The notes beneath the pieces are model-generated. The model worked only from the letters and a program-made list of their open reading frames with translations, had not been told where the DNA came from and did no database searches. From NCBI GenBank assembly GCA_963706445.1, contig OY970160.1, positions 800,001 to 864,000 of the forward strand: a DNA stretch of 64,000 nucleotides, written 5' to 3'. This document shows, piece after piece, positions 1 to 64,000 of the stretch (positions are counted from its first letter, which is position 1; each line of letters starts with the position of its first letter). Source of the DNA: an uncultured Nitrososphaerales archaeon. Its GTDB lineage: Archaea > Thermoproteota > Nitrososphaeria > Nitrososphaerales > Gagatemarchaeaceae. Position numbers and translations under genes: made by a program.

Positions 1-15
1 TCGCAAGGTCAAGCC

Positions 16-261
16 ATGATGGACGAGCCGCCTCGAATAATTGATACTTACGATTCAGATATGAAGAAATACAAAATCACTTTCAGGTCTCCGGGTTCAG
101 CCATGCCACGCTTCATGCTGCCACTAAGTCTGCTCAAGCAAGAAAAGAAGTCGCAGATTGTCGAAGCGGTGAGCCTTGAAGAAGCTGAAAGAATGGCGGC
201 TGATGAGAGGTTGAGATACCCCTTGAATTGGTTCGTCAGTGTCGAAGAATTGTCAGAATGA
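16..261 (+). CDS. hypothetical protein
   Basis: 81-aa ORF with an ATG start and plausible composition; no recognisable motif. Confidence 0.45.
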   Translation: MMDEPPRIIDTYDSDMKKYKITFRSPGSAMPRFMLPLSLLKQEKKSQIVEAVSLEEAERMAADERLRYPLNWFVSVEELSE

Positions 262-527
262 TTCCCTGATTGCATGTTCGGCAGAAGGCCTTCTGAACCC
301 GGCTCCGGAATCGTTCGGGGGATTGCAATCTCTTGAGATCAGACGGCTCCCGCGGCCCCAAACACTTGGACAAATAATCGGTACGCTTCAAGCTCCGATA
401 GTCAACAATCCGTAAGTTTCCATTCACGAGAAAAACCAGATGGATGTTGAGTTGAAGCAAACCGCCTACCCTTGAAAACTGACCCCACGTTTTCCAACCT
501 TGAGAATCGCCATCTCACCTTATTAGC

Positions 528-547
528 ACATTAGAATCCTCGAATAT
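528..547. promoter_or_regulatory. candidate ArsR operator (ACATTA-N8-GAATAT) just downstream of a TATA-like CTTATTA (519-525)
   Basis: imperfect inverted repeat resembling the ATTC-N8-GAAT box of SqrR-type ArsR repressors; the operon encodes an ArsR. Confidence 0.4.
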
Positions 548-559
548 CCGTGAGTTAGA

Positions 560-1060
560 TTGGCTCAAGTAACACAGATGCGGACCGAAGAGAAGGGTGA
601 GCAGACATCAAGACTGCTCATCATCCTATCGAAGGGGACGATGGACATGGTGTACCCCGCCCTGATGATAGCGACCACCGGGGCGACCATGGGGAAGGAA
701 GTCCACATGTTCTTCACCTTCTGGGGGCTGAACGCTGTGAACAAGAAGACGGTGGGCTCGATGAAGGTGTCGCCAGTAGGCAACCCAGGCATGCCGATGC
801 CAAACATTCTGGGTATGATCCCTGGGATGACCGCCATGGCCACCCGAATGATGAACGGGAAGATGGCGAAGGCTAAGGTGCCGTCAATCCCGGACATGTT
901 CAAGATGGCGAAGGACCTCGGAGTCAAATTCCATGCCTGCTCGACGACGATGGAAGTCATGGGGATTCCGAAGGGCACCCTCATCGACGAAGTCGACGAC
1001 GTGGTCGGCGCGGCCACCATGCTGTCCCTCGGCGAGGGCGGACAGATCATCTTCATCTAG
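560..1060 (+). CDS. DsrE/DsrF/DrsH-like (DsrE2) sulfur carrier
   Basis: motifs SKGTMDMVYPALM, MFFTFWGL and FHACSTTMEVMGI with the conserved Cys. Confidence 0.9.
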   Translation: MAQVTQMRTEEKGEQTSRLLIILSKGTMDMVYPALMIATTGATMGKEVHMFFTFWGLNAVNKKTVGSMKVSPVGNPGMPMPNILGMIPGMTAMATRMMNGKMAKAKVPSIPDMFKMAKDLGVKFHACSTTMEVMGIPKGTLIDEVDDVVGAATMLSLGEGGQIIFI

Positions 1061-1318
1061 GTGGTCAAAGTGTCGACAATAGAGCAACACAAAGTGGTTG
1101 ATTCCCGGGGAAGCTTCTGCCCGGGACCCATTACCGACCTCTTCAAGGCCTACAGAAGTTCCCAGCTTGGCGACGTCATCGAACTACTGGCAACTGACCC
1201 CGCTGCAAGGGCAGACGTCACTGCATGGGCACAAAAGAGCGGAAACGAGCTGGTGGACATAATCGACGAGCAGGGCTACATCCGGATCGTAGTCAAGATC
1301 ACCAAGAAAAGGAGTTAG
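1061..1318 (+). CDS. tusA: TusA/SirA family sulfurtransferase
   Basis: DSRGSFCPGP (CPxP) and ATDPAARADV; 85 aa; abuts dsrE. Confidence 0.9.
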   Translation: MVKVSTIEQHKVVDSRGSFCPGPITDLFKAYRSSQLGDVIELLATDPAARADVTAWAQKSGNELVDIIDEQGYIRIVVKITKKRS

Positions 1319-1326
1319 AGGCGACC

Positions 1327-2589
1327 ATGCAACGAGTGGTCGTCGTCGGCTCAGGGGACGGAGGGACTTTTACTGCGAACCTCCTCGCTTCAGAGCTGCG
1401 CAACGAAATCCACGGTGGATTGGCGTCGGTCCAGCTGGTCGGTGAGCATCTCAAACATCCATTCCAACCTGGAAACCTGGATATCGCATTCAAGGGAGCT
1501 TCCCCTGACAAGTACGTGAAGGTAGAGACGGAACTGCTCCGAAAGGAGGTAGATTTCATCCATGACCCAGCTGTGAAGATTGACTTCACTGCGAGGTCGG
1601 TAGCCACAGTGAGCGGAAGAACGCTCAACTACGATTATTTGGTCATAGCCACAGGAGCAGTGGCCGACCCCTCCAAGATTCCTGGCCTGGCTGAAGGGGC
1701 CATGAACTTCCATACCGGCGCGAAGGACTCCCAACGCATCTGGGAATCCTTGCAGAGTTTCAAGGAAGGGACTGTAATCGTCGCAATAGCCGGAACTCCC
1801 CACAAGTGTCCTCCGTCCCCTAACGAAGCGGCTTTCATGCTTGACGATTTCTTCCACAAGCGCGGAATCCGAGACAGGGTGAAGATCAAGTTCCTCACGC
1901 CCTACCCCAGGCCATATCCTGCGGAGAAGATCTCCCACGTCGTAGAACCACTGTTCATGGAGAAGGGCATCGAAGTCACTACATTTTTCAACGTCGATTC
2001 TGTCGACCCCTCCAAGCGCAAAATCTACTCCCTCGAAGGGGAAGCCTTCGACTACGACCTGCTGATTGCCGTCCCTCCTCACCATGGGGCCGACGTCATA
2101 ATCAACTCTGGCCTCGGCGACGCGGATGGGTACATCCCCACTGACAAGGGAACGATGAAAGTGAAAGGGCAGGACGGAGTGTATGCCATCGGGGACGCCA
2201 CCGACATCCCGGTTTCAAAGTCGGGGGTGGTGGCCCATCTTCAGTCGGTGGTCGTGGCCCACAACATAGTCTCCGAAATGACCAAGTCGTCAGACATCCT
2301 GGAGTACAATGGCAGGATAAACTGCCCAATGGAGGTCGGCCCACGCCGGGCAATCTTCGTCTCTGCGACGTACACCTCTCCTCCGTCCGACCAGTCGCCT
2401 TCAATGGTCAAGTACTACATGAAAAGGTCCTTCGCCATGATCTACTGGCGCGCCCTCAACGGCAGCCTGGAGAGCATATTCGACATATTCTTCGGCCAGA
2501 CTAGATTCCCAGCCGCCAAGCAGCAGGAAGGGGAGAAACCCCTAATTGTTGTGAAATCTTCCCAGCGGAGCGACAAGGCATATGCATAG
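1327..2589 (+). CDS. sulfide:quinone oxidoreductase-like FAD-dependent oxidoreductase
   Basis: Rossmann motif VVVVGSGDGG, YDYLVIATG, HKCPPSPNE, VYAIGDAT and C-terminal YNGRINC; start moved to ATG 1327. Confidence 0.85.
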   Translation: MQRVVVVGSGDGGTFTANLLASELRNEIHGGLASVQLVGEHLKHPFQPGNLDIAFKGASPDKYVKVETELLRKEVDFIHDPAVKIDFTARSVATVSGRTLNYDYLVIATGAVADPSKIPGLAEGAMNFHTGAKDSQRIWESLQSFKEGTVIVAIAGTPHKCPPSPNEAAFMLDDFFHKRGIRDRVKIKFLTPYPRPYPAEKISHVVEPLFMEKGIEVTTFFNVDSVDPSKRKIYSLEGEAFDYDLLIAVPPHHGADVIINSGLGDADGYIPTDKGTMKVKGQDGVYAIGDATDIPVSKSGVVAHLQSVVVAHNIVSEMTKSSDILEYNGRINCPMEVGPRRAIFVSATYTSPPSDQSPSMVKYYMKRSFAMIYWRALNGSLESIFDIFFGQTRFPAAKQQEGEKPLIVVKSSQRSDKAYA

Positions 2590-2923
2590 CAGCAAAGTAG
2601 ATGCAGAGGAGGAGCTCTACCGACTGCAGGCCGAGTTCTGCAAGGGCATGGCCCATCCCAAGAGAATCCGCCTCCTCAGGACACTGAAGAACGGCGAGAA
2701 GTCGGTGACAGAACTGACGAGGCTAACTGGGATACCACAGGCTAACTTGTCGCAACATCTGGCCCTCCTCAGACAGTTCGGGCTGCTCCAGACGAGACGG
2801 GACGGGTCCAACGTCTACTACAACATCAGTGACCAGAGGATTGTAGAGGCGTGCGACCTCGTAAGAAGTTGCATCGGAGAGAGGCTGAGGAAGTCACAGA
2901 TGGTCCTCGCGGTAGGGCCCTAG
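2582..2923 (+). CDS. ArsR/SmtB family transcriptional regulator
   Basis: KGMAHPKRIRLL, SQHLALLR, RRDGSNVYY; overlaps the end of the SQR-like gene. Confidence 0.92.
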   Translation: MHSSKVDAEEELYRLQAEFCKGMAHPKRIRLLRTLKNGEKSVTELTRLTGIPQANLSQHLALLRQFGLLQTRRDGSNVYYNISDQRIVEACDLVRSCIGERLRKSQMVLAVGP

Positions 2924-3197
2924 TCATACCAACCCACTTTCTGTGAGTTTTGCCACGACCCTGCTCCAGAATCCTCCGCCCGTGGTAAGCAGGCCGGCGA
3001 CGGCGCAGAGTACTATGCCCCCTGATGCTACGAGAAGAACCTATTCAGGAGTGCTTCCCGGAGGCCGAATCTCCCTTATCGGGGCGTCCTCCTCAACTGA
3101 GAAGGCCCAGCCGGGCGCCACCTCGCTGCTTCGCTTCGTAAAAGCCCCTACGTAGGCGTAGCCCCTAGCCGGGCTATCATCAACCTGGAATCCACTC
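2924..3197 (-). pseudogene. degraded membrane-protein fragment
   Basis: minus frame reads GYAYVGAF..PGWAFSVEED..PE*VLLVASGGIVLCAVAGLL: a TM helix after an in-frame TAG, with no start. Confidence 0.2.
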
Positions 3198-3390
3198 TTA
3201 GAACTCGATTGGGGGTGGGCCCCATCGGACCGAACCCTCGGTCCACCGTTTTGTCTAGCGGGATTTGACTTTGGATTCGAACCTATTTGGCAATGAACCC
3301 CGGCCGGGGCACGGTTTTCACGGACAATGTCTTATGGCCGAATGTGTTTGGGAGTCGGGATGCGCCGTGCTCGATTTCAAAACGGGATGA

Positions 3391-3454
3391 ACCTACCAGG
3401 TTGGTCCCCACCTACCAGGTTGGTCCCCACCTACCAGGTTGGTCCCCACCTACC
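3391..3454. repeat. perfect 19-bp tandem repeat ACCTACCAGGTTGGTCCCC, 3 copies plus 7 bp
   Basis: units at 3391, 3410 and 3429 and a partial unit at 3448; intergenic. Confidence 0.95.
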
Positions 3455-3548
3455 TGTAGGGAGACCGGAATCTAGACAGTCCATGACCTCATCATTGTCG
3501 CTCCATTGATTTAACTATAAATCGAGCACAATTCAACGAATCGCGGGA

Positions 3549-5375
3549 GTGCAGCCTACCAAAATCCGTTCAAAGGTTTTGCTGGTTGGGTTGCTGCTCG
3601 GCAGTTCCTTGCTGGTCCTGTCGGCCGTTGGCGTCGCTGCGGTGCGCGCTCAGGGGGATCCAACCTTGACGGTCGCCCAGCAGAATATCGACAGCGGGCA
3701 GGCGGCTACGCTCACGGCCGTTGTAACAGGAGTGCCGTCAGGAGCCACCTACATATTGTCCTGGTCCATGGGTCCAGGGACTCCGATCTGCCCGGCGACG
3801 CCGCCGCCGATCCAGAGCGGAGTGTCGACGACGTTTGTTACTCCGACTCTGACCGCCAGTACGACGTACTGTGTTATGCTGGATGCCGGGACGGGGGGCA
3901 CAGCTGTGACAAACGTCACGGTCACCGTCAACCCCGCCCTGGTGGCCCCTGTGGTTTCTGCATCTCAGCCTATGGTTGCAAGCGGACAGTCCGCGAACCT
4001 GACCACCACCACTGCTTTCAGCGGAGGGACGTCCTTTTTCGCTTACCAGTGGCTCGAGGAGGCCCCCGGGGGAGGCTGGGTTACTCTTGGAAGCCCCTTC
4101 ACATCAACGGCTCCCTCAAGGCCCTCCATGTCGACAGGCGCCCTCGCCGCCTCCGGCATCTGGTACTTCGACCTCACGGTGACGGACTCCTCTCAGACGC
4201 CCGAGAAAGTTACTTCCAACATCGTTTCGGTCACAGTCGCGGGAACGTCCACGTCGTCAAGCTCTAGCACATCAACTGGTCAGAGTTCTACGTCAACGTC
4301 GACGGGTCAGAGTTCCACTTCTTTGTCCACTAGTGCCGCAGCTTCGGGGTTTCCTTGGGGAAGCGTGGCGATAGCCGTGGTTGCAATAGTCGCCGTCGTA
4401 GGCGGCCTTGCATACGGGCTCACACGCCGCAAGGGTGCGCAGCCGAAGGGATCGGACGACACGCCCCCCGGAGGAAACCTAGCCACGGCCCCGGTCGATC
4501 CCTGCGCCGGCCTGAAGAAGGCCCGCCAGGATGCCTCAGACGAGTACTTGGCGCTCTACAAGCAGTACGTCCAGGTCCTTGAAACCCCGCCGATCGACGG
4601 GGCCAAGGCCGACCAAATGTTGCAGGCGGTCGACGCGCTCAGGGCAAAGATAGATGCGCTGGACAAGGCGATCGCAAACTGCCAGGGAGGCCCTGGTGGG
4701 CCACCGCCTCCCCCTCCCCCTCCACCCCCTGCTCCGACGAACGCCGTCCCGCCGGTCGTTCCTCTCCCTCTGACAAGGGCGAAGCCCAAGCCCCCTTGCG
4801 ACGAAGGGGACACGCAGGATGTTGCCAGCTGCGAATGCGAAGTTAACTTGGCCCTTGTCGCTGGCGCGAAGATTGAATATGAGGAAGTCTATCAAATGAG
4901 CAAGGAAGACGTCGACAAGGCCATCAAGGGGCTCGAGACATTCCTTAGCGTAACCGCCGTCGCCACCAAGCTCCAGGGGTTGCTCACTGAACCGGTCGAA
5001 ATTGTAGCGAACATGATCGATCACATCTCCACTGAGACGGCATCGGACTCGGCGGTCGACGGGCTCAAGGAGCTAAACGAGAAGTTGGAGAAGTTCAAGG
5101 ATCAAGGGAAGAAAGCGCTACCAATGGTAGTGACCCTCCCCATAGCGAGGTTCCGTTTTTCTTGCAGGACCACGAAGGAATGCCAGGGCGGGCAATGGGT
5201 GGTGCACCGTACATCAGGGATGACGATGCTGGGGCCAGGGGACCCGAGCTCGATTTCGTTTGAACCCACCGCCACCTCCGCCAGCAACATCAAGGGACAG
5301 ATCGCGACAAGGGCGGCGACCTTCAATTCAGCCGCGAATACCGCGATTAATAACTGCCTGAAGAATTGCGAATAA
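3549..5375 (+). CDS. single-pass membrane protein: Ig-like ectodomain, S/T linker, TM, then a coiled-coil/poly-Pro/Cys-rich C-terminal region
   Basis: signal peptide (AVRA|QG), beta-rich repeats, TM SVAIAVVAIVAVVGGLAYGL followed by TRRK, long Pro run. Confidence 0.8.
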   Translation: MQPTKIRSKVLLVGLLLGSSLLVLSAVGVAAVRAQGDPTLTVAQQNIDSGQAATLTAVVTGVPSGATYILSWSMGPGTPICPATPPPIQSGVSTTFVTPTLTASTTYCVMLDAGTGGTAVTNVTVTVNPALVAPVVSASQPMVASGQSANLTTTTAFSGGTSFFAYQWLEEAPGGGWVTLGSPFTSTAPSRPSMSTGALAASGIWYFDLTVTDSSQTPEKVTSNIVSVTVAGTSTSSSSSTSTGQSSTSTSTGQSSTSLSTSAAASGFPWGSVAIAVVAIVAVVGGLAYGLTRRKGAQPKGSDDTPPGGNLATAPVDPCAGLKKARQDASDEYLALYKQYVQVLETPPIDGAKADQMLQAVDALRAKIDALDKAIANCQGGPGGPPPPPPPPPPAPTNAVPPVVPLPLTRAKPKPPCDEGDTQDVASCECEVNLALVAGAKIEYEEVYQMSKEDVDKAIKGLETFLSVTAVATKLQGLLTEPVEIVANMIDHISTETASDSAVDGLKELNEKLEKFKDQGKKALPMVVTLPIARFRFSCRTTKECQGGQWVVHRTSGMTMLGPGDPSSISFEPTATSASNIKGQIATRAATFNSAANTAINNCLKNCE

Positions 5376-5525
5376 CAGTGTGGGTTTTAGTTCAGCTGGG
5401 CATGGCCCTACGCTCAGGCGGTTGCGGCTAGGATTCGCATAGAAGATCAAGCACATCTCACCGGGACCCCCCAATTCTCTTTCCTCTCGATTCCTTAATA
5501 ATAGGTGAGGGGTTGATGCAACGGC

Positions 5526-6422
5526 TTGGCGCGCCTCCTGTCGCCGATTTCATCCCTCCTCCCTGACCTGTTCAAGAAACCAAGCCTAATGACCGATCCC
5601 GAATCCCCGTTAATCTACTCCGGCTCGATGCTCCAGTTCTCCGAGGTCCACATGCTACCGGTCCGGAAGAAGGAAATCGCCAGGAAAGGCCGCAGGGGAG
5701 AAGTCCTCTACGCCGCCTTCGGAAGCTATGCTGTGCTTAACAGCCTTATGGTTCTCCCGCCCGAGAACTCGTATCAATTCCTATGGACACCAACCCGTGA
5801 CTGCGTCGTGTGGATAGGGTCGGTCTCCTACAGAGACGCCATCGACGATCTCATCTCAGTCTTCGATTCGACTGGATTCGGTGCAGCGAGGGTTTCACAG
5901 GGCCATATTCAAGCAATCGCCACACTAGGCGACATGGTCGGACTTGTCGGGTCCGGGTCGCTTAGGTCTGAACTTCCGACCTACAAGGTCTCTAGCAAAC
6001 CGCTGACGATATCGGGCGATGTCATCCTGGCAGACGCCCTCCAATTGATGTTCAAAGGAAGGATCAGGCGCCTATTCTTCGATGATGACCCCAGCAGGTT
6101 CGTTTCAGACAGGTCAATACTGGATCTCCTCTTCAGTCCTTTCATGCTCAAGGTGGCGAGAGACTCTCCCGCCAAGTGGCTCGACCTGCGGGTTGGCCAA
6201 ATTCCGAAAAGAGTTGCCACCGACGTTCCCTCAGGCGCCTCTCTGATGGAAGCTGCCTCCTTGCTCAATCCTCAATCCGACGACTGCCTTCTCACGGACA
6301 ATGGTCGGGTCGTGACGCGGTGGGACATCGTCGTCAAATCATGGAAAAAGGACTTGAGGGTCGCCCCAACTCCTCGCTCCCTCGTGTCTATCGTTCCCGA
6401 GCGAAGTGGAGATTTTGACTAG
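5526..6422 (+). CDS. CBS domain-containing protein
   Basis: CBS-like motifs DALQLMFKGRIRRL, SLMEAASLL, VVTRWDIV; start uncertain. Confidence 0.7.
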   Translation: MARLLSPISSLLPDLFKKPSLMTDPESPLIYSGSMLQFSEVHMLPVRKKEIARKGRRGEVLYAAFGSYAVLNSLMVLPPENSYQFLWTPTRDCVVWIGSVSYRDAIDDLISVFDSTGFGAARVSQGHIQAIATLGDMVGLVGSGSLRSELPTYKVSSKPLTISGDVILADALQLMFKGRIRRLFFDDDPSRFVSDRSILDLLFSPFMLKVARDSPAKWLDLRVGQIPKRVATDVPSGASLMEAASLLNPQSDDCLLTDNGRVVTRWDIVVKSWKKDLRVAPTPRSLVSIVPERSGDFD

Positions 6423-6605
6423 TATGATAATCTCTCCCAGGGTTTCACTTGCTGGAATTCAATCTTCAGACTAAGTTAAGGGCGGAACCCTCCGGGCCCG
6501 CTTTGTTTTCGCAACTCGCTGTTAGCCCTGCCGAGGCGGTCAATTATCAGATGTGGAAAACGGGTCCACGTCTTTTAAGAGGTTGGTTACCCAGATGCGA
6601 CTGGA

Positions 6606-7268
6606 ATGAAGCCGGTCCGTCAAAAGAAGCGCGTGATCATCGATTCTCGGGGAATCTGGTGCCCACCGACTCCCTTGACAGACCTGTTCAAGGCATGGCG
6701 AAGGGCTAGGCTCGGCGATGTCATTGAGCTGAGGGCGAATGAGCCAAGTATAGAGGCGGATGTCAGGGCTTGGGCGAAGAAAAGCGGGAATAGAGTAATT
6801 GACGTAATCAGGGAGAAGGACTACACCAAGATCGTTGTGCAAATCACGAAGATTGGGAAGGAAGTGGCGGAGATGTCGGCAATCAAGACCAACATGAACG
6901 AACCAGACGAGACGAAGGACGTTCCCAAGGGGAAGCTACAGCTGGTGACCTTAGGAGGTTTCACCTTTGGGCTCCGGACGCTGGAACCTGGATGGAAGTG
7001 GTCCGAGTCGATCAAGCCAACTGTTAGAACCGAGTCGTGTGAAATCCGACACCTCGGTTACGTTGTATCTGGACGCATGGGTTTCGCGATGGACGACGGA
7101 ACCGTACTCGGTGTAGGGCCAGGGGACGCCTTTGACGTACTACCCGGGCACAACGCTTGGACTGTGGGAAGGGAGCCGGTCGTCTTCATCGACATGATCA
7201 CCGCCGCCGAGCAGGCGAAGACCGCTGACGACATTGCGCGCAGGGTAAGAGAATTGCCCGCGACGTAA
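6606..7268 (+). CDS. TusA-cupin fusion protein
   Basis: N-terminal DSRGIWCPPTPLTDLFKA (paralogous to 1061-1318); C-terminal cupin LEPGWKWS..CEIRHLGYVVSG..PGDAFDVLPGHNAW. Confidence 0.85.
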   Translation: MKPVRQKKRVIIDSRGIWCPPTPLTDLFKAWRRARLGDVIELRANEPSIEADVRAWAKKSGNRVIDVIREKDYTKIVVQITKIGKEVAEMSAIKTNMNEPDETKDVPKGKLQLVTLGGFTFGLRTLEPGWKWSESIKPTVRTESCEIRHLGYVVSGRMGFAMDDGTVLGVGPGDAFDVLPGHNAWTVGREPVVFIDMITAAEQAKTADDIARRVRELPAT

Positions 7269-7385
7269 GCTGACACTTGGATCAGTGGTGCTAAGGCTTC
7301 GCCGAGGCCACGGACAAGGACATCCGTTCTGGGGCGGCGCGGCATAGGCTTATCTTCGCTGGAGACTGGACGTAAGACCTCCCAG

Positions 7386-8054
7386 TTGGTTTCTACAGGA
7401 GTATCCTCTCTTGACAATCTTCTCGGCAGCGACGGCTACCCGGACAGATCCGCGATTCTAGTCGTAGGTCCCCCTGGAATCGGGAAGGAGGCTCTTGGAT
7501 ACTGGTTCGTCCGCTCTGGCCTGATACAGGGAGACTATTGCCTCTACGTCACCCATCGTCCTGTAACGGATGTCCTGAGGGATATGAAGGGAAGTGGCAT
7601 CAGCACCGAGAGGGTCCCCGAATGGATTGCGAGCTCGGGGTCATCCGTCAAGTGCGACCTGAGGGACGCCACCTCGATTTCGTTCAACACAAAGGAGGCA
7701 GTGAAGAGGAATGTTGGAAGGCGGGTCAGGGTAGCCACTGATGTCCTCTCTCCGCTTCTCGTACTCAACCCATTGGAGTCAATGTACAACTATTGGTCCC
7801 AGCTTGTTGCCGAACTGAAGCAGCAGGACTCGGTGCTGTTCGCCCTTGCGGAGGACGGGATGCACCCCCCGAACGTCCTGACTACAATGGAACAGCTGTT
7901 TGACGGTGTGATAGAGATGAGGCTCTACGAGGAAGGACTAGCGATAACCCCGCTCTTCCGCGTCAAGAAGATGCTAGGTCTGCCGCCTCTCCACGGATAC
8001 TTCCGGTTCTCCGTGACGAGCACCGGAATGGAGGTCGTACCACATGTCCATTGA
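7386..8054 (+). CDS. single-domain KaiC/RAD55-like RecA-superfamily ATPase (degenerate)
   Basis: STGVSSLDNLL, GPPGIGKE, CLYVT, LFDGVIEM, RVKKMLG. Confidence 0.85.
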   Translation: MVSTGVSSLDNLLGSDGYPDRSAILVVGPPGIGKEALGYWFVRSGLIQGDYCLYVTHRPVTDVLRDMKGSGISTERVPEWIASSGSSVKCDLRDATSISFNTKEAVKRNVGRRVRVATDVLSPLLVLNPLESMYNYWSQLVAELKQQDSVLFALAEDGMHPPNVLTTMEQLFDGVIEMRLYEEGLAITPLFRVKKMLGLPPLHGYFRFSVTSTGMEVVPHVH

Positions 8055-8967
8055 CGTGGTTGGAACGATAAACAATGGGAGCACTGTCCTAATCGTCGGC
8101 ATTCTGGTGTTAGGAATCTACAGGGCCCTGGGGATCCGGAGAGGGTTCGTCGGCGGGACGTACCGGAGCCGGGCAACCTGGTCTGCTCTCCTAATGTTGG
8201 TAATAATCATCTCAATGCTGAGCAACTACGTGCCCGTCTCTGACCCTAACATCCAGTTTATTGTCGGGTTCGTGCCCTTGGTTGCACTTATTTTCGTAAT
8301 CCTTGCTTACGGCGATAGGAGCGTCCTCGTCGCAATCGAGACAGATTTCTTCCACCGGGACACACTCAGCTGGTCGCGAATGCGCTGGGTCCTAGCCATA
8401 TACCTGGTGGCCTCGATCATAGGGACCGTAGCCGGGGGGTTCATCCTTACCCCCGAAGAGCAGTCGTCCTTCCTGGGGACACTTCTCAGCGATTTCTTCT
8501 TTTTTGGTCTCGCCGGGGCCCTAGCCATCTTGACAGCGGCTCTGATAGTCGGGGCACGGAGAAGTGCTGACCGGACGCTCAGAAGGAGCATACTTCTCCT
8601 CGGGCTCGCACTCTCGACTTTGGTGCTATCGATAGTGGCAACCTCTTTCCTCACCTTGGACACTCTTTCATACGTCATCGTGTACCAAGGCACAGGCTTG
8701 GTCGGCATCTACCTAATTTACAGGTCCGTGATGTCGCTCTCCCCGTTGGGCCGTGTCGAGAAGGGGGAGGTCGGGGGTTCCGAGCCTTCAACGCTGCGGA
8801 CAGCAACTCACAGAATGGTTACTACGACCTCACCACAGGCACCGGCACTGCTGGGACCGCCAACGGCTATTCATTCAACGAATGCAGCAGCAACACGGTT
8901 GGTGGTTCGAGTCCGACGGGACTCTGCACGTCTCAGGCCTAGGCCCAGTCCCCACAAATCGATGTAG
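8044..8967 (+). CDS. multi-pass (~7 TM) membrane protein
   Basis: multiple hydrophobic segments; overlaps the ATPase stop by 11 bp. Confidence 0.75.
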   Translation: MSIDVVGTINNGSTVLIVGILVLGIYRALGIRRGFVGGTYRSRATWSALLMLVIIISMLSNYVPVSDPNIQFIVGFVPLVALIFVILAYGDRSVLVAIETDFFHRDTLSWSRMRWVLAIYLVASIIGTVAGGFILTPEEQSSFLGTLLSDFFFFGLAGALAILTAALIVGARRSADRTLRRSILLLGLALSTLVLSIVATSFLTLDTLSYVIVYQGTGLVGIYLIYRSVMSLSPLGRVEKGEVGGSEPSTLRTATHRMVTTTSPQAPALLGPPTAIHSTNAAATRLVVRVRRDSARLRPRPSPHKSM

Positions 8968-9106
8968 GAACCCACGAGGGTCCGTAGCATGTACTTCTGA
9001 TCCAACAAGAATTGGATGGGAAATCAGGTGATCCGAATGGTGGGATTCTCTTCCTGTAGAAGGCCGTGAGAAGCTTAAGAGAAACGAATGGCAAGGCGAG
9101 GCAGGA

Positions 9107-9307
9107 TTGACCCCCAGGGAGACGGCTCGACTCGTCCTGGTCGTCGTTGGCATTCTCTTGACTGGAGGCGGAGTAGTTGGATTATTCCAGAACCCCCAGT
9201 CCAGTGTCCTCTCTTCGGGCTTCGGAATAGTCTTCGCTGGGTTGGTATTGGTCGTAGTTGCTTTCATCATGGGCCCGCCACCAAGGCAGTCGCCCGCTTT
9301 GCATTAG
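9107..9307 (+). CDS. small 2-TM membrane protein
   Basis: two hydrophobic helices in 66 aa. Confidence 0.6.
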   Translation: MTPRETARLVLVVVGILLTGGGVVGLFQNPQSSVLSSGFGIVFAGLVLVVVAFIMGPPPRQSPALH

Positions 9308-9478
9308 CCAAGGAATCTCGGCCAGGGCGTCGCCCAATCATTGACCGAGCCCACCAACATCAAAAATGGCCGAGTGGTAGAATACTGTAGAATCCCTTTC
9401 GCAACCTTCTCCTGTCTGATTCTCATGTCTGAGAATGGCTCCCGCGTGTTAAATAGGGCAGCTCGTCAGAATTCCTTC

Positions 9479-10441
9479 TTGTCACAAGGCAGACGCGGTA
9501 TTGCCCGTACAATTTTGATCGTCGTTGTTATCGTCATCATCGCGGTCGCTGGCATAGGTGCTTACTTCGCCTTCGGATCTTCTGGCTCGAGCCCTTCGAG
9601 TTCTTCGAGCCTGACGTCGTCTACGACTTCGACATCTTCAACTTCATCATCTCCGACCACGAGTTCAACCTCTGCCACCAGCTCAACACCCACCACCACT
9701 AGCTCCACGAGCACGACTTCAACAACATCGTCAACAACACAACCAACAACATCATCCTCGAGCTCGTCCACGAGCACCTCGTCGACGTCTTGCCTGCCTA
9801 CTATCCGCTTCACGTCTCAGCCTGCGAGCGTCTTCGTACCACAGCTCAGTGCCTACTCATCCATGGGTGGGAATTTCCAGCTCTCGGTGAACAAGACATC
9901 ATACACCTTCACCTCGAGCTACACAACGGTCTATGCGAGCGCGACGACGTTCAAGGTCAGCATCGTATCATCTGCTTATCCGAGTGCGTTCACGATGTGG
10001 CTTCTTAGGAACGGGACCCTTGTGGGGATAAACTATGCCGGGTACAACTACACGGGCGCAGCGGCAATTCAGTACTACCAGGGATCGCGTCTCTTCACCG
10101 CGTGGGGGACAATGCTTGTGTTCGGGCAGCAGCTTACGACCAACTACATCTATGATACTGCATACTTCCATTCCACCGGGACGTCGCCTGTGACGATCGG
10201 AGCGAACACGTTCACTCTGACCAACTACGCCGCAAACTCGCTTCCTGAGACCGTTCAGTCCTGCGGGGGTGCAAGCGTTACCCTCAGCACAGCAAGCATG
10301 TCCATAGGGACGCCGAACGGAGCGAACTATCCGTTCCCATTCGACGTGGACATTATGGCCTCGACCACAGGGGGCCCATCGGGAGCAGGGACGACGACCT
10401 TCACCATCACCTCCCAGATAACCTCGGTCACAGTGGCCTGA
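9479..10441 (+). CDS. surface protein with class III (pilin-type) signal peptide and S/T-rich stalk
   Basis: MSQGRRG|IARTILIVVVIVIIAV; ~70-aa Ser/Thr tract; TTAAATA at 9449 supports a TTG start at 9479. Confidence 0.75.
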   Translation: MSQGRRGIARTILIVVVIVIIAVAGIGAYFAFGSSGSSPSSSSSLTSSTTSTSSTSSSPTTSSTSATSSTPTTTSSTSTTSTTSSTTQPTTSSSSSSTSTSSTSCLPTIRFTSQPASVFVPQLSAYSSMGGNFQLSVNKTSYTFTSSYTTVYASATTFKVSIVSSAYPSAFTMWLLRNGTLVGINYAGYNYTGAAAIQYYQGSRLFTAWGTMLVFGQQLTTNYIYDTAYFHSTGTSPVTIGANTFTLTNYAANSLPETVQSCGGASVTLSTASMSIGTPNGANYPFPFDVDIMASTTGGPSGAGTTTFTITSQITSVTVA

Positions 10442-11048
10442 GGGACACCCGACAGTATGTGACGTCTTCAATGATGCCAACGGTTGCGCGCCTACACAGG
10501 GTAACGAGACTCGGCCAGGGAGTTTCTTGCCAGCCCAAGTTGGCGGGGCGCTCACTACGCGTTCAGCGTCAAGTGGGTCAGCGCAGGCCCGTACGGATAG
10601 ACCCAGTAAAACAAGGACAACTCCATCTGCACGTCCCGGCTAGCGGCAATCATGCAGGAAAGGCTAGCGAGGACATTTCATCGCATTCAGTCTCGCAAGA
10701 CGCCCGTTGATCTTTGTATGCTTTTTGGGGGCGGACCGACGAATATTAGCGCCAAGTACTTCTCTAGGTTATTACCTGGATGCTAATGGCGGTGTCTCCA
10801 GGGGTCGGCTGGGCAGAACCCACACAGTAGTCGTCCATGACTATTGAGGCAACACTCTTGCCAAGGGTAAGGCATTACGATTAGTTTCTCCAGCACCCCC
10901 GACTCTGCCGTCGCCGAAGTCCGGCCCGATCAGGGCTTTCACAAGTAGCGGAACCATCTCGTCTAGAAGTCACGTCGGGGTTTGCCTGTTCTGACGCTTA
11001 GCACTAAATATACCGCGTTCTGCATCAGACGCCGGGTGGCCTGGCTTC

Positions 11049-13892
11049 ATGCTGACGAGCAGGGGGGCCGTTCTCGTGACCCTGGTCGGAGTACTCTTGG
11101 TGCTGCTCGCTTTCCCGTCCCAACCAGCCCATGCCGCTTCAGCTTTTACAATCAAGGTCAGCGTCGCTGAGCCGGGAGCGCCGTCCTTCACCTACGCAAT
11201 CGCGGGCTGCTCCACCAACCGAACCTCCGGGACGTCGGGGAACACCTACACTGTTTCAATGAGTTCCAATTGCGTTTACACGATCAGCTCCGGGGCTGGC
11301 AACGCTACCCTGCGCGACAGGCTCACTAGCGGGTACGCCACCACGGTCTCTGAGACAAGCTGCACCGGTGCAACTTGTTCGCCCATCATAATAGCGGCGA
11401 ATGTTGAAGAGCTCCTAGGCCTGAGCTCGAACTGCAACGGCCCAGCCGTCTCCCCCGCTTCACCCACCTCGGACTCCTGGTTCAACTACGGCACCGTGCT
11501 GAGCGTCAGCTGCGACGGCGCCTGGGGAAGATCCAATGGGATGGGGGTCAGGGCAACCTCGTGGAACTGGGACGGCGGGGCGGCCAACCTCGTCGCCACC
11601 ACGGGGACCTTCGGGTCTCCCAAGACCATGACCTCCCACCACACCTTCAACGTGAACACCGTGGTCCAATACCAGCTGACCCTGGACCAAGGCGCCACCA
11701 AGGCTCTTGCCTCGGTGACCAGCCCGACAATTACCAGCGACAAGTACTGGTATGACTCTGGTACCCTAGTCACTTACCAGGGTAATGGGGTCTTCGGGAG
11801 GGCCAACGGGTTCGGGAACAGATCGGGGTCTTGGTATCTCGACGCGGGCCAGCCCACCGCTCTCTCCACGGCGACGGCTTTCACTGTCACCGCGACCATG
11901 GCCTCCCCCCACACGATCCACGTTCTGCTCAAGCCGCAGTGGCAAGTGAACCTGGACGCGTCGTCCGCTCCGTTTCTGAAGTCCCTAACAGCCCCCACGG
12001 TCGCCGGCGACAACTATTGGTATGATACCGGGTCGGTCGTGACCCTGGTTCTCGACGGGACCGGGCCAAGGTCCGGCGGTGTGGGCTCAAGGCTGGTGTC
12101 CTACTCCGTGAACGGGGGGCCCAGCGTCGCCGTGAACACCACGGGTACGGTGACGCTGCTGAACGCCGTTTCAATCACAGGGAAAGAACTGGTCACAGGG
12201 ACCTTGGTCACCCAGTACCAATTATCACTTGACGCAGGGGCCGTCTCTTCACTCGCGTCGGTCACCGCTCCCTCGATCCCGGGGGACAACTACTGGTATG
12301 ACTCCGGCACACATGTCACATACGCGGCAAGCGGAGTCTTCAGCCGGGCCAACGGGGCCGGCATGCGGATTTCTTCCTGGTGGCTGGATTCATCGCCACC
12401 GACCACCGTCCTGACAGGGGGGTTCATCACCGCCTCAATATACATGTCCGGGCCGCACTCTATCCACACACTCACCCGTGCGCAATACCAGGTGGCCCTG
12501 GTCGGCAACTACGGCGTCTCGTCCGGCACCAGCGCCACCATAGGCGGGGACAACTATTGGTATGACAGCGGGACCGTGGTCACCATGTCTCTCCAAGGGG
12601 AGTTCGGGAGGGCCGCGGGGACCGGGTGGAGGATGACCTCCTACTCCGTCAACACAGGCCCGCCGATTCCCACGGCCGGTGGCGGAAACTTCACCGTGCT
12701 GAACGCCATGCCCCTGACGTCTCCTCAGACAATTCATGTCCAGGCGGTGAAACAATACCAGGTGAGCTTCGACCAGACCTTGGCGACCTCCCTGAACTAC
12801 ATCACCTCCCCTACGGTCCCGGGCGACAGCTACTGGTACGACTCCGGATCAGCGGTTACGCTCTCGGTACATGGCGTTTGGGGCCGGACCGCCAATCAGG
12901 GCTACAGACTGTCTTCCTATTCGATCGATGGCGCGCCGGCGGTTTCGGTGGGTTCTTCGGGGACCATAGTCATCCTCAACCTCGCCGGGATTACGGGACC
13001 CCAGCTGATCACCTCCTCGGCTGCAACCCAGTACCTTCTGTCGGTGGAAGGGGGTCCGAGGAGCACCTACAGCGTCACTCCTCCCATTGCTGGAGACACG
13101 GGATGGTATGACTCGGGCACCACGCTCTCCGTCTCGACGAACGGGACCTACGACAGCGGCGCAGGTGTCCGACAGAGGATCAGCGGGTGGACCATAGACA
13201 ACGGACCAAGCAACCCGGCGGGCGTCGGCCCCGTCGTGATCACGCCTGCAATCGTCATGGACGCCCCGCACTTGGTTTCATTCCAATCGGTCGTGCAGTA
13301 CCTCGTAACCGTCGTCGTGAAGGACAGCGGAGCCACAAATATTCTGACCCCTGCCAGCCTCACCTTAACTGTCAACGGAGGGGACATGACGACGACCTCA
13401 GGCGCTATTTGGGTGGACGGGGGCTCAAGGGTGGGCGTCATGACGGTCTTCTGGCATCGGCTGGACGTAGCTCCCTCGCAGCCTGCGGAGTACGACATCA
13501 CCTCTCCCTTCACCATCGCGGTTGACGCCCGGGTCTACGATGCGACCATCATGGTCGAAGACACGCTCGGGGTGGCGGTCGGAGGGGCGGACGCCTCCAT
13601 CACGCTGGCGAACGGGACCAACATCCACGCCTCGTCGGCGGGAGATGGTATCATCCTGGTCAAGGAGATCCCCCTCGGGACGTACAGGGCCACGATATCG
13701 TATCTTGGCCTGTCGACGACCCTATCCGGAGACGCGTCGACCGCCGGCTCAGTCGTGGCGCACCTGCCACTGGGCTGGTCCGTGATCCTCTTGTTGGTAG
13801 TAGTCATCGTTCTAGGCGTGGCGGTGTTCCTCTTCGTCCGCAGAAGGGGCCTCCGGCGGCCCCGAGCCGGTGGAAGTTCCTGGGTTCCCTGA
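11049..13892 (+). CDS. large membrane-anchored surface protein with ~7 repeats of ~90-95 aa (QYQxxL...GDNYWYDSG)
   Basis: signal peptide, tandem beta-sandwich-like repeats resembling thermopsin C-terminal repeats, C-terminal TM followed by RRR. Confidence 0.85.
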   Translation: MLTSRGAVLVTLVGVLLVLLAFPSQPAHAASAFTIKVSVAEPGAPSFTYAIAGCSTNRTSGTSGNTYTVSMSSNCVYTISSGAGNATLRDRLTSGYATTVSETSCTGATCSPIIIAANVEELLGLSSNCNGPAVSPASPTSDSWFNYGTVLSVSCDGAWGRSNGMGVRATSWNWDGGAANLVATTGTFGSPKTMTSHHTFNVNTVVQYQLTLDQGATKALASVTSPTITSDKYWYDSGTLVTYQGNGVFGRANGFGNRSGSWYLDAGQPTALSTATAFTVTATMASPHTIHVLLKPQWQVNLDASSAPFLKSLTAPTVAGDNYWYDTGSVVTLVLDGTGPRSGGVGSRLVSYSVNGGPSVAVNTTGTVTLLNAVSITGKELVTGTLVTQYQLSLDAGAVSSLASVTAPSIPGDNYWYDSGTHVTYAASGVFSRANGAGMRISSWWLDSSPPTTVLTGGFITASIYMSGPHSIHTLTRAQYQVALVGNYGVSSGTSATIGGDNYWYDSGTVVTMSLQGEFGRAAGTGWRMTSYSVNTGPPIPTAGGGNFTVLNAMPLTSPQTIHVQAVKQYQVSFDQTLATSLNYITSPTVPGDSYWYDSGSAVTLSVHGVWGRTANQGYRLSSYSIDGAPAVSVGSSGTIVILNLAGITGPQLITSSAATQYLLSVEGGPRSTYSVTPPIAGDTGWYDSGTTLSVSTNGTYDSGAGVRQRISGWTIDNGPSNPAGVGPVVITPAIVMDAPHLVSFQSVVQYLVTVVVKDSGATNILTPASLTLTVNGGDMTTTSGAIWVDGGSRVGVMTVFWHRLDVAPSQPAEYDITSPFTIAVDARVYDATIMVEDTLGVAVGGADASITLANGTNIHASSAGDGIILVKEIPLGTYRATISYLGLSTTLSGDASTAGSVVAHLPLGWSVILLLVVVIVLGVAVFLFVRRRGLRRPRAGGSSWVP

Positions 13893-13974
13893 ATTCGGCC
13901 TTGGCCTTGAAATCACAATTGACTCATTGGTCGTCTTTGGCCTATTCATTTCTAAGATTTCGTAGCGTCAAGGT

Positions 13975-14184
13975 ATGAGACGAACAACCAAAGTGGCGGT
14001 CGTCGCCGGAGTAGCCGTTGTCGTTGTGCTTTCCTTCTTTCTCGCGCCTGTGTCCTACTGGTTCACACTCCACGGTGGTCCCGCACCGTTCGTGAGTGCT
14101 GTGCCTGTTTATCGTTCCCCCGGATGCGCGACATTAGGCGTGGGGGACGTTTTTTCGCCTCAGTGGTTCGGATTCAGCCTTTGA
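13975..14184 (+). CDS. small exported/membrane hypothetical protein
   Basis: N-terminal basic plus hydrophobic segment; may be truncated by the TGA. Confidence 0.45.
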   Translation: MRRTTKVAVVAGVAVVVVLSFFLAPVSYWFTLHGGPAPFVSAVPVYRSPGCATLGVGDVFSPQWFGFSL

Positions 14185-14607
14185 TGTACGATTCCTGTTC
14201 CACTGCCTCGCTCCGTGCCAGCTTGACCCCAATCATGCACGAGTCCTCGCGCTAGCCCCTATCGTCTGTTTCTGCTCATGAACCCGAGCTTCTTCTTTGG
14301 TCCCTTGTAGTTCTCGTTCCGAGGGCAGTACGGCCCGCACTTCTCGCTGAACGGGTGATTGTGCCCTTTCTTCTCTTTTCTCTCCTCTTTCTCTTCGAGT
14401 CTCTTGCGGTAGGCAGCCATTTCCCGGGCACTGAGCGAATCCGACTGCTTCTAATAAGCTCTGCCAACAATTCCCCAACAAGGGCCATTCGATGGTTCCG
14501 TCATTGGCCTTCGCCATGAGGGCGGGTCTGATGATTCAACGAACGGAACGACATCTACCCTGAATCCATGTTGCGACTAGGCAAACGGTATCACCTGGTT
14601 CGCCGCG

Positions 14608-14811
14608 GTGCGTCTCCTGATGCGAGATCTTCCCCCCGGGCTTGGCAGGAAGGCCGACCAGGTTCTGGTCAGCTTCGGAGGTCTAAAGGGGATGGCTGAG
14701 CAGCCGCTCTGGCTCATGACCATCGTCTTGAAGACATTCTTTGCGGAAGACGAAGCCAAGTCTCTGCTTGACTATCTTCGAAGTGGGAGGTCAGCAGTTG
14801 AATATACCTAG
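14608..14811 (+). CDS. hypothetical protein or gene fragment
   Basis: short ORF with coding-like composition. Confidence 0.3.
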   Translation: MRLLMRDLPPGLGRKADQVLVSFGGLKGMAEQPLWLMTIVLKTFFAEDEAKSLLDYLRSGRSAVEYT

Positions 14812-14975
14812 TTCCGCCGACTCGTGATGCGGGCCTATTTTGAGTCGCCCGTCGAACGTCCCTGACGATGCTTGACAAAGGACTTCCGCCAGCGACTTGG
14901 GTGCCGATGTTGGGGTAAGCTTTAACTCAACAGCCGAGATCATGGCAGCGCAGCAACAGAGGTTGCGAGACATTT

Positions 14976-17306
14976 GTGACCTCAGCCAAGATGAGGCCGA
15001 AACATAGGAAAGGGTTCTTGGCTCTTCTCCTTCTGATGCCGACTGTCGGGATTTTTCTTTCAAGCCCCTCCCTTCCCCTTGCCTCTAGTGTCGTTTCTTC
15101 CTGCCCCAGTTCCCCGCTCAACCTCAGCCCAGGCGAGACGAATGCCACACTGCCCGGCGAGGGGAGCGACCCCGTGACATCCGGCAACCACGTCTACGTT
15201 GCATGGTCGTCGGCCTCGGGGGGGAACTCCGAGGTCCTGTTTTCGGCGAGCCACGACGAGGGCGAATCCTTCGGCCCACCTTTGCTCCTCAGCAACAATT
15301 CGAGGGCCTCCGGGCCGCGGCTCGCGACCATCGGCGAGAGTGTGTATGCGACCTGGGTTGATACTTCCGTTTCGAACGGGGTCGTGCTTTTCAGAGCATC
15401 CCATGACAACGGCAGTACGTTTGGCCCGGCGATCGACCTGAGTGGAGGATACACAGCCTCTCACGGGCCTCAGATCAGCGAGTCTGGAAACAGCGTATTC
15501 GTCGCGTGGGTCGCCTCGGCGGCGGGAGTCAACACTCAGATAATTCTCCGGGCCAGCCAGGATGGCGGGAGCACCTTCGGGCCCGCCATCAACCTGAGCA
15601 ACGACAACGGCCCAACCCAGGAGGTGGCAATCGCGTCCTCTCTGAGCAACGTCTACGTTACCTGGGAGGACCAGTCGACTGGCCTAGGACAGATTGGCTA
15701 CGACGTCAGCCATGACGCAGGAGTCACTTTCCTGAAAAACGCCCTGGACATTTCGAACGTCCCCTCTCCCCAGCACGCCCGAGAACCACTCTTCGCGGTC
15801 TCCGGGAGCCGACTGTACGTAGTCTGGCGGACGGACAACGACCTCTCCCCCGACAACAGCGACATCTTCCTGCTTGTGAGCATGGACAACAGGACGACAT
15901 TCACCTCCGGCCCTGAGAACCTCAGCAACAATCCTGGGATCTCGCGCATGGACAGCGTCACGGCCTCGCAATCGAGCCTGTATCTGATCTGGCGGGACAA
16001 CCAGAACGGTACCTACGACATATACTACGTGGCAAGCCACGACAACGGCACGACGTTCAGCCATGTCGTCAACCTCGGCGGGGGCACCGGCCTGACGGTG
16101 GTGAACCAGGTCCTGCCCTACGACGACCACCCTAGGCTGGACTCGAACGGAAGCAGCGTGTACGCTACCTGGGATGCGGACATCTCAAACAACTACGAGG
16201 TGTTCTTCCGGGCGAGCCATGACAATGGGACCACCTTCGGACCAGTCCTCGACCTGAGCAACGACCCTGGGAAGTCGGCAAGCCCCGAGGTCGCCGCAGG
16301 CTCCAATTACACCGCTGTCATGTGGGTAAGCGGGACCGGGCAGGCGCTTAGCCCGAACGTCTATGTCGACTCTTGCCCCTCAATGGAACTGCCGTCCGGC
16401 TCCACCCTCACGTCAGTTGGATGCCCGGCGACAGTAGCCGTGAACACGGTGGCCACATGTTCGGCCGCGGTATTCGGTGACAACGGCACAGTCCCCACGG
16501 GCACCATCACCTTCTCTGACAGTGGCTCGGCCGCCTTCAACCCGGGAACCTGTTCGCTCTCATCGGGGACCTGCAAGGTGACCTACACGGCCAATCCCGG
16601 AAGCGAGGGTCTACACACGATTACTGCTTCCTACGGGGGTGACAGCCTCGACTTGGCGAGTCAAGGTTCCTATAAGGTCACTGTAACTCAACGCCCATCT
16701 ACGACCACCGTGAGCTGTTCACCCGGCACCGACCCTGTCAACGCACCCGTTACCTGCACTGCAAAGGCGACCGATTCCGGCACCGGGACGCCGATAACCC
16801 CAACCGGGACCTTCAGCTTCTCTTCTAGCTCTTCGGGCACCTTCGCCAAGAGCAGCTGCGCGCTCGCATCGGGCTCATGTTCCGTAACGTACACGCCAAA
16901 CCCCGGTTCCGAGGGAAAACAAACCATCACTGCCAACTACGGAGGAGACTCGAATCACCAAGGCAGCGCCGCGAGCTCCGCCCTCACGGCCACCAAGAGG
17001 ACCGTGATAGCCGTCCTGTCATGCCCAAGTCCTTACAAACTGCGCTCTCCCATCACATGCACTATGACCCTGACCGACACCAGTCCGGGCACGCCCCTGA
17101 CCCCTTCCGGGGCTGTGACGTTCACAAGTGTGGGCTCAGGCAGGTTCTCCTCTTCGACATGCATTCTCTCAGGGGCTGGGAAGACTGCCAGCTGTTCCAC
17201 CCAGTATACCCCAAGCTCGACAGGCAACCACACTGTCACAGGCACATTCCTGGGCACCGTCAATCAAGGCAGTGCAGCGAAGTCCACCAAGTTCAAAGTG
17301 GCCTAG
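14976..17306 (+). CDS. secreted BNR/Asp-box beta-propeller protein with three C-terminal Ig-like repeats
   Basis: 7 SxDxGxxF-like Asp-boxes; repeats TxTxVxC..C..PTGTxTF..CxL..CxVTYT..TITAxYxGD. Confidence 0.85.
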   Translation: MTSAKMRPKHRKGFLALLLLMPTVGIFLSSPSLPLASSVVSSCPSSPLNLSPGETNATLPGEGSDPVTSGNHVYVAWSSASGGNSEVLFSASHDEGESFGPPLLLSNNSRASGPRLATIGESVYATWVDTSVSNGVVLFRASHDNGSTFGPAIDLSGGYTASHGPQISESGNSVFVAWVASAAGVNTQIILRASQDGGSTFGPAINLSNDNGPTQEVAIASSLSNVYVTWEDQSTGLGQIGYDVSHDAGVTFLKNALDISNVPSPQHAREPLFAVSGSRLYVVWRTDNDLSPDNSDIFLLVSMDNRTTFTSGPENLSNNPGISRMDSVTASQSSLYLIWRDNQNGTYDIYYVASHDNGTTFSHVVNLGGGTGLTVVNQVLPYDDHPRLDSNGSSVYATWDADISNNYEVFFRASHDNGTTFGPVLDLSNDPGKSASPEVAAGSNYTAVMWVSGTGQALSPNVYVDSCPSMELPSGSTLTSVGCPATVAVNTVATCSAAVFGDNGTVPTGTITFSDSGSAAFNPGTCSLSSGTCKVTYTANPGSEGLHTITASYGGDSLDLASQGSYKVTVTQRPSTTTVSCSPGTDPVNAPVTCTAKATDSGTGTPITPTGTFSFSSSSSGTFAKSSCALASGSCSVTYTPNPGSEGKQTITANYGGDSNHQGSAASSALTATKRTVIAVLSCPSPYKLRSPITCTMTLTDTSPGTPLTPSGAVTFTSVGSGRFSSSTCILSGAGKTASCSTQYTPSSTGNHTVTGTFLGTVNQGSAAKSTKFKVA

Positions 17307-17782
17307 CCCAGGAAAGGATGGGCAAACCGAAGATCTCCCAGGCAACATCAAACTGCAGGAGCCCATGCTGCCGCCTGTGATGTGCCCACCCTTCGCGTTC
17401 AAGCGAAATGTCACTGAATTACGCTGAATCGTGGTTAGTATGAATCTGAAATCCACAATTGCTTAATCGCCGGCGCTTTCTATATCACGGGAGAAGGATG
17501 AGCAGCGGAGAGAACGAGTTCAGAAGGATTCTGGGTCTGGTTGGTGCAAGACTGGTCCATATCCTAGACTACAGCCTGGACGTCACGGCGCTCATACCCA
17601 TATCCGATTTTAACAACAAGGCCACAAAGTAGCCTACGGCGATCCGACCCGCAGGTCAGGCCTTGGTGACAGAGACTACCTAGCTAGACAGCACTCACAA
17701 GCTGGACTTTGGCATTCGAACAATCAGATCTTAGAGTGTTCAGAAGTCTTAAATTGGGTTGCCACGCGAAAGGGCCTAGAAC

Positions 17783-19066
17783 GTGTCGGCTCCGTATCAC
17801 AAGTCTAACCGAAAGTCATCTGCGGTGATTCTTCTGGTCCTCTTGTTCCTTGTTTCTGCCTTTGTCGTTCCATTCGCCAGGGCCCAAACAGGCGTCGCCA
17901 CAATAACGGTAGCTGGAACACCCCAGACCCTTGCCTACGACCCTGGAAAGGGTGAGGTGTTCGTTGTAGATTCGGGCCCCAGGGGCTCGGTGCTATCCGA
18001 CACCACCAACGCGGTCGTCGCGAACCTTACCCTGCCCGCCGGAAGCGGCGTTCTAGGAGCAGCTTACGATCAAGGAAAGGGCGAGGTCTTCGTTGCCGAT
18101 AGCGGCAACGCCGAAGTCTCAGTGATATCAGACTCCACCAACAAGGTTGTCGCCAATGTGGGGGTTGGAGGTACTCCCGACGGGGTGGCATACGACTATG
18201 CGAAGGGCGAGGTGTTCGTGGCAAACGGCCTCGATGACACGCTGTCCGTAATCTCCGACAGTAACAATACGGTCGTTGCGACGATAACCCTTCCCAGCGG
18301 AAGCTCCCCCGAGGGCCTGGCATACGACCCCGCCAAGGGTGAGGTGTTCGTGGCAGACAATGGCGGTGACAACGTCTCTGTGGTGTCCGACTCCACCAAC
18401 CAGGTCGTCGCAAACGTCGCCACCTATTACTCCCCCACGAGCGTGGTCTACGACCCCGCTAAGGGCGAAATGTTCGTGAACAGTTTTGGCGATGGATTCG
18501 CCGTGATATCCGATTCGAACAACGCGGTCGTCGCCTATGTGCCCTTGCCCGAAGGAGGCAGCGTAGGAGCCGTTGCCTACGACCCTGCCCAAGGCTACGT
18601 AATCGCAGGAAGCTATATGTCAAACACGATCTCGGCGGTATCCGACAGCACTAACAAAATCGTCGCAAACGTTACGGTAGGGAACGCACCCTACGATGTA
18701 GTCTACGACACTGCGAAGGGCGAGGTGTTCGTGGCCAACAGCGGGGATTCATCAATATCCGTGGTCCCTGATGCGGCTCTGTCGTCGACTACTACGACTA
18801 CCTCGGTCACGTCCACTACGTCAAGCTCCACGTCGGCTGCCACGACAGGTTCGACTTCAATCTCTACTTCTAGCGGCGTCACAACGACAGGCTCTGCGAC
18901 GGCGCAGACCTCCGCGACAAGCTCGACAAGTGCGGCAGTGCCAGAGTTTCCATTCCAGTTCCTTGCGGCTGCATTCTTCATTGTTCTCCTGGCAGGATCT
19001 TATCTTCTGGTTCGACGTCGCGCATCATTTGGCGTTCCTAATGCGGATCGGGGCACTTCGAGTTAG
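17783..19066 (+). CDS. YncE/YVTN-type beta-propeller surface protein with PEF-type C-terminal anchor
   Basis: 7 repeats AYDxxKGEVFV..VSVISDSTN; S/T linker; VPEFP, TM, then RRR. Confidence 0.9.
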   Translation: MSAPYHKSNRKSSAVILLVLLFLVSAFVVPFARAQTGVATITVAGTPQTLAYDPGKGEVFVVDSGPRGSVLSDTTNAVVANLTLPAGSGVLGAAYDQGKGEVFVADSGNAEVSVISDSTNKVVANVGVGGTPDGVAYDYAKGEVFVANGLDDTLSVISDSNNTVVATITLPSGSSPEGLAYDPAKGEVFVADNGGDNVSVVSDSTNQVVANVATYYSPTSVVYDPAKGEMFVNSFGDGFAVISDSNNAVVAYVPLPEGGSVGAVAYDPAQGYVIAGSYMSNTISAVSDSTNKIVANVTVGNAPYDVVYDTAKGEVFVANSGDSSISVVPDAALSSTTTTTSVTSTTSSSTSAATTGSTSISTSSGVTTTGSATAQTSATSSTSAAVPEFPFQFLAAAFFIVLLAGSYLLVRRRASFGVPNADRGTSS

Positions 19067-19255
19067 ATAGCGGCTAGTCAAGCCACATCAGCAGGCCTAC
19101 CGAGTTTCATCATGTGAAACGAAGGGGGCACACAATCTGTTCTTGAATGGGATGGGACGGTATATCTGGGACCTTGGCAATCAGCCACTGAGCACGTCCA
19201 AAACCACCAACGGCTAGGTCAAGCTGCCTTCGAAAATCCTTATTGGCACTGCGCC

Positions 19256-19456
19256 TTGTCTGACGTTCTGCAATTGAAGCGGTCGACGTCATTCCAAGTT
19301 CTGATTGTTTGTGCGGTTGCGTTGTCCGTTGCTTTCTCCTTGACTTTTTACGAACCTGCCGCTCTTTTCTTTGCTGGTGCCGTCGCTTTTCTCGCGGTTA
19401 TCTGGTGGTACGTCGCTCATCCGAACTCAAAGCTTAACGAGCAAGTGAGTTACTGA
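19256..19456 (+). CDS. small 2-TM membrane protein
   Basis: two hydrophobic helices. Confidence 0.5.
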   Translation: MSDVLQLKRSTSFQVLIVCAVALSVAFSLTFYEPAALFFAGAVAFLAVIWWYVAHPNSKLNEQVSY

Positions 19457-19587
19457 GTCCGATCCTATTTCTGGCTCGGCATACAAAGCATGTCGCGCAA
19501 CAAGGCGCAGCAAACACACAGCTCCAGTCACAGAACCGCTTTCAATGGCAGGAAGGCTTAAGATAAAGGCCCTAAAAGATTGGGTCG

Positions 19588-19785
19588 ATGAGCAACACGG
19601 CGGAGCAGCTGGGTCACCTCAAGAATCACGTGAAGTACCCCGCCAGCAGGACTCAGGTCCTCAGTGCGTGCAGCGAGATGTCGGACTGGGCCCCGGAAGA
19701 CAAGGAATGGGTCACGAAAGCACTGCCTGAAGGGACCTACGCAGCGCCTGAAGAAGTTATCTCGGCCCTTCTTCGGACCGTCTAG
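19588..19785 (+). CDS. DUF2795-like small protein
   Basis: VKYPASRTQVL..LPEGTY..EEV pattern; T-tract after the stop. Confidence 0.6.
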   Translation: MSNTAEQLGHLKNHVKYPASRTQVLSACSEMSDWAPEDKEWVTKALPEGTYAAPEEVISALLRTV

Positions 19786-19961
19786 AGCTCGTGCCATATC
19801 GGCCTCGGGCTCTTTTTTCTGGTTTAATGACGCGTCATAAGTTTTCAAGAGGTTCGGATCCGGGCGAGCCCACCCTTGCTTTGGTCGAAACGTGTCATTG
19901 TCCTTGAGACCAGTGGCGGCGAGCAAAAGGTATTTCAGAGGAACGTGAGGGGAAAACCTCA

Positions 19962-20336
19962 ATGTCGGAAGAGAAGGAGCAGAGGAAGCCCTTCACGTAC
20001 AACTTCCGGGCACCTGCGAAGAGGGAGGACGAGCTGGGTGGGCCGAGGGGAGGATATGACACCCTCGTATCCATCGAACAGAGCCTACTACTGATGACTG
20101 AGGGGTGCGATATCGTCCCTCGTTCAGAGGGTTACTTCTGCCAGAGGCATCAGAGGAAAGTTACTGGAAGAAGTGAAAGGTGTGATTTCCTCGCAGATCG
20201 ATTCAACCGGGCCAAGGGGGGAACCGAATCGAAGGCCCAACTTCAGGATTACATCAACGACATCCTTGGGATCAAGGACCCGAAGAGCGTCAAACGACTC
20301 ATGGGCCAGCCCCTGGAGCGCTTCGGCTCTGAGTAG
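19962..20336 (+). CDS. hypothetical protein (three Cys plus His, possible metal site)
   Basis: ATG start; GC..YFCQRH..RC. Confidence 0.6.
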   Translation: MSEEKEQRKPFTYNFRAPAKREDELGGPRGGYDTLVSIEQSLLLMTEGCDIVPRSEGYFCQRHQRKVTGRSERCDFLADRFNRAKGGTESKAQLQDYINDILGIKDPKSVKRLMGQPLERFGSE

Positions 20337-20454
20337 ACCTTCCGCACCCAAGTGGGCGTGTGCACTCCCTGACCACATCTCTCGTGAACGCGGTGTAGAT
20401 GTACCAGTCAAGCTAGATGGCTGATGGAGCTCGTATTGATGGATTCGGTCTAGT

Positions 20455-20985
20455 CTAGTTCGTCGGTTGAAGTGTTCTGTCGCGCGCAACGCTCCTTGGG
20501 AATTTCGTCTTCCTGAGATAAAGCAGCAGCGAGTGGTAATCCCGCTTGGTCCTCTTGGTTATCATCGATACCGAGAGTTCCGCAGCAAGGGGATCGAGGT
20601 CCTTGAGGACCGAGTCCCGCATTGTCGCCATATCTCTGTCTATCACCCTCATCGAAAACTGGTTGGCCCCCAGAGTCTCGGACGCTTCGACTATCCTGGG
20701 GTCCGTGCGAATCAGTTCGTCCAGCTTCGTGGCGTTGTTGCCCCTGGTGGTGGTCCACCCGACGAGGGCCTGAGCTTGCAGGCCGAGCTTTGACCAATCG
20801 ATCTCAACCGCTTGTCTGAGTACGCCGGAACTTTTCAGGGCCCTGAATCGTTTAGCCACGGTCCTCTGGTCTACGTTAAGCAGCTGAGCCGCCCGCTTGA
20901 AGTTGATCTCTGGTTCTTGAACCGCCACCTCGAGGAGCTTCAGGTCCAGTTCGTCCGGTTCGAATGCAGTTTCAGACCTTGCCAA
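20455..20985 (-). CDS. Lrp/AsnC family transcriptional regulator
   Basis: DELDLKLL, DQRTVAKRFRALKSSGV, EIDWSKLG; paralogue of 38202-38714; start trimmed to TTG 20985. Confidence 0.85.
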   Translation of the reverse strand: MARSETAFEPDELDLKLLEVAVQEPEINFKRAAQLLNVDQRTVAKRFRALKSSGVLRQAVEIDWSKLGLQAQALVGWTTTRGNNATKLDELIRTDPRIVEASETLGANQFSMRVIDRDMATMRDSVLKDLDPLAAELSVSMITKRTKRDYHSLLLYLRKTKFPRSVARDRTLQPTN

Positions 20986-21263
20986 GGCATTCGACAGCTT
21001 GAAAGTGCGAGTCTTAAGTTGTTTGATGACATGATTCCACGCCGTGGAAAGGCCTTTGTGAAGATCTTCGAAGCAATACGAAGCAGTCAACAGCTGAGCT
21101 ACAATGTAATCTACCCGTCTTCGGCCGAAATCCTTCTGAGCGGGGCCGCATGGGCGAATGCCCCAAGTACAGAACGAACTGCTATCCAATGTGAGCGCAC
21201 TTCGGTCTGCAAACTGAGAAACGTCAAACGGGCTGTCTCTTGCGAAATTAACCAATTCCCCTC

Positions 21264-21277
21264 TTAGTCTAGACTAA
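21264..21277. promoter_or_regulatory. perfect palindrome TTAGTCTAGACTAA, candidate operator
   Basis: 14-bp perfect inverted repeat in the divergent intergenic region, upstream of TTATTAAA (21314). Confidence 0.5.
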
Positions 21278-21340
21278 ACTACGTTGATGTTTCACACTTA
21301 CTTCCATTCGGAATTATTAAATTCCGGGTGTTCCTCTGCG

Positions 21341-23317
21341 TTGCGCCTCCGAGACTTGAACAAGAGGGTACTCGTCCTAACGCTCGCATCGCTTTGTCTC
21401 TTGCTGATGAGCAGCGCACCTTCGCAGACCGTTGCAAGCAGTTCCACCGCAAACTCTGGTCAGGCTCAGACTAGCTTCCAATCCTTCACCCAGATCTCTA
21501 CCGGCCAGGCTTCAGCGAACGGCGAACTGAAGAGGGTCGGGACAACCTATGTTCCGTTGGATTCAGCATCCCTTTCGTATGTGGCAGCCAACTCCAACGG
21601 CACGGACACAAGGGTTCCTCCAGATCGCATCAAGCAGCCAAACCTCGGCGGTGCACAGCTAGTGCCTGCTGTCCCGGTTGTCTCGAGCGACGTCATCCTG
21701 AACTCTCCAGGTGGCGCGTCGGCTGCGAAAGGTGTGAATGCGTTGGACAATTACCAGATCAACGGCGTCGACTATGAGCCTCCGGACCAGGGTCTCTGCG
21801 CCGGCAACGGATATGTCATCGACGTTGTCAACACCGTCATGCGGGTTTACACCACCTCATTCGCCAGTTATTCTTCAGATCTTTCACCGAACACCATAGA
21901 TGGGCTAGCCCTCAGCGCGTTCACGAGCGATCCAAGATGCCTGTACGACCAAGCGACCGGCCACTGGTTTGTAACCCAGCTCCTGATCAATTTCACGCCG
22001 CCGGGCCAGGGTTTCGAATACATCGCTGTGAGCACCACAAATGTGCCTTGGGGATCTTGGAACGTCTACGCCCTCAACGTGACTGACTCCTTCCCGAGCT
22101 CGAAGCCCTACCCTGGCCAGACCAACGACCCAGGCTGTCCTTGCTTCGGTGACCAACCTCTGCTGGGAGCGAGCAGGGACGCTCTGGCAGTGTCCACCAA
22201 TGAGTTCTCGATATTCGGGCCAGCATTCAACGGGGCCCAGATGTACCTCATTGACAAGGAGGGTCTCGCCCTGGGATACAACTACGTGTCCTATGTTCAT
22301 TTGAACACCTATGGGGTGCCAACCCCGTCGGGAACGTGCGCTTCGTCTGGTGGTATCTACTGCTGGTCCTCGGTGAACCCCGCGGGCTCCCCAACGCCAA
22401 ATCAGTTCGACAACTCCAACTCTGGAACTGAGTACGCCCTGAGCGTCCTGGACTTCGCCGGAACGGGTGATAATCGCATCGCGACCTGGGCCTTTACGAA
22501 CCTAAAGTCGCTGCATAGCTTCTCCCCTGACGTGTCGTTCTCAGTCTCTGTGGTGGGAGGGCTCGAACAATATCTCAACCCATTGAGTTCCTCTGGAAAC
22601 GGGTTCTTGGCTCCCATGAAGGCCGGACCGATCCCTCTGGGAGCGACCGTCTTCAGCAACCACCCCCACGCCCCGACCTACGGCTGCAAGGGGGAATGCC
22701 CCGAGGGATTGATTCAGAGCAACGGGGACAGCATGTACGACAACGTAGTCTACGCCCAGGGAGCGCTCTGGGGCGCTATCGACACCATAGTCAAGGAGAC
22801 AGGTTCACCCACGGTCTATGCGGGGGCAGCCTATTGGGTCGTGAATGCCTTTGACAGCTCCTACTCAGTGGCGAGCCAAGGATACGTCGCCGCGGAAGGT
22901 GAGAGCATCGTCTTCCCTTCGATCGGGGTCGGGCCTACGGGTGACGGAATCATCGCCTTCTCTCTCACAGGCAACAACTATTATCCTAGCACCGCCTATG
23001 GTTGGATAACCAAATCCTCTGGAGGGCTGGTCGGAAACCAGATGTACGTTGCCGACGCCGGGATGTCTCCCTACGACGCGACAACGGTGTACCAGTGCGT
23101 CTCAGGCACCTGTCCGTCGGGGTCCGGATTCGCATATTGGCCACGGTTCGGAGATTACTCCTGGGCTGTCTGGTCGGACGGCAAGGTATTCTTCTCATCC
23201 GAATACATCCAGTTCAAGAACTGTGGCATACCACAGTACAAGATAGACCCCTCATGCGGAGACACAAGGGGGCCAGATGCAAATTGGGGCACCTCTCTGA
23301 ACTCCATCACGACCTGA
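21341..23317 (+). CDS. secreted Cys-containing protein of unknown function
   Basis: signal peptide; motifs EPPDQGLCAG, SDPRCLYD, GDQPLLG, RFGDYS; start trimmed. Confidence 0.8.
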   Translation: MRLRDLNKRVLVLTLASLCLLLMSSAPSQTVASSSTANSGQAQTSFQSFTQISTGQASANGELKRVGTTYVPLDSASLSYVAANSNGTDTRVPPDRIKQPNLGGAQLVPAVPVVSSDVILNSPGGASAAKGVNALDNYQINGVDYEPPDQGLCAGNGYVIDVVNTVMRVYTTSFASYSSDLSPNTIDGLALSAFTSDPRCLYDQATGHWFVTQLLINFTPPGQGFEYIAVSTTNVPWGSWNVYALNVTDSFPSSKPYPGQTNDPGCPCFGDQPLLGASRDALAVSTNEFSIFGPAFNGAQMYLIDKEGLALGYNYVSYVHLNTYGVPTPSGTCASSGGIYCWSSVNPAGSPTPNQFDNSNSGTEYALSVLDFAGTGDNRIATWAFTNLKSLHSFSPDVSFSVSVVGGLEQYLNPLSSSGNGFLAPMKAGPIPLGATVFSNHPHAPTYGCKGECPEGLIQSNGDSMYDNVVYAQGALWGAIDTIVKETGSPTVYAGAAYWVVNAFDSSYSVASQGYVAAEGESIVFPSIGVGPTGDGIIAFSLTGNNYYPSTAYGWITKSSGGLVGNQMYVADAGMSPYDATTVYQCVSGTCPSGSGFAYWPRFGDYSWAVWSDGKVFFSSEYIQFKNCGIPQYKIDPSCGDTRGPDANWGTSLNSITT

Positions 23318-23347
23318 ATCTAGCTTTCATCCTTCCAGATTGATTGC

Positions 23348-23866
23348 CTAGATGCTCTGAATCATCCATTTCAGCTGCGAGCTCACGTCTTTCACGGTTA
23401 GCGTAGCCTTGCAGTATTGGCATGTCGTGAAGCTGCCCGTGGGTATTGGCAGGGCCGCCCCGCATGTCGGGCATTTCAGCTCGACCAGCTCGAGATTGCC
23501 TTTGTATTCTGGAGGAGCAGTCCCGGTTCGGCGGGCGCTGTCCTCGGCGATGATCTGGTCGGAGAGTTCAGAGACCTTCCCGTCGACCTCTGTTTGGAGC
23601 ACGCTGATTTCTCCGGCCTGGGCCAGCCTCTCCTTCTTCTCAGAACCCTTCCCGACCTTCGAAGCGAAGCTCAGGATGGCACTCCGCTCAATCCGGCTAT
23701 TTTCCCCTCGAAGGATTTCGGTGATTACGAACAAATGCCTCTGGATTGTCGCAAGATTGGTGATCGCCTGCCTAGTGGCCGGTGTCAGGAATTCTTCGTG
23801 AACAGGGTACCCGGTCTTTGCGGCTATCTTCCTCAGGATTTCCTGCCTAGAGGTCTGGCTGAGCAT
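23348..23866 (-). CDS. protein with C-terminal zinc ribbon
   Basis: LKCPTCGAAL..TCQYC. Confidence 0.7.
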   Translation of the reverse strand: MLSQTSRQEILRKIAAKTGYPVHEEFLTPATRQAITNLATIQRHLFVITEILRGENSRIERSAILSFASKVGKGSEKKERLAQAGEISVLQTEVDGKVSELSDQIIAEDSARRTGTAPPEYKGNLELVELKCPTCGAALPIPTGSFTTCQYCKATLTVKDVSSQLKWMIQSI

Positions 23867-23872
23867 TTGGAT

Positions 23873-24199
23873 CTACATGAAACGCATCATTTGCTGATAA
23901 AGGGCTTTGATTTCAGGGGCAGAACCGGAGAGGTCCATCCGCGTCTTCCCTTCGATACGTATGATCCCCCGCCTCGTGACCAATCCCTCTTCACTGTACT
24001 TGACCCCTTGGAGTTCGGTGAGCTTCTGGGTGACGACCTCGTCATTCTTGACCAACACACCCCTCCTGGCGTACAGGACGATCCTTCTGTCCGTCAGTAT
24101 TACGTGGTAGGAGCTATCCCCGAAACGCACGAAACCCTTGCTCTGGAACTTGACCTCCTCCCCCGGAACGAGGTAGTCCTCGAGTGGCACAAGGGCCAC
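23873..24199 (-). CDS. bacterial-type PH domain protein
   Basis: LVPGEEV, ILTDRRIVLY, GLVTRRGIIRI; 6 bp from the downstream gene. Confidence 0.75.
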   Translation of the reverse strand: MALVPLEDYLVPGEEVKFQSKGFVRFGDSSYHVILTDRRIVLYARRGVLVKNDEVVTQKLTELQGVKYSEEGLVTRRGIIRIEGKTRMDLSGSAPEIKALYQQMMRFM

Positions 24200-24301
24200 T
24201 TGCGGACTCCGCTTAAAAATCTGAGGGCCACCCGAGAACAAACTTCCGGTCTTTCAAGAGACAACGGTTAAGACGTGGTGCGCTACCGTCTAAGCCCTGA
24301 A

Positions 24302-24448
24302 ATGGAGAGCCTTCACATCGTCCTGCTCTGGCTTTTTGGAATTGTCATGATAGGTATTGGATGGTACGTTCCTGGTGCCGGCGGCATAGCATGGCTGGGC
24401 GCCGCAACATTGGTCTTCGGAGCCATAGTTGCGCTGCGCCATCACTAA
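24302..24448 (+). CDS. 48-aa 2-TM membrane protein (not in the ORF track)
   Basis: MESLHIVLLWLFGIVMIGIGWYVPGAGGIAWLGAATLVFGAIVALRHH*. Confidence 0.6.
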   Translation: MESLHIVLLWLFGIVMIGIGWYVPGAGGIAWLGAATLVFGAIVALRHH

Positions 24449-24498
24449 TCGCGGGTCCCATGTGAACTACGCCACAATTGATTCGTCGAACCGGCTTT

Positions 24499-24828
24499 CT
24501 ATATTATTCTCAGGAGACGGAGAAAAGCTGTCGCAGTGACTGTCCATGAAACCAACAGGGCTGTAACCAAGACGAGCCTCTCACGTACAATGTTCTCCTT
24601 GATTTCAGCTATTTGGATGCTCCAGGGAACGATGACAGCCTCAAAGGAATCGTTGAGCAGCTCCACCGGGACTGGGCCCGTTTTGCCCATGGGGGTACTT
24701 TCTTGTCCCAGTATCAACTCCTGAACGATTGGTCCTCCTTTCCTCGTCGTGGAATCTACATTGTTCAGGTCGGACTCCTGAAGTTGAGCAATCGGCTGTC
24801 CGACGAGTTCTAGGGTGCTCCTAGCCAT
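24499..24828 (-). CDS. hypothetical protein with C-terminal TM
   Basis: ATG 24828 follows the upstream small gene; hydrophobic C-terminus. Confidence 0.5.
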   Translation of the reverse strand: MARSTLELVGQPIAQLQESDLNNVDSTTRKGGPIVQELILGQESTPMGKTGPVPVELLNDSFEAVIVPWSIQIAEIKENIVRERLVLVTALLVSWTVTATAFLRLLRII

Positions 24829-24842
24829 TTCTTCCCGTTGTT

Positions 24843-25061
24843 TCAAAGGTCGCTCACCCAATAGATGCGCTGCTCGACGGGGTCCAAGATAGGATCTTTC
24901 CGCCAGAGCTCGCCAGCATATTTGGCGCACCGGCAACCGCTCACACCGCAATCGGCTAGCAGGCGTAGCGGGCCTGCCCTTTCGCCTTTCTGATTAACCC
25001 TGTGAAGCTCCTTGGGGTGCTTGCATCCTTGGCAGGTACTGAGGCTTTCTGTTCGTTGCAT
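24843..25061 (-). CDS. small Cys/His zinc-binding protein
   Basis: CQGCKHPKELH..CGVSGCRC. Confidence 0.6.
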   Translation of the reverse strand: MQRTESLSTCQGCKHPKELHRVNQKGERAGPLRLLADCGVSGCRCAKYAGELWRKDPILDPVEQRIYWVSDL

Positions 25062-25240
25062 ATTTTATCTTGGTCAATGTATAATTAACGCATTACGGAT
25101 TCTGGATTCAGTTCCGTCTTCTGTCAAGGCAACCGGCGGGGCCAGCAGGATTTATAGGAAACTTGTCAACTGACGCTGGTAAGATGGTGCAGGAGTTTTG
25201 CCCCTTCACGCCATATCATCGCTGGTCCTCACGCAGTGCA

Positions 25241-25384
25241 ATGACTAGCGCCTTCTGCGTGAAGGAAAGGAGGAACAGGGAGATGACTGCAACCAGAACG
25301 GTCACCTTCAAGAACGGCCGCAAGGCAATCCAGGGCAAGTGTTCCCAATGCGGGACCACTCTGTTCAGGATCACAGGCAACTAG
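25241..25384 (+). CDS. DUF5679-like small zinc-ribbon protein
   Basis: AFCVKE..EM..TFKNGRKAIQGKCSQCGTTLFRI. Confidence 0.75.
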   Translation: MTSAFCVKERRNREMTATRTVTFKNGRKAIQGKCSQCGTTLFRITGN

Positions 25385-25513
25385 ACTCCAGTCCTCTACC
25401 TCGACGGTGCCCGAACGCCGAGTGTGACCTCCGGACCCAAGATGCATTGTGGATTCAGGTCTATGCTCTACAACGTTTACCTATGAGTTCCGCAAAACCT
25501 GGGAGGACAAAAA

Positions 25514-25708
25514 GTGAAGACTGAAACCGTCAGACAGGTCAACTATGGGCATGCGTGCCAGAACTGCAAGCTCTACTTCGTCACCGCCGACCCTCTTTGC
25601 TTCACCTGCCCCTGGTGTAAGAAAGCCGAGAGCGGGGCGGGATCATTGGACCTCTACGCTTCGATACAAGATCCTAATTCGGAAATTCAGATGGTTGGAA
25701 TGAGGTAA
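25514..25708 (+). CDS. small C4 zinc-finger protein
   Basis: CQNC..CPWC; GGAGG upstream. Confidence 0.5.
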   Translation: MKTETVRQVNYGHACQNCKLYFVTADPLCFTCPWCKKAESGAGSLDLYASIQDPNSEIQMVGMR

Positions 25709-25797
25709 GAGGGGTCGTCCATATGGAAGAAACAACCTCGCAATTGCAGCCAAAACGGAAACAACGCTTTAATCGATTTTGGGGTGCCGGCTAGGAT

Positions 25798-26733
25798 ATG
25801 CCAGAAGCGTCGCGCTGTTGGGTCTGCCACAGATCCCTTGACGAGATTGTGGCATCAGTCGACAGCGAAACGAAGGAGGAGGGCGAGATCAAGAGGCGGA
25901 TCAACCAGGTAGCCTACACGAAGTCGAAGTTCGCAGAGTCTTCGGAGCTTTGGAGGAAGACTACGCCGCGGGACTTCAAGGACATGGACTTCCAGTTTAT
26001 TGCGTCAAACTCAGACCAGTTCGGGTCAATCAAAGTGATCGCCGAGATCCTCGATGCGAAGAAGATCATGATTGACTGGCTCGCCGATGCCTCATCGAGG
26101 CTCAGGAAAGGGGGCGACGCCTATCAGGGGCTGAATGAACTTTCATCCCTGGACCGGTCGGAAGCCGATTCCCTGATGCGGAGCATAGACCAATTCGAGG
26201 CCAAGTGGCACAGGACGGTTGGAAACGACGGGCCGAGGAATGGAAACGCAGTCGGTTTCGACGGTCTCAAGCTCTTCGAAGGACTCGAGTATCTGATATC
26301 CGAAGGGCTCCTTTACTACGACATTAGGGGACAATTGCTATCATATGCGATGACCAAGGCGGGGGAAAGAAAGCCCAAGAACAAACTAAGAATGGTCGAT
26401 GCGAACGGTTACCCCCCCGTTCCTCTCTGCAGCGTGTGCGAGACCCTGATCACAGGGCTCCGCGCGCCAGATCGGGCATTTGGACGCCCTATGGTTTCGT
26501 CTGAGGTCATGGCAAATGCCAAGTCAGCGGAATCTGCTCCACGGTCCGAGGCCGTTCCTGCCCCCGCCATGGTCGCCGCAGAGACACCGCCGGGAGTTTC
26601 ACCAAAGGTCGCAGAAATAATTAACAAACTCGGTCCAGCCACTTCCGAGGCCCCAAAGACCAGGAACCTACATGAGCATAGAGCCACCGAGGACTGGGAC
26701 GAATTGGTGGAGCGACAGTCAAAGGGGAAGTAG
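25798..26733 (+). CDS. unknown protein, split CxxC...CxxC around a helical core (paralogue A)
   Basis: RCWVCHRS at the N-terminus and PLCSVC ~200 aa later. Confidence 0.75.
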   Translation: MPEASRCWVCHRSLDEIVASVDSETKEEGEIKRRINQVAYTKSKFAESSELWRKTTPRDFKDMDFQFIASNSDQFGSIKVIAEILDAKKIMIDWLADASSRLRKGGDAYQGLNELSSLDRSEADSLMRSIDQFEAKWHRTVGNDGPRNGNAVGFDGLKLFEGLEYLISEGLLYYDIRGQLLSYAMTKAGERKPKNKLRMVDANGYPPVPLCSVCETLITGLRAPDRAFGRPMVSSEVMANAKSAESAPRSEAVPAPAMVAAETPPGVSPKVAEIINKLGPATSEAPKTRNLHEHRATEDWDELVERQSKGK

Positions 26734-26742
26734 AGTCCGCAC

Positions 26743-27426
26743 ATGGCACCATTCAGGGCAAGCAGGTGCTGGATTTGTGGGCGTGCGCCGGAAGAGGTGA
26801 GTTCATCCCTTGGACGCCCAGCCCCACACGAAACAGAGCTTGACAGGAAATTCAGCAGGATGTCGGACCTGGCATCGAAGTTCAATCGGGCCTCTGGAGA
26901 ATGGGGGAATCTTGTTCCCGAGCAGTTCAAGTCGCTGGACTTCGATTTCGTGCTAGCAAACCAACCCCAGTTCAAATCCATGAGGTTCATTGTCGAAATA
27001 GAGGACGCAAGGAAGTCCCTCATCATGCCGCTGCAGCTGGCCGTGGGGAGCGCAAGAAGCGGCTCGGAGGTGTCCATCGGAGGGGCGAAGATTCCATCTA
27101 CCGAGGGATTCAGGAGGGAGCTATTGATCAGGGAGGCAGACGCCTTCGAACAAAGGGTGGGGCGCCATATCAATGGGTCCGGCGGGAAGGATCCGCTGTC
27201 CCACGGCTTCAACGGCTTGAAGCTGGGCCAGGGGATTGGGTTCATGAGGGAAATGGGCATGTTTTACTTCGAGGTCCAAGAGAAGCTGCTGGCGGCGGAG
27301 AAGGACGAAGAGATGTCCAGGAAGCCCACCTTCGCCGTGACGGTCGCCCGGGCAAAGGGCCTCCCCGGGGACATTCCGGTCTGCACGGTTTGCCAGAACC
27401 TCGTCACGAGCCTCATCCCCGCATAG
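26743..27426 (+). CDS. unknown protein, split CxxC...CxxC (paralogue B)
   Basis: RCWICGR..PVCTVC; aligns with 25798-26733. Confidence 0.75.
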   Translation: MAPFRASRCWICGRAPEEVSSSLGRPAPHETELDRKFSRMSDLASKFNRASGEWGNLVPEQFKSLDFDFVLANQPQFKSMRFIVEIEDARKSLIMPLQLAVGSARSGSEVSIGGAKIPSTEGFRRELLIREADAFEQRVGRHINGSGGKDPLSHGFNGLKLGQGIGFMREMGMFYFEVQEKLLAAEKDEEMSRKPTFAVTVARAKGLPGDIPVCTVCQNLVTSLIPA

Positions 27427-27507
27427 GGGAAAATCAAGACAAAGAAGGGTCGAAGTATTGATTATCGGCCAAAATCCTCTATTATCCTCCCTTGGGACTA
27501 CGACCAT

Positions 27508-27882
27508 ATGACTGCCGCGTCAGATAGGAAGTCGAAGTCTCAGGACTACGAGTATTCTTGGTTCCTTCCGGCCAACGGAGGCAAGGAGCCGACTAGAGCC
27601 GAACAGCAGAGTCAAGATGTCGAAGTCCTATCAGAACCTGGGAGGTCGCAAGGAACGGCACCGCCTGGACAGGCGAGCACCGCTGCCAGATCCTGGAAGG
27701 TCAATCCTGCAAGAGTGAAAGCGGCAGGCATCATCGGTTGGAGCGCCGTGGTTGCCACAGGTGCCGCATTCTTGGTCATAAGAACAGGCACTTTCCCAAT
27801 CATGCAAGGCGCAGCCCTTGGTGGAGTCTGGATGACGGTCACCGCCGCCATATGGTTCGTCCCCAGATACCTTTCGCCCTAG
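27508..27882 (+). CDS. membrane protein with two C-terminal TMs
   Basis: disordered N-terminus followed by two hydrophobic helices. Confidence 0.6.
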   Translation: MTAASDRKSKSQDYEYSWFLPANGGKEPTRAEQQSQDVEVLSEPGRSQGTAPPGQASTAARSWKVNPARVKAAGIIGWSAVVATGAAFLVIRTGTFPIMQGAALGGVWMTVTAAIWFVPRYLSP

Positions 27883-27975
27883 GCCCTCCCTCACCTCTCA
27901 CATAGCGCAATTGGCGTACCCTCACCAAAAGGGATTTACGTCATGCCTGTCGTCTCCTGGTCGGGGTAATTCTCG

Positions 27976-28254
27976 ATGTTGAGCTCAGAGATTCAAGGAA
28001 AGGAAGTCATCGGTTCCATGGGCGACAAGCTGGGCGTGGTCCACGACGTCCAGTTCGACGAAAAAGGATGGAGTGTCATTGCGATCGGCGTGGAGCTCGA
28101 AAAAGAAGTCGCGGAAGAACACAACATGGGGCGCCGGTTCAGGAAGACCGAGGTTCTCATCAACGTAAAGTACATTCAGGCAGTAGGAGACAAGGTAGTC
28201 CTGACTGGTTCGAAGAAGGACCTCCTCCAGCTAATTGGTTCTTCTTCAGGCTGA
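27976..28254 (+). CDS. PRC-barrel domain protein
   Basis: SEIQGKEVIGSMGDKLGVVHDVQFD..IQAVGDKVVL. Confidence 0.85.
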   Translation: MLSSEIQGKEVIGSMGDKLGVVHDVQFDEKGWSVIAIGVELEKEVAEEHNMGRRFRKTEVLINVKYIQAVGDKVVLTGSKKDLLQLIGSSSG

Positions 28255-28281
28255 CAGCCAGATCCAATACTTGGACTTCGA

Positions 28282-28743
28282 CTATTTCCCTAACTTCCCT
28301 TCTACCTTCTCCTTCCATTTCCTGAGCAAGGCCTCCTTCTTGACGTCGTATTGCCTCCTTGTAAGAGTCCCCTTCTTGTACTCCCCCTTCATCTTGGTAA
28401 GCTCCCGTTCGTAGTCTTCCTCTTCCCGCTCGTCGGCCTCCTCTGACTTCGCCGATTCGATGCGGGCTTCATCTGCTTCCGGAGTTGCAGCAGAAACCTG
28501 TTGTGCGGGTTCGGTGAAAAACTCCACGTTAAAGTTGATCTGACGCTGGACAAGGAGCGTTGTGAACTCCGTTAGGTCGGGTATGTCGTAGTCGTATGCT
28601 TCATTCGGCTGACGGATCTTGACTGAAGTGACGTCCCCATCCGTGTGGTCCAGCCCAATCCAGAATGCAGCAGTGATGTATCCCTCGAACTTCTTCGTCT
28701 CTTCTGGAGTCCCTCCAGAATACACTGTTATGATAGGTTTCAC
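28282..28743 (-). CDS. hypothetical protein with C-terminal SHOCT-like motif
   Basis: ELTKMKGEYKKGTLTRRQYDVKKEALL. Confidence 0.65.
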   Translation of the reverse strand: MKPIITVYSGGTPEETKKFEGYITAAFWIGLDHTDGDVTSVKIRQPNEAYDYDIPDLTEFTTLLVQRQINFNVEFFTEPAQQVSAATPEADEARIESAKSEEADEREEEDYERELTKMKGEYKKGTLTRRQYDVKKEALLRKWKEKVEGKLGK

Positions 28744-28864
28744 GCTTGGAAATTCCCCTGTTCGAGCGATGACGGGCGGCGACTATAAGCATTGTAGAGC
28801 ATCTCGCGCCCTAAGACCAGACCTACTGCCGAAGATGCCCTGATTACCGGCGGAATGAAGAAGA

Positions 28865-29041
28865 CTAGATGGGATTGTCGTCCGCCACTGCTCGCTGCTC
28901 CAAAGTCAGCCCGGCTACGAAAGCCAACACGGAAAGGACGACCGGTATTGAAGCGCCTCCGAATAACGCCATCGGAAAGATAAACACCCCGGCTGCAACC
29001 CCCGCCCAAAGACCCAGCTTCTTCACCTTAGCTTCCATCAT
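28865..29041 (-). CDS. small 2-TM membrane protein
   Basis: MMEAKVKKLGLWAGVAAGVFIF.. Confidence 0.55.
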   Translation of the reverse strand: MMEAKVKKLGLWAGVAAGVFIFPMALFGGASIPVVLSVLAFVAGLTLEQRAVADDNPI

Positions 29042-29316
29042 CTGCGGCTTCTTAGAACCGTGGATGGGCCATAACGATTTTATCCGATATTTTAGACAAA
29101 TCCGTGAGGCGTTTGTCAAAACGGCAGCCCATCCTCCCCCTCGTCCCGACTTCACTTCATTGACGTGTCTGTCCTAAAATCCCAAGAAAACTTATGTCCC
29201 TTCTCGGGACGCCTTCACACGAATTGTGCATCCTGGATACCAAAGTAACTCCTCTCCATCGGCTTTGCTCTTTCTTACACAAAATCGGTGCTGAAAATAT
29301 GGAAGGTCAATGACCC

Positions 29317-29862
29317 ATGAGCACAGTCCTTGTCAGCCTGCTATGCCACCCAGACCGCGACCCGAAGATCAGCGTGTCGCCCGGTCCAGGTTACGTTGTC
29401 GAAATAAACAGGACCCCAGGGTATGCGAACGCGGTCAGGGAGGCCATCAGTCGCGCCCTCGAGCTCGACGCCGATCTCGTGATCTCAGATACCGATGGCT
29501 ATCACCCGGCGGCCGAGATTGAGCGGCTCGCAGAGCTTCCCGTCGACGCCGACATCGTGAAGCCCTACAGGAACAACATAGGCTTCCAGTCAAACGTATA
29601 CACCTACCTTTGGAGCGGGACCCACATGAAATCAGTCAAAGACGTGACTGGAGGACTTTACAGGATGTCCAACAAATTCCTGAGGTCATTGCCGACCCTA
29701 AGATCAAACGACATGACAATACATATCGAGATATTGAACATCGCGTCCCGCACCGGGGCGACGATCAGACAGTATTCATACGAATCGTCCAGCAATGACA
29801 ACGCTAATTCGAAGCGGACGCGACACTACCAACTGAAGCTGCTCGGGGCACTGACGAGATAG
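29317..29862 (+). CDS. GT2-like glycosyltransferase (short, divergent N-terminus)
   Basis: GYANAVREAI, ISDTDGYH (DxD), DVTGGLYRM, IEIL. Confidence 0.7.
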   Translation: MSTVLVSLLCHPDRDPKISVSPGPGYVVEINRTPGYANAVREAISRALELDADLVISDTDGYHPAAEIERLAELPVDADIVKPYRNNIGFQSNVYTYLWSGTHMKSVKDVTGGLYRMSNKFLRSLPTLRSNDMTIHIEILNIASRTGATIRQYSYESSSNDNANSKRTRHYQLKLLGALTR

Positions 29863-29875
29863 CTGCCTATTCGTC

Positions 29876-30487
29876 TCAGGGAGACATTCGACCAGACGTT
29901 GCCGGGAGGAAGCCAAGCTCACCTAGCCTGGCGATGATCATCCTTGCCGAAGTCTTGGCGTCTGAAATCTCAGTGTTGGCCAGAATGTCAGGGGACTCGG
30001 GCTCCTCATAGGGGTCCTGGATGCCCGTCATGTTTGTTATCTCCCCCTTCCTCGCCTTCTTGTAGAGCCCCTTGGGGTCCCGCTTCTCGCAGGCTTCGAG
30101 TGATGCCTTCACAAATACTTCCACAAACCTTTCCTTCCCGATGACGTCCCTCGCCTCCGCCCGGGACTTCCTATAGGGCGATATCAATGCAACAATCCCT
30201 ATCACTCCGTTCTTGGCCAGTAGTTTGCCTACGAACGAGACACGCCTGGCGTGCTCCTGTCTGTCTTCCTTCGACAGACCCAGGTCGCGCGATATTCCCT
30301 TTCGGAATTCATCTCCGTCCAGGATTTCCACGTATCTCCCGAACTCTCCTTCAAGCATCTCCTCAAGGATCATGGCCAGGGTAGTCTTACCCGACCCTGG
30401 CAGTCCAGTCATCCAGAGAACGAACCCTTCTGGCTTTCCTATCACGAGGGCCCCCTCCCCAGAGCCGTACTTCCCTGTTACCTCCAC
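29876..30487 (-). CDS. cysC: adenylyl-sulfate kinase
   Basis: WMTGLPGSGKTT, LDGDEFR, ISPY, RDPKGLYKKARKGEI, TGIQDPYEEP. Confidence 0.97.
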   Translation of the reverse strand: MEVTGKYGSGEGALVIGKPEGFVLWMTGLPGSGKTTLAMILEEMLEGEFGRYVEILDGDEFRKGISRDLGLSKEDRQEHARRVSFVGKLLAKNGVIGIVALISPYRKSRAEARDVIGKERFVEVFVKASLEACEKRDPKGLYKKARKGEITNMTGIQDPYEEPESPDILANTEISDAKTSARMIIARLGELGFLPATSGRMSP

Positions 30488-30488
30488 C

Positions 30489-31961
30489 CTATGCCCCCTC
30501 CTGTTGAATCGGAAGAGGACTTCCGCATAGACCCTGTCCCAGTTCCCCCTCGTCGATCCCGTACAACCTTAGCAGCGTCGGGGCGATGTCCGCGATCTTC
30601 GCTCCCTTCAACTCCCTTCCACCTAGGTCGGCCTTGGGGTCAGACATAAGAAATATTCCCTTCATAGAATGGACCGAGTCATCGGGCCCGGTGTCGTTCT
30701 CGAAGAGGTAGTTCGAATCGTGCCCGACCGTGCCAGCTGACCTCCAATTGAGGTCGTCGAAGTAGACCATCAGGTCTGGTTTGTCCCCGATGGCTGTTCC
30801 ATAGAGTTGGGTAGGCTCTAGCACGGAGTTCTTCATCACCTTCCCCTTGTCGTCTTTGATTTGAAGAATCCGTCGCTTCAATTCCATCTTCTCTGCTTCG
30901 AAGTCCATTGGCTCGACTACCCCGCTTGGTTCCCGGCCCTTGACGTTGAAGAATATCCTTGCGTAATATCCGCCCCACCCCCAGGCTCTCGTCTTCTCCC
31001 AGTCAACCTGTGCCTTCTCTATGTCTGACCCCTTCATGGGCGGGAACTTGAACTTCAGGTACCCCTGCTCCACCAGCCACTGGTTCACACAGAATGCCCC
31101 CTGCATTCCCTTTGATCCGTGGTCTGAAAGGATGAATGTGAGACAATCCTCGCCAAAGATCTCGATCAACCTGCCAATCCTTTCGTCGACCATCTGGTAG
31201 TACTCCCTGTCTATCTGTTCGTACTGGGTCCCTTTCACATACTTGGGGTGAGTTGGATCGAAGAACTTCCAGAACGCGTGGTGGAGCCGGTCGAAGCCTA
31301 TTTCATGCATCATGAAGAAGTCCCAAGGTCTTGTCTTTGCAAGATGCTCTGCGACATCGAAGCGCCTGCGGGTCATGTCGAAAAGCTGGGTCTTCAGTGT
31401 GTCTCGATTGTCTGTCCTGAAGGTGACGTCGAACACATAGTTCCCGCCACTCGCAGCCAGAACCTCAGTTTTCAGCTCAGGAGGAGATGTGAACTCTCTG
31501 TCCGGGCTCGGAGTGAGAAAGCACGAAACCCCCTCGACGCCGGGGATTGCCCTTGGAGGATACGAAGGAGGGACGCCCAGTACGACGCTCTTCATCCCGT
31601 GAGACCCAAGGATCTCCCAGACCGTCTTCTCCTTCACCGAGGTTGAGTTTACGATGTATCCATCTGAGTAGGCGTTCCCCCTTCTGTGCCTGAACCCATA
31701 GATTCCAAGTCGGCCCGGATTTTTGCCTGTCATCATCACCATCCACGCAGGTATGGTAATAGGGGGGTCACACGTTTCCAGTTCCCCGTGCAGGCCCTTT
31801 TCGTAAAGGCGCCGAATGTTGGGGAGTTTGTCCAGCAGCTTCGAGAACATCATTTCTGGTGGAACGGAATCGAGTCCAATTACGGCAACTTTTCGTTTCA
31901 AGTCAGAGACACCATCGGCGCCGATGAAATACGGGGCATCCTCGAAGAAGTTTTTGACCAT
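30489..31961 (-). CDS. alkaline phosphatase superfamily protein (COG3379/NPP-like), Thr nucleophile
   Basis: IGLDS, PPITIPAW, TGKNPG, DRLHH, SDHG, GPDDSVH; 1 bp from cysC. Confidence 0.9.
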   Translation of the reverse strand: MVKNFFEDAPYFIGADGVSDLKRKVAVIGLDSVPPEMMFSKLLDKLPNIRRLYEKGLHGELETCDPPITIPAWMVMMTGKNPGRLGIYGFRHRRGNAYSDGYIVNSTSVKEKTVWEILGSHGMKSVVLGVPPSYPPRAIPGVEGVSCFLTPSPDREFTSPPELKTEVLAASGGNYVFDVTFRTDNRDTLKTQLFDMTRRRFDVAEHLAKTRPWDFFMMHEIGFDRLHHAFWKFFDPTHPKYVKGTQYEQIDREYYQMVDERIGRLIEIFGEDCLTFILSDHGSKGMQGAFCVNQWLVEQGYLKFKFPPMKGSDIEKAQVDWEKTRAWGWGGYYARIFFNVKGREPSGVVEPMDFEAEKMELKRRILQIKDDKGKVMKNSVLEPTQLYGTAIGDKPDLMVYFDDLNWRSAGTVGHDSNYLFENDTGPDDSVHSMKGIFLMSDPKADLGGRELKGAKIADIAPTLLRLYGIDEGELGQGLCGSPLPIQQEGA

Positions 31962-32095
31962 GGTATTTCTGTATTTTCGATTCTTTCACAGAGTATTCGG
32001 TCAGTTTCTGGGTCCTTCCCGCCTTCAACTGGTCCATCCATGGGCGCGGGCTACGGTTCATAGCTCAGGCGAGTGGGCCATTCTCGACTGTCGGT

Positions 32096-32875
32096 TCACA
32101 GCTTCTTCTGGGTTATTGAGAACACGCAGGCGGGCGCCCCTTTCAGGACGCACTTCACTTCGGTTGATACTGCGGTGAATCCGTAGACCTTCTCAACTGC
32201 CCCAGTCAGATAACCCCGCATGAAGTTGCACCCTGTCCTGGACTTGGCCCCCTCTGAGCATTCGAAGCAATCCCTTACTTCTACGGAGAAGGAACCGTCC
32301 TTTTCGCTGGTCTTGGAACTGAGGACCCCCCACCCCTGGGCCGAGAGTAGCCTTCTCAGCACCCCAACCTGAGCTTTGACCCGCTCCGATCCTAGCAGAT
32401 TGAACATGTCCTCGGCATTCCTCTGGCTGAGGGTGTAGCCCTCCTGGTAAAGAAGCGCCTCCCCTCCGCTCCCGAGCGTCTTCGCCACATGGTCGAACAT
32501 ATGCGTCAAGCCATCCCGTCTGAAGAGCATGTAGTCTTCATCGTCGACGACGATGCCGGTGTGGAATGTATCAACCAGAAGCCCGTCCTTTCCGCTGGCG
32601 ACCACCACTTCCATGGCCGCCTTTGAGGCGTCGATGAGCTTCTCGAGATCCTTCGGACCTTGACCTTTGACGATGGACTCCGCGAAGCCGCTGAACATGG
32701 CGGTCCCGTCGCTGAGTGAATAGGTTGTCGTTCCGATCAGATTCACCTTGGAACTGAGTAGTTCAAGTATTGAGCTGTATGACCCGGGCTCGTCCGATAG
32801 CTTGACCACTATCTGGAACAATTCCTTCCCGGGTGCATAGTGCAAAGGAAAGGTCCTCTTCTTGACTTCTTTCAT
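32096..32875 (-). CDS. ACT-like plus V4R domain protein
   Basis: VKLSDEPG; GWG, DCFEC, CNFMRGYLTG, EVKC..G..AC. Confidence 0.85.
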   Translation of the reverse strand: MKEVKKRTFPLHYAPGKELFQIVVKLSDEPGSYSSILELLSSKVNLIGTTTYSLSDGTAMFSGFAESIVKGQGPKDLEKLIDASKAAMEVVVASGKDGLLVDTFHTGIVVDDEDYMLFRRDGLTHMFDHVAKTLGSGGEALLYQEGYTLSQRNAEDMFNLLGSERVKAQVGVLRRLLSAQGWGVLSSKTSEKDGSFSVEVRDCFECSEGAKSRTGCNFMRGYLTGAVEKVYGFTAVSTEVKCVLKGAPACVFSITQKKL

Positions 32876-32933
32876 CGTAGGTTTGCTCCTCCATTAAGAA
32901 TCCTGAGCTTTAAGGATGACAGAGAGGTCACTA

Positions 32934-33293
32934 CTACTTCTTCTCCACCATGCCGCGGACCAGCTCGGACGCCATCGGGATGAGCTTCTTCGGGACTTCG
33001 TTCTCCAGTATGACAAGCTGGTACTCCTTGGCCAATGCGGACGCCCTCTCGCTCAGCTTCGGAGACACGCAGAGCACAGCTTTCTCCGGTCCTGTGTCGA
33101 ACACCTTCACGTAGAACTTCAGCACCTTCATCTCGTCTACCTCCTTCACAGATAGCTCAGTATCGACGACAATCTTGACCTTCCCAGAATCGGGAAGAAG
33201 GGCGAAGGCGAACTCATGCTTCACCCCTGACTTGCCGACTATCAGGGCAGGTGCGGACGCCTTGATGCCCTCCCCAGTCAATTCAGATGCCAT
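32934..33293 (-). CDS. restriction-endonuclease-like (PD-(D/E)XK) fold protein, probably inactive
   Basis: IVGKSGVKHEF, VLKFYVKVFD, LSERASALAKEY; catalytic acids poorly conserved. Confidence 0.55.
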   Translation of the reverse strand: MASELTGEGIKASAPALIVGKSGVKHEFAFALLPDSGKVKIVVDTELSVKEVDEMKVLKFYVKVFDTGPEKAVLCVSPKLSERASALAKEYQLVILENEVPKKLIPMASELVRGMVEKK

Positions 33294-33605
33294 TGTTTCG
33301 AAACCTGTCGCCGTCTCCAGAAAAAGGACAGCGGGTGAAAAAGGCAACCAGATCCACGCTCGGGAAGCATGAAATGAAAGGACAAAGAACGCAAGTTGGA
33401 ACGAAAGCACATACATCAGCGTCCTGAATCTCAAACTCTGCCCTCCGTTGGCGATAGAACTAGTATTATAGACGTTTTCACCTGCGCACCGCGAATAATC
33501 TCGTAGCCGCAAGGCTATCAGAATTTTACAAGATTGTCAGGGTTCTGAAGCCCACAACAATCTATCCAGAAAGCCCGAGGACAAACCATGGAAGAGGAAG
33601 ACTAG

Positions 33606-33818
33606 ATGGGGGGATATCTCTATCGCGGAAGGTCTTGGTTCTCGAGAGAATCACGCGGGGGTGCTAGGAGCATTGAACGAGTGACGGAGCCATCGTTCTG
33701 CGAAGAAGGTCGGTGTCCACGCCTCGCCATCTGGCGCCTTGCACATGGGTCTCAGACAACGGATTTCTGCCCCAGGCACGCCCTAGCGACAATGAAAGAC
33801 AGGAAACGGTGGTTGTAG
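33606..33818 (+). CDS. small hypothetical protein (Cys/His motif)
   Basis: FCEEGRC..FCPRH; purine-rich leader. Confidence 0.35.
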   Translation: MGGYLYRGRSWFSRESRGGARSIERVTEPSFCEEGRCPRLAIWRLAHGSQTTDFCPRHALATMKDRKRWL

Positions 33819-33862
33819 CGCCTCCTGGGCGCCAAAGACATCCCTCGAGCGGTCCTACGCCC

Positions 33863-34837
33863 TTAGCGGGACCGCGTTGGTTGGGAGGAACTCGTCGCAC
33901 TATATATCCGACTGCGCCTGTCTTCGAAGCTTGTGTGTTCTGATATCAGTCCGCGTTGAAGCAGATCGTCAAGTGCTTTCTGTATGGTCCTCCTGGGGAG
34001 CTGGGTGGTCGCCAGTATCCCCTTCTGATCTATCGGTTGCAGGTTCCTGATCGCGTAAAGAACGAACTTCACCGACGGACCTGCGATCAACTCTTCACCT
34101 GGCCTGTCGATCCCGAATGTGTCGAACCTGAGTCCCATCCTCTCAGATTGCACGGCGGCCACCGAACCGAGCGCCACGTGGCCCAGGTTCACATTGGGCC
34201 CGAGCTCAAGAATGAGGGCAGCCTGCTGAGTCTCAGAAGGGGCCTCGAATATGAGGTCACGATGGTCGAAGGTGCTCGTTATCGATCTCAGGAATGGCCA
34301 CTTCAGGTTCCCCTCCAGGTCATAGATGCCTACCCCCCTCCCGCGCTCCCTGCTTTCAATCACCACCTTGAAGGGCCCTAGGCGTAGTCCCCACTGGATC
34401 TGGGCCAGAGTCTCGTTCAGTGAAAGCTGGGCAGAAGGGTCCTTCTTGCCAACCGTGTACAGCACGTCTAGACCAGCAGTCCTGGCCTTGGCTACGAGGC
34501 GCTCCTTCTCCGAAGCAGATATCTCGATGATCCCATCAGAAACCTCCACCATGTCAAACCCGAGGGACTTCGCCCTTGCAAGGGCCTTGTCACTACCCCC
34601 GTCTGGGAACGACCTCTCGATCAGCATGCCAGACATGGCGACCCTCACGCCTTCTTCTCGGTAGAACTTGACCCGCTCCCGGACGCCGTCTTCACTCCAG
34701 ACCAAGGGCAGCCCCCACCCGATGACCACGGCGCTGACGTACTTTGCTACTTCATGGAACTCATCTTTGACAAGACCTGAGAGCCGATCCAGCACGATAG
34801 TGAGGCCGTATTCGTCCTGCGGCATTTTCTGTATCAT
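33863..34837 (-). CDS. phosphosulfolactate synthase (ComA)-like domain fused to a C-terminal winged HTH
   Basis: GLTIVLD, GWG, EVSDG, VGKKD, IESRE, IFEAP..QQ, NVNLG, GLRFDT; tail LPRRTIQKALDDL..DRRSRIY. Confidence 0.85.
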   Translation of the reverse strand: MIQKMPQDEYGLTIVLDRLSGLVKDEFHEVAKYVSAVVIGWGLPLVWSEDGVRERVKFYREEGVRVAMSGMLIERSFPDGGSDKALARAKSLGFDMVEVSDGIIEISASEKERLVAKARTAGLDVLYTVGKKDPSAQLSLNETLAQIQWGLRLGPFKVVIESRERGRGVGIYDLEGNLKWPFLRSITSTFDHRDLIFEAPSETQQAALILELGPNVNLGHVALGSVAAVQSERMGLRFDTFGIDRPGEELIAGPSVKFVLYAIRNLQPIDQKGILATTQLPRRTIQKALDDLLQRGLISEHTSFEDRRSRIYSATSSSQPTRSR

Positions 34838-34952
34838 TATCCTCCTTAATCTGTAGGAACAGAGCTGGACTATCTATGTTTTATGCATCATCTGCACTCA
34901 TACCCTAGATTTGAACGCAGTTGCTGCAGATATGCCCACCTAGATTGCGCCC

Positions 34953-34966
34953 ATAACCGAGGTTAT
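34953..34966. promoter_or_regulatory. inverted repeat ATAACC-GA-GGTTAT overlapping a TATA-like TTATAT
   Basis: lies in the divergent comA-HTH / tauE intergenic region. Confidence 0.4.
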
Positions 34967-35038
34967 ATGCTTGTGTATGAAACCCCGCCTTGTGCGGGGA
35001 TTCAGAATCAGTATCTTGACTCTATGTGGGGGTCTTAA

Positions 35039-35995
35039 TTGATGGCCTTTGACATCACGGTGCTGGTCTTCCTCACCATCCTGTCGCTTGCGGCCGCGAC
35101 CGTCAATGGTGGATTGGGGTACGGCTACTCGAGCCTTTCGACTCCTCTGGCCATACTCGTCATAATCAACAAGGTGATAAATCCGGTCTACATTCTGGTT
35201 GAAGGAATGATGAATTCGGTGATGCTCATTCTCTCTGGAAAGGCAAACATAAAATCCACCTTCAAACGCGTCCTTCCTGTTATCGCAGCGCTGATCCCTG
35301 CCGCCATAGTGGGAAGCATCGCGCTGTCGTTGATTGCCCCTCTTTGGATCAGGTTGATTGTGTATGTCTCCATTCTCCCGTTGATCCTCATGCAGGCCGC
35401 TGGGTTCAGGAGGCCCATAAAGAACGAAAAGACAGCGGGGATCCCCTTGGGCGCAGGGGTCGGACTTCTGTACTCGATCACAACCATTTCGGGCCCTCCC
35501 ATCGCCCTCTTCTGGAATAATCAGGGGATGGTCAAAAGCGAGTTCAAAGCCGCGATCGCCCAGGTCAGGATTGTGGAATCAGCGACCACCATTGCTGCAT
35601 ACACAGCACTAGGCCTTTTCACGGCTACAACATTCCAGCTGTTCACCTATGTCGCTCCCCCCATCTTGATTGGTCTCCCCCTTGGATTCTTCATTGTGAA
35701 GAGGATAGGACCCGAAGTGTTCAGGCGGGTGTGCATGAGCTTCGACGCGTGGATCGTTGGTTACGGGCTAGCGGTGGTCCTTGGCAGCCTCTTCGGACTG
35801 ATCGAATTCGGTTACGCAATCTGGGTGTTTGTCATCGGGATAGACCTCATGCTCCTCTACAGGTTCTTCGGTAAGCGAAAGGGGAACGGTGTTGCGGGTC
35901 TGGTCAAGTCGCCCCAAACCACACCGATCAAGGCTTCAGCTTCAGAAGCCAGGCCAATCAAGCAGAACAAGCCCGAAGACGGCAGGGATGGCTGA
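35039..35995 (+). CDS. TauE/SafE family anion (sulfite/sulfonate) transporter
   Basis: AATVNGGLGYG, TTISGPP; ~9 TM. Confidence 0.85.
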   Translation: MMAFDITVLVFLTILSLAAATVNGGLGYGYSSLSTPLAILVIINKVINPVYILVEGMMNSVMLILSGKANIKSTFKRVLPVIAALIPAAIVGSIALSLIAPLWIRLIVYVSILPLILMQAAGFRRPIKNEKTAGIPLGAGVGLLYSITTISGPPIALFWNNQGMVKSEFKAAIAQVRIVESATTIAAYTALGLFTATTFQLFTYVAPPILIGLPLGFFIVKRIGPEVFRRVCMSFDAWIVGYGLAVVLGSLFGLIEFGYAIWVFVIGIDLMLLYRFFGKRKGNGVAGLVKSPQTTPIKASASEARPIKQNKPEDGRDG

Positions 35996-36052
35996 ACATC
36001 GGGGTTGGCACATCCAGCAATTCTCTTCGCGTTCATGGACGCATGAGACGGG

Positions 36053-37693
36053 TCAGAGTCTCTTTCCAGATCTCACCACGGCCCTAGTTGCATCCTGCAG
36101 GGCGTTGGCAGAACCTTCTCTCATGTATCTGACCGGGCCCATAGCCAGTTCGCCGTCCCGAGTAAACAACCCCGACAGGACCTTCCCGTCCATGTCCGAC
36201 GGGACTTCGACCCCGAGGATGTGCAAGATAGTGGGTGGCAGGTCGATAAGTGAAGCGTCTTCAAAAGTCGGTGTCTGAACCAGTCCTTCTCCCGCGGCAA
36301 TCAGGACCCCGTCCATCCGGTGACTCCCCGAGTATATGGGGTCGGGGGAGATCATCTTGCGGCTCCCGAACTCGAATAGCCTGTGGGCCCTGTAGGTCAT
36401 GGTGCTGTCGAAGAACACAATGTCCGGTGCGGCGTCGAAGCATGGCCCCGAGTAGATCTCATCTTTCGAGTAAATGATGTCGAACAGAATCCTCCCTGTC
36501 TTGGGGTCTCGGAGTGCCGCCACCTTTGACTTGAGTTCCTGTAGCAGACCCGGAGCTTTCGCAGGGTCGAGCTTCCCTCTCGGCTCTCGGCCTTTGATGT
36601 TGAGGAAGAATTGCCCGTAGTTTCCGTAAGAATAGACCAGCGTCTCGTCCCAGTCGATGTCGTCCAAGGATAGGGAGACTTTCTTCGCAAGCTCCAGGCT
36701 CCTTGATTTCTTCCCGTAAGCATAGGTCCTCGAACCCACGAGCCCGAGACTCTTTGCAGCGCGGAAGAGGAAGTCCGTTGTGATGCCCACCTTGAAGAAT
36801 GCCCTCCTTACCCTGGTCCCAGTGCTCCGTCTGAGCCTAAGGTACCCATTGTCCAGGAGCCAATTGTTCATGTAGACAGCATAGTAGACAGGGCCGAAAC
36901 CGTGGTCGGAGATCACGAAAACCCTGTCGTCAGGTGACAGGTCAGACATGACCTCTCCGAAGGCCGAATCGACGGCGTCGTAGACATCGTAGAAGAGGGG
37001 GCCGAATTTCGAAGCCTTGGCAGGGTCGTATTTCGGATTGTCTTTATCGATGTACCTCCAATAGAAGTGGCTGACTACGTCGGTCGCGTCAAACACTGTA
37101 ACAATAAGGTCCCATTCGTCCTTCTTCATCAGGTGGCGGACCACGCGTGCTTGGTCCTTTGTAATGGTGAGCATGTCATCGAAGAGCTTGAGCTCGTCTC
37201 CTGGCTTCAGGAAGTGAGGGCTTGGCTTGTGGAGATGGGTGATGCCGAGCTCTTTCTCGACTTCTGTGAGCACCTCCCGCGGGATTGCGAAGTCTCGCCT
37301 TGTTTCAGGGTAGGGAAACCCAGAGATCATAGTCCCATTGACCGGCTCAGGGGGGTAGGTCAGAGGCACGTTCACTATGAGGCATTTCTTCCCTCTGGCA
37401 GACGCATACTGCCATAGTGTTCTCCCTTTTCTGTCAAGGGACGAAACCGGGGCGTAGGTATAGGTGCCGGGGACCCTTGTCGAGAAATCATAGATACCGT
37501 GCTTCCCGGGATTCTTTCCGGTGGCGAAGGTGTTCCAGGCTGTGGCAGACAGGGGGAGGATTGTGGACCTTAGACTCCCCATGGTTCCATGTGCGGCCAG
37601 CCCGCTGAAGTTCTTCAAGCGTCCCTGGGCCATCATCGGCTTCATGATGTCGAGGGTGGCGCCGTCGAGTCCGACTACGACTACCTTTGGCAA
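36053..37693 (-). CDS. alkaline phosphatase superfamily protein (COG3379/NPP-like), Ser nucleophile
   Basis: GLDGAT, STILPLSATAW, TGKNPGKHG, DVVSH, SDHGFG, GSHRMDG. Confidence 0.92.
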   Translation of the reverse strand: MPKVVVVGLDGATLDIMKPMMAQGRLKNFSGLAAHGTMGSLRSTILPLSATAWNTFATGKNPGKHGIYDFSTRVPGTYTYAPVSSLDRKGRTLWQYASARGKKCLIVNVPLTYPPEPVNGTMISGFPYPETRRDFAIPREVLTEVEKELGITHLHKPSPHFLKPGDELKLFDDMLTITKDQARVVRHLMKKDEWDLIVTVFDATDVVSHFYWRYIDKDNPKYDPAKASKFGPLFYDVYDAVDSAFGEVMSDLSPDDRVFVISDHGFGPVYYAVYMNNWLLDNGYLRLRRSTGTRVRRAFFKVGITTDFLFRAAKSLGLVGSRTYAYGKKSRSLELAKKVSLSLDDIDWDETLVYSYGNYGQFFLNIKGREPRGKLDPAKAPGLLQELKSKVAALRDPKTGRILFDIIYSKDEIYSGPCFDAAPDIVFFDSTMTYRAHRLFEFGSRKMISPDPIYSGSHRMDGVLIAAGEGLVQTPTFEDASLIDLPPTILHILGVEVPSDMDGKVLSGLFTRDGELAMGPVRYMREGSANALQDATRAVVRSGKRL

Positions 37694-37747
37694 CTAGACA
37701 CCAATTCTCCTCTCGTACAGGAATCCAGTTTACATGTCAAGCCGGCA

Positions 37748-37999
37748 TTACATGTACCCGAGGTCTCTGAGCCTCTGCTCAACTGAAGCCTGGTCCTCTT
37801 TGGAGAAGACGTTCTCGGACTGCTTTGCCTCCTGAGGGTGTCCGCCTTCGAGTTCCGCGACGACCTGCTCGACCACATAGGTGACGTACTCATCGAGGGT
37901 CTTGAAGTCGCTCCCCACCAGCCTGCGTTTGACCCTTTCGGCTAAAGCTGAAGGTATATTGACTACAACCGTGTCTGACCTATCCAAGGTTGAAGGCAC
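37748..37999 (-). CDS. CopG/RHH protein with C-terminal RLRDLGY tail
   Basis: VVVNIPSALAERVK..FKTLDEYVTYVV; FSKEDQASVEQRLRDLGYM. Confidence 0.85.
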   Translation of the reverse strand: MPSTLDRSDTVVVNIPSALAERVKRRLVGSDFKTLDEYVTYVVEQVVAELEGGHPQEAKQSENVFSKEDQASVEQRLRDLGYM

Positions 38000-38201
38000 G
38001 GCTCAAAAGTCCTCTTTAACGGTTTTGTCGGTTATTATGGAGGTTTTTTTCTGAAAACTCACAGGAATCAACCTGTAGGGCCTGGACCGAGGAGCCGGGA
38101 ATAATCTTCGCCACAACCTCGCAATCTAGGCCAAGCCATAACCCAGCCTGAGGGATTCGGCAAACGAATCGCTTTAATTGATAGGGATGGTCCCCACGAA
38201 C

Positions 38202-38714
38202 ATGCGCAGCGGCGAAGACCCCAAGCTGGACGAACTCGACCTGTGGCTGGTGGAAGCGTTGATCGAAAATCCCGACATCAAGTTCAAGGCCCTCGCCACA
38301 AGGATCGGGTCGGACCAGCGCACCATAGCAAAGAGGATAAAGTCTCTAAAGGAGTCAGGGGTCATCAAGCTAGGAGTTGAGGTAGACTGGGCGGGCCTCG
38401 GATTGCAGGCCAGGGCCTTCGTCGGCTCCGACACAGCACTGGGTGAGAAGGCCGTCGCAAAACTGATCGAATTCCTCCGTTCCGACCCCAGGATTATCGA
38501 AGCCTACCAGACGGTAGGGACCAACGAATACGTGATGTATGTGATAGAGAAGGACCTGCCGAGCCTCAGAGATTCCGTCCTCAATGACCTGGAGCCTCTC
38601 ACCGCGGACCTCAAGACAAGCGTTATCGCGTCGGAGATAAAGCGGAAGGATCAGCTTTCTCTGATACGGTATCTGAGGACGCTTAGATATCCCAGAAGCA
38701 TCTCGAAGCCTTAG
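38202..38714 (+). CDS. Lrp/AsnC family transcriptional regulator
   Basis: LDELDL, DQRTIAKRIKSLKESGVI, YQTVGTNEY. Confidence 0.88.
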   Translation: MRSGEDPKLDELDLWLVEALIENPDIKFKALATRIGSDQRTIAKRIKSLKESGVIKLGVEVDWAGLGLQARAFVGSDTALGEKAVAKLIEFLRSDPRIIEAYQTVGTNEYVMYVIEKDLPSLRDSVLNDLEPLTADLKTSVIASEIKRKDQLSLIRYLRTLRYPRSISKP

Positions 38715-38838
38715 ACGAGTACCGGAGTCGACGCTTCCGCGGTTCCTTTCTTGGATTCAGCCCAGTGGACTTATAATGCCTAGGTGATTATCGCGAAATG
38801 GAGGCCCCGCCCATACAGACCATTCGGATATCTGATCC

Positions 38839-39717
38839 TTGATCCTCGACACCGCTACAATCCTGCCTCTCTTGGTCCTGTTTGCCCTTGGATTCCTCAC
38901 CGGAGGCCTTTCAAACGTGACCAGCGGAGGAGCTGGAATATTCACGATCTACTACCTCACGAACTACGAGGGGCTTGTGATTCAAGATTCAACGGGGACG
39001 GTGCTGGCTGCTTCCGCCCTGATGGTTCTTGTTGGGGCAATCGCTTTCTACAGAAAGAAACAGGTCAATACGCAATTGGCCATTACGGTGGGCGTTTCAG
39101 GTGTGCTGAGCGCCTTCCTCGCCGCCAGGTGGGCATCTACGCTTCAATCGTCTTCTCTCGAAGAAGCTTTCGGGGCTTTCACCCTGGTGCTGGCCTTCTA
39201 CACAGCGCTAAAGTTCACCAACGATTGGCGAAATGAGAAGAGAAAGGCTCCGACGGCGGATTCGGCAATCGCCTCAGGAAACATTGCTCGGCCATCATCT
39301 GCCGGATTAAGTCAACCGTCGAGGTGGGCAGGGAGGACCCCCGCGGCCCTGGCGGTTCAGATTGCGAAGGGGCTCCTCATAGGCGCGGCCACCGGTCTCT
39401 TCGGTGTTGGACTCGCGAGTCTGAGCGTGGTCCTGTTCTTCCTCCTCTTCAAACTTGACACGAAGGTGATCCTTGGGACCAGCCTTTTCGCTTCCTTCTT
39501 CAGGTATCTCGGGGGGGCCGCGGGCTATCTTACTACAGGAGAGATCGACCCCCTCTTCTTCCTGATTCTGGTTGTCGGTGGCGGGCTGGGGAGCTTCATA
39601 GGGGCGCGCATTCTGCTCGGAGGAGGGCGGGGGTCGAAGGACATCTACGTGAAAATCATAGTGGTGGGCATACTGGTCTTCATCAGCTACGAATTCTTCC
39701 TCAAGCATCTCATTTGA
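38839..39717 (+). CDS. TauE/SafE family transporter
   Basis: GFLTGGLS..GGAG, GAATGLFGVG, GTSLF; 8 TM. Confidence 0.85.
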   Translation: MILDTATILPLLVLFALGFLTGGLSNVTSGGAGIFTIYYLTNYEGLVIQDSTGTVLAASALMVLVGAIAFYRKKQVNTQLAITVGVSGVLSAFLAARWASTLQSSSLEEAFGAFTLVLAFYTALKFTNDWRNEKRKAPTADSAIASGNIARPSSAGLSQPSRWAGRTPAALAVQIAKGLLIGAATGLFGVGLASLSVVLFFLLFKLDTKVILGTSLFASFFRYLGGAAGYLTTGEIDPLFFLILVVGGGLGSFIGARILLGGGRGSKDIYVKIIVVGILVFISYEFFLKHLI

Positions 39718-39738
39718 GATAACCCCGGAGGAAATATT

Positions 39739-40887
39739 CTATTCCACGAATGGACTAGGATAGTCGAGGATGACCCGGGATACCTCGGGCCTCATGAACT
39801 CCTTCGGCGGGGTCTCCCCCGCCTGGAACATCTTCCTTAGCTTGGTCCCGCTGAACGTGAGACGGTCCGACTCAGGGTGAGGGCAGATCTTCTCGCTGGC
39901 GATGCCCCCACACCTGTTGCAATAGAAGAACTCCTTGAAGAAGACAGGCTCAATCCCTAAGTCAGGGAACTCCTTGAAGATTTCCTGGGCGGCGTAGGGG
40001 CCGTAGTAGTTGCCCACTCCAGCGTGGTCCCTTCCTATGGCGATGTGAGTGCAGCCAAAGTTCTTTCTCATTATTGCGTGCATGATGGCCTCCTTAGGAC
40101 CGGCATACTGCATCTCGTAGCGGAGGACGCTCAATACGACCGAGTTAGCTGGATAGTAGTTCTTCACCAGGGCCCTATTGGTGTCCAGTATTACGTCGTC
40201 CTTGAAATCCCCTGATTTCTTCTTGCCTATGACCGGATTGATGAAAATACCGTCGGCGAAGGTCAACGCTGTTTTCTGAACGTATTCGTGTCCGATGTGG
40301 GGGGCGTTCCTCGTCTGGAAGGCAACAATTTCTTTCCACCCCCTCTGCCTGAACAGGAACCTCGTCTCCCTTGGGCTCAGAGTGAAGTCCGCGAACTGGT
40401 CGTCGGGCCGTGCGACCACCTGGGTAAGCTTGCCAGCGACCACCACCTCAGAGGATTCGTAGAGCTTTGCCACGCCCGGGTGAGCGGCATCTTCGGTCCC
40501 ATAGACTCTATTCGCGAATTCCTTCTTCGATATCTTATAGCTCTCGCTGAATTCGAGGATGGCGATCGGAGCGCCCGCTTCATCAACCAACGTCACCTCG
40601 TCTCCTGAGGCCCCCTTGAAGTCTGCCGGGACATGGAGGAGGATGGGGATGGTCCACGGGGTGTCGTCATTGAGGCGCATGGAGCCGATGACGCCGTGGT
40701 AGTCTGCTTCGGCCATGAAGCCGTCGAGGGGACTCAGAATCCCGGAGGCGATGTTGTGGACCGTCGTCCTGGTCTCGTCGTCGACCATTATCTTGGGTGC
40801 CGATGCTATTTCCCTAAGCCTCGTATCAGACGGAGAAGTTTCCTTTATGGTGAGCAGCCGGCCACCGTGAGGGAGCGGGTAGGCCAT
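39739..40887 (-). CDS. sat: sulfate adenylyltransferase (ATP sulfurylase)
   Basis: PHGGRL, SPLDGFM, HPGV, AFQTRNAPHIGHE, YAGPKEA, GRDHAGVG, SGTKLR, MRPEV. Confidence 0.98.
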   Translation of the reverse strand: MAYPLPHGGRLLTIKETSPSDTRLREIASAPKIMVDDETRTTVHNIASGILSPLDGFMAEADYHGVIGSMRLNDDTPWTIPILLHVPADFKGASGDEVTLVDEAGAPIAILEFSESYKISKKEFANRVYGTEDAAHPGVAKLYESSEVVVAGKLTQVVARPDDQFADFTLSPRETRFLFRQRGWKEIVAFQTRNAPHIGHEYVQKTALTFADGIFINPVIGKKKSGDFKDDVILDTNRALVKNYYPANSVVLSVLRYEMQYAGPKEAIMHAIMRKNFGCTHIAIGRDHAGVGNYYGPYAAQEIFKEFPDLGIEPVFFKEFFYCNRCGGIASEKICPHPESDRLTFSGTKLRKMFQAGETPPKEFMRPEVSRVILDYPSPFVE

Positions 40888-40902
40888 GCTTTCCCCTGGT
40901 CC

Positions 40903-41139
40903 TTAGATGTAGCCAAGCTTCAAGAGACGGGCCCTGATTTCCTCAGAGTCAGGATCGGAGGACCCCTTCTGGTCCTCTGCTTCGCGGAAAGCTATGGCCC
41001 CCCTGAGCAGTTTCGCAACCTCATCCGAAAGGTTTTCCCTATTGAATCCGATGTGATCCAAGTCAACCAGCTTCCTTACCAATGGAGCAGGTAGTTTGAC
41101 CAAGACTTCCTGGGCGCTATCAGAAATCTGATCGGACAA
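40903..41139 (-). CDS. RHH-like small protein with C-terminal RLLKLGY tail
   Basis: VLVKLPAPLVRKL..LSDEVAKLLR..DSEEIRARLLKLGYI; 15 bp upstream of sat; start trimmed to TTG. Confidence 0.7.
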   Translation of the reverse strand: MSDQISDSAQEVLVKLPAPLVRKLVDLDHIGFNRENLSDEVAKLLRGAIAFREAEDQKGSSDPDSEEIRARLLKLGYI

Positions 41140-41402
41140 CTGTTTTTGCCCGCACTTCCGGCTATATTTGCTTAACTGAATGATTTCATTCGTTAGTATA
41201 TATTTCGGCCCATTTTGCTTATCATCCCGGCCATGGACACGAAAGAAGGCGTCGCAATCTTGGAAGGGCTTCAATTCAAACGGTCCCTGACTCTCGCAAC
41301 TTCGTAATACATTCTCTCGTTTGGATTCAGCTTCATAGGTTTCGTCTCTCAGCACCCTACGATCCATTTCATGAGTATTCGCTACGCCAAAGGATAGAAG
41401 GG

Positions 41403-41850
41403 TTGGGCGGCCACCTCCTGTTTGGGGCCATGGCAGCGGCGCCTTTTCTGACCGCCTAGAGCCTCTTGGGGGGAGCCTTTGCCGTAGGCATCGACTCCGA
41501 TCACAAATTGGGGGCCCTCCACTTGAACGTGAGCTCCAGGCCAGACCACTCGATCACCTTTGCCATCTATGCCACCCTCATCATGTGGCTATATGCAAAG
41601 AGACTCAGCTCCAAGAAGCAGGGGTTGCCCGCCTTGAGAGTTGCCATCTTGGTGCCAATTTCAATGTTGTCGCACCTGTCCTACGATGTATTTGCGGCAT
41701 ATCAGGTCTTCAACAGCGTAGGCTCCTCTTTTCCAATCGTCGCCCCTACAAGCTTCTCCTTGGTCTGATTTCCGTACTGGGCTTGGGTTCCACCGGAGGC
41801 ATCTGCAATGCTTTCGTCTGCAATCCTGGTCTCCAGGTTGCACCTTGGTC
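41403..41850 (+). pseudogene. disrupted YdjM-like membrane metal-dependent hydrolase
   Basis: one frame reads GGHLLFG..TA*SL..IDSDH..RPDHS..LSHLSYD..LV*FPYW; stops at 41457 (TAG) and 41766 (TGA). Confidence 0.55.
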
Positions 41851-42001
41851 CTCATTCTTCTGCCCCAAGATGGAAGGGTCAGCCTGAGTTTCGGGGAGCC
41901 CTCTCCCCTTCCATATACTTGATGCCATCTACAGGAACTGTAATCACATTCTATGTTTTCGCTCCACAAGTGGTATTATTCCTCGAACGTCGTTTTGCTA
42001 G

Positions 42002-44758
42002 GTGAGCCGCACTGCCCAGTCGAAGGCTGCCCTGGCGGTAACCCTGGTCCTCCTGTGTTCAGCGGCGGCGACGTTCCTTCCGGTTTCAAACGCAACAGGC
42101 TCAGGACCCGGCTCCCTTACAGGGGTGTCTGGGCTCGAGAGCTATTTCACCAACCTCTGGAACCCCAACGAGGGCCTGATCTCAGTCGGGACCCAGACAA
42201 GCTGCAACGGGGCCTGCGGCGGAGTCCAATTCGCGTTCAGGAACGGGACCGCGGCGCCCATCTTCCCCCCTGGTCTTCGCTTCCTACCCCTGGAGAATTG
42301 GGCCGATGCCGCTGCGTTCCAGGGCCTGGGCTTCCGGCCGGACATCTACACGGCCATCTACAACTCCCTCCAGGGCCTCGAAACCTCGGTAGCCTGGAGT
42401 CCGCCCAACAACCGCGAAGCGCAATGGGGCTATATCATCTCCTACGGCAAACCGAACACGAACATCGCCTTCACTACCCCCCAGGGGAAGAACTTGAAGG
42501 TTCCCGGCACAGGTGAGCAATTGCAGCTCGACCAAGCCCTCCCTTGGAACACCGCCGCACAGTCGTTGATCCCCTTCGACTCGAACCCAAACAACGCCAG
42601 GGGGTGCGGCCAATTCATTGACGAGACAATGTTCCAGGCAATGAACTTCTACATCAGAGGAGACACGCCCGACGCCAAGGCCAACCTTCAGTGCATTGCG
42701 AATCAGCTGGCGTTAAACTCTGACGGCTCCGTGCTGATTGGCCCATCTCCCGCAAGGGGTATGTACCTAGGTACCTTCCTTGAAGCCGCTGAGGTAATCG
42801 GAACCCCAGTCATGCCCTCGGGGATAACGCTCGCGTCCGTCCAGAACACGATATGGTGCCTCCAGAACTCCGATGGGGGGATTTCAAGGTCGTATTCAGC
42901 CTGCAACTCATCTTCTTCCACAAACCTCGGATCCGACGACGAGACCACCAACGCAGCCCTTCTCGCATTCTCACCGGGAGTAATTGCAAACGTCAAGGCC
43001 ATTGCCGCCTCTGGCATATACAACCTCCAGTCAGTCCCGGCAATCACCCCCCAGCTCGGCGGGGGGTCCGGGACGACGACCACGACGACAAGCGCGAGCA
43101 GTTCCTCCAGCTCGACCTCCTCGGGGTCAACTAGTACTACGATGTCCACCACCACGTCCTCTTCGTCAATCCAGACGAATTCTACAACTTCCACTACCTC
43201 AGCCACGTCGACCTTGACAACAGGTACGAGCATCTCGACATCTTCTGCGACGGTCACTACCTCGTACAGGAGCACCACCACCAAGTCGACTGACACAGCG
43301 TCCAATCCCAATGGAGGGTCATATTCGCTCCAGATCGTCGGCGGGTGCTCGGTCTCAGGGGAAGGCACCTATGCGTCCGGCCAGACGGCCACAGTCACCA
43401 GCCTGGGGGTCTGCGGGCGTGACAACGGCACAGGATCCAGGGTCGTATCCTGGTCTTTAGACGGCGGTACCGAGCAGTCCGTGTCATTCCTGGGGCAGAT
43501 TGTGTTCTCTGTGCTGATGAACCAGAATCAGGTCATCACATTCAACGACGTCGTTCAACACCAGCTGACCCTCGACTATGGAGCCAGCATCTCGCTTCTT
43601 TCAATAACCCCTCCCTCCATCAAAGGAGACAACTATTGGTACGACTCCGGTCAGGCCGTAGCCTTCACTGGCCGGGCGCTCTCAGGCGCGACCCAGGTGG
43701 TGGGATGGAGTATCGACGACGGACCTCTGGCTCCGATCAGCGAGGGTTCACAATTCACAGTGACAATCCCGAACATGAACGTCAGCCACGTGATTCACGT
43801 GGCCATATCGACCTCGTCGAATGGGTGCGGCACTTCGAGCTCCTGCAATAATTCTCCTCCGGCCGTGGTGTACTTCGACACAAACGAGCCTGGCAACGTC
43901 ACAATCTCGGTCGACGGAGTCCCCTACCCCGCAACCGTGTCCTTCTCTTGGCCGATCAGCTCGAGTCACATCGTCAACGCCCCTACGCCGCTCCAGTCCT
44001 CAGCATCGAAGGCGACTTTCTCAGGTTGGCAGGGGACGGTCAACTCGACGGACCCATCGCTCCGCTTCATGGTGAACGGTACCACAAGACTGTCACTAGA
44101 GTACCGAGTGCAATACATGGTAAGACTATCATTCGATGACTACGCAGGGAACCAGGTATCTCCTGACAACGTTACCCTCGATGGGGCCAGCTCCTCGGTC
44201 ACCCTGCCGTCTAATTACACTGCATGGCTGAACTATGGAAGCAAGTACATACTGGCATCGGCGGTCTGGCAGGGGACCGAAGTCGCCGGGACCTCGGCAA
44301 CGGATGAGTTCGTCGTCGATGCGGCCTCGCAATATGTACTTCCGCTCATGATCTATCCCCAGACGATCAAGGTAGAGGATCCATACAGTCTCCCCCTGGC
44401 CGGTGTCAGCGTCCAGATCTCCACCGTGGGGGGTCAGATTCTCACCTCACTGACCGACTCCGGAGGCGTGGCGACATTCGACGTGCCCCTCGGGGTGTAC
44501 TATGCCACCGCGGACTTCCTCGGGATATCAAGCACGGTGTGGCAGGGGACCGTCGGGAGTCATACACTGACTCTCACAATCTATCTCAGCTACGCCGTCC
44601 TGGGTACGATGATCCCACTGGTCATCCTCCCGATCCTCCTTCTCATACGCCACAGGCGCAACCAGGTCAAGGTCGTCCACGAAATATGGTTCCGGAGAGG
44701 GCCGTCTCGCGCCTCCAATCAGAGGCCCCGACCTGTCGCTACAAACGGCACAGACTAG
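42002..44758 (+). CDS. surface protein: alpha/alpha-barrel-like domain, S/T linker, beta repeats, TM anchor
   Basis: N-terminal domain paralogous to 48741-50054; a GDNYWYDSG repeat shared with 11049-13892; C-terminal TM followed by RHRR. Confidence 0.85.
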   Translation: MSRTAQSKAALAVTLVLLCSAAATFLPVSNATGSGPGSLTGVSGLESYFTNLWNPNEGLISVGTQTSCNGACGGVQFAFRNGTAAPIFPPGLRFLPLENWADAAAFQGLGFRPDIYTAIYNSLQGLETSVAWSPPNNREAQWGYIISYGKPNTNIAFTTPQGKNLKVPGTGEQLQLDQALPWNTAAQSLIPFDSNPNNARGCGQFIDETMFQAMNFYIRGDTPDAKANLQCIANQLALNSDGSVLIGPSPARGMYLGTFLEAAEVIGTPVMPSGITLASVQNTIWCLQNSDGGISRSYSACNSSSSTNLGSDDETTNAALLAFSPGVIANVKAIAASGIYNLQSVPAITPQLGGGSGTTTTTTSASSSSSSTSSGSTSTTMSTTTSSSSIQTNSTTSTTSATSTLTTGTSISTSSATVTTSYRSTTTKSTDTASNPNGGSYSLQIVGGCSVSGEGTYASGQTATVTSLGVCGRDNGTGSRVVSWSLDGGTEQSVSFLGQIVFSVLMNQNQVITFNDVVQHQLTLDYGASISLLSITPPSIKGDNYWYDSGQAVAFTGRALSGATQVVGWSIDDGPLAPISEGSQFTVTIPNMNVSHVIHVAISTSSNGCGTSSSCNNSPPAVVYFDTNEPGNVTISVDGVPYPATVSFSWPISSSHIVNAPTPLQSSASKATFSGWQGTVNSTDPSLRFMVNGTTRLSLEYRVQYMVRLSFDDYAGNQVSPDNVTLDGASSSVTLPSNYTAWLNYGSKYILASAVWQGTEVAGTSATDEFVVDAASQYVLPLMIYPQTIKVEDPYSLPLAGVSVQISTVGGQILTSLTDSGGVATFDVPLGVYYATADFLGISSTVWQGTVGSHTLTLTIYLSYAVLGTMIPLVILPILLLIRHRRNQVKVVHEIWFRRGPSRASNQRPRPVATNGTD

Positions 44759-44905
44759 AGTCCAGGGACGAATTCTTCCCCTCTCCGCAGGAGGGGAAGC
44801 CAAAGGCCGGCCAATATGGGGCATCACAGTCAGTTAAGCGGTAACAAGGGGGGGAGATATTCCGCAGAGGTTAAAAGCCACTCAGGCCCCTGGATTCAAT
44901 AGGCT

Positions 44906-46459
44906 TTGTCCCGGCAAAACGCGCTCCGTACTGTTACACTTGTCGCTATCGCTCTATTGGTCTCCAACTCCATCGGCGGCGTAGCAGTCGCTTCAACGGT
45001 TCGCAACGGCAATGGGCTTCTGGTCACTCCGAGCGCCTACGACTGGCCGATGCTTGGCCATGACCCTGCCCACTCGGCGAGCGTAGTAGAACCGGGGCCA
45101 TACACCGGCAATGAGCTGGCAAAGGCGAACCTGAGGAGCCCCGTGATAACCTCCCCTGCGGCCGCGAACTCGAGCATCTTCGTAATAGCGGGCCAGAGCC
45201 TGAAGGCGCTCAATACCAGTGATCTCTCGCCCTTCTGGAGCAAGTCGTTGGGGACCGTGTCATATTCCTCACCTGCGGTCTCTGGCTTCGACGTATACGT
45301 AAACGAGGAGAACGGGACCATCCTGGCCGTCAACGGTGCCACCGGGTCGACAGATTGGAGGCTCAAGACATCCTACACGTTCAGGTCTTCACCAACTATC
45401 CAAGGAAGCTATCTCTTTGCATCCGATTACGGGGGGACCCTCATAGCTGTCAGCCTCATCACAAAGTCGATCGTCTGGAAGTATTCCATCCCTTCAATGG
45501 TCGTAACCTCACCGGCTGCCAACGGAGCGGTTGTGGCTGTGGGCGGAGCCAACGGTGTTGAATACTTTATCGGAGAATCGACGGGGACCCTATACTGGAG
45601 CGTGACGACGGGCGGCCCGATCTCATCTTCGGCCTCATTCAACGGGGCGAACGCTTACTTTGGAAGCAACGACAGCAAGGTGTACGCCGTCGACACAAAC
45701 GCCAAGAAACTAACCTGGACCTTTGCAACTTCGGGGCACGTACTCAGCACTCCTGTTTATGCCGACGGTAACGTCTACGTCGCGTCTATGGGCGGGAGCG
45801 TATACGCGCTCGATGCCGCGATCGGTGCAAGCATATGGTCATTCAACACAGGGCCTGTCTCATCCAACATCGCTCTGGCCGAAGGGACGTACAAGGCGCT
45901 CCTTCCAACCTTCGTCCCAATGCTTTACGTGGAGTCGACGTCCGGCGTCCTCCGAGGCTTGGACAGGCTTACTGGAGCTTCCGTCTGGAGCTTGAGCCTC
46001 GTAGGGGGAGGCGGCGGTAATCCGATTGTTGCCTACACCAAAGTGTATGCGAGTTCTGGGGATTATTTGGTGGAGGTAGGAGCCCTGAGATACGTTACCG
46101 GAGCAGCGACCTTCAACACATCAGGCGTTTACACAAACACGTTTAGTTCCACATCCACAGTTCTATTGGCCGCAAACGCTGCCTGGGGCAAGTTCGGGCT
46201 AAACCACACCTACGTTACAGTTTACGCTCCAGGGAAGGGCACGAACATACTCCTCACTAATGCAACACTGACCTTCATGCCCGGAAGCAGCAACTACAAC
46301 CTAGTCTTCTACCTCAACCTGGCTTCGTATTCTAACTTGAAGCATGGGACCTACAAGATCCTCGTGGCCCTTGAGGACGGGAATCCGAAGTTCACCTCAA
46401 AGAACCCAAGGTGCTGCGGCTGGGTGGACTTCAAAGCCAACTTCACAGTTACCTCATAG
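44906..46459 (+). CDS. secreted PQQ-type (BamB-like) beta-propeller repeat protein
   Basis: DWPMLGHDPAHS; repeated SSP..VY..VYALD..G..W. Confidence 0.88.
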   Translation: MSRQNALRTVTLVAIALLVSNSIGGVAVASTVRNGNGLLVTPSAYDWPMLGHDPAHSASVVEPGPYTGNELAKANLRSPVITSPAAANSSIFVIAGQSLKALNTSDLSPFWSKSLGTVSYSSPAVSGFDVYVNEENGTILAVNGATGSTDWRLKTSYTFRSSPTIQGSYLFASDYGGTLIAVSLITKSIVWKYSIPSMVVTSPAANGAVVAVGGANGVEYFIGESTGTLYWSVTTGGPISSSASFNGANAYFGSNDSKVYAVDTNAKKLTWTFATSGHVLSTPVYADGNVYVASMGGSVYALDAAIGASIWSFNTGPVSSNIALAEGTYKALLPTFVPMLYVESTSGVLRGLDRLTGASVWSLSLVGGGGGNPIVAYTKVYASSGDYLVEVGALRYVTGAATFNTSGVYTNTFSSTSTVLLAANAAWGKFGLNHTYVTVYAPGKGTNILLTNATLTFMPGSSNYNLVFYLNLASYSNLKHGTYKILVALEDGNPKFTSKNPRCCGWVDFKANFTVTS

Positions 46460-46654
46460 ACGGATCTTGACTGACCGCACTGGCGCACCTGCACAATTGA
46501 CGCTCGCTGAAACTACTTCCCTCGCACTACGGTTATGGCGAAGATTCTCTTTCGCTTTCGGTTCCCTAAGCAAGCGGGTCGGCTGAGCACTTCGCCACCG
46601 CTGAGAGAATTGAATACCTTCGTTTCACGTTGAGGACTTCCCAGAATATGGAGG

Positions 46655-48145
46655 ATGGAGGGCAAATGTTCCACAACGGCTTTTAACGTCGCGGAACAGT
46701 GTCGCTTCATCTTGGAGGGGTCGCGTCCGATTTTTCGCGCCAAGGGACTCAGGAATGCTCTCTTATTGTCTGTCGCTTCGCTTCTCGTCCTCTCCCCCGG
46801 AGTCATTTCTGCCGCTCCTCCTCCTGCCCTGACCTTTGCTCCAATCCAGAACCTCAGCAACGATTCAGGTCTGGCAACGTCTCCCGTGGTTGCCTCGGTC
46901 AACAACGGAGTCCACCAATACGTGTACGTGGCATGGATGGACGAGACCCCTGGCAAGTTTACGACGTTCTTCACCGTGAGCGTGGATGGGAAAGCCTTCG
47001 GCATAACCAGAGAATTCACCGGACTGGGGGGGCCCGCCAATCCCAACACGAGCGGAGTCCAAATGGCCGCTTCGGGGCAATATGTGTATCTCACTTGGAA
47101 ACAGGGGAAAGCAACAGCATACGCGACAAGCTCTGACAACGGTGGCCATTTCGCTTCGGGGCTGCTCTCGTCAGGGACCGCCCCCGGGCAGTCCAGCGCC
47201 TCTCCGGCGGGGGTCATGACAGCCCAGGCGGTTGCAACCAACGGGACGAGCGCTTACTTCACGTGGAGCGACGATGAGACAGCCACCGGCAACGGGACCA
47301 TCCAATTCGTAGCAACACATGATGGCGGGGCGCACTTCACCTCACCGGTGCAGATCAACACGGGGGAGTCTGGTCGTCACAGGGCGGTTGAGGATGAGTT
47401 GGCCGCGGTTGGAGACTACGTTTATGCGGTTTGGGACAGTATCTGGTTCACGTCAAGCGCACTTGGCGGGGTGGGTAGCACTTGGCAGAACCCGCTTTTC
47501 CTGAAGCCAGCGAGTTGCGTCTTGCCTTGCATCGGCAGGGAGCCCATGATATCGGCCAACGGAACAAACGTCTACGTGACTTTCCCAATGGGAGGGGCAC
47601 ATGGCGTGTCCTCCTACAGTGTGGAAATCGCAGTCAGCCACAACAACGGGAAGACATTCGCACCGGCTATGGACATCAGCGGTCCGACTCTCACGAATAC
47701 CAGGGAGGATCAAGTCGTCTCCTACGGAATGGATGTCTATGTTACCTCAAGGGGGACGCCGATGGGCTCTTCGACCACGGAGCAATATGCGTACGTCTCG
47801 ACGGACAGCGGGAACACCTTCTCAGCTCCCATAGCGCTTGCCTCTCCGCCGCTTTCAGGCCCCGAGAACGGGATAGGTGGGCTCGCGCTTGACCATTCCA
47901 ACGGAGACGTTTACATCCAATGGGTCCATGGCTCGCTATCACAGGTGTACATCAGCGAGAGCGTTGATAGAGGGTCGACATGGAGCTCCGCCCAACAGGT
48001 GAGCGCCTCGGTCTCCGGAGTAATTGCGATGGGCGATCCTCACGGTGGGCAAGGACCCATGGCTGCAGCTTACGGGGGCCATGTCTATGTCGTGTGGGAG
48101 GATATGACGACTGGGAACGGCGACATCTACTTCACCTCAACCTAG
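46655..48145 (+). CDS. secreted BNR/Asp-box beta-propeller protein
   Basis: SSDNGGHF, THDGGAHF, SHNNGKTF, STDSGNTF, SVDRGSTW; the true start is probably downstream. Confidence 0.8.
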   Translation: MEGKCSTTAFNVAEQCRFILEGSRPIFRAKGLRNALLLSVASLLVLSPGVISAAPPPALTFAPIQNLSNDSGLATSPVVASVNNGVHQYVYVAWMDETPGKFTTFFTVSVDGKAFGITREFTGLGGPANPNTSGVQMAASGQYVYLTWKQGKATAYATSSDNGGHFASGLLSSGTAPGQSSASPAGVMTAQAVATNGTSAYFTWSDDETATGNGTIQFVATHDGGAHFTSPVQINTGESGRHRAVEDELAAVGDYVYAVWDSIWFTSSALGGVGSTWQNPLFLKPASCVLPCIGREPMISANGTNVYVTFPMGGAHGVSSYSVEIAVSHNNGKTFAPAMDISGPTLTNTREDQVVSYGMDVYVTSRGTPMGSSTTEQYAYVSTDSGNTFSAPIALASPPLSGPENGIGGLALDHSNGDVYIQWVHGSLSQVYISESVDRGSTWSSAQQVSASVSGVIAMGDPHGGQGPMAAAYGGHVYVVWEDMTTGNGDIYFTST

Positions 48146-48460
48146 GGGTGCCCCTTCTACCACTTGGGGGTCTAGGGCAAGAAAAGGGCCCCTACGTCCC
48201 CTAATCATAGCGCACCGGACGCCTGATATTCCGTGACTTATGCATTCTTCGTGTCATTTAAGCCCATGTTCAACGGCTCGTTATGACTACTCGTGATACG
48301 ACCTTCGTTTCTTATCCGGCTAGGCTTACCCTAACCAGTTTGGCCAGGAACCGGATCAACGTTCCTAGGGTCACATCCGGGCTCCTTCGTCGTTCCTATG
48401 GTCGTCCAAATCTCCTAGCTGTCTCATGAAGCCGACCTAGAGTTGTCGTAGGGTCGGGCC

Positions 48461-48661
48461 TTGCTCGCACTTGTGAAGGCGTTGGGGCCGAACTACGTCG
48501 CCCTGAGGGCCGACCAGTTCGCATTGGTCTACCAACAGTATACAGGCAAGAGCGCTCCCGCGAATGGAGTCAACTCCACAGCGGGTCTTCCGATGTCTGT
48601 TCCTGCCTCCTTCGTGAATGTGGCAGAGTCCGCCAAGGCCGTGGCCGTGAAGCTCACCTAG
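48461..48661 (+). pseudogene. probable gene remnant
   Basis: coding-like fragment (ALGPNYVALRADQF) without a convincing start. Confidence 0.25.
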
Positions 48662-48740
48662 TGGAACGGTCTTTAGGCGACGCACTTACGGACGAGTCAC
48701 TTCAGGAAAGAGCTGAGAGCCCGTAGGAGGCAATTTGGCA

Positions 48741-50054
48741 TTAGATGCCGATCTGGGGCGTCACCGTGGGGATTGAGGTAAGGTTGAACACCCGAGAAGC
48801 TCCTTCCTGTTGTATGTCCAGTATTACTCCCGGCGAATAGGCGAGCAAAGCTGCGTTTGTCGTTTCATCATCGCTGCTCAGGCACGTGCTAACGCAAGAA
48901 GACACATCACTGTATTGGCGAGCAATCCCGCCGTCAGGCTGCTGGATTCCCCACAAGGTGCCTGCTATCGCGGATATGGAACAGCCCGCCTTCAGGCCAG
49001 GACTCCCGATGACCTCGACCGCCTCGAGGAAGACCGACAGGAACATCCCTCTATAGGGAGCGGCGCCGAAGCCCACCGAACCGTCCGAGTTGACGGTGCA
49101 CATGTCCGCCATCCATTGAAGATTCGACATGGCATCCTTCGAATCCCCTCTCAGGTAAAGGTTGAGCGCCTGGAACCCGGCTTCATCGAACATAGACATG
49201 CTGTTGTTCGTGGCTTCGCTCAGGTTGAACTCCCCAGGAATCCAAGACTGTGTCGCAGCGTTCCATCTCGCGGCTTGGTCATAGGCTATCGAAATGCCGT
49301 TGAGAGTGGGAAGGGGGGGGCCACCCGAACCAGTAAAACAGATGTTCGTGTTTGCCTTCGATGACGAGACGATGTATCCCCACTGGGACTCTCTGTTGTC
49401 GGCAGGCCTCCATTCCACCGTGGCCTCTAGGATTTGCAGGTGAGAGTAGATCGAGCCAACGATGGCTGGTTGTACCCCAATGCCCTGGAACGCTGCTGCC
49501 ACCGCCCAGTTCTCATTGGGGAGAAACCGGTATGCCGGGGCAACAATCGGACACGGGCTACCGTCCATGTAGTAGAATTGTACTCCACCGCAGGTCTCAT
49601 TGAGCTTGTCACATGTGCCTTCGGTGCCGACCGAAATTAGCCCCTCCTGAGGGTTGAATTTGGTCGTGAAGTAGGAGATGGCCATGTCCAGCGGTCCTTG
49701 GGGAGCGATTAGGCAGGACGGGCAGCCATTGGTCCCTGAGGTGACAGTAGTTACAAATGTCGTCGTGAAGGAGGTAGAGGCCGTGGTATGAGTAATAGTC
49801 CTGGTTCCAATACTTGTCCCGGTGGTGGTAGAGGTGTTTCCCCCGCTGGCAGGTCCCGACAGGTAAAGGGAGGCAAAGATCGAGATCACTATGATGGACA
49901 TCAGAAGGACCATCGTTATCCACCGGTGGCCCTGATAGAACCTATGCCATCGCTTGCCTCGAAAGAACCGACGCCAGTCCAATCCTAACTTGAAATGGGC
50001 CGACCCGCAGATTAAGGTTGCCTTAAGTTGACGGATACATTCACTCAAATGCAT
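48741..50054 (-). CDS. membrane-anchored alpha/alpha-barrel-like protein (paralogue)
   Basis: N-terminal TM, T-rich linker, NRESQWG, WGIQQPDGGI, DDETTNAALLA; start uncertain. Confidence 0.8.
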   Translation of the reverse strand: MHLSECIRQLKATLICGSAHFKLGLDWRRFFRGKRWHRFYQGHRWITMVLLMSIIVISIFASLYLSGPASGGNTSTTTGTSIGTRTITHTTASTSFTTTFVTTVTSGTNGCPSCLIAPQGPLDMAISYFTTKFNPQEGLISVGTEGTCDKLNETCGGVQFYYMDGSPCPIVAPAYRFLPNENWAVAAAFQGIGVQPAIVGSIYSHLQILEATVEWRPADNRESQWGYIVSSSKANTNICFTGSGGPPLPTLNGISIAYDQAARWNAATQSWIPGEFNLSEATNNSMSMFDEAGFQALNLYLRGDSKDAMSNLQWMADMCTVNSDGSVGFGAAPYRGMFLSVFLEAVEVIGSPGLKAGCSISAIAGTLWGIQQPDGGIARQYSDVSSCVSTCLSSDDETTNAALLAYSPGVILDIQQEGASRVFNLTSIPTVTPQIGI

Positions 50055-50110
50055 TGGTCACACCAGTGCCTTCAAGTCGAAAAAAATGAAGAAGGGAGGG
50101 ATTGTAATCC

Positions 50111-50932
50111 CTAAACCGGGCTTCGTGTAAGAGTGAACGACTTACCCGTCGAATCCAGAGCGCTGGGTGTCACGGTCACCCCGCCGCTCGCTACCATCCT
50201 GTACTGTGTCAGGCTAAAGCCCGAGTGGTTCGCCAAGCTTGCGATGCTAATCGAGCTGAGCACGGTCCTGTTTGAGAATCCGGCGGTTAGGGTGCAGGTG
50301 CTACGAATCTTGGTCGCCGCGTATCCAAACATTGCCGTCCCAAAGTGGGAAACTGTCACGCCCGACTTTATTGAGAGGATGAACGAGGCTGAATTCAGAG
50401 CGGCCTTAGTCGAGGACTTGTCGCTAACCTTGCCCGACAAGCCAGTTGTTACATCGGTCAGGGTGCCCTTCCATCCTTGGTTTGTCCCTCCACCGTGCTT
50501 CGTCCCGGAGGCTGCGTTCCAGCTCTCAGACACCTGTATCACGTCCCCAGCCTTTACGGCAGGGAGCGGGCTGATCACTTTTGGCTTGCTCGTCCCCAGG
50601 AATAGCGCATAGTAGGCGCCGTACGTCGCGACCCCTGATACACAGTTAGAGTATGTGCCCAGCGTGAGCTGGTCTGTCTTTGGACTCATGAAACCGTCGA
50701 TCATGGCGGACATGTTTGCGAAGGTGCTTGTAGTCCCTGAGCATGTTGCCGTTGGTACGACCCAAGACGCCCTGATGGCGGTCAGATTGTCTCCTGACGC
50801 TGCGGTGAGTTGATACCCTGCCGTTGTTGCACTGGATGCGATAACTGCCGATGAAGCGATGGTGGTGGCTGGCAGGACAGCGAGTCCAAGCATCATGAAC
50901 CCGAGCGCCGCAAGAAGAACTCGTCTTGACAT
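50111..50932 (-). CDS. secreted G1 (peptidase A4) glutamic-peptidase-like protein lacking catalytic residues
   Basis: AGY..ASWVVPTATC..MIDG..GT..C.SG..Y; AGDVI; SASFILS in place of SAEWIVE. Confidence 0.65.
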   Translation of the reverse strand: MSRRVLLAALGFMMLGLAVLPATTIASSAVIASSATTAGYQLTAASGDNLTAIRASWVVPTATCSGTTSTFANMSAMIDGFMSPKTDQLTLGTYSNCVSGVATYGAYYALFLGTSKPKVISPLPAVKAGDVIQVSESWNAASGTKHGGGTNQGWKGTLTDVTTGLSGKVSDKSSTKAALNSASFILSIKSGVTVSHFGTAMFGYAATKIRSTCTLTAGFSNRTVLSSISIASLANHSGFSLTQYRMVASGGVTVTPSALDSTGKSFTLTRSPV

Positions 50933-51216
50933 TTGATTCTGCAAAGTCTCGCTGTCTATATCAACGTAGCGGAGAATATGCAATGTTTGTTCTATATTTT
51001 GCGCCACCAATCGACCAGAGGAAAGCGATCGCTCCAGGGTCCCTGAACTCGAAGACCTCTTTCTTTGACATTAATGCTGTTCTTGAATCAAGTCAAACCT
51101 CTAACAGTGGAATAAGACCTCGTCAGTGATAGAACAGCGTTATTCATGCTCGACAATTCTTAAGAAGCATCCCGAACAAATGTGAAAATCAGCAATGAAA
51201 TTGCTTCTTGGTGGCG

Positions 51217-52884
51217 ATGCCGCTGGCTAGCCTCAGGCGGGCTCTAGTCATCGGCCTCGATGGGGCCACCTTCGACCTCATTCGTCCCATGCTTGACAAG
51301 GGGAAGATGCCAAACCTCGCCCGCATGCGGGCTCAGGGCGTGAGCACCGAGCTGAGGTCTACCATATTGCCTCTTTCGCCTCCCGCCTGGACGTCATTCC
51401 TGACCGGCAAGAATCCGGGGGGGCACGGCATCTACGATTTCGCCAAGAGAGTCGAGGGGACCTACGGCTTCGCCCCGACGACCTCCTTGGACATGAAATC
51501 AAGGGCAATCTGGGATGCTATAGAGGAGCACGGAGGGAGCTCGATTATTGTGAACGTCCCCCTTACCTATCCGCCTGCTTCTTTCAAGGGGTTCATGCTC
51601 AGTGGATTTCCGACTCCGACCGAAAGGAAGGATTACACCTATCCTCGGAACCTACTCAAGGAACTCGAGAAGGAATTCGGCGATGTGAACATACACAAGC
51701 CGAAGGTCCTCTACAGGAAGGGGCGGGAACAAGAGATCACCGACGAGACGATAGCGATCACCGAGCAGCAGACAGCTGTGACGAAGTACCTCATGGCGAG
51801 AATTGATTGGAACCTAACAGTTACTGTATATGACGCAACGGATGTCCTAGGTCACTATTTCTGGTCATTTCTGGACCCCAATCACCCGAAGTACGATCCG
51901 AAGATGGCTCCCTTGGTTAGCCAGATGGTGGAGGACATACATGTGTCCCTCGACCAAGCCATAGGTGACCTAACCGCAGCTGTTGGAGATGACGCCCTGA
52001 AGATTGTGATGTCAGACCATGGCTTCGGGCCCGTATACTATGGAGTCTACGTCAACAATTGGCTCGTCTCGGAAGACTACATGAAATTCAAGACGACCAT
52101 GAAGGTGAAAGCCAAGCACTTCGCCTTCAGGAATGGGCTGAACGTGTACAACCTCCTGAGGGTCGCCAGGAGATTGGGCTTGGTGAAGAGCATAGAGTCC
52201 GCCTATTCTTCAAAGTCCACCGCGCTCCGAGTTCTCAACTGGATTTCCCTCGGGTTCGAAGACGTTGACTGGAACAAGACGAGGGTCTATTCCTTTGGAA
52301 ATATGGGGCAGCTATACCTTAATCTTGTAGGAAGGGAACCGAACGGCACTGTAAGACCGGAAGAAGCGGACCTCCTGGTTTCCGAACTCATCCGAAAGCT
52401 CAAGGTGCTTGAGGACCCGGCGACCGGGAAGTCGATGTTCGACATGGTCTACCCGGGGCGCGAAATCTACAGGGGACCCCAAACCACTTCTGCCCCCGAC
52501 GTCGTCTTTCTGGACCAGAGGATGATCTACGCCGCCCACAGGATGTTCGAACTTGGAAGCAGCAAGCTTGTGACACTCCACCCGATATACTCTGGCAATC
52601 ATAAGATGGATGGGATCCTATTCGCCCAAGGGAAGGAGGTCGGAGTAGGGACCCCATTTGAGCATGAGCCCACCATTGTCGATCTCGCCCCCACCATCCT
52701 GCAGTATCTCGGAGTCAGAATCCCGACAGACATGGAAGGAAATGCGATACTGCAGTTGGCGGGCGATCTGCCCCCGCAGGGAGAAGCGTTGGAAAGCTCG
52801 TTCAGGCCCGAATCCCAAAGGGTAGCCCGGGCCGTCAAAGATGTCTTTGCGAGAAAGACGAAAGCGGGGCCAGGGAATCCCTAG
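51217..52884 (+). CDS. alkaline phosphatase superfamily protein (COG3379/NPP-like), Ser nucleophile
   Basis: GLDGAT, STILPLSPPAW, TGKNPG, DVLGH, SDHGFG, GNHKMDG; close paralogue of 36053-37693. Confidence 0.92.
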   Translation: MPLASLRRALVIGLDGATFDLIRPMLDKGKMPNLARMRAQGVSTELRSTILPLSPPAWTSFLTGKNPGGHGIYDFAKRVEGTYGFAPTTSLDMKSRAIWDAIEEHGGSSIIVNVPLTYPPASFKGFMLSGFPTPTERKDYTYPRNLLKELEKEFGDVNIHKPKVLYRKGREQEITDETIAITEQQTAVTKYLMARIDWNLTVTVYDATDVLGHYFWSFLDPNHPKYDPKMAPLVSQMVEDIHVSLDQAIGDLTAAVGDDALKIVMSDHGFGPVYYGVYVNNWLVSEDYMKFKTTMKVKAKHFAFRNGLNVYNLLRVARRLGLVKSIESAYSSKSTALRVLNWISLGFEDVDWNKTRVYSFGNMGQLYLNLVGREPNGTVRPEEADLLVSELIRKLKVLEDPATGKSMFDMVYPGREIYRGPQTTSAPDVVFLDQRMIYAAHRMFELGSSKLVTLHPIYSGNHKMDGILFAQGKEVGVGTPFEHEPTIVDLAPTILQYLGVRIPTDMEGNAILQLAGDLPPQGEALESSFRPESQRVARAVKDVFARKTKAGPGNP

Positions 52885-53002
52885 GACCCGGCGCGAAAAT
52901 CGTCGAGATGTGGAGTCCCGTCGCTCTAGAGTGTGAGGATGTTGCAAATCTACCGAATAGATTTAAATTGGCTGAAGGGCGGCTGAGGCAAGTCAAGCCT
53001 GT

Positions 53003-55522
53003 TTGAGGCGCTTTGGATACCTATCAGTTATCATTCTAATCGTTCTGTTCGGTCTTCCTGTCGGCGTGTTCATGCCTGCGGCTGCCATCGCCCAAACCGG
53101 TTGTAACGGCTTAACGAGCCCACTTACGACACAACTGACGATCTCGGGCAGCACCTGCTCGTGGATAGGCCCCCTTATCATCTCAGGTACTGGTTCCCTG
53201 ACGCTGCAGGGCTCAACTCTAGTCCTCAGTAACGAGGTAAACTACACGAAAGTATTCCTGATACAAAAGAACATAAACATCACAGAGGTGAATACGACTC
53301 CCGGCTACATCGGCCTAAATGGGAGCGCCAACCTCAATGTCGAAGGGAACTCTTCCGTCACCACCTTCGGCCTGGGGCTGAATCAGTCGTCAACGCTCAG
53401 CATTGCTGGGAGTTCGTCTCTCGACGTGGCAAACAACGTCTATCTTCAGTTCAGCTCCAAACTGCTACTGAACGTTACTCAGAGCGTTCCCGGGACCCTT
53501 TCCTTGTTTGACTCTTCACAGCTCAGCGTAGACGGTTCGAGACTGCAGTCCTCGAACGTAATCCTGGGAGCAGTCTCCACGGTGAACTTCTCTGACGGGG
53601 CTTCTGTCACGCTTGGAGGGGCGATGACCGAGCCCTTCTATGCTGGGTCAATTTCAATCGTCTCGTCCGACCTAAACGCGCGAGGCAACGCCACTTTCGA
53701 TATTGGAGGATCGAGCGTTTCCGTTACGAAGTCGATTGTATCCATTAGCGGCTTTCTCAACACGGCGTTTGGTGGGACGACCACTACCATCTCCCAGAGC
53801 ACCGTGGATCTCATTAACGACGCCAGTGCATCTCTAGGGGACAACAGCTCTTCAACCTCCAGCACTAGCATCTCATCGGCCACGAGCATAAGCGCTACCG
53901 GTTACTCCAGCCAAGCCTCGATGCCGAGGACAGGGGGAATTCATACATACATCTTCGGACGGCAGCTTCTTTCAATTACAAATTCCAATGTCTCGAGCAC
54001 CCTTTCGACGAGCGCGACCCCCTTCGTAGTCCAAGTCGGCACCGTAAGACATACTGACTACCCGAACTCGACTCTGTCCATTGTCGGAGGGACGGTCGAG
54101 ATAGTGTCCAGCTGGGTCACCTCATCAGGTGTCGAATTCTATGGCTTCCAACCAAGCTCACTTTCGGTTCTCTCGGTGAACGCCACGTCAAACCTCTCCG
54201 TGATAGGAAGCCGACTGGTCTCGGGGAATAACGGTCAGCTGGGGACCTTCGGTACCTCGGCGTTGACCCTGGCGGCCCAAGGCAACGACAATGTGACGCA
54301 GTCAGTGGTTCAATCTGAGGCGACCACCCAATCTCTCCAGCTCGAAAGCGAGTCCGCCTCAGGTACAAACGTGCTTGGCTTGAACAAAGATACCATTGAG
54401 ACTGGGACCAGCGCTGGAACCGTCGCGCTGAGATCAAGCTACCTGGCCGACGTTGAGAGAACATTCATAGACGCTAACGCGACGGGACTCATCTTCAGGG
54501 CGGGCGCCTTCAGATTCGTAGCAGCAAACTCCGTCCTTAACGTCCAGAACATTTCCCAGTCCACCGTGTTCGGTTCAAACGTTGCCGTCGGTAGCTTCGT
54601 CAACACTACCATTGCAAACTGCCCCAGCTTCACATGTCTGAAGACCATTGGGACAGGCTCATACTCGGTCTCGGACTACCTTCAGATCCATGTTGCGGGG
54701 AGCAATTCGCAACCTGTAGCCGGAGCCACTGTAACCGCCACGGCCCCAAGGACTCCTTTCACCACCTATTCGTCCGTCACCGACCAGACCGGTTGGGCAC
54801 GTTTCCTCGCGCTGGTCCAGTACGGTAACGGGACCAGACCCCCCAATTCGACTCCTTACTTCATCATCCAAGGAACCGACGGGAACTTGGTGTCGCCCCA
54901 GGCTCAGCTTGTAACGACCGGGAATCTGACTGCCAACTTGCAGGTCTTCCTGCCCTCCGTGAATTTCACGGGAGCGGCAATCGTCGGGAAGGCAATTTCC
55001 TCGATTACTTCAGAATACAACCTTGTAGCCTACTCCCGTCTGATTCCGCCTGCCGGCCAGTACACCCTGGGCAACTACATTGGGACGCAGTACATACCTT
55101 ACTTCTACGTACTCTCCAATGCCTTCCCTCTAAGCTTCAAAACAAATGCGACGAGCAACCAGATCGACTTCTCCACCCTGGGCCAAACAGGAGGCACCTT
55201 CTACTTCGTCTTAGTCTATCCCTCAAACCTCACACAGATAACACTAGGGCTTGGAGTCGATGGTAATTCGAGTATTCCTGTAACAAGGCTGTCTAACTCC
55301 ACCACCTCCTATGTCGCCTTCTCGATCCCATCGGGGGCACATACTGTGACTCTGGCGTACCTTCCCCCCAACGGAAACTATCAGGGGGGAGTGCTATATC
55401 CAAAATTCTTCCCGCCTGCGACCACGATAGCAGGACTCTTGGTGGTCCTATTCGTAGGTATCGGCTTTGCAGTTCTGTTTGTCCGGAGCCGAGAAAAGCG
55501 GAGCCTGGTTCGCGTACCGTGA
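53003..55522 (+). CDS. large Ser/Thr/Asn-rich surface protein (beta-helix-like) with C-terminal TM
   Basis: signal peptide, many NxS/T sequons, C-terminal TM followed by RSREKR. Confidence 0.8.
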   Translation: MRRFGYLSVIILIVLFGLPVGVFMPAAAIAQTGCNGLTSPLTTQLTISGSTCSWIGPLIISGTGSLTLQGSTLVLSNEVNYTKVFLIQKNINITEVNTTPGYIGLNGSANLNVEGNSSVTTFGLGLNQSSTLSIAGSSSLDVANNVYLQFSSKLLLNVTQSVPGTLSLFDSSQLSVDGSRLQSSNVILGAVSTVNFSDGASVTLGGAMTEPFYAGSISIVSSDLNARGNATFDIGGSSVSVTKSIVSISGFLNTAFGGTTTTISQSTVDLINDASASLGDNSSSTSSTSISSATSISATGYSSQASMPRTGGIHTYIFGRQLLSITNSNVSSTLSTSATPFVVQVGTVRHTDYPNSTLSIVGGTVEIVSSWVTSSGVEFYGFQPSSLSVLSVNATSNLSVIGSRLVSGNNGQLGTFGTSALTLAAQGNDNVTQSVVQSEATTQSLQLESESASGTNVLGLNKDTIETGTSAGTVALRSSYLADVERTFIDANATGLIFRAGAFRFVAANSVLNVQNISQSTVFGSNVAVGSFVNTTIANCPSFTCLKTIGTGSYSVSDYLQIHVAGSNSQPVAGATVTATAPRTPFTTYSSVTDQTGWARFLALVQYGNGTRPPNSTPYFIIQGTDGNLVSPQAQLVTTGNLTANLQVFLPSVNFTGAAIVGKAISSITSEYNLVAYSRLIPPAGQYTLGNYIGTQYIPYFYVLSNAFPLSFKTNATSNQIDFSTLGQTGGTFYFVLVYPSNLTQITLGLGVDGNSSIPVTRLSNSTTSYVAFSIPSGAHTVTLAYLPPNGNYQGGVLYPKFFPPATTIAGLLVVLFVGIGFAVLFVRSREKRSLVRVP

Positions 55523-55541
55523 TCCGGATACCTATGGTGGC

Positions 55542-57818
55542 CTAGTGCGAAGTCGCCGTCGGGCCCGTGATCGCGATAGAGCTGAACTCACCAGAGACGC
55601 ATATGGTCGCGGGCGGGGTGAGCGAGTTGCCGCCATATGAGACAGGCTGACATCCTTGCAAAGAAGTGAAGGTCACCTGGTTGTAACCTGCGCTGAGCAT
55701 CATGAAGGGGGTCGAATAGAGCTGGTACTTCCCTGGAAGCAACTGGTAAGTCCCGATTGATTGTCCATTGACCTGGACTTGGATGTAATCGGTGTTGTTG
55801 AGTCCCCTGGCGACGAAACTCAGTTGTGCGAACTGGGTCGATTGCATGTAGACATTCAGTCCTCCTGCATTGGTAAGTGTCCGAGCCCGGTGCCCTGGGA
55901 GCCCGTAAGGGTTCCATCCACCAGATAGGAACGCCACGTCGGTCACGTTCGCAGCTCTGGGATAGTTCGCAAGGCCAAAACTCGGGGTAGGAGGGATGTA
56001 CCTGAATACCGTGAGCGTTGAGTCGACATAGTAGGGGAGGCCAAGGACACTTGAAATCAGGGCGACGACTTTGCTGTAAAGCGCCGGCGCGAGCAGGTCA
56101 CTGTGAACAATGACGTATTTGATGTTGTATTGTGCAAGGATGTAGGGGGCTATCTGCGTCACTGAGATGGTCTGGTTGATAATATCGGGCGAAAGCGCCT
56201 TTCTGCCTCTGATGTACGTCCCGAGCTGGTCTATGAATGGATAGCTGGTGGTGAAGATTAGGGACTCTGGCGGTGTTCTGCTGATGTGCCCGTTAATCAC
56301 AGGAGATGAATATGCGGTTTGGTAATAGAGATAGACGTCATTGCTGCTGTAGGCGGGGACCTCAAGGACGGTGAAATTGGAATGATCGTTGGCTAGCACC
56401 TGCGTATAGAACGATGGGATCGCGGCGTTCATTTCTGGGTAGGGCGCGGGAAGGAATTCGATGGCCACCGAAGTGCATAGGAGGGCTAAGATGAATAATT
56501 TGGTGAAGGTCCAGAACCACCCGGTTCCTCCACGGCCGGTGCGCCAGGTGCTCCCTGGGAAGTGCAAACGGTCTATCCTCCCCATTAACGCCGTTACCCC
56601 GTACCCGGACAAGATCGCCATTCCAAAGGCGACGAGATAGTCGATTCTGAACGGTGTTCTGAATGATTTGAAATATGGAATCAGGTACTCCAAGTAGGTC
56701 CATATCCCCTGAAGCCGTGTTATCTGGCCATCCACGATAACGTAGGGCCCCAACGAGACCAGGAAGCCCACAATGCTCAGAAAGGCCCAGAAGATGACCT
56801 CCCGCTTCTTCCTCTGAGCGAAGATCCCCACAATCGAGAGTGCTAGGACGGTAAACCCTATGAAGGTCTGGACGTCACTGAAGGATAGGAAGCCCGAATA
56901 GGTCCCTGCTGTAAATCGCCCTAGGATCGGATTCTGTGGGCTAGGCAGGATGAATTGAAGTAGGTCCGGAGACCTCGAAACGTGGGTGGAAGCCGTCGCA
57001 GCAGCGGTCGCACCGAGTGCGCTCGGCGCGAAGATTAGGCCATAGAAGGCCTGGTAATAGACAACCAGTCCGATAACTCCAGCGACCAGGACCATTATCC
57101 CGAACCTGACGGCGTATCTCTTGTTCAGGATTACACGCCGCTGAGCCAGTAGCGAGTAAAGAAGGAAAGAAACGATTATGATACCTGAGAGGAGCAGGAA
57201 GTGCAGATCGAGCATGGCGTTCAAAGCAATTGCAACTCCCGCGTAGATCGCTTCTCTGTCCCTGGGCTCGCGCGTCATCCTGACGAAGAAGTATCCAAAC
57301 ACAGGGAGCATTTCTGATGCCATTATGTTGAGATGAGAAAGGCCCTGACCGGTGTGCACAGGGGCGAAACCGAACGCAAGACCAGCAAAGAAGGCTGCGT
57401 ATCTGTTATTTGTGAGATAATTGACGAAGACGTACATGGTGAACGCAGAAGCGAAGAAGGTGAACATGTACAGGAAGTTATAGGTGGGCACAAGCCCGAA
57501 TAGGAAATAGACCGGTGCGCCGATTATCGCATGGAGCGGAGATACGACCTGGAAGTACAGAGGGACGCCGTAGGGGTAGAGGATGTGGTTTGTGTACAGC
57601 TGAAAGAACGGGCCGAAGGCGGAATGATAGTCGAGATTCAGATACCACATCTCGTGAAAGACGTCCATAACATTCCCGTTCACGAAGGAGGCGAAATTGG
57701 CCGCCAAGGGCCAAGTGAAAATCACCGTCAAGATTACGTACAGGGAAAGAGCGAAGAAATCGATTCCGTGCCCTTCTACCCAAGAAACAAGCTTCTTGGG
57801 GAGCGTCGAGACGGACAA
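55542..57818 (-). CDS. GT-C-like polytopic membrane glycosyltransferase (YfhO-related)
   Basis: ~12 TM; first loop NGNVMD..W; YPYG; FAPVH; FRTPFR; VINGHISR; YNIKYVIVH. Confidence 0.7.
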   Translation of the reverse strand: MSVSTLPKKLVSWVEGHGIDFFALSLYVILTVIFTWPLAANFASFVNGNVMDVFHEMWYLNLDYHSAFGPFFQLYTNHILYPYGVPLYFQVVSPLHAIIGAPVYFLFGLVPTYNFLYMFTFFASAFTMYVFVNYLTNNRYAAFFAGLAFGFAPVHTGQGLSHLNIMASEMLPVFGYFFVRMTREPRDREAIYAGVAIALNAMLDLHFLLLSGIIIVSFLLYSLLAQRRVILNKRYAVRFGIMVLVAGVIGLVVYYQAFYGLIFAPSALGATAAATASTHVSRSPDLLQFILPSPQNPILGRFTAGTYSGFLSFSDVQTFIGFTVLALSIVGIFAQRKKREVIFWAFLSIVGFLVSLGPYVIVDGQITRLQGIWTYLEYLIPYFKSFRTPFRIDYLVAFGMAILSGYGVTALMGRIDRLHFPGSTWRTGRGGTGWFWTFTKLFILALLCTSVAIEFLPAPYPEMNAAIPSFYTQVLANDHSNFTVLEVPAYSSNDVYLYYQTAYSSPVINGHISRTPPESLIFTTSYPFIDQLGTYIRGRKALSPDIINQTISVTQIAPYILAQYNIKYVIVHSDLLAPALYSKVVALISSVLGLPYYVDSTLTVFRYIPPTPSFGLANYPRAANVTDVAFLSGGWNPYGLPGHRARTLTNAGGLNVYMQSTQFAQLSFVARGLNNTDYIQVQVNGQSIGTYQLLPGKYQLYSTPFMMLSAGYNQVTFTSLQGCQPVSYGGNSLTPPATICVSGEFSSIAITGPTATSH

Positions 57819-57948
57819 ACTGCCTCTCCTGGGAACGCAGGCCTAATAATAGGTTCCTGGGGCATTGCCGACAGGAAGACCAGAACCAGTTGACGCTTTC
57901 GTACATTTCAGGTTTATACATGTCGGCGCGAACTCTTGCTGTAATCCA

Positions 57949-58539
57949 ATGAAACTAGGACTATCGAGGGTCCGAAAGCACATGCGCGTCATAATTCTGC
58001 TCGCCTTGGTAGAATGGGTTGCCATAGGTGCGGCCCTAGTACTTGTTGCGGTAAGCTCCAGCACTGACTTTCCTGTGTCCACTCAGGTGACGGAATGCAG
58101 CCATATCATAGCGTCACCACTTTTCGCGGAAGAAAGCCAGAGCTACGACTGCGCTGCCACAACGGGGTCCTGGGCGGAGGCCTCCATCACAACGAAATAC
58201 ACGACTTCACTTGAACTCGCATTCAAACCATACAATGGGAGCCTGGAAAATATCTACAACTCCACAGGTTCTCACTTCAATGCCTTGATCCCAGTATTCT
58301 CGGGAGGCATTTTCTACCTTCGCCTCGTGAATCTCGGCACCAGTGGGAACGCAGTTACGGGGTCGCTTTCTGTCTCACAGAATGCGAATTCGATAGCAAT
58401 CGTCCCCTCATCTAAGCATCCGTATAGAACCGGAGGGATTGCGGTTCTGGGCGGTGCTGCCTTGATTTCGGCACTTGTACTTTACGATCCGGGAAAAAGG
58501 CTCTCCCGAATCATTCGTGCCCCTGGGGCATCAGTATGA
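57949..58539 (+). CDS. membrane protein with N- and C-terminal TMs
   Basis: hydrophobic ends around a beta-rich domain; ATGA overlap with the next gene. Confidence 0.65.
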   Translation: MKLGLSRVRKHMRVIILLALVEWVAIGAALVLVAVSSSTDFPVSTQVTECSHIIASPLFAEESQSYDCAATTGSWAEASITTKYTTSLELAFKPYNGSLENIYNSTGSHFNALIPVFSGGIFYLRLVNLGTSGNAVTGSLSVSQNANSIAIVPSSKHPYRTGGIAVLGGAALISALVLYDPGKRLSRIIRAPGASV

Positions 58540-59753
58540 CCCCTGGCCAAGAAAGCCAATCCAAGTCGGGAAAGTCGATTGCCATCATAATTTCTGTGGT
58601 GGTCATCTTTTCTGCCATCGGAGGGGTGGTAGTATTCTATGTTGTGTCGCAGACTCCAGGCCAGTCGTCCCAAACGACCTCCACGGCGACCGACTACTCT
58701 TTTTTCATCGCGGGCAACCTACAGAGGATCGAATCTCTTAGGTTGTGGTTCATGAGCGCCCCGAACGACGCTACCAACAAGGCTGGCTATGACCCGAGCT
58801 ACGGGATGATAAGGGGAGGTTTCTGGGCAGGAGGATTCCAGGACGGATTCGTCCTCATCGACTCCCAGCTTATCGCGGCCAGCACCCTTGATTTCCTGAA
58901 CGGGGCTGCAGGCCAAAACACATCTATTTACTCAACCATGAGGCAGTGGTTGTCAGGCCAATTCGCCTACCCGCCGTCGGGAGTCACGGCGACCTACAAC
59001 GGGACTGACCGGAGGGAAATCATGTTCGGCACGATACTTCCCTGTGTGAGCGCAGATAGCGGCCAGGTGTACTATGTGCCGGGCCACACCCTTAGCGACC
59101 CGGTCCCGATTACGACCGCACTTCCCAACGGCTGCACCACGCCCACCCCCAGTGGGATGGACAAGTATGCACTTTGGATCGAACTATACTACCTTGAAGG
59201 AGATGTCACTATGTCAAAGAGCATGTACCAAACAGTGCTCAACAGTTGGACCCCAACGTCTGGGACAGGGATTGGAGGGACAACAGGCGGGTACTTTTCT
59301 GATGTTTTTGACAATGGGCCAGACCAAGGGAACTGTAAGAGTTCGAGGGCCCTGGGATACTTTCTTGAAATGACCAGGGCCACGGGCTTCTGGAACATGA
59401 GCGACCAGAGCAGAATGGTTTCACTTCAGGCTTCGAACGAGCTTTGGGGGCATCAACAGCCGGACGGGGGGATCGCAGTGAATTACCCTGGATGTGGAAG
59501 CCAGTCTAAGGCAAGCCCTGAGAGCACGGGGCTGGCACTCCTCGCGTTCGACCCCCGGGTCCCCACATGGTTCGGGCACCCAGTCTCAAACGCTTCTGGG
59601 ATTGCTTCTCAGATAGTAAACAGCGGATCCACCCCCCTGCAGCAATCCACCAGCCTCGTCTTGCCATCGAGTGAGATGGGAATCGGAGCCATGTTGCAGC
59701 TCCAAGCGAGCCGATCGGAACCGTATGCGGACCTGGACGCAGATTCCGTTTAA
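58536..59753 (+). CDS. membrane-anchored alpha/alpha-barrel-like protein (distant third paralogue)
   Basis: DRREIMFG, YYLEGD, LGYFLE, LWGHQQPDGGI, PESTGLALLAF. Confidence 0.75.
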   Translation: MTPGQESQSKSGKSIAIIISVVVIFSAIGGVVVFYVVSQTPGQSSQTTSTATDYSFFIAGNLQRIESLRLWFMSAPNDATNKAGYDPSYGMIRGGFWAGGFQDGFVLIDSQLIAASTLDFLNGAAGQNTSIYSTMRQWLSGQFAYPPSGVTATYNGTDRREIMFGTILPCVSADSGQVYYVPGHTLSDPVPITTALPNGCTTPTPSGMDKYALWIELYYLEGDVTMSKSMYQTVLNSWTPTSGTGIGGTTGGYFSDVFDNGPDQGNCKSSRALGYFLEMTRATGFWNMSDQSRMVSLQASNELWGHQQPDGGIAVNYPGCGSQSKASPESTGLALLAFDPRVPTWFGHPVSNASGIASQIVNSGSTPLQQSTSLVLPSSEMGIGAMLQLQASRSEPYADLDADSV

Positions 59754-59788
59754 CAAGTGCGATATCGCTTGATCTGGTGAAGGGGCAA

Positions 59789-60214
59789 TCACTGGCTGCA
59801 GTCGGCGTCACTTGAGGAGCCATCAGGCAACACCGTGTTACAGAATATGGCTCCACTGGTATTGGTCCCGTTCAAATTAGCACCAGCAAGGTTCGCCTCG
59901 GAAAAGTTAGTGTCGAGCAAGTTGGCGTTGAGAAACGTCGAGTTCGCCAGGTCAGCTTGGGTAAAGTCTGCTTTCTTCAAGTTGGCCCCGGTGAAGTTGG
60001 CACCTGCGAGCTCCAGGGTTTCTAAATCCGCCCCCTGAAGGTTAGCGTCGGCGCAATTCACTGGCTTCGTGTCGAGGCACGAAATTCCCAGAGTCGTACT
60101 CCCGTTTCTGGGATTGGGTCCTAACACAAAGTAGGCCACGGCTGCTGCGGCAATCACCACCGTGACCGCGAGGGCGACTAACACCTTACGGCGCCTGGTC
60201 CTCACGAGTTTCAA
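59789..60214 (-). CDS. membrane-anchored pentapeptide repeat protein
   Basis: A(D/N)(L/F)xx repeats; N-terminal TM; CNTVLPDG. Confidence 0.9.
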   Translation of the reverse strand: MKLVRTRRRKVLVALAVTVVIAAAAVAYFVLGPNPRNGSTTLGISCLDTKPVNCADANLQGADLETLELAGANFTGANLKKADFTQADLANSTFLNANLLDTNFSEANLAGANLNGTNTSGAIFCNTVLPDGSSSDADCSQ

Positions 60215-60438
60215 AGGTACGGTGACCGGCCATCCTCGCGGGCTTTTCTACCTTCGCCTTTCGGGACCCCAATTTGACCTAAAGTGAGGTGATGGGGCTG
60301 AGAAGCAAGGGTTCTTTGCCTTCCCTGAAACCTACCTAGGGACAATGGCGTGTTTTGGTCGATAATGTCGGCCATTTCATGGCAAGTTTAAAATACGAAG
60401 CAAATTTTCTGCAACTGTACTCTAGGAGCCGCAAATTA

Positions 60439-61251
60439 TTGAAATGTGATTTCTGCGGAAAGGACGAGGCCCTTCCCTTCATCTGCAACTACTGCGGCGG
60501 CGTATTCTGCCCGGATCACAGGCTTCCAGAGTCTCATCAGTGCCGAGGTGACCTCACACAGAAGAGGACGGCCATAGCACCACCTCAAACCACCTTTAGC
60601 TGGCAGGAGCCCATGGCTTCACCTTTACCAACGGTCAAACAGGGGAGAATCTTTTCTGGCAAAGAAATACGAGACATCATAATTGCTTGGCTGGCATTGG
60701 GAGTCGCATTCTCCTTCGCGCTGGCTGGGGGAGGATTCACGCTGTTTGCCAGTCCCATATCCGCTAGTGACCTGCTCCTTCTCATCGGGATATCCCTGGT
60801 TACCGTCGGTACCGGATTCGTCTTTCACGAGCTGAGCCACAAGTTCGTCGCGCAGAGGTATGGCTACTGGGCGGAATTCCGGATGTGGCCTATGGGCCTT
60901 GTGCTGGCCCTGGTAACCTCACTGATTGGCTTCATTTTTGCCGCACCCGGAGCCACCTACATTTCTGGCTCGAATATCTCCACGGGAGAGAACGGACGCA
61001 TCTCGGTTGCCGGCCCCCTTACCAACGTAGTAATCGCCATCGCATTCTCTCCCCTGCTGCTCTTCGACAGCACGAGTGTACTTTGGGCCGTTGGCTTCAT
61101 CGGACTTCGGATCAACGTGTTCCTCGCCCTGTTCAACATGCTTCCGATTGGTCCGCTGGATGGCGCCAAGGTATACAGGTGGAACCTCCCTGTTTGGGTT
61201 TTGGTCTTCGTCCCCCTTGTCGTGGCCTTCTACTTCATCTATCTCGCATAG
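60439..61251 (+). CDS. AN1-type zinc finger fused to a site-2 protease (peptidase M50)
   Basis: CDFCG..PFICNYCGGVFCPDHRLPESHQC; HELSH; AGP; NMLPIGPLDG. Confidence 0.9.
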   Translation: MKCDFCGKDEALPFICNYCGGVFCPDHRLPESHQCRGDLTQKRTAIAPPQTTFSWQEPMASPLPTVKQGRIFSGKEIRDIIIAWLALGVAFSFALAGGGFTLFASPISASDLLLLIGISLVTVGTGFVFHELSHKFVAQRYGYWAEFRMWPMGLVLALVTSLIGFIFAAPGATYISGSNISTGENGRISVAGPLTNVVIAIAFSPLLLFDSTSVLWAVGFIGLRINVFLALFNMLPIGPLDGAKVYRWNLPVWVLVFVPLVVAFYFIYLA

Positions 61252-61349
61252 GGGACCGTCTGGACGTCAGGTCAAGCTTCGATAACCATCATGTTAAGAA
61301 AGATGAAGACTGTCACCTAAGCTCTCATAGAAACTTAACTTAACATCGT

Positions 61350-61922
61350 ATGTCAATGGTGGTCCCGGAGTCGGAGCAGCAGTCGTCTGGCCCTCTACGC
61401 TTGCTCGCCGAATGGGCATCCTCGGTTCACGCATTCAGGAGGAACAAAGTCCCTGCCACGAAGAAAGTGGTCGCGGCCGGGCTTTGCAACTCGGGATACT
61501 CGTACAGGGAAGTCGCGTCAATGATGAGGGGGATGTCCTACGTTGCGGTTAGAGATGCATACTTCGCCATAGTCACAAGCTTACCAAGAGAGGTGAAAAG
61601 GAATCGCCGAGAGGTGTCCATTGATGGGGCCGACGTCAGCATCGGCGGAAAGAGCTACCACCTCTGGCTCGCCAGAGACGTCGATTCGGGTGAAATCATG
61701 TCGTTCCAGGCATCTCCCAGAGCCTCCGCAGAGGACGGAGCGAGATTCCTCTCCAACGTGGCGTCTCAGTGCGAGAACCGTCCAATACTCAAACTGGGAT
61801 ACGGAGCCAATCGACCTCGGGGCCTCCTGAACTTGGATCTGTACTTCAGTTCTGCGGAGACGCTCATCGCCAGGCTTGGGAGGTTTTTCACTTGGAACAA
61901 GCCCGAAGCGACAATGTCTTAA
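61350..61922 (+). mobile_element. degenerate IS6-family DDE transposase relic
   Basis: SYREVA HTH; VSIDGADVSIGGKSYHLWLARDVDSGEI; later D/E residues absent; weak IR-like ends at 61306-61316 and 61908-61918. Confidence 0.6.
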
Positions 61923-61947
61923 GAGAAGAGTACAACTCAAAGGCCCG

Positions 61948-62397
61948 ATGAGTTACAAGCTCGTGTATGATTCCGACTGCGGACCCTGCAGGGGGTTCAA
62001 GAAAACGGTTGGCTTCTTCGATTCCAAAAGGAGGATGAGTTTTGTCGGCCTCTCCGATGGGGACCGAGAAGGGATGCTCGATGCAATTCCCGCTGCTCGA
62101 AGAATGACTTCATTTCATCTGATATCCCCAGAAGGAGAGGCACTGAGCGGGTCCGCCGCCTTGCCCCGGCTCATCGGCCTGCTTCCGGCAGGGCGGCCGT
62201 TTGCCTGGGTGATTTTTCGAAGCATCCCACTGACTCGAGCGACTTTTTTTGCCTACTCTGTTTTCTCCCGCCTCCACGGGTTGTCCTCTTGCTCCTATCG
62301 CGCCGGCGGTTCAGTGTCAACATCGATATCGACGTTGAGGGTGCCTAAGGGAAATGAAGCTTCTAATAGCCTTCGAGAGCCATACCTCGGGTTCTGA
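61948..62397 (+). CDS. DCC1-like thiol-disulfide oxidoreductase (DUF393)
   Basis: LVYDSDCGPC, SFHLI..G..SGSAA. Confidence 0.85.
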   Translation: MSYKLVYDSDCGPCRGFKKTVGFFDSKRRMSFVGLSDGDREGMLDAIPAARRMTSFHLISPEGEALSGSAALPRLIGLLPAGRPFAWVIFRSIPLTRATFFAYSVFSRLHGLSSCSYRAGGSVSTSISTLRVPKGNEASNSLREPYLGF

Positions 62398-62479
62398 TGA
62401 GTGGGGTCAATTTTTTGACCAGTTTGCAACTGTAAATTCACCCCTTTCACTATATCCGTTCGCCCGCCTTGATGCGAGC

Positions 62480-63157
62480 ATGCGTTCTGAAGCTCTCGAG
62501 AAGCTGGTTAACAAGCCAGTAAAGGACACCTACGGTAGGTATGTCGGTTTTGTTGTCGGATTCTCCGTCGACACCTCCGGGGACCTGAAGTCGGTAGGAG
62601 TGGACCAGGGAAACGGTGAGTTCAACGAATACCCGAATCAGAGGATCGTATCGACCGCGGAGGGGTTCGTCGTGATTCCTTCATGGAAGGTAGAATGTGA
62701 TAGCCTCGGAAAGGAGATCGACGGGGTAAAGCGAAGAGCAAAGGCACTACAGGACCTAGCGCGTGAAGGGGAGGTCCCCAGGGCCCTCTACGACGACATG
62801 ATGGGAAAGTACCAGGACGACGCGAGCAAGATCCAAGGCTCTTACAAGTCTCTTGCCGAAGGCATGGTGGTCCGCATGGGCGAATTGGAGGGCCAGAAGG
62901 AGTCCCTGGACAGGTTCCTCGTGGAGGTCAAGGTCCAGTTCAGGGCAGGGGAGATTGACGAAGCGGCATACAAGGTGGCCGCTGAGTGCTGCCAAGCCAT
63001 GCAGACCCGCAACTCCCAGGAGATGGCTGAATTGGGGAAGATGCTCAAGTCTGCGACTGAGCCACTTCCAGCGACCACACCCGAACAGCCTACAACGAAA
63101 CCACAGCAGGTCGCCCAGGCACCAGTCCAGAGAGTAGCCCAGTCGAACGCAGGATAG
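62480..63157 (+). CDS. cdvA: cell division protein CdvA
   Basis: N-terminal PRC-like KPVKDTYGRYVG..PSWK followed by a coiled coil RRAKALQDL..GEIDEAAY. Confidence 0.85.
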   Translation: MRSEALEKLVNKPVKDTYGRYVGFVVGFSVDTSGDLKSVGVDQGNGEFNEYPNQRIVSTAEGFVVIPSWKVECDSLGKEIDGVKRRAKALQDLAREGEVPRALYDDMMGKYQDDASKIQGSYKSLAEGMVVRMGELEGQKESLDRFLVEVKVQFRAGEIDEAAYKVAAECCQAMQTRNSQEMAELGKMLKSATEPLPATTPEQPTTKPQQVAQAPVQRVAQSNAG

Positions 63158-63208
63158 GGCGCGCCGGGGTCTGGGTAAGAGTGGCGCCGCAGTCCAGGTG
63201 AAGCAAGC

Positions 63209-63694
63209 ATGAGCAGGTTATTTTCTCTTCATGAAAGCCAGCTCCTGGCACGGAGCCTGAAGATTTCAAGACCCATGCGTCTCGTCGTGGGAACGGTCGC
63301 CGGAGCCATAGCGGCGAACGCCGCAGCGGCCATGCAGCTCACAAGCGATACCGGCGAGGTGGCCATGATAGGGCTTCTTTTCGTTTCCCTTGCCTTGGGG
63401 ACCTTTGCGATCACGTCCGACATCTACTCCAGGTCTAGCCAGGTCGTCTCGAACCTGCGCTCCCTCGGTGCCAACGGCAGGAGCATTTCCAGTGCCATCT
63501 TCCTCGCGGTCATTGGCTACGGGGCTGCAGGCTCGGCACTAGGTGCAGGGGTAGGAACTGCGGTCGGGGCATCGTTAGGAGGACAGAGCAGCCTCGTTTC
63601 TAGTCTGGTCGTCGTCTTTGCCATTGTTCTCACCTGTTCAGTCGCAGCTGCTACGGGCGTCTATGTAGGAGGGAGAAGGGACTGGCCCAACTAG
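63209..63694 (+). CDS. FtsX-like ABC permease (short)
   Basis: LRSLGA motif; 4 TM; overlaps the ATPase gene. Confidence 0.7.
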
Positions 63695-64000
63695 GGGTCA
63701 TCCGCAAAGCAGAGTCGGCAAATCGAGGGCGATATTCGGTCGAACTCAAGCACGTTTCGAAGTCCTATGGGCCTGATGGAGAAACGGAAATCTACACGGA
63801 CCTGCACTTCCAACTACTAATGGGGACATTTGTCGCACTGGTGGGCCCCATCGGGAGCGGGAAGACAACGATGCTTAACCTCCTGGCGGGACTTGAAAGG
63901 CCCACCTCCGGGTCCATAGTAGTAATGGGCCAGGACATTACCAAGATGTCTGATGAAGCACTTGGGGCACACAGGGCAAGAACCATTGGTCTTGTCCCTC
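63682..64000 (+). CDS. ABC transporter ATP-binding protein (LolD/MacB type), runs off the window
   Basis: [33 protein letters not shown]; probable CTG start after AGGAGGGAG; not in the ORF track. Confidence 0.88.

What the first reader, a model, noticed from the sequence alone, without database searches (positions are those of the whole stretch)
29317..41139. PAPS-producing island in which AP-superfamily enzymes take the place of a sulfotransferase or reductase
Seen: sat and cysC (sulfate to APS to PAPS) are present. No PAPS/APS reductase, sulfite reductase or P-loop sulfotransferase occurs in the 64 kb. cysC is 1 bp from a COG3379-like alkaline-phosphatase-superfamily gene, a second such gene is in the island and a third is at 51.2 kb. 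None of the three has a signal peptide. Two TauE transporters, a GT2, ComA-wHTH, Lrp and two RHH proteins are interleaved. Known: AP-superfamily enzymes work through a covalent Ser/Thr intermediate, and several are transferases (LtaS, EptA). Inference: these proteins move sulfate from PAPS/APS to a sugar, glycolipid or lipid-linked glycan through a sulfo-enzyme intermediate, a non-canonical sulfation pathway.
Basis: partly seen in the sequence, partly recalled or inferred. Interest (0 to 1): 0.85.

Follow-up and report, generated by a model that had tools for sequence, protein, structure and literature searches.

The report
PAPS genes with alkaline-phosphatase-fold partners
This archaeon makes the activated-sulfate donor PAPS but has no known enzyme to use it, and the PAPS genes are tied, here and in many other archaea and bacteria, to an uncharacterised alkaline-phosphatase-fold enzyme that is either a new kind of sulfotransferase or a helper that removes pyrophosphate.

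Summary
The whole 1.82 Mb genome lacks PAPS/APS reductase, sulfite reductase, sulfatase and four Pfam sulfotransferase families.

The island is a split copy of a conserved module, RHH-sat-AP1-cysC(-TauE). It was described in Pyrococcus yayanosii in 2021, where the AP gene was only guessed to be a pyrophosphatase. This scan has met it before on other genomes.

In 80 species-representative loci from many archaeal and bacterial phyla, cysC directly follows AP1 in 52 and sat directly precedes it in 41. About 105 sat-AP1 fusions exist, plus cysC-AP1 and AP1-GT2 fusions. The RHH carries an invariant C-terminal RLxxLGY tail.

AP1's function stays open:
- PAPS-using sulfotransferase, about 0.4. A pApase gene sits in the same operon in 8 of the 80 loci and in two relatives, no other consumer is known, and the flanks hold glycan genes.
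- Pyrophosphatase that pulls sat, about 0.28.
- Other roles, the remainder.

Sulfatase-like Agl30/Agl31 give a precedent for sulfotransferases in this superfamily.

The parts
29317..29862 (+). 181-aa GT2-like protein (lead only)
   Evidence: No Pfam hit. Atlas feature search scores 0.95 with 28 of 30 hits in GT2 clusters. A D-x-D-like 'DADLVISDTDGYHP' stretch is seen in the translation.
29876..30487 (-). cysC, adenylylsulfate (APS) kinase
   Evidence: PF01583 202 bits and TIGR00455 215 bits. It starts 1 nt after the AP1 stop codon.
30489..31961 (-). AP1: core NPP-like alkaline-phosphatase-superfamily enzyme of the conserved sat-AP1-cysC module (likely start at 31901, 470 aa)
   Evidence: PF01663 147 bits. 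AlphaFold model has pLDDT 97. The best PDB folds are Xanthomonas NPP, ENPP1/3/5/6 and PhnA at 12-16% identity. In the 470-aa numbering the metal ligands and nucleophile are D11, T49, D204, H208, D260, H261 and H411, each conserved in 64-73 of 76 relatives.
32096..32875 (-). V4R-domain protein, probable small-molecule-binding regulator upstream of AP1
   Evidence: PF02830 V4R 39 bits and a weak MsvR C-terminal match.
32934..33512 (-). 192-aa protein of unknown family with a hydrophobic N-terminal stretch
   Evidence: No Pfam or NCBIfam hit.
33863..34837 (-). ComA-like (phosphosulfolactate synthase family) domain fused to a MarR-type wHTH; probable regulator
   Evidence: PF02679 190 bits. TIGR03849 scores 191 bits, below its 280 cut-off. 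MarR_2 covers residues 259-309. The same fusion lies divergently next to AP1 in several Thermoplasmata loci. The genome has no ComB.
35039..35995 (+). TauE/DUF81 anion transporter
   Evidence: PF01925 63 bits. TauE also adjoins the module in P. yayanosii (PMC8268124) and in L001, L010, L015 and L030.
36053..37693 (-). AP2: divergent PF01663 paralogue (546 aa, Ser at the nucleophile position)
   Evidence: PF01663 121 bits. It is 25% identical to AP1, and the GLDG, LPLS, D..H, SDHG and GSH motifs are intact.
37748..37999 (-). RHH83: CopG-like regulator with the invariant C-terminal RLxxLGY tail, directly upstream of AP2
   Evidence: It aligns with 26 module-linked RHH proteins; R76, L77, L80, G81 and Y82 are invariant. 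It is one of only two ORFs in the genome with this tail.
38178..38714 (+). Lrp/AsnC-family regulator
   Evidence: HTH_24, HTH_AsnC-type and AsnC_trans_reg.
38839..39717 (+). second TauE/DUF81 anion transporter
   Evidence: PF01925 105 bits.
39739..40887 (-). sat, sulfate adenylyltransferase (ATP sulfurylase)
   Evidence: PUA_2 142 bits, ATP-sulfurylase 305 bits and NF003166 486 bits.
40903..41367 (-). RHH154: longer RHH-like protein with the same tail (...RARLLKLGYI), directly upstream of sat
   Evidence: Its C-terminal 98 residues align with the RHH family.
51208..52884 (+). AP3: third PF01663 paralogue (558 aa, Ser at the nucleophile position), among large probable surface proteins
   Evidence: PF01663 123 bits. 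It is 28% identical to AP1.

Best explanation
The island is a rearranged, three-operon copy of a widespread horizontally shared module, RHH-sat-(DHH pApase)-AP1-cysC-(TauE).

Proposed pathway:
1. TauE brings in sulfate (inferred).
2. sat and cysC make PAPS (family assignment).
3. Because the genome has no reductase and no canonical sulfotransferase, PAPS is used for sulfation, not assimilation (inferred).
4. The PAPS-consuming step is most likely done by the alkaline-phosphatase-fold enzymes themselves. AP1, the conserved core member, would accept the sulfuryl group of PAPS at its bimetal centre. This could go through the Thr49 nucleophile or by direct transfer. It would release pAp and pass sulfate to a conserved acceptor, such as a nucleotide sugar or a lipid-linked glycan precursor.
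5. The divergent paralogues AP2 and AP3 would serve other acceptors, on the many surface proteins and glycans encoded around them (inferred).
6. The RHH proteins with the invariant RLxxLGY tail, the ComA-wHTH fusion, Lrp and the V4R protein regulate the set (inferred).

Shown: gene identities, genome-wide absences, conserved linkage, fusions, intact catalytic residues, NPP fold.

Inferred: every catalytic step of the AP proteins.
For: 1. No known PAPS consumer in a 95%-complete single-contig genome.

2. AP1-cysC linkage in the class sample. Of the 19 genomes with an AP1 orthologue (E<1e-100), cysC lies within 150 bp in 11 and within 2.5 kb in 5 more. The gene order occurs both ways round. Most of these lineages lack cysH: family f5 0 of 9 and f6 2 of 14, against 80 of 80 in the AP1-free family f2.

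3. In 80 species-representative loci from Nitrososphaerota, Bathyarchaeia, Thermoplasmata, Archaeoglobi, Asgard, Hadarchaeota, Aminicenantes, Eubacteriales, Planctomycetota and others, cysC directly follows AP1 in 52. sat directly precedes it in 41, and both hold in 36.

4. A DHH pApase-like gene sits directly upstream of AP1 in 8 of these loci. Four of them are DHH-AP1-cysC with no sat. In G007 and G002 the operon is RHH-sat-DHH-cysC-AP2like-AP1. A dedicated pApase implies that the operon's own chemistry releases pAp. The AP proteins are its only members of unknown function.

5. P. yayanosii has the same cluster with a biochemically proven pApase and no identified sulfotransferase or sulfite pathway (PMC8268124).

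6. G007 and G002 lack cysH, Sulfotransfer_1/3 and Sulfatase.

7. Fusions exist between cysC and AP1, between AP1 and GT2, and between phosphoglucosamine mutase and AP1.

8. The commonest flanking families are nucleotide-sugar epimerases/dehydratases (18 of 149 genes), TauE, NDP-sugar dehydrogenases, further PF01663 paralogues and GT2.

9. Precedent: AP-superfamily Agl30 and Agl31 act as N-glycan sulfotransferases (PMC11980604).

10. The catalytic residues are intact and conserved.
Against: - The active site is the two-metal, Thr-nucleophile NPP type, which is tuned for phosphoryl and nucleotidyl transfer. No native sulfotransferase of this type is known. Agl30 and Agl31 belong to the sulfatase branch.
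- About 105 of 110 long relatives are sat-AP1 fusions. A distant relative is fused to a nucleotidyltransferase. Both partners release pyrophosphate, which suits the published pyrophosphatase guess.
- 46-54% identity between archaea and bacteria is unusually high for a glycan-modifying enzyme. It points to universal small substrates.
- Canonical sulfotransferases do co-occur in some loci and genomes: L004, and G001, G027, G055 and G011.
- The own genome, G001, G007 and G027 lack a family I soluble pyrophosphatase. That leaves room for AP1 in this role.
- There is no biochemical evidence of any kind.
Confidence: 0.4

Rival explanations
1. AP1 is a dedicated inorganic pyrophosphatase. It removes the PPi made by sat and so pulls the very unfavourable sulfate-activation reaction. 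The module is then only a PAPS factory with by-product clean-up (AP1 for PPi, DHH for pAp). The real sulfotransferases are encoded elsewhere, possibly as AP2/AP3-type paralogues or unknown families.
For: - Jin et al. 2021 speculated this for PYCH_17550 (PMC8268124).
- About 105 sat-AP1 fusion clusters exist (checked on contigs L004/L005).
- A distant relative is fused to a nucleotidyltransferase, which also releases PPi.
- A pyruvate-kinase-barrel plus sat fusion suggests an energy or by-product role.
- High cross-domain conservation fits a universal substrate.
- Canonical sulfotransferases sit beside the module in L004.
- The own genome, G001, G007 and G027 lack a family I PPase.
- sat-PPase fusions are known in some algae (from memory, not checked here).
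Against: - AP1 is tied more tightly to cysC than to sat: 52 against 41 adjacent cases. AP1-cysC or DHH-AP1-cysC units occur with no sat in reach (L002, L035, L039, L041, L061, L094).
- In this window AP1 abuts cysC, while sat is 7.8 kb away in another operon.
- The genome has an H+-pyrophosphatase.
- In G035 a canonical family I PPase lies next to a second cysC copy, while the sat-AP1-cysC set is elsewhere.
- No NPP-clade enzyme is known as a PPase.
- AP1 has a large, highly conserved cap domain with many invariant Trp, Tyr and Arg residues. That is more than PPi binding would need.
- This reading leaves this genome and P. yayanosii with no PAPS consumer at all.
Confidence: 0.28
2. AP1 does classical NPP chemistry on the phosphosulfate nucleotides. 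It attacks the alpha-phosphate of APS or PAPS, releasing sulfate and forming a nucleotidyl-enzyme. In this way it acts as a safety valve, editing enzyme or sensor that sets APS/PAPS levels. It may work with the RHH regulator that it seems to bind.
For: - The closest folds are nucleotide pyrophosphatases/phosphodiesterases and the NPP catalytic set is intact.
- APS and PAPS are the nucleotides made by its neighbours.
- Complex prediction of AP1 with RHH83 gave weak support: score 0.55, best of 3 controls 0.12. The mark was reached by 58 of 80 solved complexes and 2 of 110 mismatched pairs. At 0.60 or under it was reached by only 7 of those 80 and by both mismatches that passed. The runs agree in at least 76% of contacts and the partner's pLDDT is at least 65.
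- The RHH tail RLxxLGY is as conserved as the enzyme.
Against: - A hydrolase that undoes the work of sat and cysC is a futile cycle. It is hard to see why that would be kept, and fused to sat, in so many lineages.
- It does not explain the in-operon pApase.
- It provides no use for PAPS.
Confidence: 0.12
3. AP1 is a non-homologous 3'-phosphoadenosine-5'-phosphate (pAp) phosphatase, a CysQ analogue that recycles the by-product of sulfotransfer. Alternatively, in the ComA-linked loci, it replaces the missing ComB phosphosulfolactate phosphatase.
For: - pAp phosphatase genes commonly cluster with PAPS synthesis genes.
- This genome has no close homologue of the module-type DHH pApase.
- It has no ComB, although a ComA-like gene is 2 kb from AP1. 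ComA is adjacent to AP1 in 8 of 80 loci.
Against: - A DHH pApase-like gene stands next to AP1 in the same operon in 8 of 80 loci and in G007 and G002. In P. yayanosii that DHH protein is a proven pApase. Two pApases side by side is unlikely.
- The genome has an Inositol_P (CysQ/SuhB-type) gene.
- ComA is absent from 72 of 80 loci. Where present it is fused to a wHTH and transcribed divergently, like a regulator.
Confidence: 0.06

Closest known systems
Pyrococcus yayanosii 'sulfate assimilation' cluster PYCH_17520-17560 (copG, ATP sulfurylase, DHH pApase, type I phosphodiesterase/nucleotide pyrophosphatase, APS kinase; TauE adjacent), Jin et al. 2021, PMC8268124
   Same: Same gene set: an RHH/CopG regulator, sat, an NPP-like AP gene, cysC and a TauE neighbour. 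That genome likewise has no identified sulfotransferase or sulfite-reducing enzyme. My 80-locus survey shows it is the same conserved module.
   Different: - Here the module is split into three units (V4R-AP1-cysC, RHH-AP2, RHH-sat) spread over 12 kb and interleaved with extra regulators.
- There is no module-type DHH pApase.
- Two extra AP paralogues are present.
- In the paper the AP gene's role (PPi removal) is a guess and was not assayed.
Agl30 (VNG1056C) and Agl31 (VNG1057C), N-glycan sulfotransferases of Halobacterium salinarum, Zaretsky et al. 2025, PMC11980604
   Same: They are alkaline-phosphatase-superfamily proteins that act as sulfotransferases in an archaeon without canonical sulfotransferases in the pathway. 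The evidence there is deletion plus heterologous expression.
   Different: - They are sulfatase-like: the closest structures are bacterial sulfatases, and one is in the arylsulfatase family.
- AP1, AP2 and AP3 are NPP-like (PF01663) with a two-metal site and a Thr/Ser nucleophile. Their similarity to sulfatase models is only marginal.
- The sulfate donor of Agl30 and Agl31 was not established.
Nucleotide pyrophosphatases/phosphodiesterases (Xanthomonas NPP 2GSN/7MW8, ENPP1/3/5/6) and phosphonoacetate hydrolase PhnA (1EI6)
   Same: Same fold (Foldseek E 1e-15 to 1e-17, TM 0.53-0.60 by the query) and the same catalytic positions. A profile alignment matches GLD to IDG, P-I-T-V-P-A-W to S-L-T-F-P-N-H, and SDHG to SDHG.
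   Different: - Only 12-16% identity.
- AP1 is cytoplasmic and about 90 residues longer, with a conserved cap (the GREPxG motif).
- An invariant Trp replaces the His two residues after the Pro of the nucleophile motif.
- It is linked to sulfate activation, not nucleotide scavenging.
Bacillus subtilis yit/yis sulfolactate operon (sat, cysC, cysH-like, ComA-like YitD, ComB-like YitC) (from memory, not checked here)
   Same: sat, cysC and a ComA-family gene lie in one neighbourhood.
   Different: - This genome has no PAPS reductase to give sulfite and no ComB.
- The ComA domain is fused to a DNA-binding wHTH.
- ComA is absent from most copies of the module.

Membership tests
Alkaline phosphatase superfamily, NPP clade (Pfam PF01663 Phosphodiest) | Pfam PF01663 match above the gathering score | tested here: met
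   AP1 scores 147 bits, AP2 121 and AP3 123, against a cut-off of 23.
Alkaline phosphatase superfamily, NPP clade (Pfam PF01663 Phosphodiest) | Two-metal ligand set (Asp, Asp/His, Asp-His, His) plus a Thr/Ser nucleophile | tested here: met
   D11, T49, D204, H208, D260, H261 and H411 are present in AP1 and conserved in 64-73 of 76 relatives. The profile alignment to Xanthomonas NPP matches the Asp, Thr and Asp-His motifs. AP2 and AP3 keep the motifs with Ser.
Alkaline phosphatase superfamily, NPP clade (Pfam PF01663 Phosphodiest) | NPP-like three-dimensional fold | tested here: met
   The model has pLDDT 97. The top 50 Foldseek PDB hits are all NPP, ENPP, autotaxin or PhnA.
Alkaline phosphatase superfamily, NPP clade (Pfam PF01663 Phosphodiest) | Hydrolysis of nucleotide phosphodiester or pyrophosphate bonds | not testable with these tools
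   This needs an enzyme assay.
Conserved RHH-sat-AP1-cysC module (P. yayanosii PYCH_17520-17560 type) | AP1-subfamily gene directly next to cysC | tested here: met
   The gap in the window is 1 nt. The same adjacency holds in 52 of 80 loci.
Conserved RHH-sat-AP1-cysC module (P. yayanosii PYCH_17520-17560 type) | sat directly upstream of AP1 in one operon | tested here: not met
   sat is 7.8 kb away in its own unit with its own RHH. All parts are present but the order is broken. 41 of 80 other loci have the canonical order.
Conserved RHH-sat-AP1-cysC module (P. yayanosii PYCH_17520-17560 type) | Small RHH/CopG regulator with the C-terminal RLxxLGY tail at the head of the unit | tested here: met
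   Two copies, upstream of AP2 and of sat. They are the only two such ORFs in the genome. 43 of 80 loci have one.
Conserved RHH-sat-AP1-cysC module (P. yayanosii PYCH_17520-17560 type) | DHH-family pApase in the operon | tested here: not met
   There is no close homologue in the genome. The best phmmer hit has E 6e-4, to a 483-aa ORF elsewhere. This member is optional: it is present in 8 of 80 loci.
PAPS-dependent sulfotransferases (Pfam Sulfotransfer_1/2/3/4) | Match to a sulfotransferase family model (P-loop-like PAPS-binding fold) | tested here: not met
   None of the island's proteins, and nothing in the genome, matches PF00685, PF13469, PF03567 or PF17784. If the AP proteins transfer sulfate they do so as a different family.
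Agl30/Agl31-type sulfatase-like sulfotransferases | Sulfatase-branch sequence (PF00884 or arylsulfatase family) | tested here: not met
   AP1, AP2 and AP3 have no PF00884 hit above threshold. Their NCBIfam sulfatase matches are only 15-21 bits. The genome has no PF00884.
Agl30/Agl31-type sulfatase-like sulfotransferases | Loss of glycan sulfation on deletion, gain on heterologous expression | not testable with these tools
   This needs genetics and mass spectrometry.
Inorganic pyrophosphatases (family I PF00719, H+-PPase PF03030) | Sequence membership in a known PPase family | tested here: not met
   AP1 is PF01663. The genome has an H+-PPase at C1:579951-581999 and no family I enzyme. A PPase activity of AP1 would be by analogy and is untested.

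The most novel reading that the evidence does not exclude
The AP1 subfamily is a new, widespread class of PAPS-dependent sulfotransferase built on the nucleotide-pyrophosphatase fold, with a two-metal site and a sulfo-threonine or direct-transfer mechanism. It would be the missing PAPS consumer in many archaea and bacteria that have sat and cysC but no reductase or canonical sulfotransferase.

A bolder sub-case, which I put at about 0.08: one of its substrates or partners is the invariant C-terminal tyrosine (RLxxLGY) of the operon's own RHH repressor. That would make a PAPS-sensing feedback switch.
Probability: 0.35. Interest if true: 0.85.

Novelty: new variant of a known kind. Interest (0 to 1): 0.6.

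Why it matters
Many archaea and anaerobic bacteria, including Asgard, Bathyarchaeia, Thermoplasmata, Thermococcales and this non-ammonia-oxidising Nitrososphaerota lineage, spend ATP to make PAPS yet encode nothing known to use it. Genome-based sulfur budgets usually file these genes under "assimilatory sulfate reduction", and here that cannot be right.

If the NPP-fold partner is the sulfotransferase, three things follow:
- It defines a new enzyme class with unprecedented sulfuryl-transfer chemistry at a two-metal phosphatase site.
- It gives a marker for sulfated surface glycans or metabolites in uncultured lineages.
- It completes the picture that Agl30 and Agl31 began.

If it is a pyrophosphatase, it is a new kind of coupling enzyme for sulfate activation. 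The true consumer then remains to be found, with the AP2/AP3-type paralogues as first suspects.

Either answer is within reach of a simple assay on a soluble 470-residue protein.

Tried and rejected
- Sulfite route. ComA next to AP1 in some loci, and an SDR after cysC in many, suggested that the module feeds sulfite to ComA or SQD1-type enzymes. I rejected this as the general reading. The SDR is TviC-like, followed by a TviB-like dehydrogenase, and the UDP-sulfoquinovose synthase model scores only 45-50 bits against a 575 cut-off. ComA occurs in only 8 of 80 loci and is fused to a wHTH. No reductase exists in the genome.
- AP1 as the pApase. Rejected as the main reading, because DHH pApase genes sit beside it.
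- "AP1 is the only AP-family gene in the small g24 genomes". This was wrong. The loci show an adjacent AP2-like gene that the AP1 query had missed at E<1e-20.
- Family of Haloferax Agl7 (HVO_2046, needed for sulfation of DolP-hexose). I could not find it in the papers held, and the supplement is not held. It is left untested.
- The search for related loci with the 76-sequence alignment failed for lack of a conserved stretch. It worked with 14 sequences.
- phmmer of AP1 alone against PDB sequences found nothing. The profile search and the fold search did.
- Complex prediction was unreachable twice before it ran.
- The amoA search found nothing, but its control rang nowhere, so it shows nothing.

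Full report
**What is in the window**

- cysC at 29876-30487(-).
- AP1, a PF01663 protein, at 30489-31961(-), ending 1 nt before cysC.
- A ComA-like domain fused to a MarR-type wHTH at 33863-34837(-).
- TauE at 35039-35995(+).
- AP2, a second PF01663 protein, at 36053-37693(-).
- An Lrp at 38178-38714(+).
- A second TauE at 38839-39717(+).
- sat at 39739-40887(-).
- AP3, a third PF01663 protein, at 51208-52884(+).

The three AP proteins are paralogues at 25-28% identity. Each starts within a few residues of the first core strand, so they are cytoplasmic by inspection.

Two small RHH-like genes, 37748-37999(-) and 40903-41367(-), stand directly upstream of AP2 and of sat. It has no Pfam hit but looks like GT2 to a language-model search (0.95). 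The rest of the window is dominated by large proteins with no family, or with Big_3_5, BNR, NHL, PQQ-propeller or CarboxypepD_reg domains. These are probably surface proteins.

**The genome**

The window lies in a single 1.82 Mb contig, 95% complete. Best protein hits name Nitrososphaerota/Nitrososphaerales MAGs. No match was found to:
- PAPS/APS reductase (PF01507);
- sulfite reductase (PF01077);
- sulfatase (PF00884);
- Sulfotransfer_1, _2, _3 or _4;
- ComB.

phmmer with a canonical sulfotransferase taken from another locus also found nothing. So sat and cysC have no known consumer anywhere in this genome. The genome has five PF01663 paralogues, three of them in the window. It also has one Inositol_P (CysQ/SuhB-type) gene, an H+-pyrophosphatase and no family I pyrophosphatase.

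**The linkage is conserved and old**

I sampled 151 genomes of the class.
- AP1 orthologues occur in the own family and in families f3, f5, f6 (14 of 14) and f12. They are missing from the 80 genomes of family f2.
- Of the 19 genomes with an orthologue, cysC lies within 150 bp in 11 and within 2.5 kb in 5 more. The gene order occurs both ways round.
- The AP1-bearing families mostly lack PF01507: f5 0 of 9 and f6 2 of 14. All 80 f2 genomes have it.

A scan of one genome per species found 590 relatives. The best 80 loci are 46-72% identical to AP1. They come from Nitrososphaerota, Bathyarchaeia, Thermoplasmata, Archaeoglobi, several Asgard groups, Hadarchaeota, Micrarchaeota, Aminicenantes, Eubacteriales, Planctomycetota, Ignavibacterium, Verrucomicrobiae and others.
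- cysC directly follows AP1 in 52 loci.
- sat directly precedes AP1 in 41.
- Both hold in 36.
- At least one of the two is in the locus in 61.

**Fusions**

Among proteins of 824 residues or more, about 105 of 110 relatives are sat-AP1 fusions, and one is a phosphoglucosamine mutase-AP1 fusion. Shorter forms include cysC-AP1 and AP1-GT2. I checked all three kinds on their contigs. A more distant relative (33% identical) is fused to a nucleotidyltransferase inside a phosphonate/LicD glycan cluster. Another is fused to a pyruvate-kinase barrel and sat.

**The regulator**

In 43 of the 80 loci a 71-85-residue RHH protein sits just upstream of sat or AP1. Its C-terminus is nearly identical from archaea to bacteria: an acidic stretch, then ...RLxxLGY[IL][DE]. 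In an alignment of 28 such proteins, R, L, L, G and Y are invariant. In this genome only two ORFs carry the tail, and both are in the island.

A complex prediction of AP1 with RHH83 gave weak support: score 0.55, best of 3 controls 0.12. The mark was reached by 58 of 80 solved complexes and 2 of 110 mismatched pairs. At 0.60 or under it was reached by only 7 of those 80 and by both mismatches that passed. The runs agree in at least 76% of contacts and the partner's pLDDT is at least 65. No interface was reported. I treat this as a lead only.

**What AP1 is**

The alignment-based model is confident (pLDDT 97). Its nearest solved folds are Xanthomonas NPP, ENPP1/3/5/6, autotaxin and PhnA, at 12-16% identity. 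The NPP catalytic positions are present and conserved in 64-73 of 76 relatives: D11, T49 (Thr in 62, Ser in 6), D204, H208, D260, H261 and H411. Several residues outside the NPP set are also conserved: W53, R73, R205, N273 and R323. A profile alignment to Xanthomonas NPP lines up the Asp, Thr and Asp-His motifs. AP1 is therefore an active NPP-clade enzyme with an extra conserved cap. No characterised close relative exists.

**Literature**

The module has been described. Jin et al. 2021 (PMC8268124) report copG, ATP sulfurylase, a DHH pApase (which they characterised), a "type I phosphodiesterase/nucleotide pyrophosphatase" and APS kinase in P. yayanosii, with TauE alongside. They note similar clusters in other archaea. 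They speculate that the phosphodiesterase degrades PPi, and they remark that no sulfotransferase or sulfite-reducing enzyme is identifiable in that organism.

Separately, Zaretsky et al. 2025 (PMC11980604) showed by deletion and heterologous expression that two sulfatase-like AP-superfamily proteins, Agl30 and Agl31, sulfate the Halobacterium N-glycan.

Earlier notes of this scan report the same sat-AP-cysC module on at least eight other genomes. Most read it as a sulfotransferase and one as a pyrophosphatase. I used them as leads to the 2021 paper, to the in-operon pApase and to the RHH tail, and I checked each on my own loci.

**Weighing the functions**

*pApase.* This is unlikely. A DHH gene stands directly upstream of AP1 in 8 of 80 loci. 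In the small genomes G007 and G002 the operon is RHH-sat-DHH-cysC-AP2like-AP1. The P. yayanosii DHH protein is a proven pApase.

*Sulfotransferase.* Several points favour it:
- An in-operon pApase implies that the operon's own chemistry releases pAp.
- Four DHH-AP1-cysC units lack sat.
- AP1 is tied more tightly to cysC than to sat, as in this window.
- This genome, P. yayanosii, G007 and G002 have no other known consumer.
- Flanking genes are enriched in nucleotide-sugar epimerases (18 of 149), NDP-sugar dehydrogenases, GT2, Wzx, TauE and further AP paralogues. No sulfotransferase family is among the 25 commonest.

*Pyrophosphatase.* Several points favour it:
- The sat-AP1 fusions are very numerous.
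- One relative is fused to a nucleotidyltransferase.
- Cross-domain conservation is very high, which suggests universal small substrates.
- Canonical sulfotransferases co-occur in some loci and genomes.
- A family I PPase is absent from this genome and from three of five relatives tested.

Against the pyrophosphatase reading, the genome has an H+-PPase. In G035 a canonical PPase sits beside a second cysC, away from the module.

*My odds.* Sulfotransferase 0.40, pyrophosphatase 0.28, other NPP-type action on APS or PAPS 0.12, pApase or ComB analogue 0.06, something else the remainder. The weaker statement, that at least one of the AP paralogues is the PAPS consumer of this genome, I put a little above one half.

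**ComA-wHTH**

The ComA-like gene scores below the equivalog cut-off (191 against 280 bits). It carries a DNA-binding domain and has no ComB partner. In Thermoplasmata it lies divergently next to AP1 where the RHH is missing. I read it as a regulator with an enzyme-derived sensor domain, not as evidence for a sulfite pathway.

**Verdict**

The functional tie between AP-fold enzymes and PAPS synthesis is very strong, and the lack of a canonical consumer is genome-wide. The claimed sulfotransfer chemistry is plausible but unproven, and a published rival exists. The module itself is already in the literature and has been met repeatedly in this scan. What remains new is the function, which simple biochemistry can reach.

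Noticed in passing
window 37748-37999(-) and 40903-41367(-); L009-L088: The module's RHH regulator has an invariant C-terminal RLxxLGY[IL][DE] tail, preceded by an acidic stretch, that is conserved from archaea to bacteria. Only two ORFs in this genome carry it. A complex prediction with AP1 gave weak support only. I did not find the tail described in the papers I read.
   Followed up: partly
window 33863-34837(-); L051, L054, L062, L064, L070, L085, L087, L009: A ComA (phosphosulfolactate synthase family) domain fused to a MarR-type wHTH recurs next to AP1, often divergently transcribed and in loci with no sat, cysC or RHH. It looks like an enzyme-derived sensor domain of a transcription factor. 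The genome has no ComB.
   Followed up: partly
L091 (G007:C1) 6411-12108; L092 (G002:C5) 6246-12206: Small (1.2 Mb) relatives carry a six-gene operon: RHH, sat, DHH pApase-like, cysC, an AP2-like gene (522 aa) and AP1. Two different AP-fold enzymes therefore sit in one PAPS operon.
   Followed up: partly
L090 7459-10914: A 1151-residue protein joins an AP1-like domain, a pyruvate-kinase barrel and sat. No APS kinase gene lies within 8 kb. A PHP phosphoesterase follows it, and a sulfatase-like AP gene and a Wzx flippase precede it.
   Followed up: no
L089 8001-10175: A distant AP1 relative (33% identical) is fused to a MobA-like nucleotidyltransferase inside a cluster with PEP mutase, LicD and aminotransferases. 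The fold may therefore also serve phosphonate or phospho-headgroup decoration of glycans.
   Followed up: no
window 11049-13892, 14976-17306, 17783-19066, 21284-23317, 42002-44758, 44906-46459, 46655-48145, 48741-50054, 53003-55522, 55542-57818: There is an unusual density of large (400-950 aa) proteins with no Pfam family, or with only Big_3_5, BNR, NHL, PQQ-propeller or CarboxypepD_reg domains. They are probably surface proteins and possible targets of the glycan or sulfation machinery.
   Followed up: no
window 1225-2589(+): A Pyr_redox_2 protein with a weak match to the flavocytochrome c sulfide dehydrogenase central domain. It may be a sulfide:quinone oxidoreductase-like enzyme in a genome that lacks sulfate reduction.
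   Followed up: no
G000:C1:1278139-1278948(-) and C1:1608448-1609479(-): Two further PF01663 paralogues lie outside the window (519 and 422 aa open frames). I did not examine their neighbourhoods.
   Followed up: no
G035:C6:527840-529005; G027:C1:1147069-1149551: Relatives hold a second, different cysC copy. In G035 it lies next to a family I pyrophosphatase, and in G027 next to a canonical sulfotransferase-like gene. Both are apart from the sat-AP1-cysC set, which suggests two separate PAPS systems in one genome.
   Followed up: no
window 62354-63157(+), 60355-61251(+): A CdvA cell-division gene, and a protein joining an AN1 zinc finger to a Peptidase_M50 domain. These are ordinary archaeal genes unrelated to the finding.
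   Followed up: no

Follow-up and report, generated by a model that had tools for sequence, protein, structure and literature searches.

The window analysed, a stretch of 64,000 nucleotides from an uncultured Nitrososphaerales archaeon, contains two small genes, RHH1 and RHH2, each of which heads an enzyme gene (Table 1). The gene of AP_36k begins 54 nt downstream of RHH1, and sat lies 15 nt downstream of RHH2. The RHH1 protein ends in ...FSKEDQASVEQRLRDLGYM and the RHH2 protein in ...SDPDSEEIRARLLKLGYI. An earlier note on this DNA had claimed that both small proteins end in an RLxxLGY tail and that one of the genes heads an AP gene and the other sat; both claims hold, since the two genes are real and their products close with an acidic helix and RLxxLGY[MI]-COOH. 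For RHH1, the homologues favour an internal TTG start, which would give a protein of 79 aa instead of the 83 aa counted from GTG.

Table 1 Features of the window that bear on the tail-carrying small proteins and their putative partners.
Feature	Position	Strand	Basis
RHH1, small ribbon-helix-helix protein	37748..37999	(-)	ORF, 83 aa from GTG
RHH1 tail-coding segment (FSKEDQASVEQRLRDLGYM)	37751..37807	(-)	conserved across homologues
BRE/TATA-like element GACAAAACCGTTAAAGAGG upstream of RHH1	38011..38029	(-)	conserved; putative promoter role
RHH2, divergent RHH-like small protein, 78 aa, LGY tail	40903..41139	(-)	ORF, TTG start
RHH2 tail-coding segment (SDPDSEEIRARLLKLGYI)	40906..40959	(-)	ORF, homologue P0186 and profile A2
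Two 19-nt direct repeats, 41156-41174 and 41203-41221	41156..41221	(.)	repeat search; candidate operator
sat (ATP sulfurylase)	39739..40887	(-)	Pfam PF01747 and PF14306
cysC (APS kinase)	29876..30487	(-)	NCBIfam TIGR00455
AP_36k, COG3379/PF01663 enzyme without canonical tail	36053..37693	(-)	Pfam E 8.6e-35
AP_36k basic C-terminal helix, putatively degenerate	36056..36118	(-)	MAFFT alignment, 23 AP enzymes
AP_30k, truly tail-less COG3379 enzyme	30489..31961	(-)	Pfam; stops right after AP domain
AP_51k, COG3379 enzyme without canonical tail	51208..52884	(+)	Pfam; C-terminus

In both small proteins, no part of the sequence is better conserved than the tail. Across 34 homologues of RHH1, with identities of 49-85%, the residues S66, D69, R76, L77, L80, G81 and Y82 of the tail are invariant. 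Among the homologues of RHH2, too, the tail is the best-conserved segment; P0186 (78 aa) shows 47% overall identity and a near-identical tail, and RHH2 can itself be aligned with the RHH family (alignment A3). A search of the own genome with a profile of the tail (A2) retrieved RHH1 (E 7e-13) as well as RHH2 (E 2.3e-6). The arrangement in which a gene for a tailed RHH protein precedes sat is also found in 16 metagenome loci and many Nitrososphaeria loci.

The AF2 model of RHH1 consists of an extended segment (residues 5-12), two helices (13-23 and 31-46), a disordered stretch (50-59) and the tail helix (63-76), with pLDDT values of 78-89 for the tail. When this model was compared with 48,161 PDB chains in a VIA structure search, which is independent of Foldseek, the top 50 matches were almost all RHH proteins (Z 4.0-4.8, modest values owing to the small size of the domain, with rmsd 1.3-2.4 over 43-48 residues), including the RHH domain of PutA (Z 4.6, rmsd 1.3 over 44 residues) and NikR (Z 4.8). 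Matches over the whole length included the complexes of ParD, RelB, DinJ, FitA and MazE. The ESM Atlas clusters nearest to the small proteins carry the automatic name CopG family, and together with the model and the structure search this backs the RHH fold that had been proposed from the sequence. No RHH sequence model of Pfam (E ≤ 0.01) or NCBIfam (E ≤ 0.1) matched RHH1 or RHH2. The RHH strand carries polar or basic residues, like the strands with which RHH proteins read DNA, and we infer that RHH1 and RHH2 are DNA-binding regulators, whose predicted layout of RHH domain, disordered linker and C-terminal helix resembles that of type II antitoxins.

The tail helix has an S/T N-cap, hydrophobic residues in the pattern V/I..L..L, a Gly C-cap, and a Tyr and a hydrophobic residue at the carboxy-terminus. 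In RHH1 and RHH2 alike, an acidic S/T-capped helix runs into [IV]xxRLxxLGY, which is followed by one or two residues and the stop codon. We compared 25,560 stop-to-stop ORFs of the genome with 200 shuffles: the extended motif, [DE]..[IVL]xx[RKHQ]LxxLGYx at the very end, occurs three times against a shuffle mean of 0.005, and the bare L..LGY end, with 3 against 1.08 expected (P 0.09), is weakly unusual. In a metagenome scan that was blind to position, all 55 of the 55 tail matches were located one or two residues before a stop codon. AP enzymes of about 560 aa from other phyla end in the same tail as RHH1, and in 120 AP enzymes the conservation of its residues L551, L554, G555 and Y556 reaches at least 90%, level with that of the catalytic residues. 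The claim that the small proteins and AP enzymes have this module in common is therefore borne out, the tail being discrete, strictly C-terminal and strongly conserved. We found no paper in the literature that describes the LGY tail.

Among representative COG3379 (PF01663) clusters, 123 of 150 end in the tail, which corresponds to about 82% of the subfamily. The statement in the earlier note that the tail is a common C-terminus of sulfatases and COG3379 proteins is thus right for COG3379, but no tail was seen on PF00884-only sulfatases. The COG3379 family is very large (at E ≤ 0.001, it is matched by 21,627 clusters formed at 50% identity), and numerous phyla have its members in their polysaccharide and sulfate-activation loci; the literature yielded a single passing mention and no paper characterising it. 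Since the COG3379 enzymes considered here start directly at the AP domain, with no N-terminal extension for a signal peptide, they are probably cytoplasmic. In the AF2 single-chain model of one tailed enzyme (L056; mean pLDDT 94), the linker (86-90) and the tail helix (91) are confidently predicted and there is no disordered stretch, as would be expected of a tail packed on the enzyme; for a conserved helix this is weak evidence, and the tail of RHH1 scores 78-89 as well.

The three AP enzymes of the window match PF01663 with Pfam E-values of about 1e-35 to 1e-43. In alignment A4, which includes AP_36k and AP_51k, D15, D209, D267, H268 and H460 are invariant, and T63 is present in at least 90% of 120 sequences. 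As had been claimed, none of the three ends in the motif; the picture of a plain absence did not hold for AP_36k, which terminates in ...ATRAVVRSGKRL, a basic helix aligned to the tail position of tailed homologues (MAFFT, 23 AP enzymes). The same basic variant was found among non-tailed COG3379 representatives, and judging from the alignment it looks like a degenerate remnant of the tail. A basic C-terminal helix of AP_51k likewise aligns to the tail position. Orthologues of AP_36k are each preceded by an RHH1-type gene in four further loci (L002, L003, L082 and L084). No small tail gene adjoins AP_51k in this genome, and in L004 and L005 its orthologue is followed by an RHH1-type gene. In relatives, AP_30k belongs to an operon of RHH-tail gene, sat, cysC and AP_30k, and in this genome it lies apart from sat. 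A fourth COG3379 paralogue (G000:C1:1277455-1278966) carries the tail in cis and is the third carrier of the motif in the genome.

Tailed AP genes and small tail genes exclude each other at the loci compared, which were collected via the tail itself and include related, non-independent genomes: within 3 kb, a small tail gene was found for none of 30 tailed AP genes and for 9 of the 19 that lack a tail (Fisher P 4.5e-5). Of the 24 complete AP_30k-type genes, none has a tail, and a small tail gene lies within 3 kb of 15. The sulfatase-type neighbours of small tail genes are tail-less as well (13/13). The association of tail-less AP genes with small tail genes, which the earlier note had put forward for checking, is thus indeed present, with neighbours that are tail-less and never tailed. 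Among 201 Nitrososphaeria genomes, 22 contain an orthologue of AP_30k and 20 of these also the tail, the other two being contig fragments of about 1 kb; the largest family (f2, 114 genomes) has no AP_30k orthologue and a single genome with a merely borderline tail match. Four loci (L063, L065, L066 and L109) have no adjoining small tail gene, but a tailed AP paralogue follows AP_30k. Other tail donors adjoin tail-less AP genes elsewhere, namely CysC-tail proteins (L094, L115 and L123) and an ORF of 46 aa which encodes the tail and no RHH domain (L119). Because the small proteins adjoin tail-less enzymes across many genomes, we conclude that the peptide probably links regulator and enzyme.

The tail also terminates APS kinases, one protein of the PAPS-reductase family and one MFS transporter. 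Since it is therefore not specific to AP enzymes, its receptor could be another component of a sulfation or glycan system. The cysC product has a native terminal helix similar in type to the tail (..RMIIARLGELGFL and an extension), the PDB APS kinases 7yq0 and 8a8h end in ...LGYL, and hhalign placed the tail and the CysC terminus in register (94.9%). Both helices share an S.EE N-cap and I/V..L..LGY[LI] at the C-terminus; however, the helix of the APS kinases ends a folded kinase domain with no linker, whereas the tail follows a flexible linker on unrelated proteins. This likeness could reflect homology or convergence. Searched against the PDB, profile A2 did not retrieve APS kinases at E ≤ 10. 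In Acidobacteriota, the enzyme next to the small protein is of the PF00884 sulfatase type and very distant from COG3379, which counts against one conserved receptor surface.

Upstream of RHH1-type genes, the element GACAAAACCGTTAAAGAGG recurs nearly identically in L081 and L082, and with a shorter core, TTGTTAAAGGGG, in L002. RHH2 has a TATA-like box about 25 nt upstream of its TTG start, and the direct repeats span this region. Seven loci of relatives from several families each contain a single copy of a 16-bp palindrome, TAATTATATRYAATTA, which lies immediately upstream of the RHH gene that heads sat and overlaps the promoter of that gene, a position that would suit a DNA-binding autoregulator. 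The palindrome was not found in the 64-kb window, and no operator was found upstream of RHH1.

The best-supported reading, which we put at about an even chance, is that an RHH regulator carrying an enzyme-type tail binds the enzyme of its own operon and thereby feeds back on transcription. RHH1 and RHH2 would then be antitoxin-like regulators in which an RHH domain for dimerisation and DNA binding is joined by a disordered acidic linker to an amphipathic C-terminal helix. In cis, the tail probably folds back onto the body of the COG3379 enzyme; where the enzyme has lost it (AP_30k) or may retain a degenerate form (AP_36k, AP_51k), the neighbouring small protein would provide it. Via its tail, the RHH protein most likely docks on the enzyme, so that the amount or state of the latter would act back on how the sulfate-activation and AP operon is transcribed; the RHH dimer may, in addition, hold two enzyme molecules together. 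More tentatively, the helix could be a portable docking tag, possibly copied from the terminus of APS kinase, that assembles cytoplasmic sulfation and glycan-modification enzymes across Bacteria and Archaea, with RHH repressors reading the amount or substrate state of the AP enzyme in a trigger-enzyme circuit, built like an antitoxin system, in which the enzyme's tail has moved onto the regulator; we consider this wider version possible but doubtful. On an enzyme, a regulator, an APS kinase or a transporter, the tail would be a handle on the assembly or control of COG3379 enzymes.

An unlikely alternative is that the tail binds a third, common partner, such as the APS-kinase core, ATP sulfurylase, a Wzx flippase or another hub, and that its carriers form one sulfation complex. 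The carriers have five unrelated folds and are all tied to PAPS or glycan clusters, which would fit such a hub, as would the in-register similarity to the native CysC helix and three CysC proteins that have a second copy of the tail appended to their native helix. A Wzx flippase gene adjoins tail-bearing genes in the fourth AP locus of this genome, in L019, L021, L023 and L054, and in 9 of 12 acidobacterial loci. However, this explanation alone does not account for the loss of the tail exactly where the adjoining gene encodes a small tail protein, and no candidate receptor is present in every context: bacterial clusters with tailed AP enzymes lack sat and cysC nearby, and the conserved 393-aa protein encoded by the acidobacterial clusters lacks homologues both in the archaeal genome and at tailed-AP loci. 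The failure of profile A2 to retrieve PDB APS kinases also speaks against it. It is rather improbable that the tail is instead a self-associating, Mnt-like helix which lets RHH dimers form tetramers that bind operators cooperatively and which separately oligomerises the enzymes, with no contact between regulator and enzyme. No receptor would be needed, and homotypic interfaces are strongly constrained, in keeping with the extreme conservation; moreover, five acidobacterial and verrucomicrobial genomes have the tail once each, on the small protein only, and in the Nitrososphaeria family f7 two divergent RHH-tail genes share a short intergenic region. Self-association does not, however, predict the anti-correlation of small tail genes with tailed enzymes, nor the tail-only ORF and CysC-tail genes beside tail-less AP genes; a helix of 14 residues is short for a stable bundle, and the linker and tail of the tailed enzyme are confidently placed in a single-chain model that offers no second chain to pair with.

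That the small proteins are detachable enzyme subunits and not transcription factors, the RHH fold serving only to dimerise them and to present two tails, appears to us quite improbable. It would agree with the missing match to a Pfam RHH model, with the tail-only ORF and with Acidobacteriota, where the small gene does not head the operon but lies in its middle, directly after the flippase gene. The DNA-reading character of the strand residues argues against it, as do the archaeal genes, which head operons or are paired divergently, the conserved palindrome over the promoter of the sat-heading type, and the Thermococcales equivalent, which is annotated as a copG regulator (PMC8268124). Mere coincidence, in which amphipathic helices often end in this way and the carriers have no function in common, is strongly disfavoured and very remote: it could draw on the weakly unusual bare end, but it conflicts with the excess of the extended motif, with the strictly terminal matches, with a tail better conserved than the domains to which it is attached, and with its restriction to one functional context.

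The small proteins can be set beside several known systems. The RHH type II antitoxins (ParD, RelB, CcdA, FitA, DinJ and TacA) also combine an N-terminal RHH domain, a disordered linker and a C-terminal helix; there the helix binds the partner, the gene heads the partner's operon, and autoregulation depends on the partner. In contrast to these systems, where the neighbour is a toxin, the small proteins adjoin a metabolic enzyme (of the AP superfamily, or ATP sulfurylase), and the tail is also present in cis on enzymes. An identity as type II antitoxins was rejected, because the downstream genes encode a PF01663 enzyme and ATP sulfurylase, and no toxin family was found among the neighbours (Pfam, NCBIfam). 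In TnrA and GlnR, which are MerR-type factors, a short C-terminal peptide docks on glutamine synthetase, and the state of this 'trigger enzyme' controls DNA binding; in contrast to the tail, that peptide is not known to be a module of the glutamine synthetase family itself. The Mnt repressor has an RHH domain, a linker and a C-terminal tetramerisation helix that pairs with itself. It shares this layout with the small proteins, but the helix of Mnt is not known to be shared with enzymes, whereas the tail is distributed in a complementary manner to the tails of enzymes. The coupling logic is known from antitoxins and from TnrA and glutamine synthetase, but not for archaeal sulfur or glycan metabolism. 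If the favoured reading is true, the pattern would be a clear case in which the transfer of a short peptide module has coupled a regulator to an enzyme; the tail peptide, with 19 residues, can be synthesised.

The fold of the tailed-enzyme model is that of NPP-type enzymes (Xanthomonas NPP, ENPP1/6/7 and phosphonoacetate hydrolase; Foldseek E about 1e-17), with the catalytic Asp, Thr and His columns in common, but these solved relatives lack the acidic linker and the LGY tail. A cluster of copG, sat, DHH pApase, type I phosphodiesterase (NPP), cysC and in part tauE was described for Pyrococcus yayanosii and other archaea (PMC8268124); there, the small copG gene was regarded as a putative regulator and the NPP was guessed to degrade PPi, and the shared tail was not mentioned. 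The published cluster, too, has a small gene of the copG type at the head of sat, an NPP/COG3379 enzyme and cysC, and tauE lies near; in our window, sat, cysC and COG3379 enzymes are likewise present, along with two tauE genes. Unlike the published arrangement, the operon is split here, with RHH2 and sat in one part (39.7-41.1 kb) and AP_30k and cysC in another (29.9-32.0 kb).

Both small RHH proteins of the window, RHH1 and RHH2, end in the LGY tail, an acidic C-terminal helix with the terminal motif RLxxLGY, as the earlier note had described. Their downstream neighbours are the alkaline-phosphatase superfamily enzyme AP_36k and the ATP sulfurylase gene sat, respectively, and the window also encodes two further COG3379 enzymes (AP_30k and AP_51k), cysC, two tauE genes and a ComA-MarR fusion. 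The note had regarded the three AP enzymes as lacking the motif, which holds in so far as none of the three ends in it, but AP_36k and AP_51k keep a basic helix at the tail position, while the C-terminus of AP_30k falls right after the AP domain. The basic helix (e.g. ..RRATRSLLKAGKRL), which is shared by the orthologues of AP_36k and AP_51k, is aligned by MAFFT with the tail position of tailed homologues, i.e. enzymes carrying the tail in cis, and recurs among non-tailed COG3379 representatives. Judged from these sequences, enzymes of the AP_36k/AP_51k type seem to have had a tail of their own that degenerated.

Features of the window (first nine lines), of the source genome (G000) and of loci from relatives and metagenomes (L handles).
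Feature	Location	Strand	Remarks
RHH1	37748-37999	minus	83 aa from GTG; C-terminus ...FSKEDQASVEQRLRDLGYM
RHH2	40903-41139	minus	TTG start, TATA-like box ~25 nt upstream; C-terminus ...SDPDSEEIRARLLKLGYI
AP_36k	36053-37693	minus	PF01663/COG3379; 54 nt downstream of RHH1
AP_30k	30489-31961	minus	COG3379
AP_51k	51208-52884	plus	COG3379
sat	39739-40887	minus	15 nt downstream of RHH2
cysC	29876-30487	minus	APS kinase
V4R-domain MsvR-like protein	32096-32875	minus	
19-nt direct repeat	41156-41174 and 41203-41221		74% identical, 47 nt apart; over TATA-like region upstream of RHH2
Fourth COG3379 enzyme	G000:C1:1277455-1278966		tail in cis (..ILDHLDRLGYR)
Fourth COG3379 enzyme with flippase gene	G000:C1:1275703-1278966 (= L080:5704-8967)		
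16-bp palindrome	L003:9239-9254, L054:12857-12872, L057:2448-2463, L058:3333-3348, L059:7399-7414, L060:6695-6710, L074:9366-9381		TAATTATATRYAATTA
393-aa protein	L010:11397-12578		no Pfam match
PAPS-reductase-family protein	L055:7150-8010	minus	PF01507
MFS nucleoside:H+ symporter	L128:2705-4054		PF03825
Double-tailed APS kinases	L094:451-1131, L115:2083-2685, L123:3386-4066		
46-aa ORF	L119:1779-1919		acidic linker and LGY tail, nothing more

The proposed RHH-like identity of the small proteins was supported at the level of predicted structure. In the AF2 model of RHH1 (46-sequence alignment), an extended N-terminus precedes two helices at residues 13-23 and 31-46, after which come a linker modelled as disordered (50-59, pLDDT below 50) and the helix of the tail (63-76, pLDDT 78-89). 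In a Foldseek-independent structure comparison with 48,161 PDB chains, the top 50 were almost exclusively RHH proteins, including NikR, omega, the PutA RHH, CopA, ParD, TacA, ORF56, AmrZ and Arc; the 19 best matches reached Z 4.0-4.8, the domain-length ones among them with an rmsd of 1.3-2.4 over 43-48 residues. Foldseek on its own gave no significant match for the model, Pfam RHH models did not match the small proteins, and in the ESM Atlas their neighbours carry the automatic name CopG family. Whole-length structural matches of the RHH1 model are RHH antitoxins whose C-terminal helices bind a partner.

Conservation of the small proteins is centered on the tail. In 34 RHH1 homologues (49-85% identity) every invariant column falls within it, and the sole RHH2 homologue has a near-identical tail at an overall identity of 47%. 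The earlier note had named the tail as a common C-terminus of both COG3379 proteins and sulfatases. For the former this proved correct, since 123 of the best 150 representatives of the COG3379 subfamily (50% identity) terminate in L..[LIVM]G[YF] plus 0-2 residues, the others comprising several near variants as well as sequences that stop immediately behind the AP domain or finish with the basic helix. Of PF00884 sulfatases, none with a tail in cis was seen among 13 sulfatase-type neighbours or the tail matches, which is weak evidence given that the scans covered one tail subtype. In a 120-sequence alignment, the conservation of L551, L554, G555 and Y556 is 90% or higher, comparable to that of catalytic residues, and all 55 confirmed metagenome matches of a position-blind peptide pattern sit 1-2 residues ahead of the stop codon. 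The consensus, [FY][ST]xE[ED]xxx[IV][EK]xRL[RK]xLGY[LIM], can be read as an amphipathic helix that is N-capped, has Gly as its C-cap and closes with Tyr plus a hydrophobic residue at the carboxy-terminus. A membrane-targeting amphipathic helix is unlikely, because a strongly acidic run comes before the helix. Since the Tyr is penultimate, a proteasome HbYX- or GQYL-type tail was also considered, and was set aside in view of the Gly before the Tyr and the frequent occurrence of the tail in proteasome-free bacterial phyla. A word-index search, for which the tail is too short, retrieved no longer proteins with the RHH1 tail region, and the PDB holds no solved chain with the tail, nor a structure of any close relative in sequence of RHH1 or a tailed enzyme.

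Two arrangements of tail and enzyme genes were found in relatives. In one, a small RHH-tail gene lies beside tail-less enzymes, the partners being AP_36k/AP_51k orthologues, the operon sat-cysC-AP_30k and PAPS-reductase-family genes, while in Acidobacteriota and Verrucomicrobiota the partner is a PF00884 sulfatase-type enzyme and the small gene is located directly 3' of a flippase gene in a Wzx-dependent polysaccharide cluster. In the other, the tail is in cis on COG3379 enzymes of about 560 aa, which are often arranged in tandem within Wzx/Wzy/GT2/GT4 clusters of Armatimonadota, Chloroflexota and Planctomycetota, and also in some Nitrososphaeria. Over all fetched loci, which were found via the tail itself and are not independent observations, a small tail gene lies within 3 kb of none of the 30 tailed AP genes vs 9 of the 19 tail-less genes of the same subfamily (Fisher P 4.5e-5), in line with the co-occurrence that the earlier note had anticipated; the same applies to 15 of the 24 AP_30k-type genes and 11 of the 13 sulfatase-type neighbours, all of them tail-less. 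In loci indexed by the small tail gene the adjoining enzyme is never tailed, though free to be, and in four loci (L063, L065, L066, L109) where the small gene is not adjacent, AP_30k is followed by a tailed AP paralogue. In 12/12 acidobacterial loci, the small tail gene and the gene of the sulfatase-type enzyme flank one for a conserved 393-aa protein; this protein was rejected as a universal receptor, having no homologue in the archaeal genome or the tailed-AP loci.

Among 201 sampled Nitrososphaeria genomes, 22 have an AP_30k orthologue, 21 a tail-profile match (E<=0.01) and 19 both. G006, an apparent exception, does carry a small tail gene immediately upstream of AP_30k; the last two AP_30k cases without a match are contig fragments of about 1 kb. 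In the largest family (114 genomes) there is no AP_30k orthologue and a single borderline tail match. Neither AP_30k (COG3379) nor the tail gave a match in G169, a genome of the same genus that is listed as 100% complete, which suggests that genes for AP enzymes and for the tail are accessory.

The source genome belongs to a Nitrososphaeria archaeon and consists of one contig of 1.82 Mb. In it, the extended motif terminates 3 of 25,560 stop-to-stop ORFs (0.005 expected from shuffled C-termini), whereas a bare L..LGY end by itself is only weakly unusual. The third of these ORFs encodes a fourth COG3379 enzyme and is directly followed by a Wzx-type flippase gene, an adjacency that recurs in bacterial polysaccharide clusters. 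A generic sorting or secretion signal was rejected, as five bacterial genomes have a single tail each and the three carriers here are RHH1, RHH2 and an AP enzyme of cytoplasmic type.

AP enzymes and RHH proteins are not the only carriers of the tail. It also forms the C-terminus of a PAPS-reductase-family protein and of an MFS nucleoside:H+ symporter, and three APS kinases, each adjoining a tail-less AP-superfamily gene, carry their native terminal helix (..LGELGYI), a short linker and a second, appended tail like a tandem copy. The 46-aa ORF of L119 follows a tail-less AP_30k-type gene, its ATG overlapping the stop codon of that gene; this ORF is either a stand-alone tail peptide or an assembly frameshift. 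The native APS kinase terminus is of the same kind as the tail (PDB 7yq0 and 8a8h end in ...LGYL), and profile-profile comparison aligned tails and CysC termini in register over 17 columns with 94.9% probability, the profiles being very short and both sets chosen to end at the same motif. Since, in addition, the tail profile did not retrieve 7yq0 and 8a8h from the PDB, a derivation of the tail from the CysC terminus is a lead, not a result.

In the best-supported reading, to which we give an even chance, RHH1 and RHH2 are autoregulators with an antitoxin-like architecture, whose C-terminal helix would be the docking helix of the AP enzyme family itself, supplied in trans to enzymes without a tail of their own and thereby coupling the enzyme to transcription. 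Alternatively, a third common partner, i.e. a sulfation complex, might bind the tail, which we regard as rather unlikely, though the range of carriers keeps this model open. That the tail self-associates, as in Mnt, is unlikely, and that its resemblance between small proteins and enzymes is coincidental is extremely improbable; of the rival readings, pure self-association and coincidence are the ones that the complementary distribution of the tail speaks against most strongly. It is quite improbable that the small proteins are detachable subunits with no regulatory role.

As for docking, the AF2 model of L056, a tailed Nitrososphaeria enzyme (120-sequence alignment; mean pLDDT 94, pTM 0.93), has an NPP-type fold and no disordered stretch (linker pLDDT 86-90, tail helix 91), in contrast to the disordered linker of RHH1. 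The model fits a tail that is folded back onto the enzyme body in tailed enzymes. With respect to DNA binding, seven loci from several Nitrososphaeria families contain exactly one copy each of the palindrome TAATTATATRYAATTA, 5-35 nt ahead of the RHH-tail gene that heads sat; it is a candidate operator that overlaps the promoter. It was not found in the 64-kb window, where the operator search yielded only the 19-nt direct repeat upstream of RHH2 and only a promoter-like element upstream of RHH1; a BRE/TATA-like element is common to RHH1-type genes.

The archaeal cluster copG, sat, DHH pApase, type I phosphodiesterase, cysC and (tauE) has been described in a study of the Pyrococcus yayanosii pApase (PMC8268124), in which the small copG gene is a putative regulator, the phosphodiesterase is guessed to remove PPi and the tail goes unmentioned. 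In the literature searched, we found no paper for the tail strings, one irrelevant paper for 'COG3379' and nothing relevant for AP superfamily, sulfotransferase and PAPS combined. Unlike in relatives, the AP_30k and cysC pair of this genome is located apart from sat and has no RHH-tail gene at its head; directly upstream of it lies the gene for the V4R-domain MsvR-like protein.
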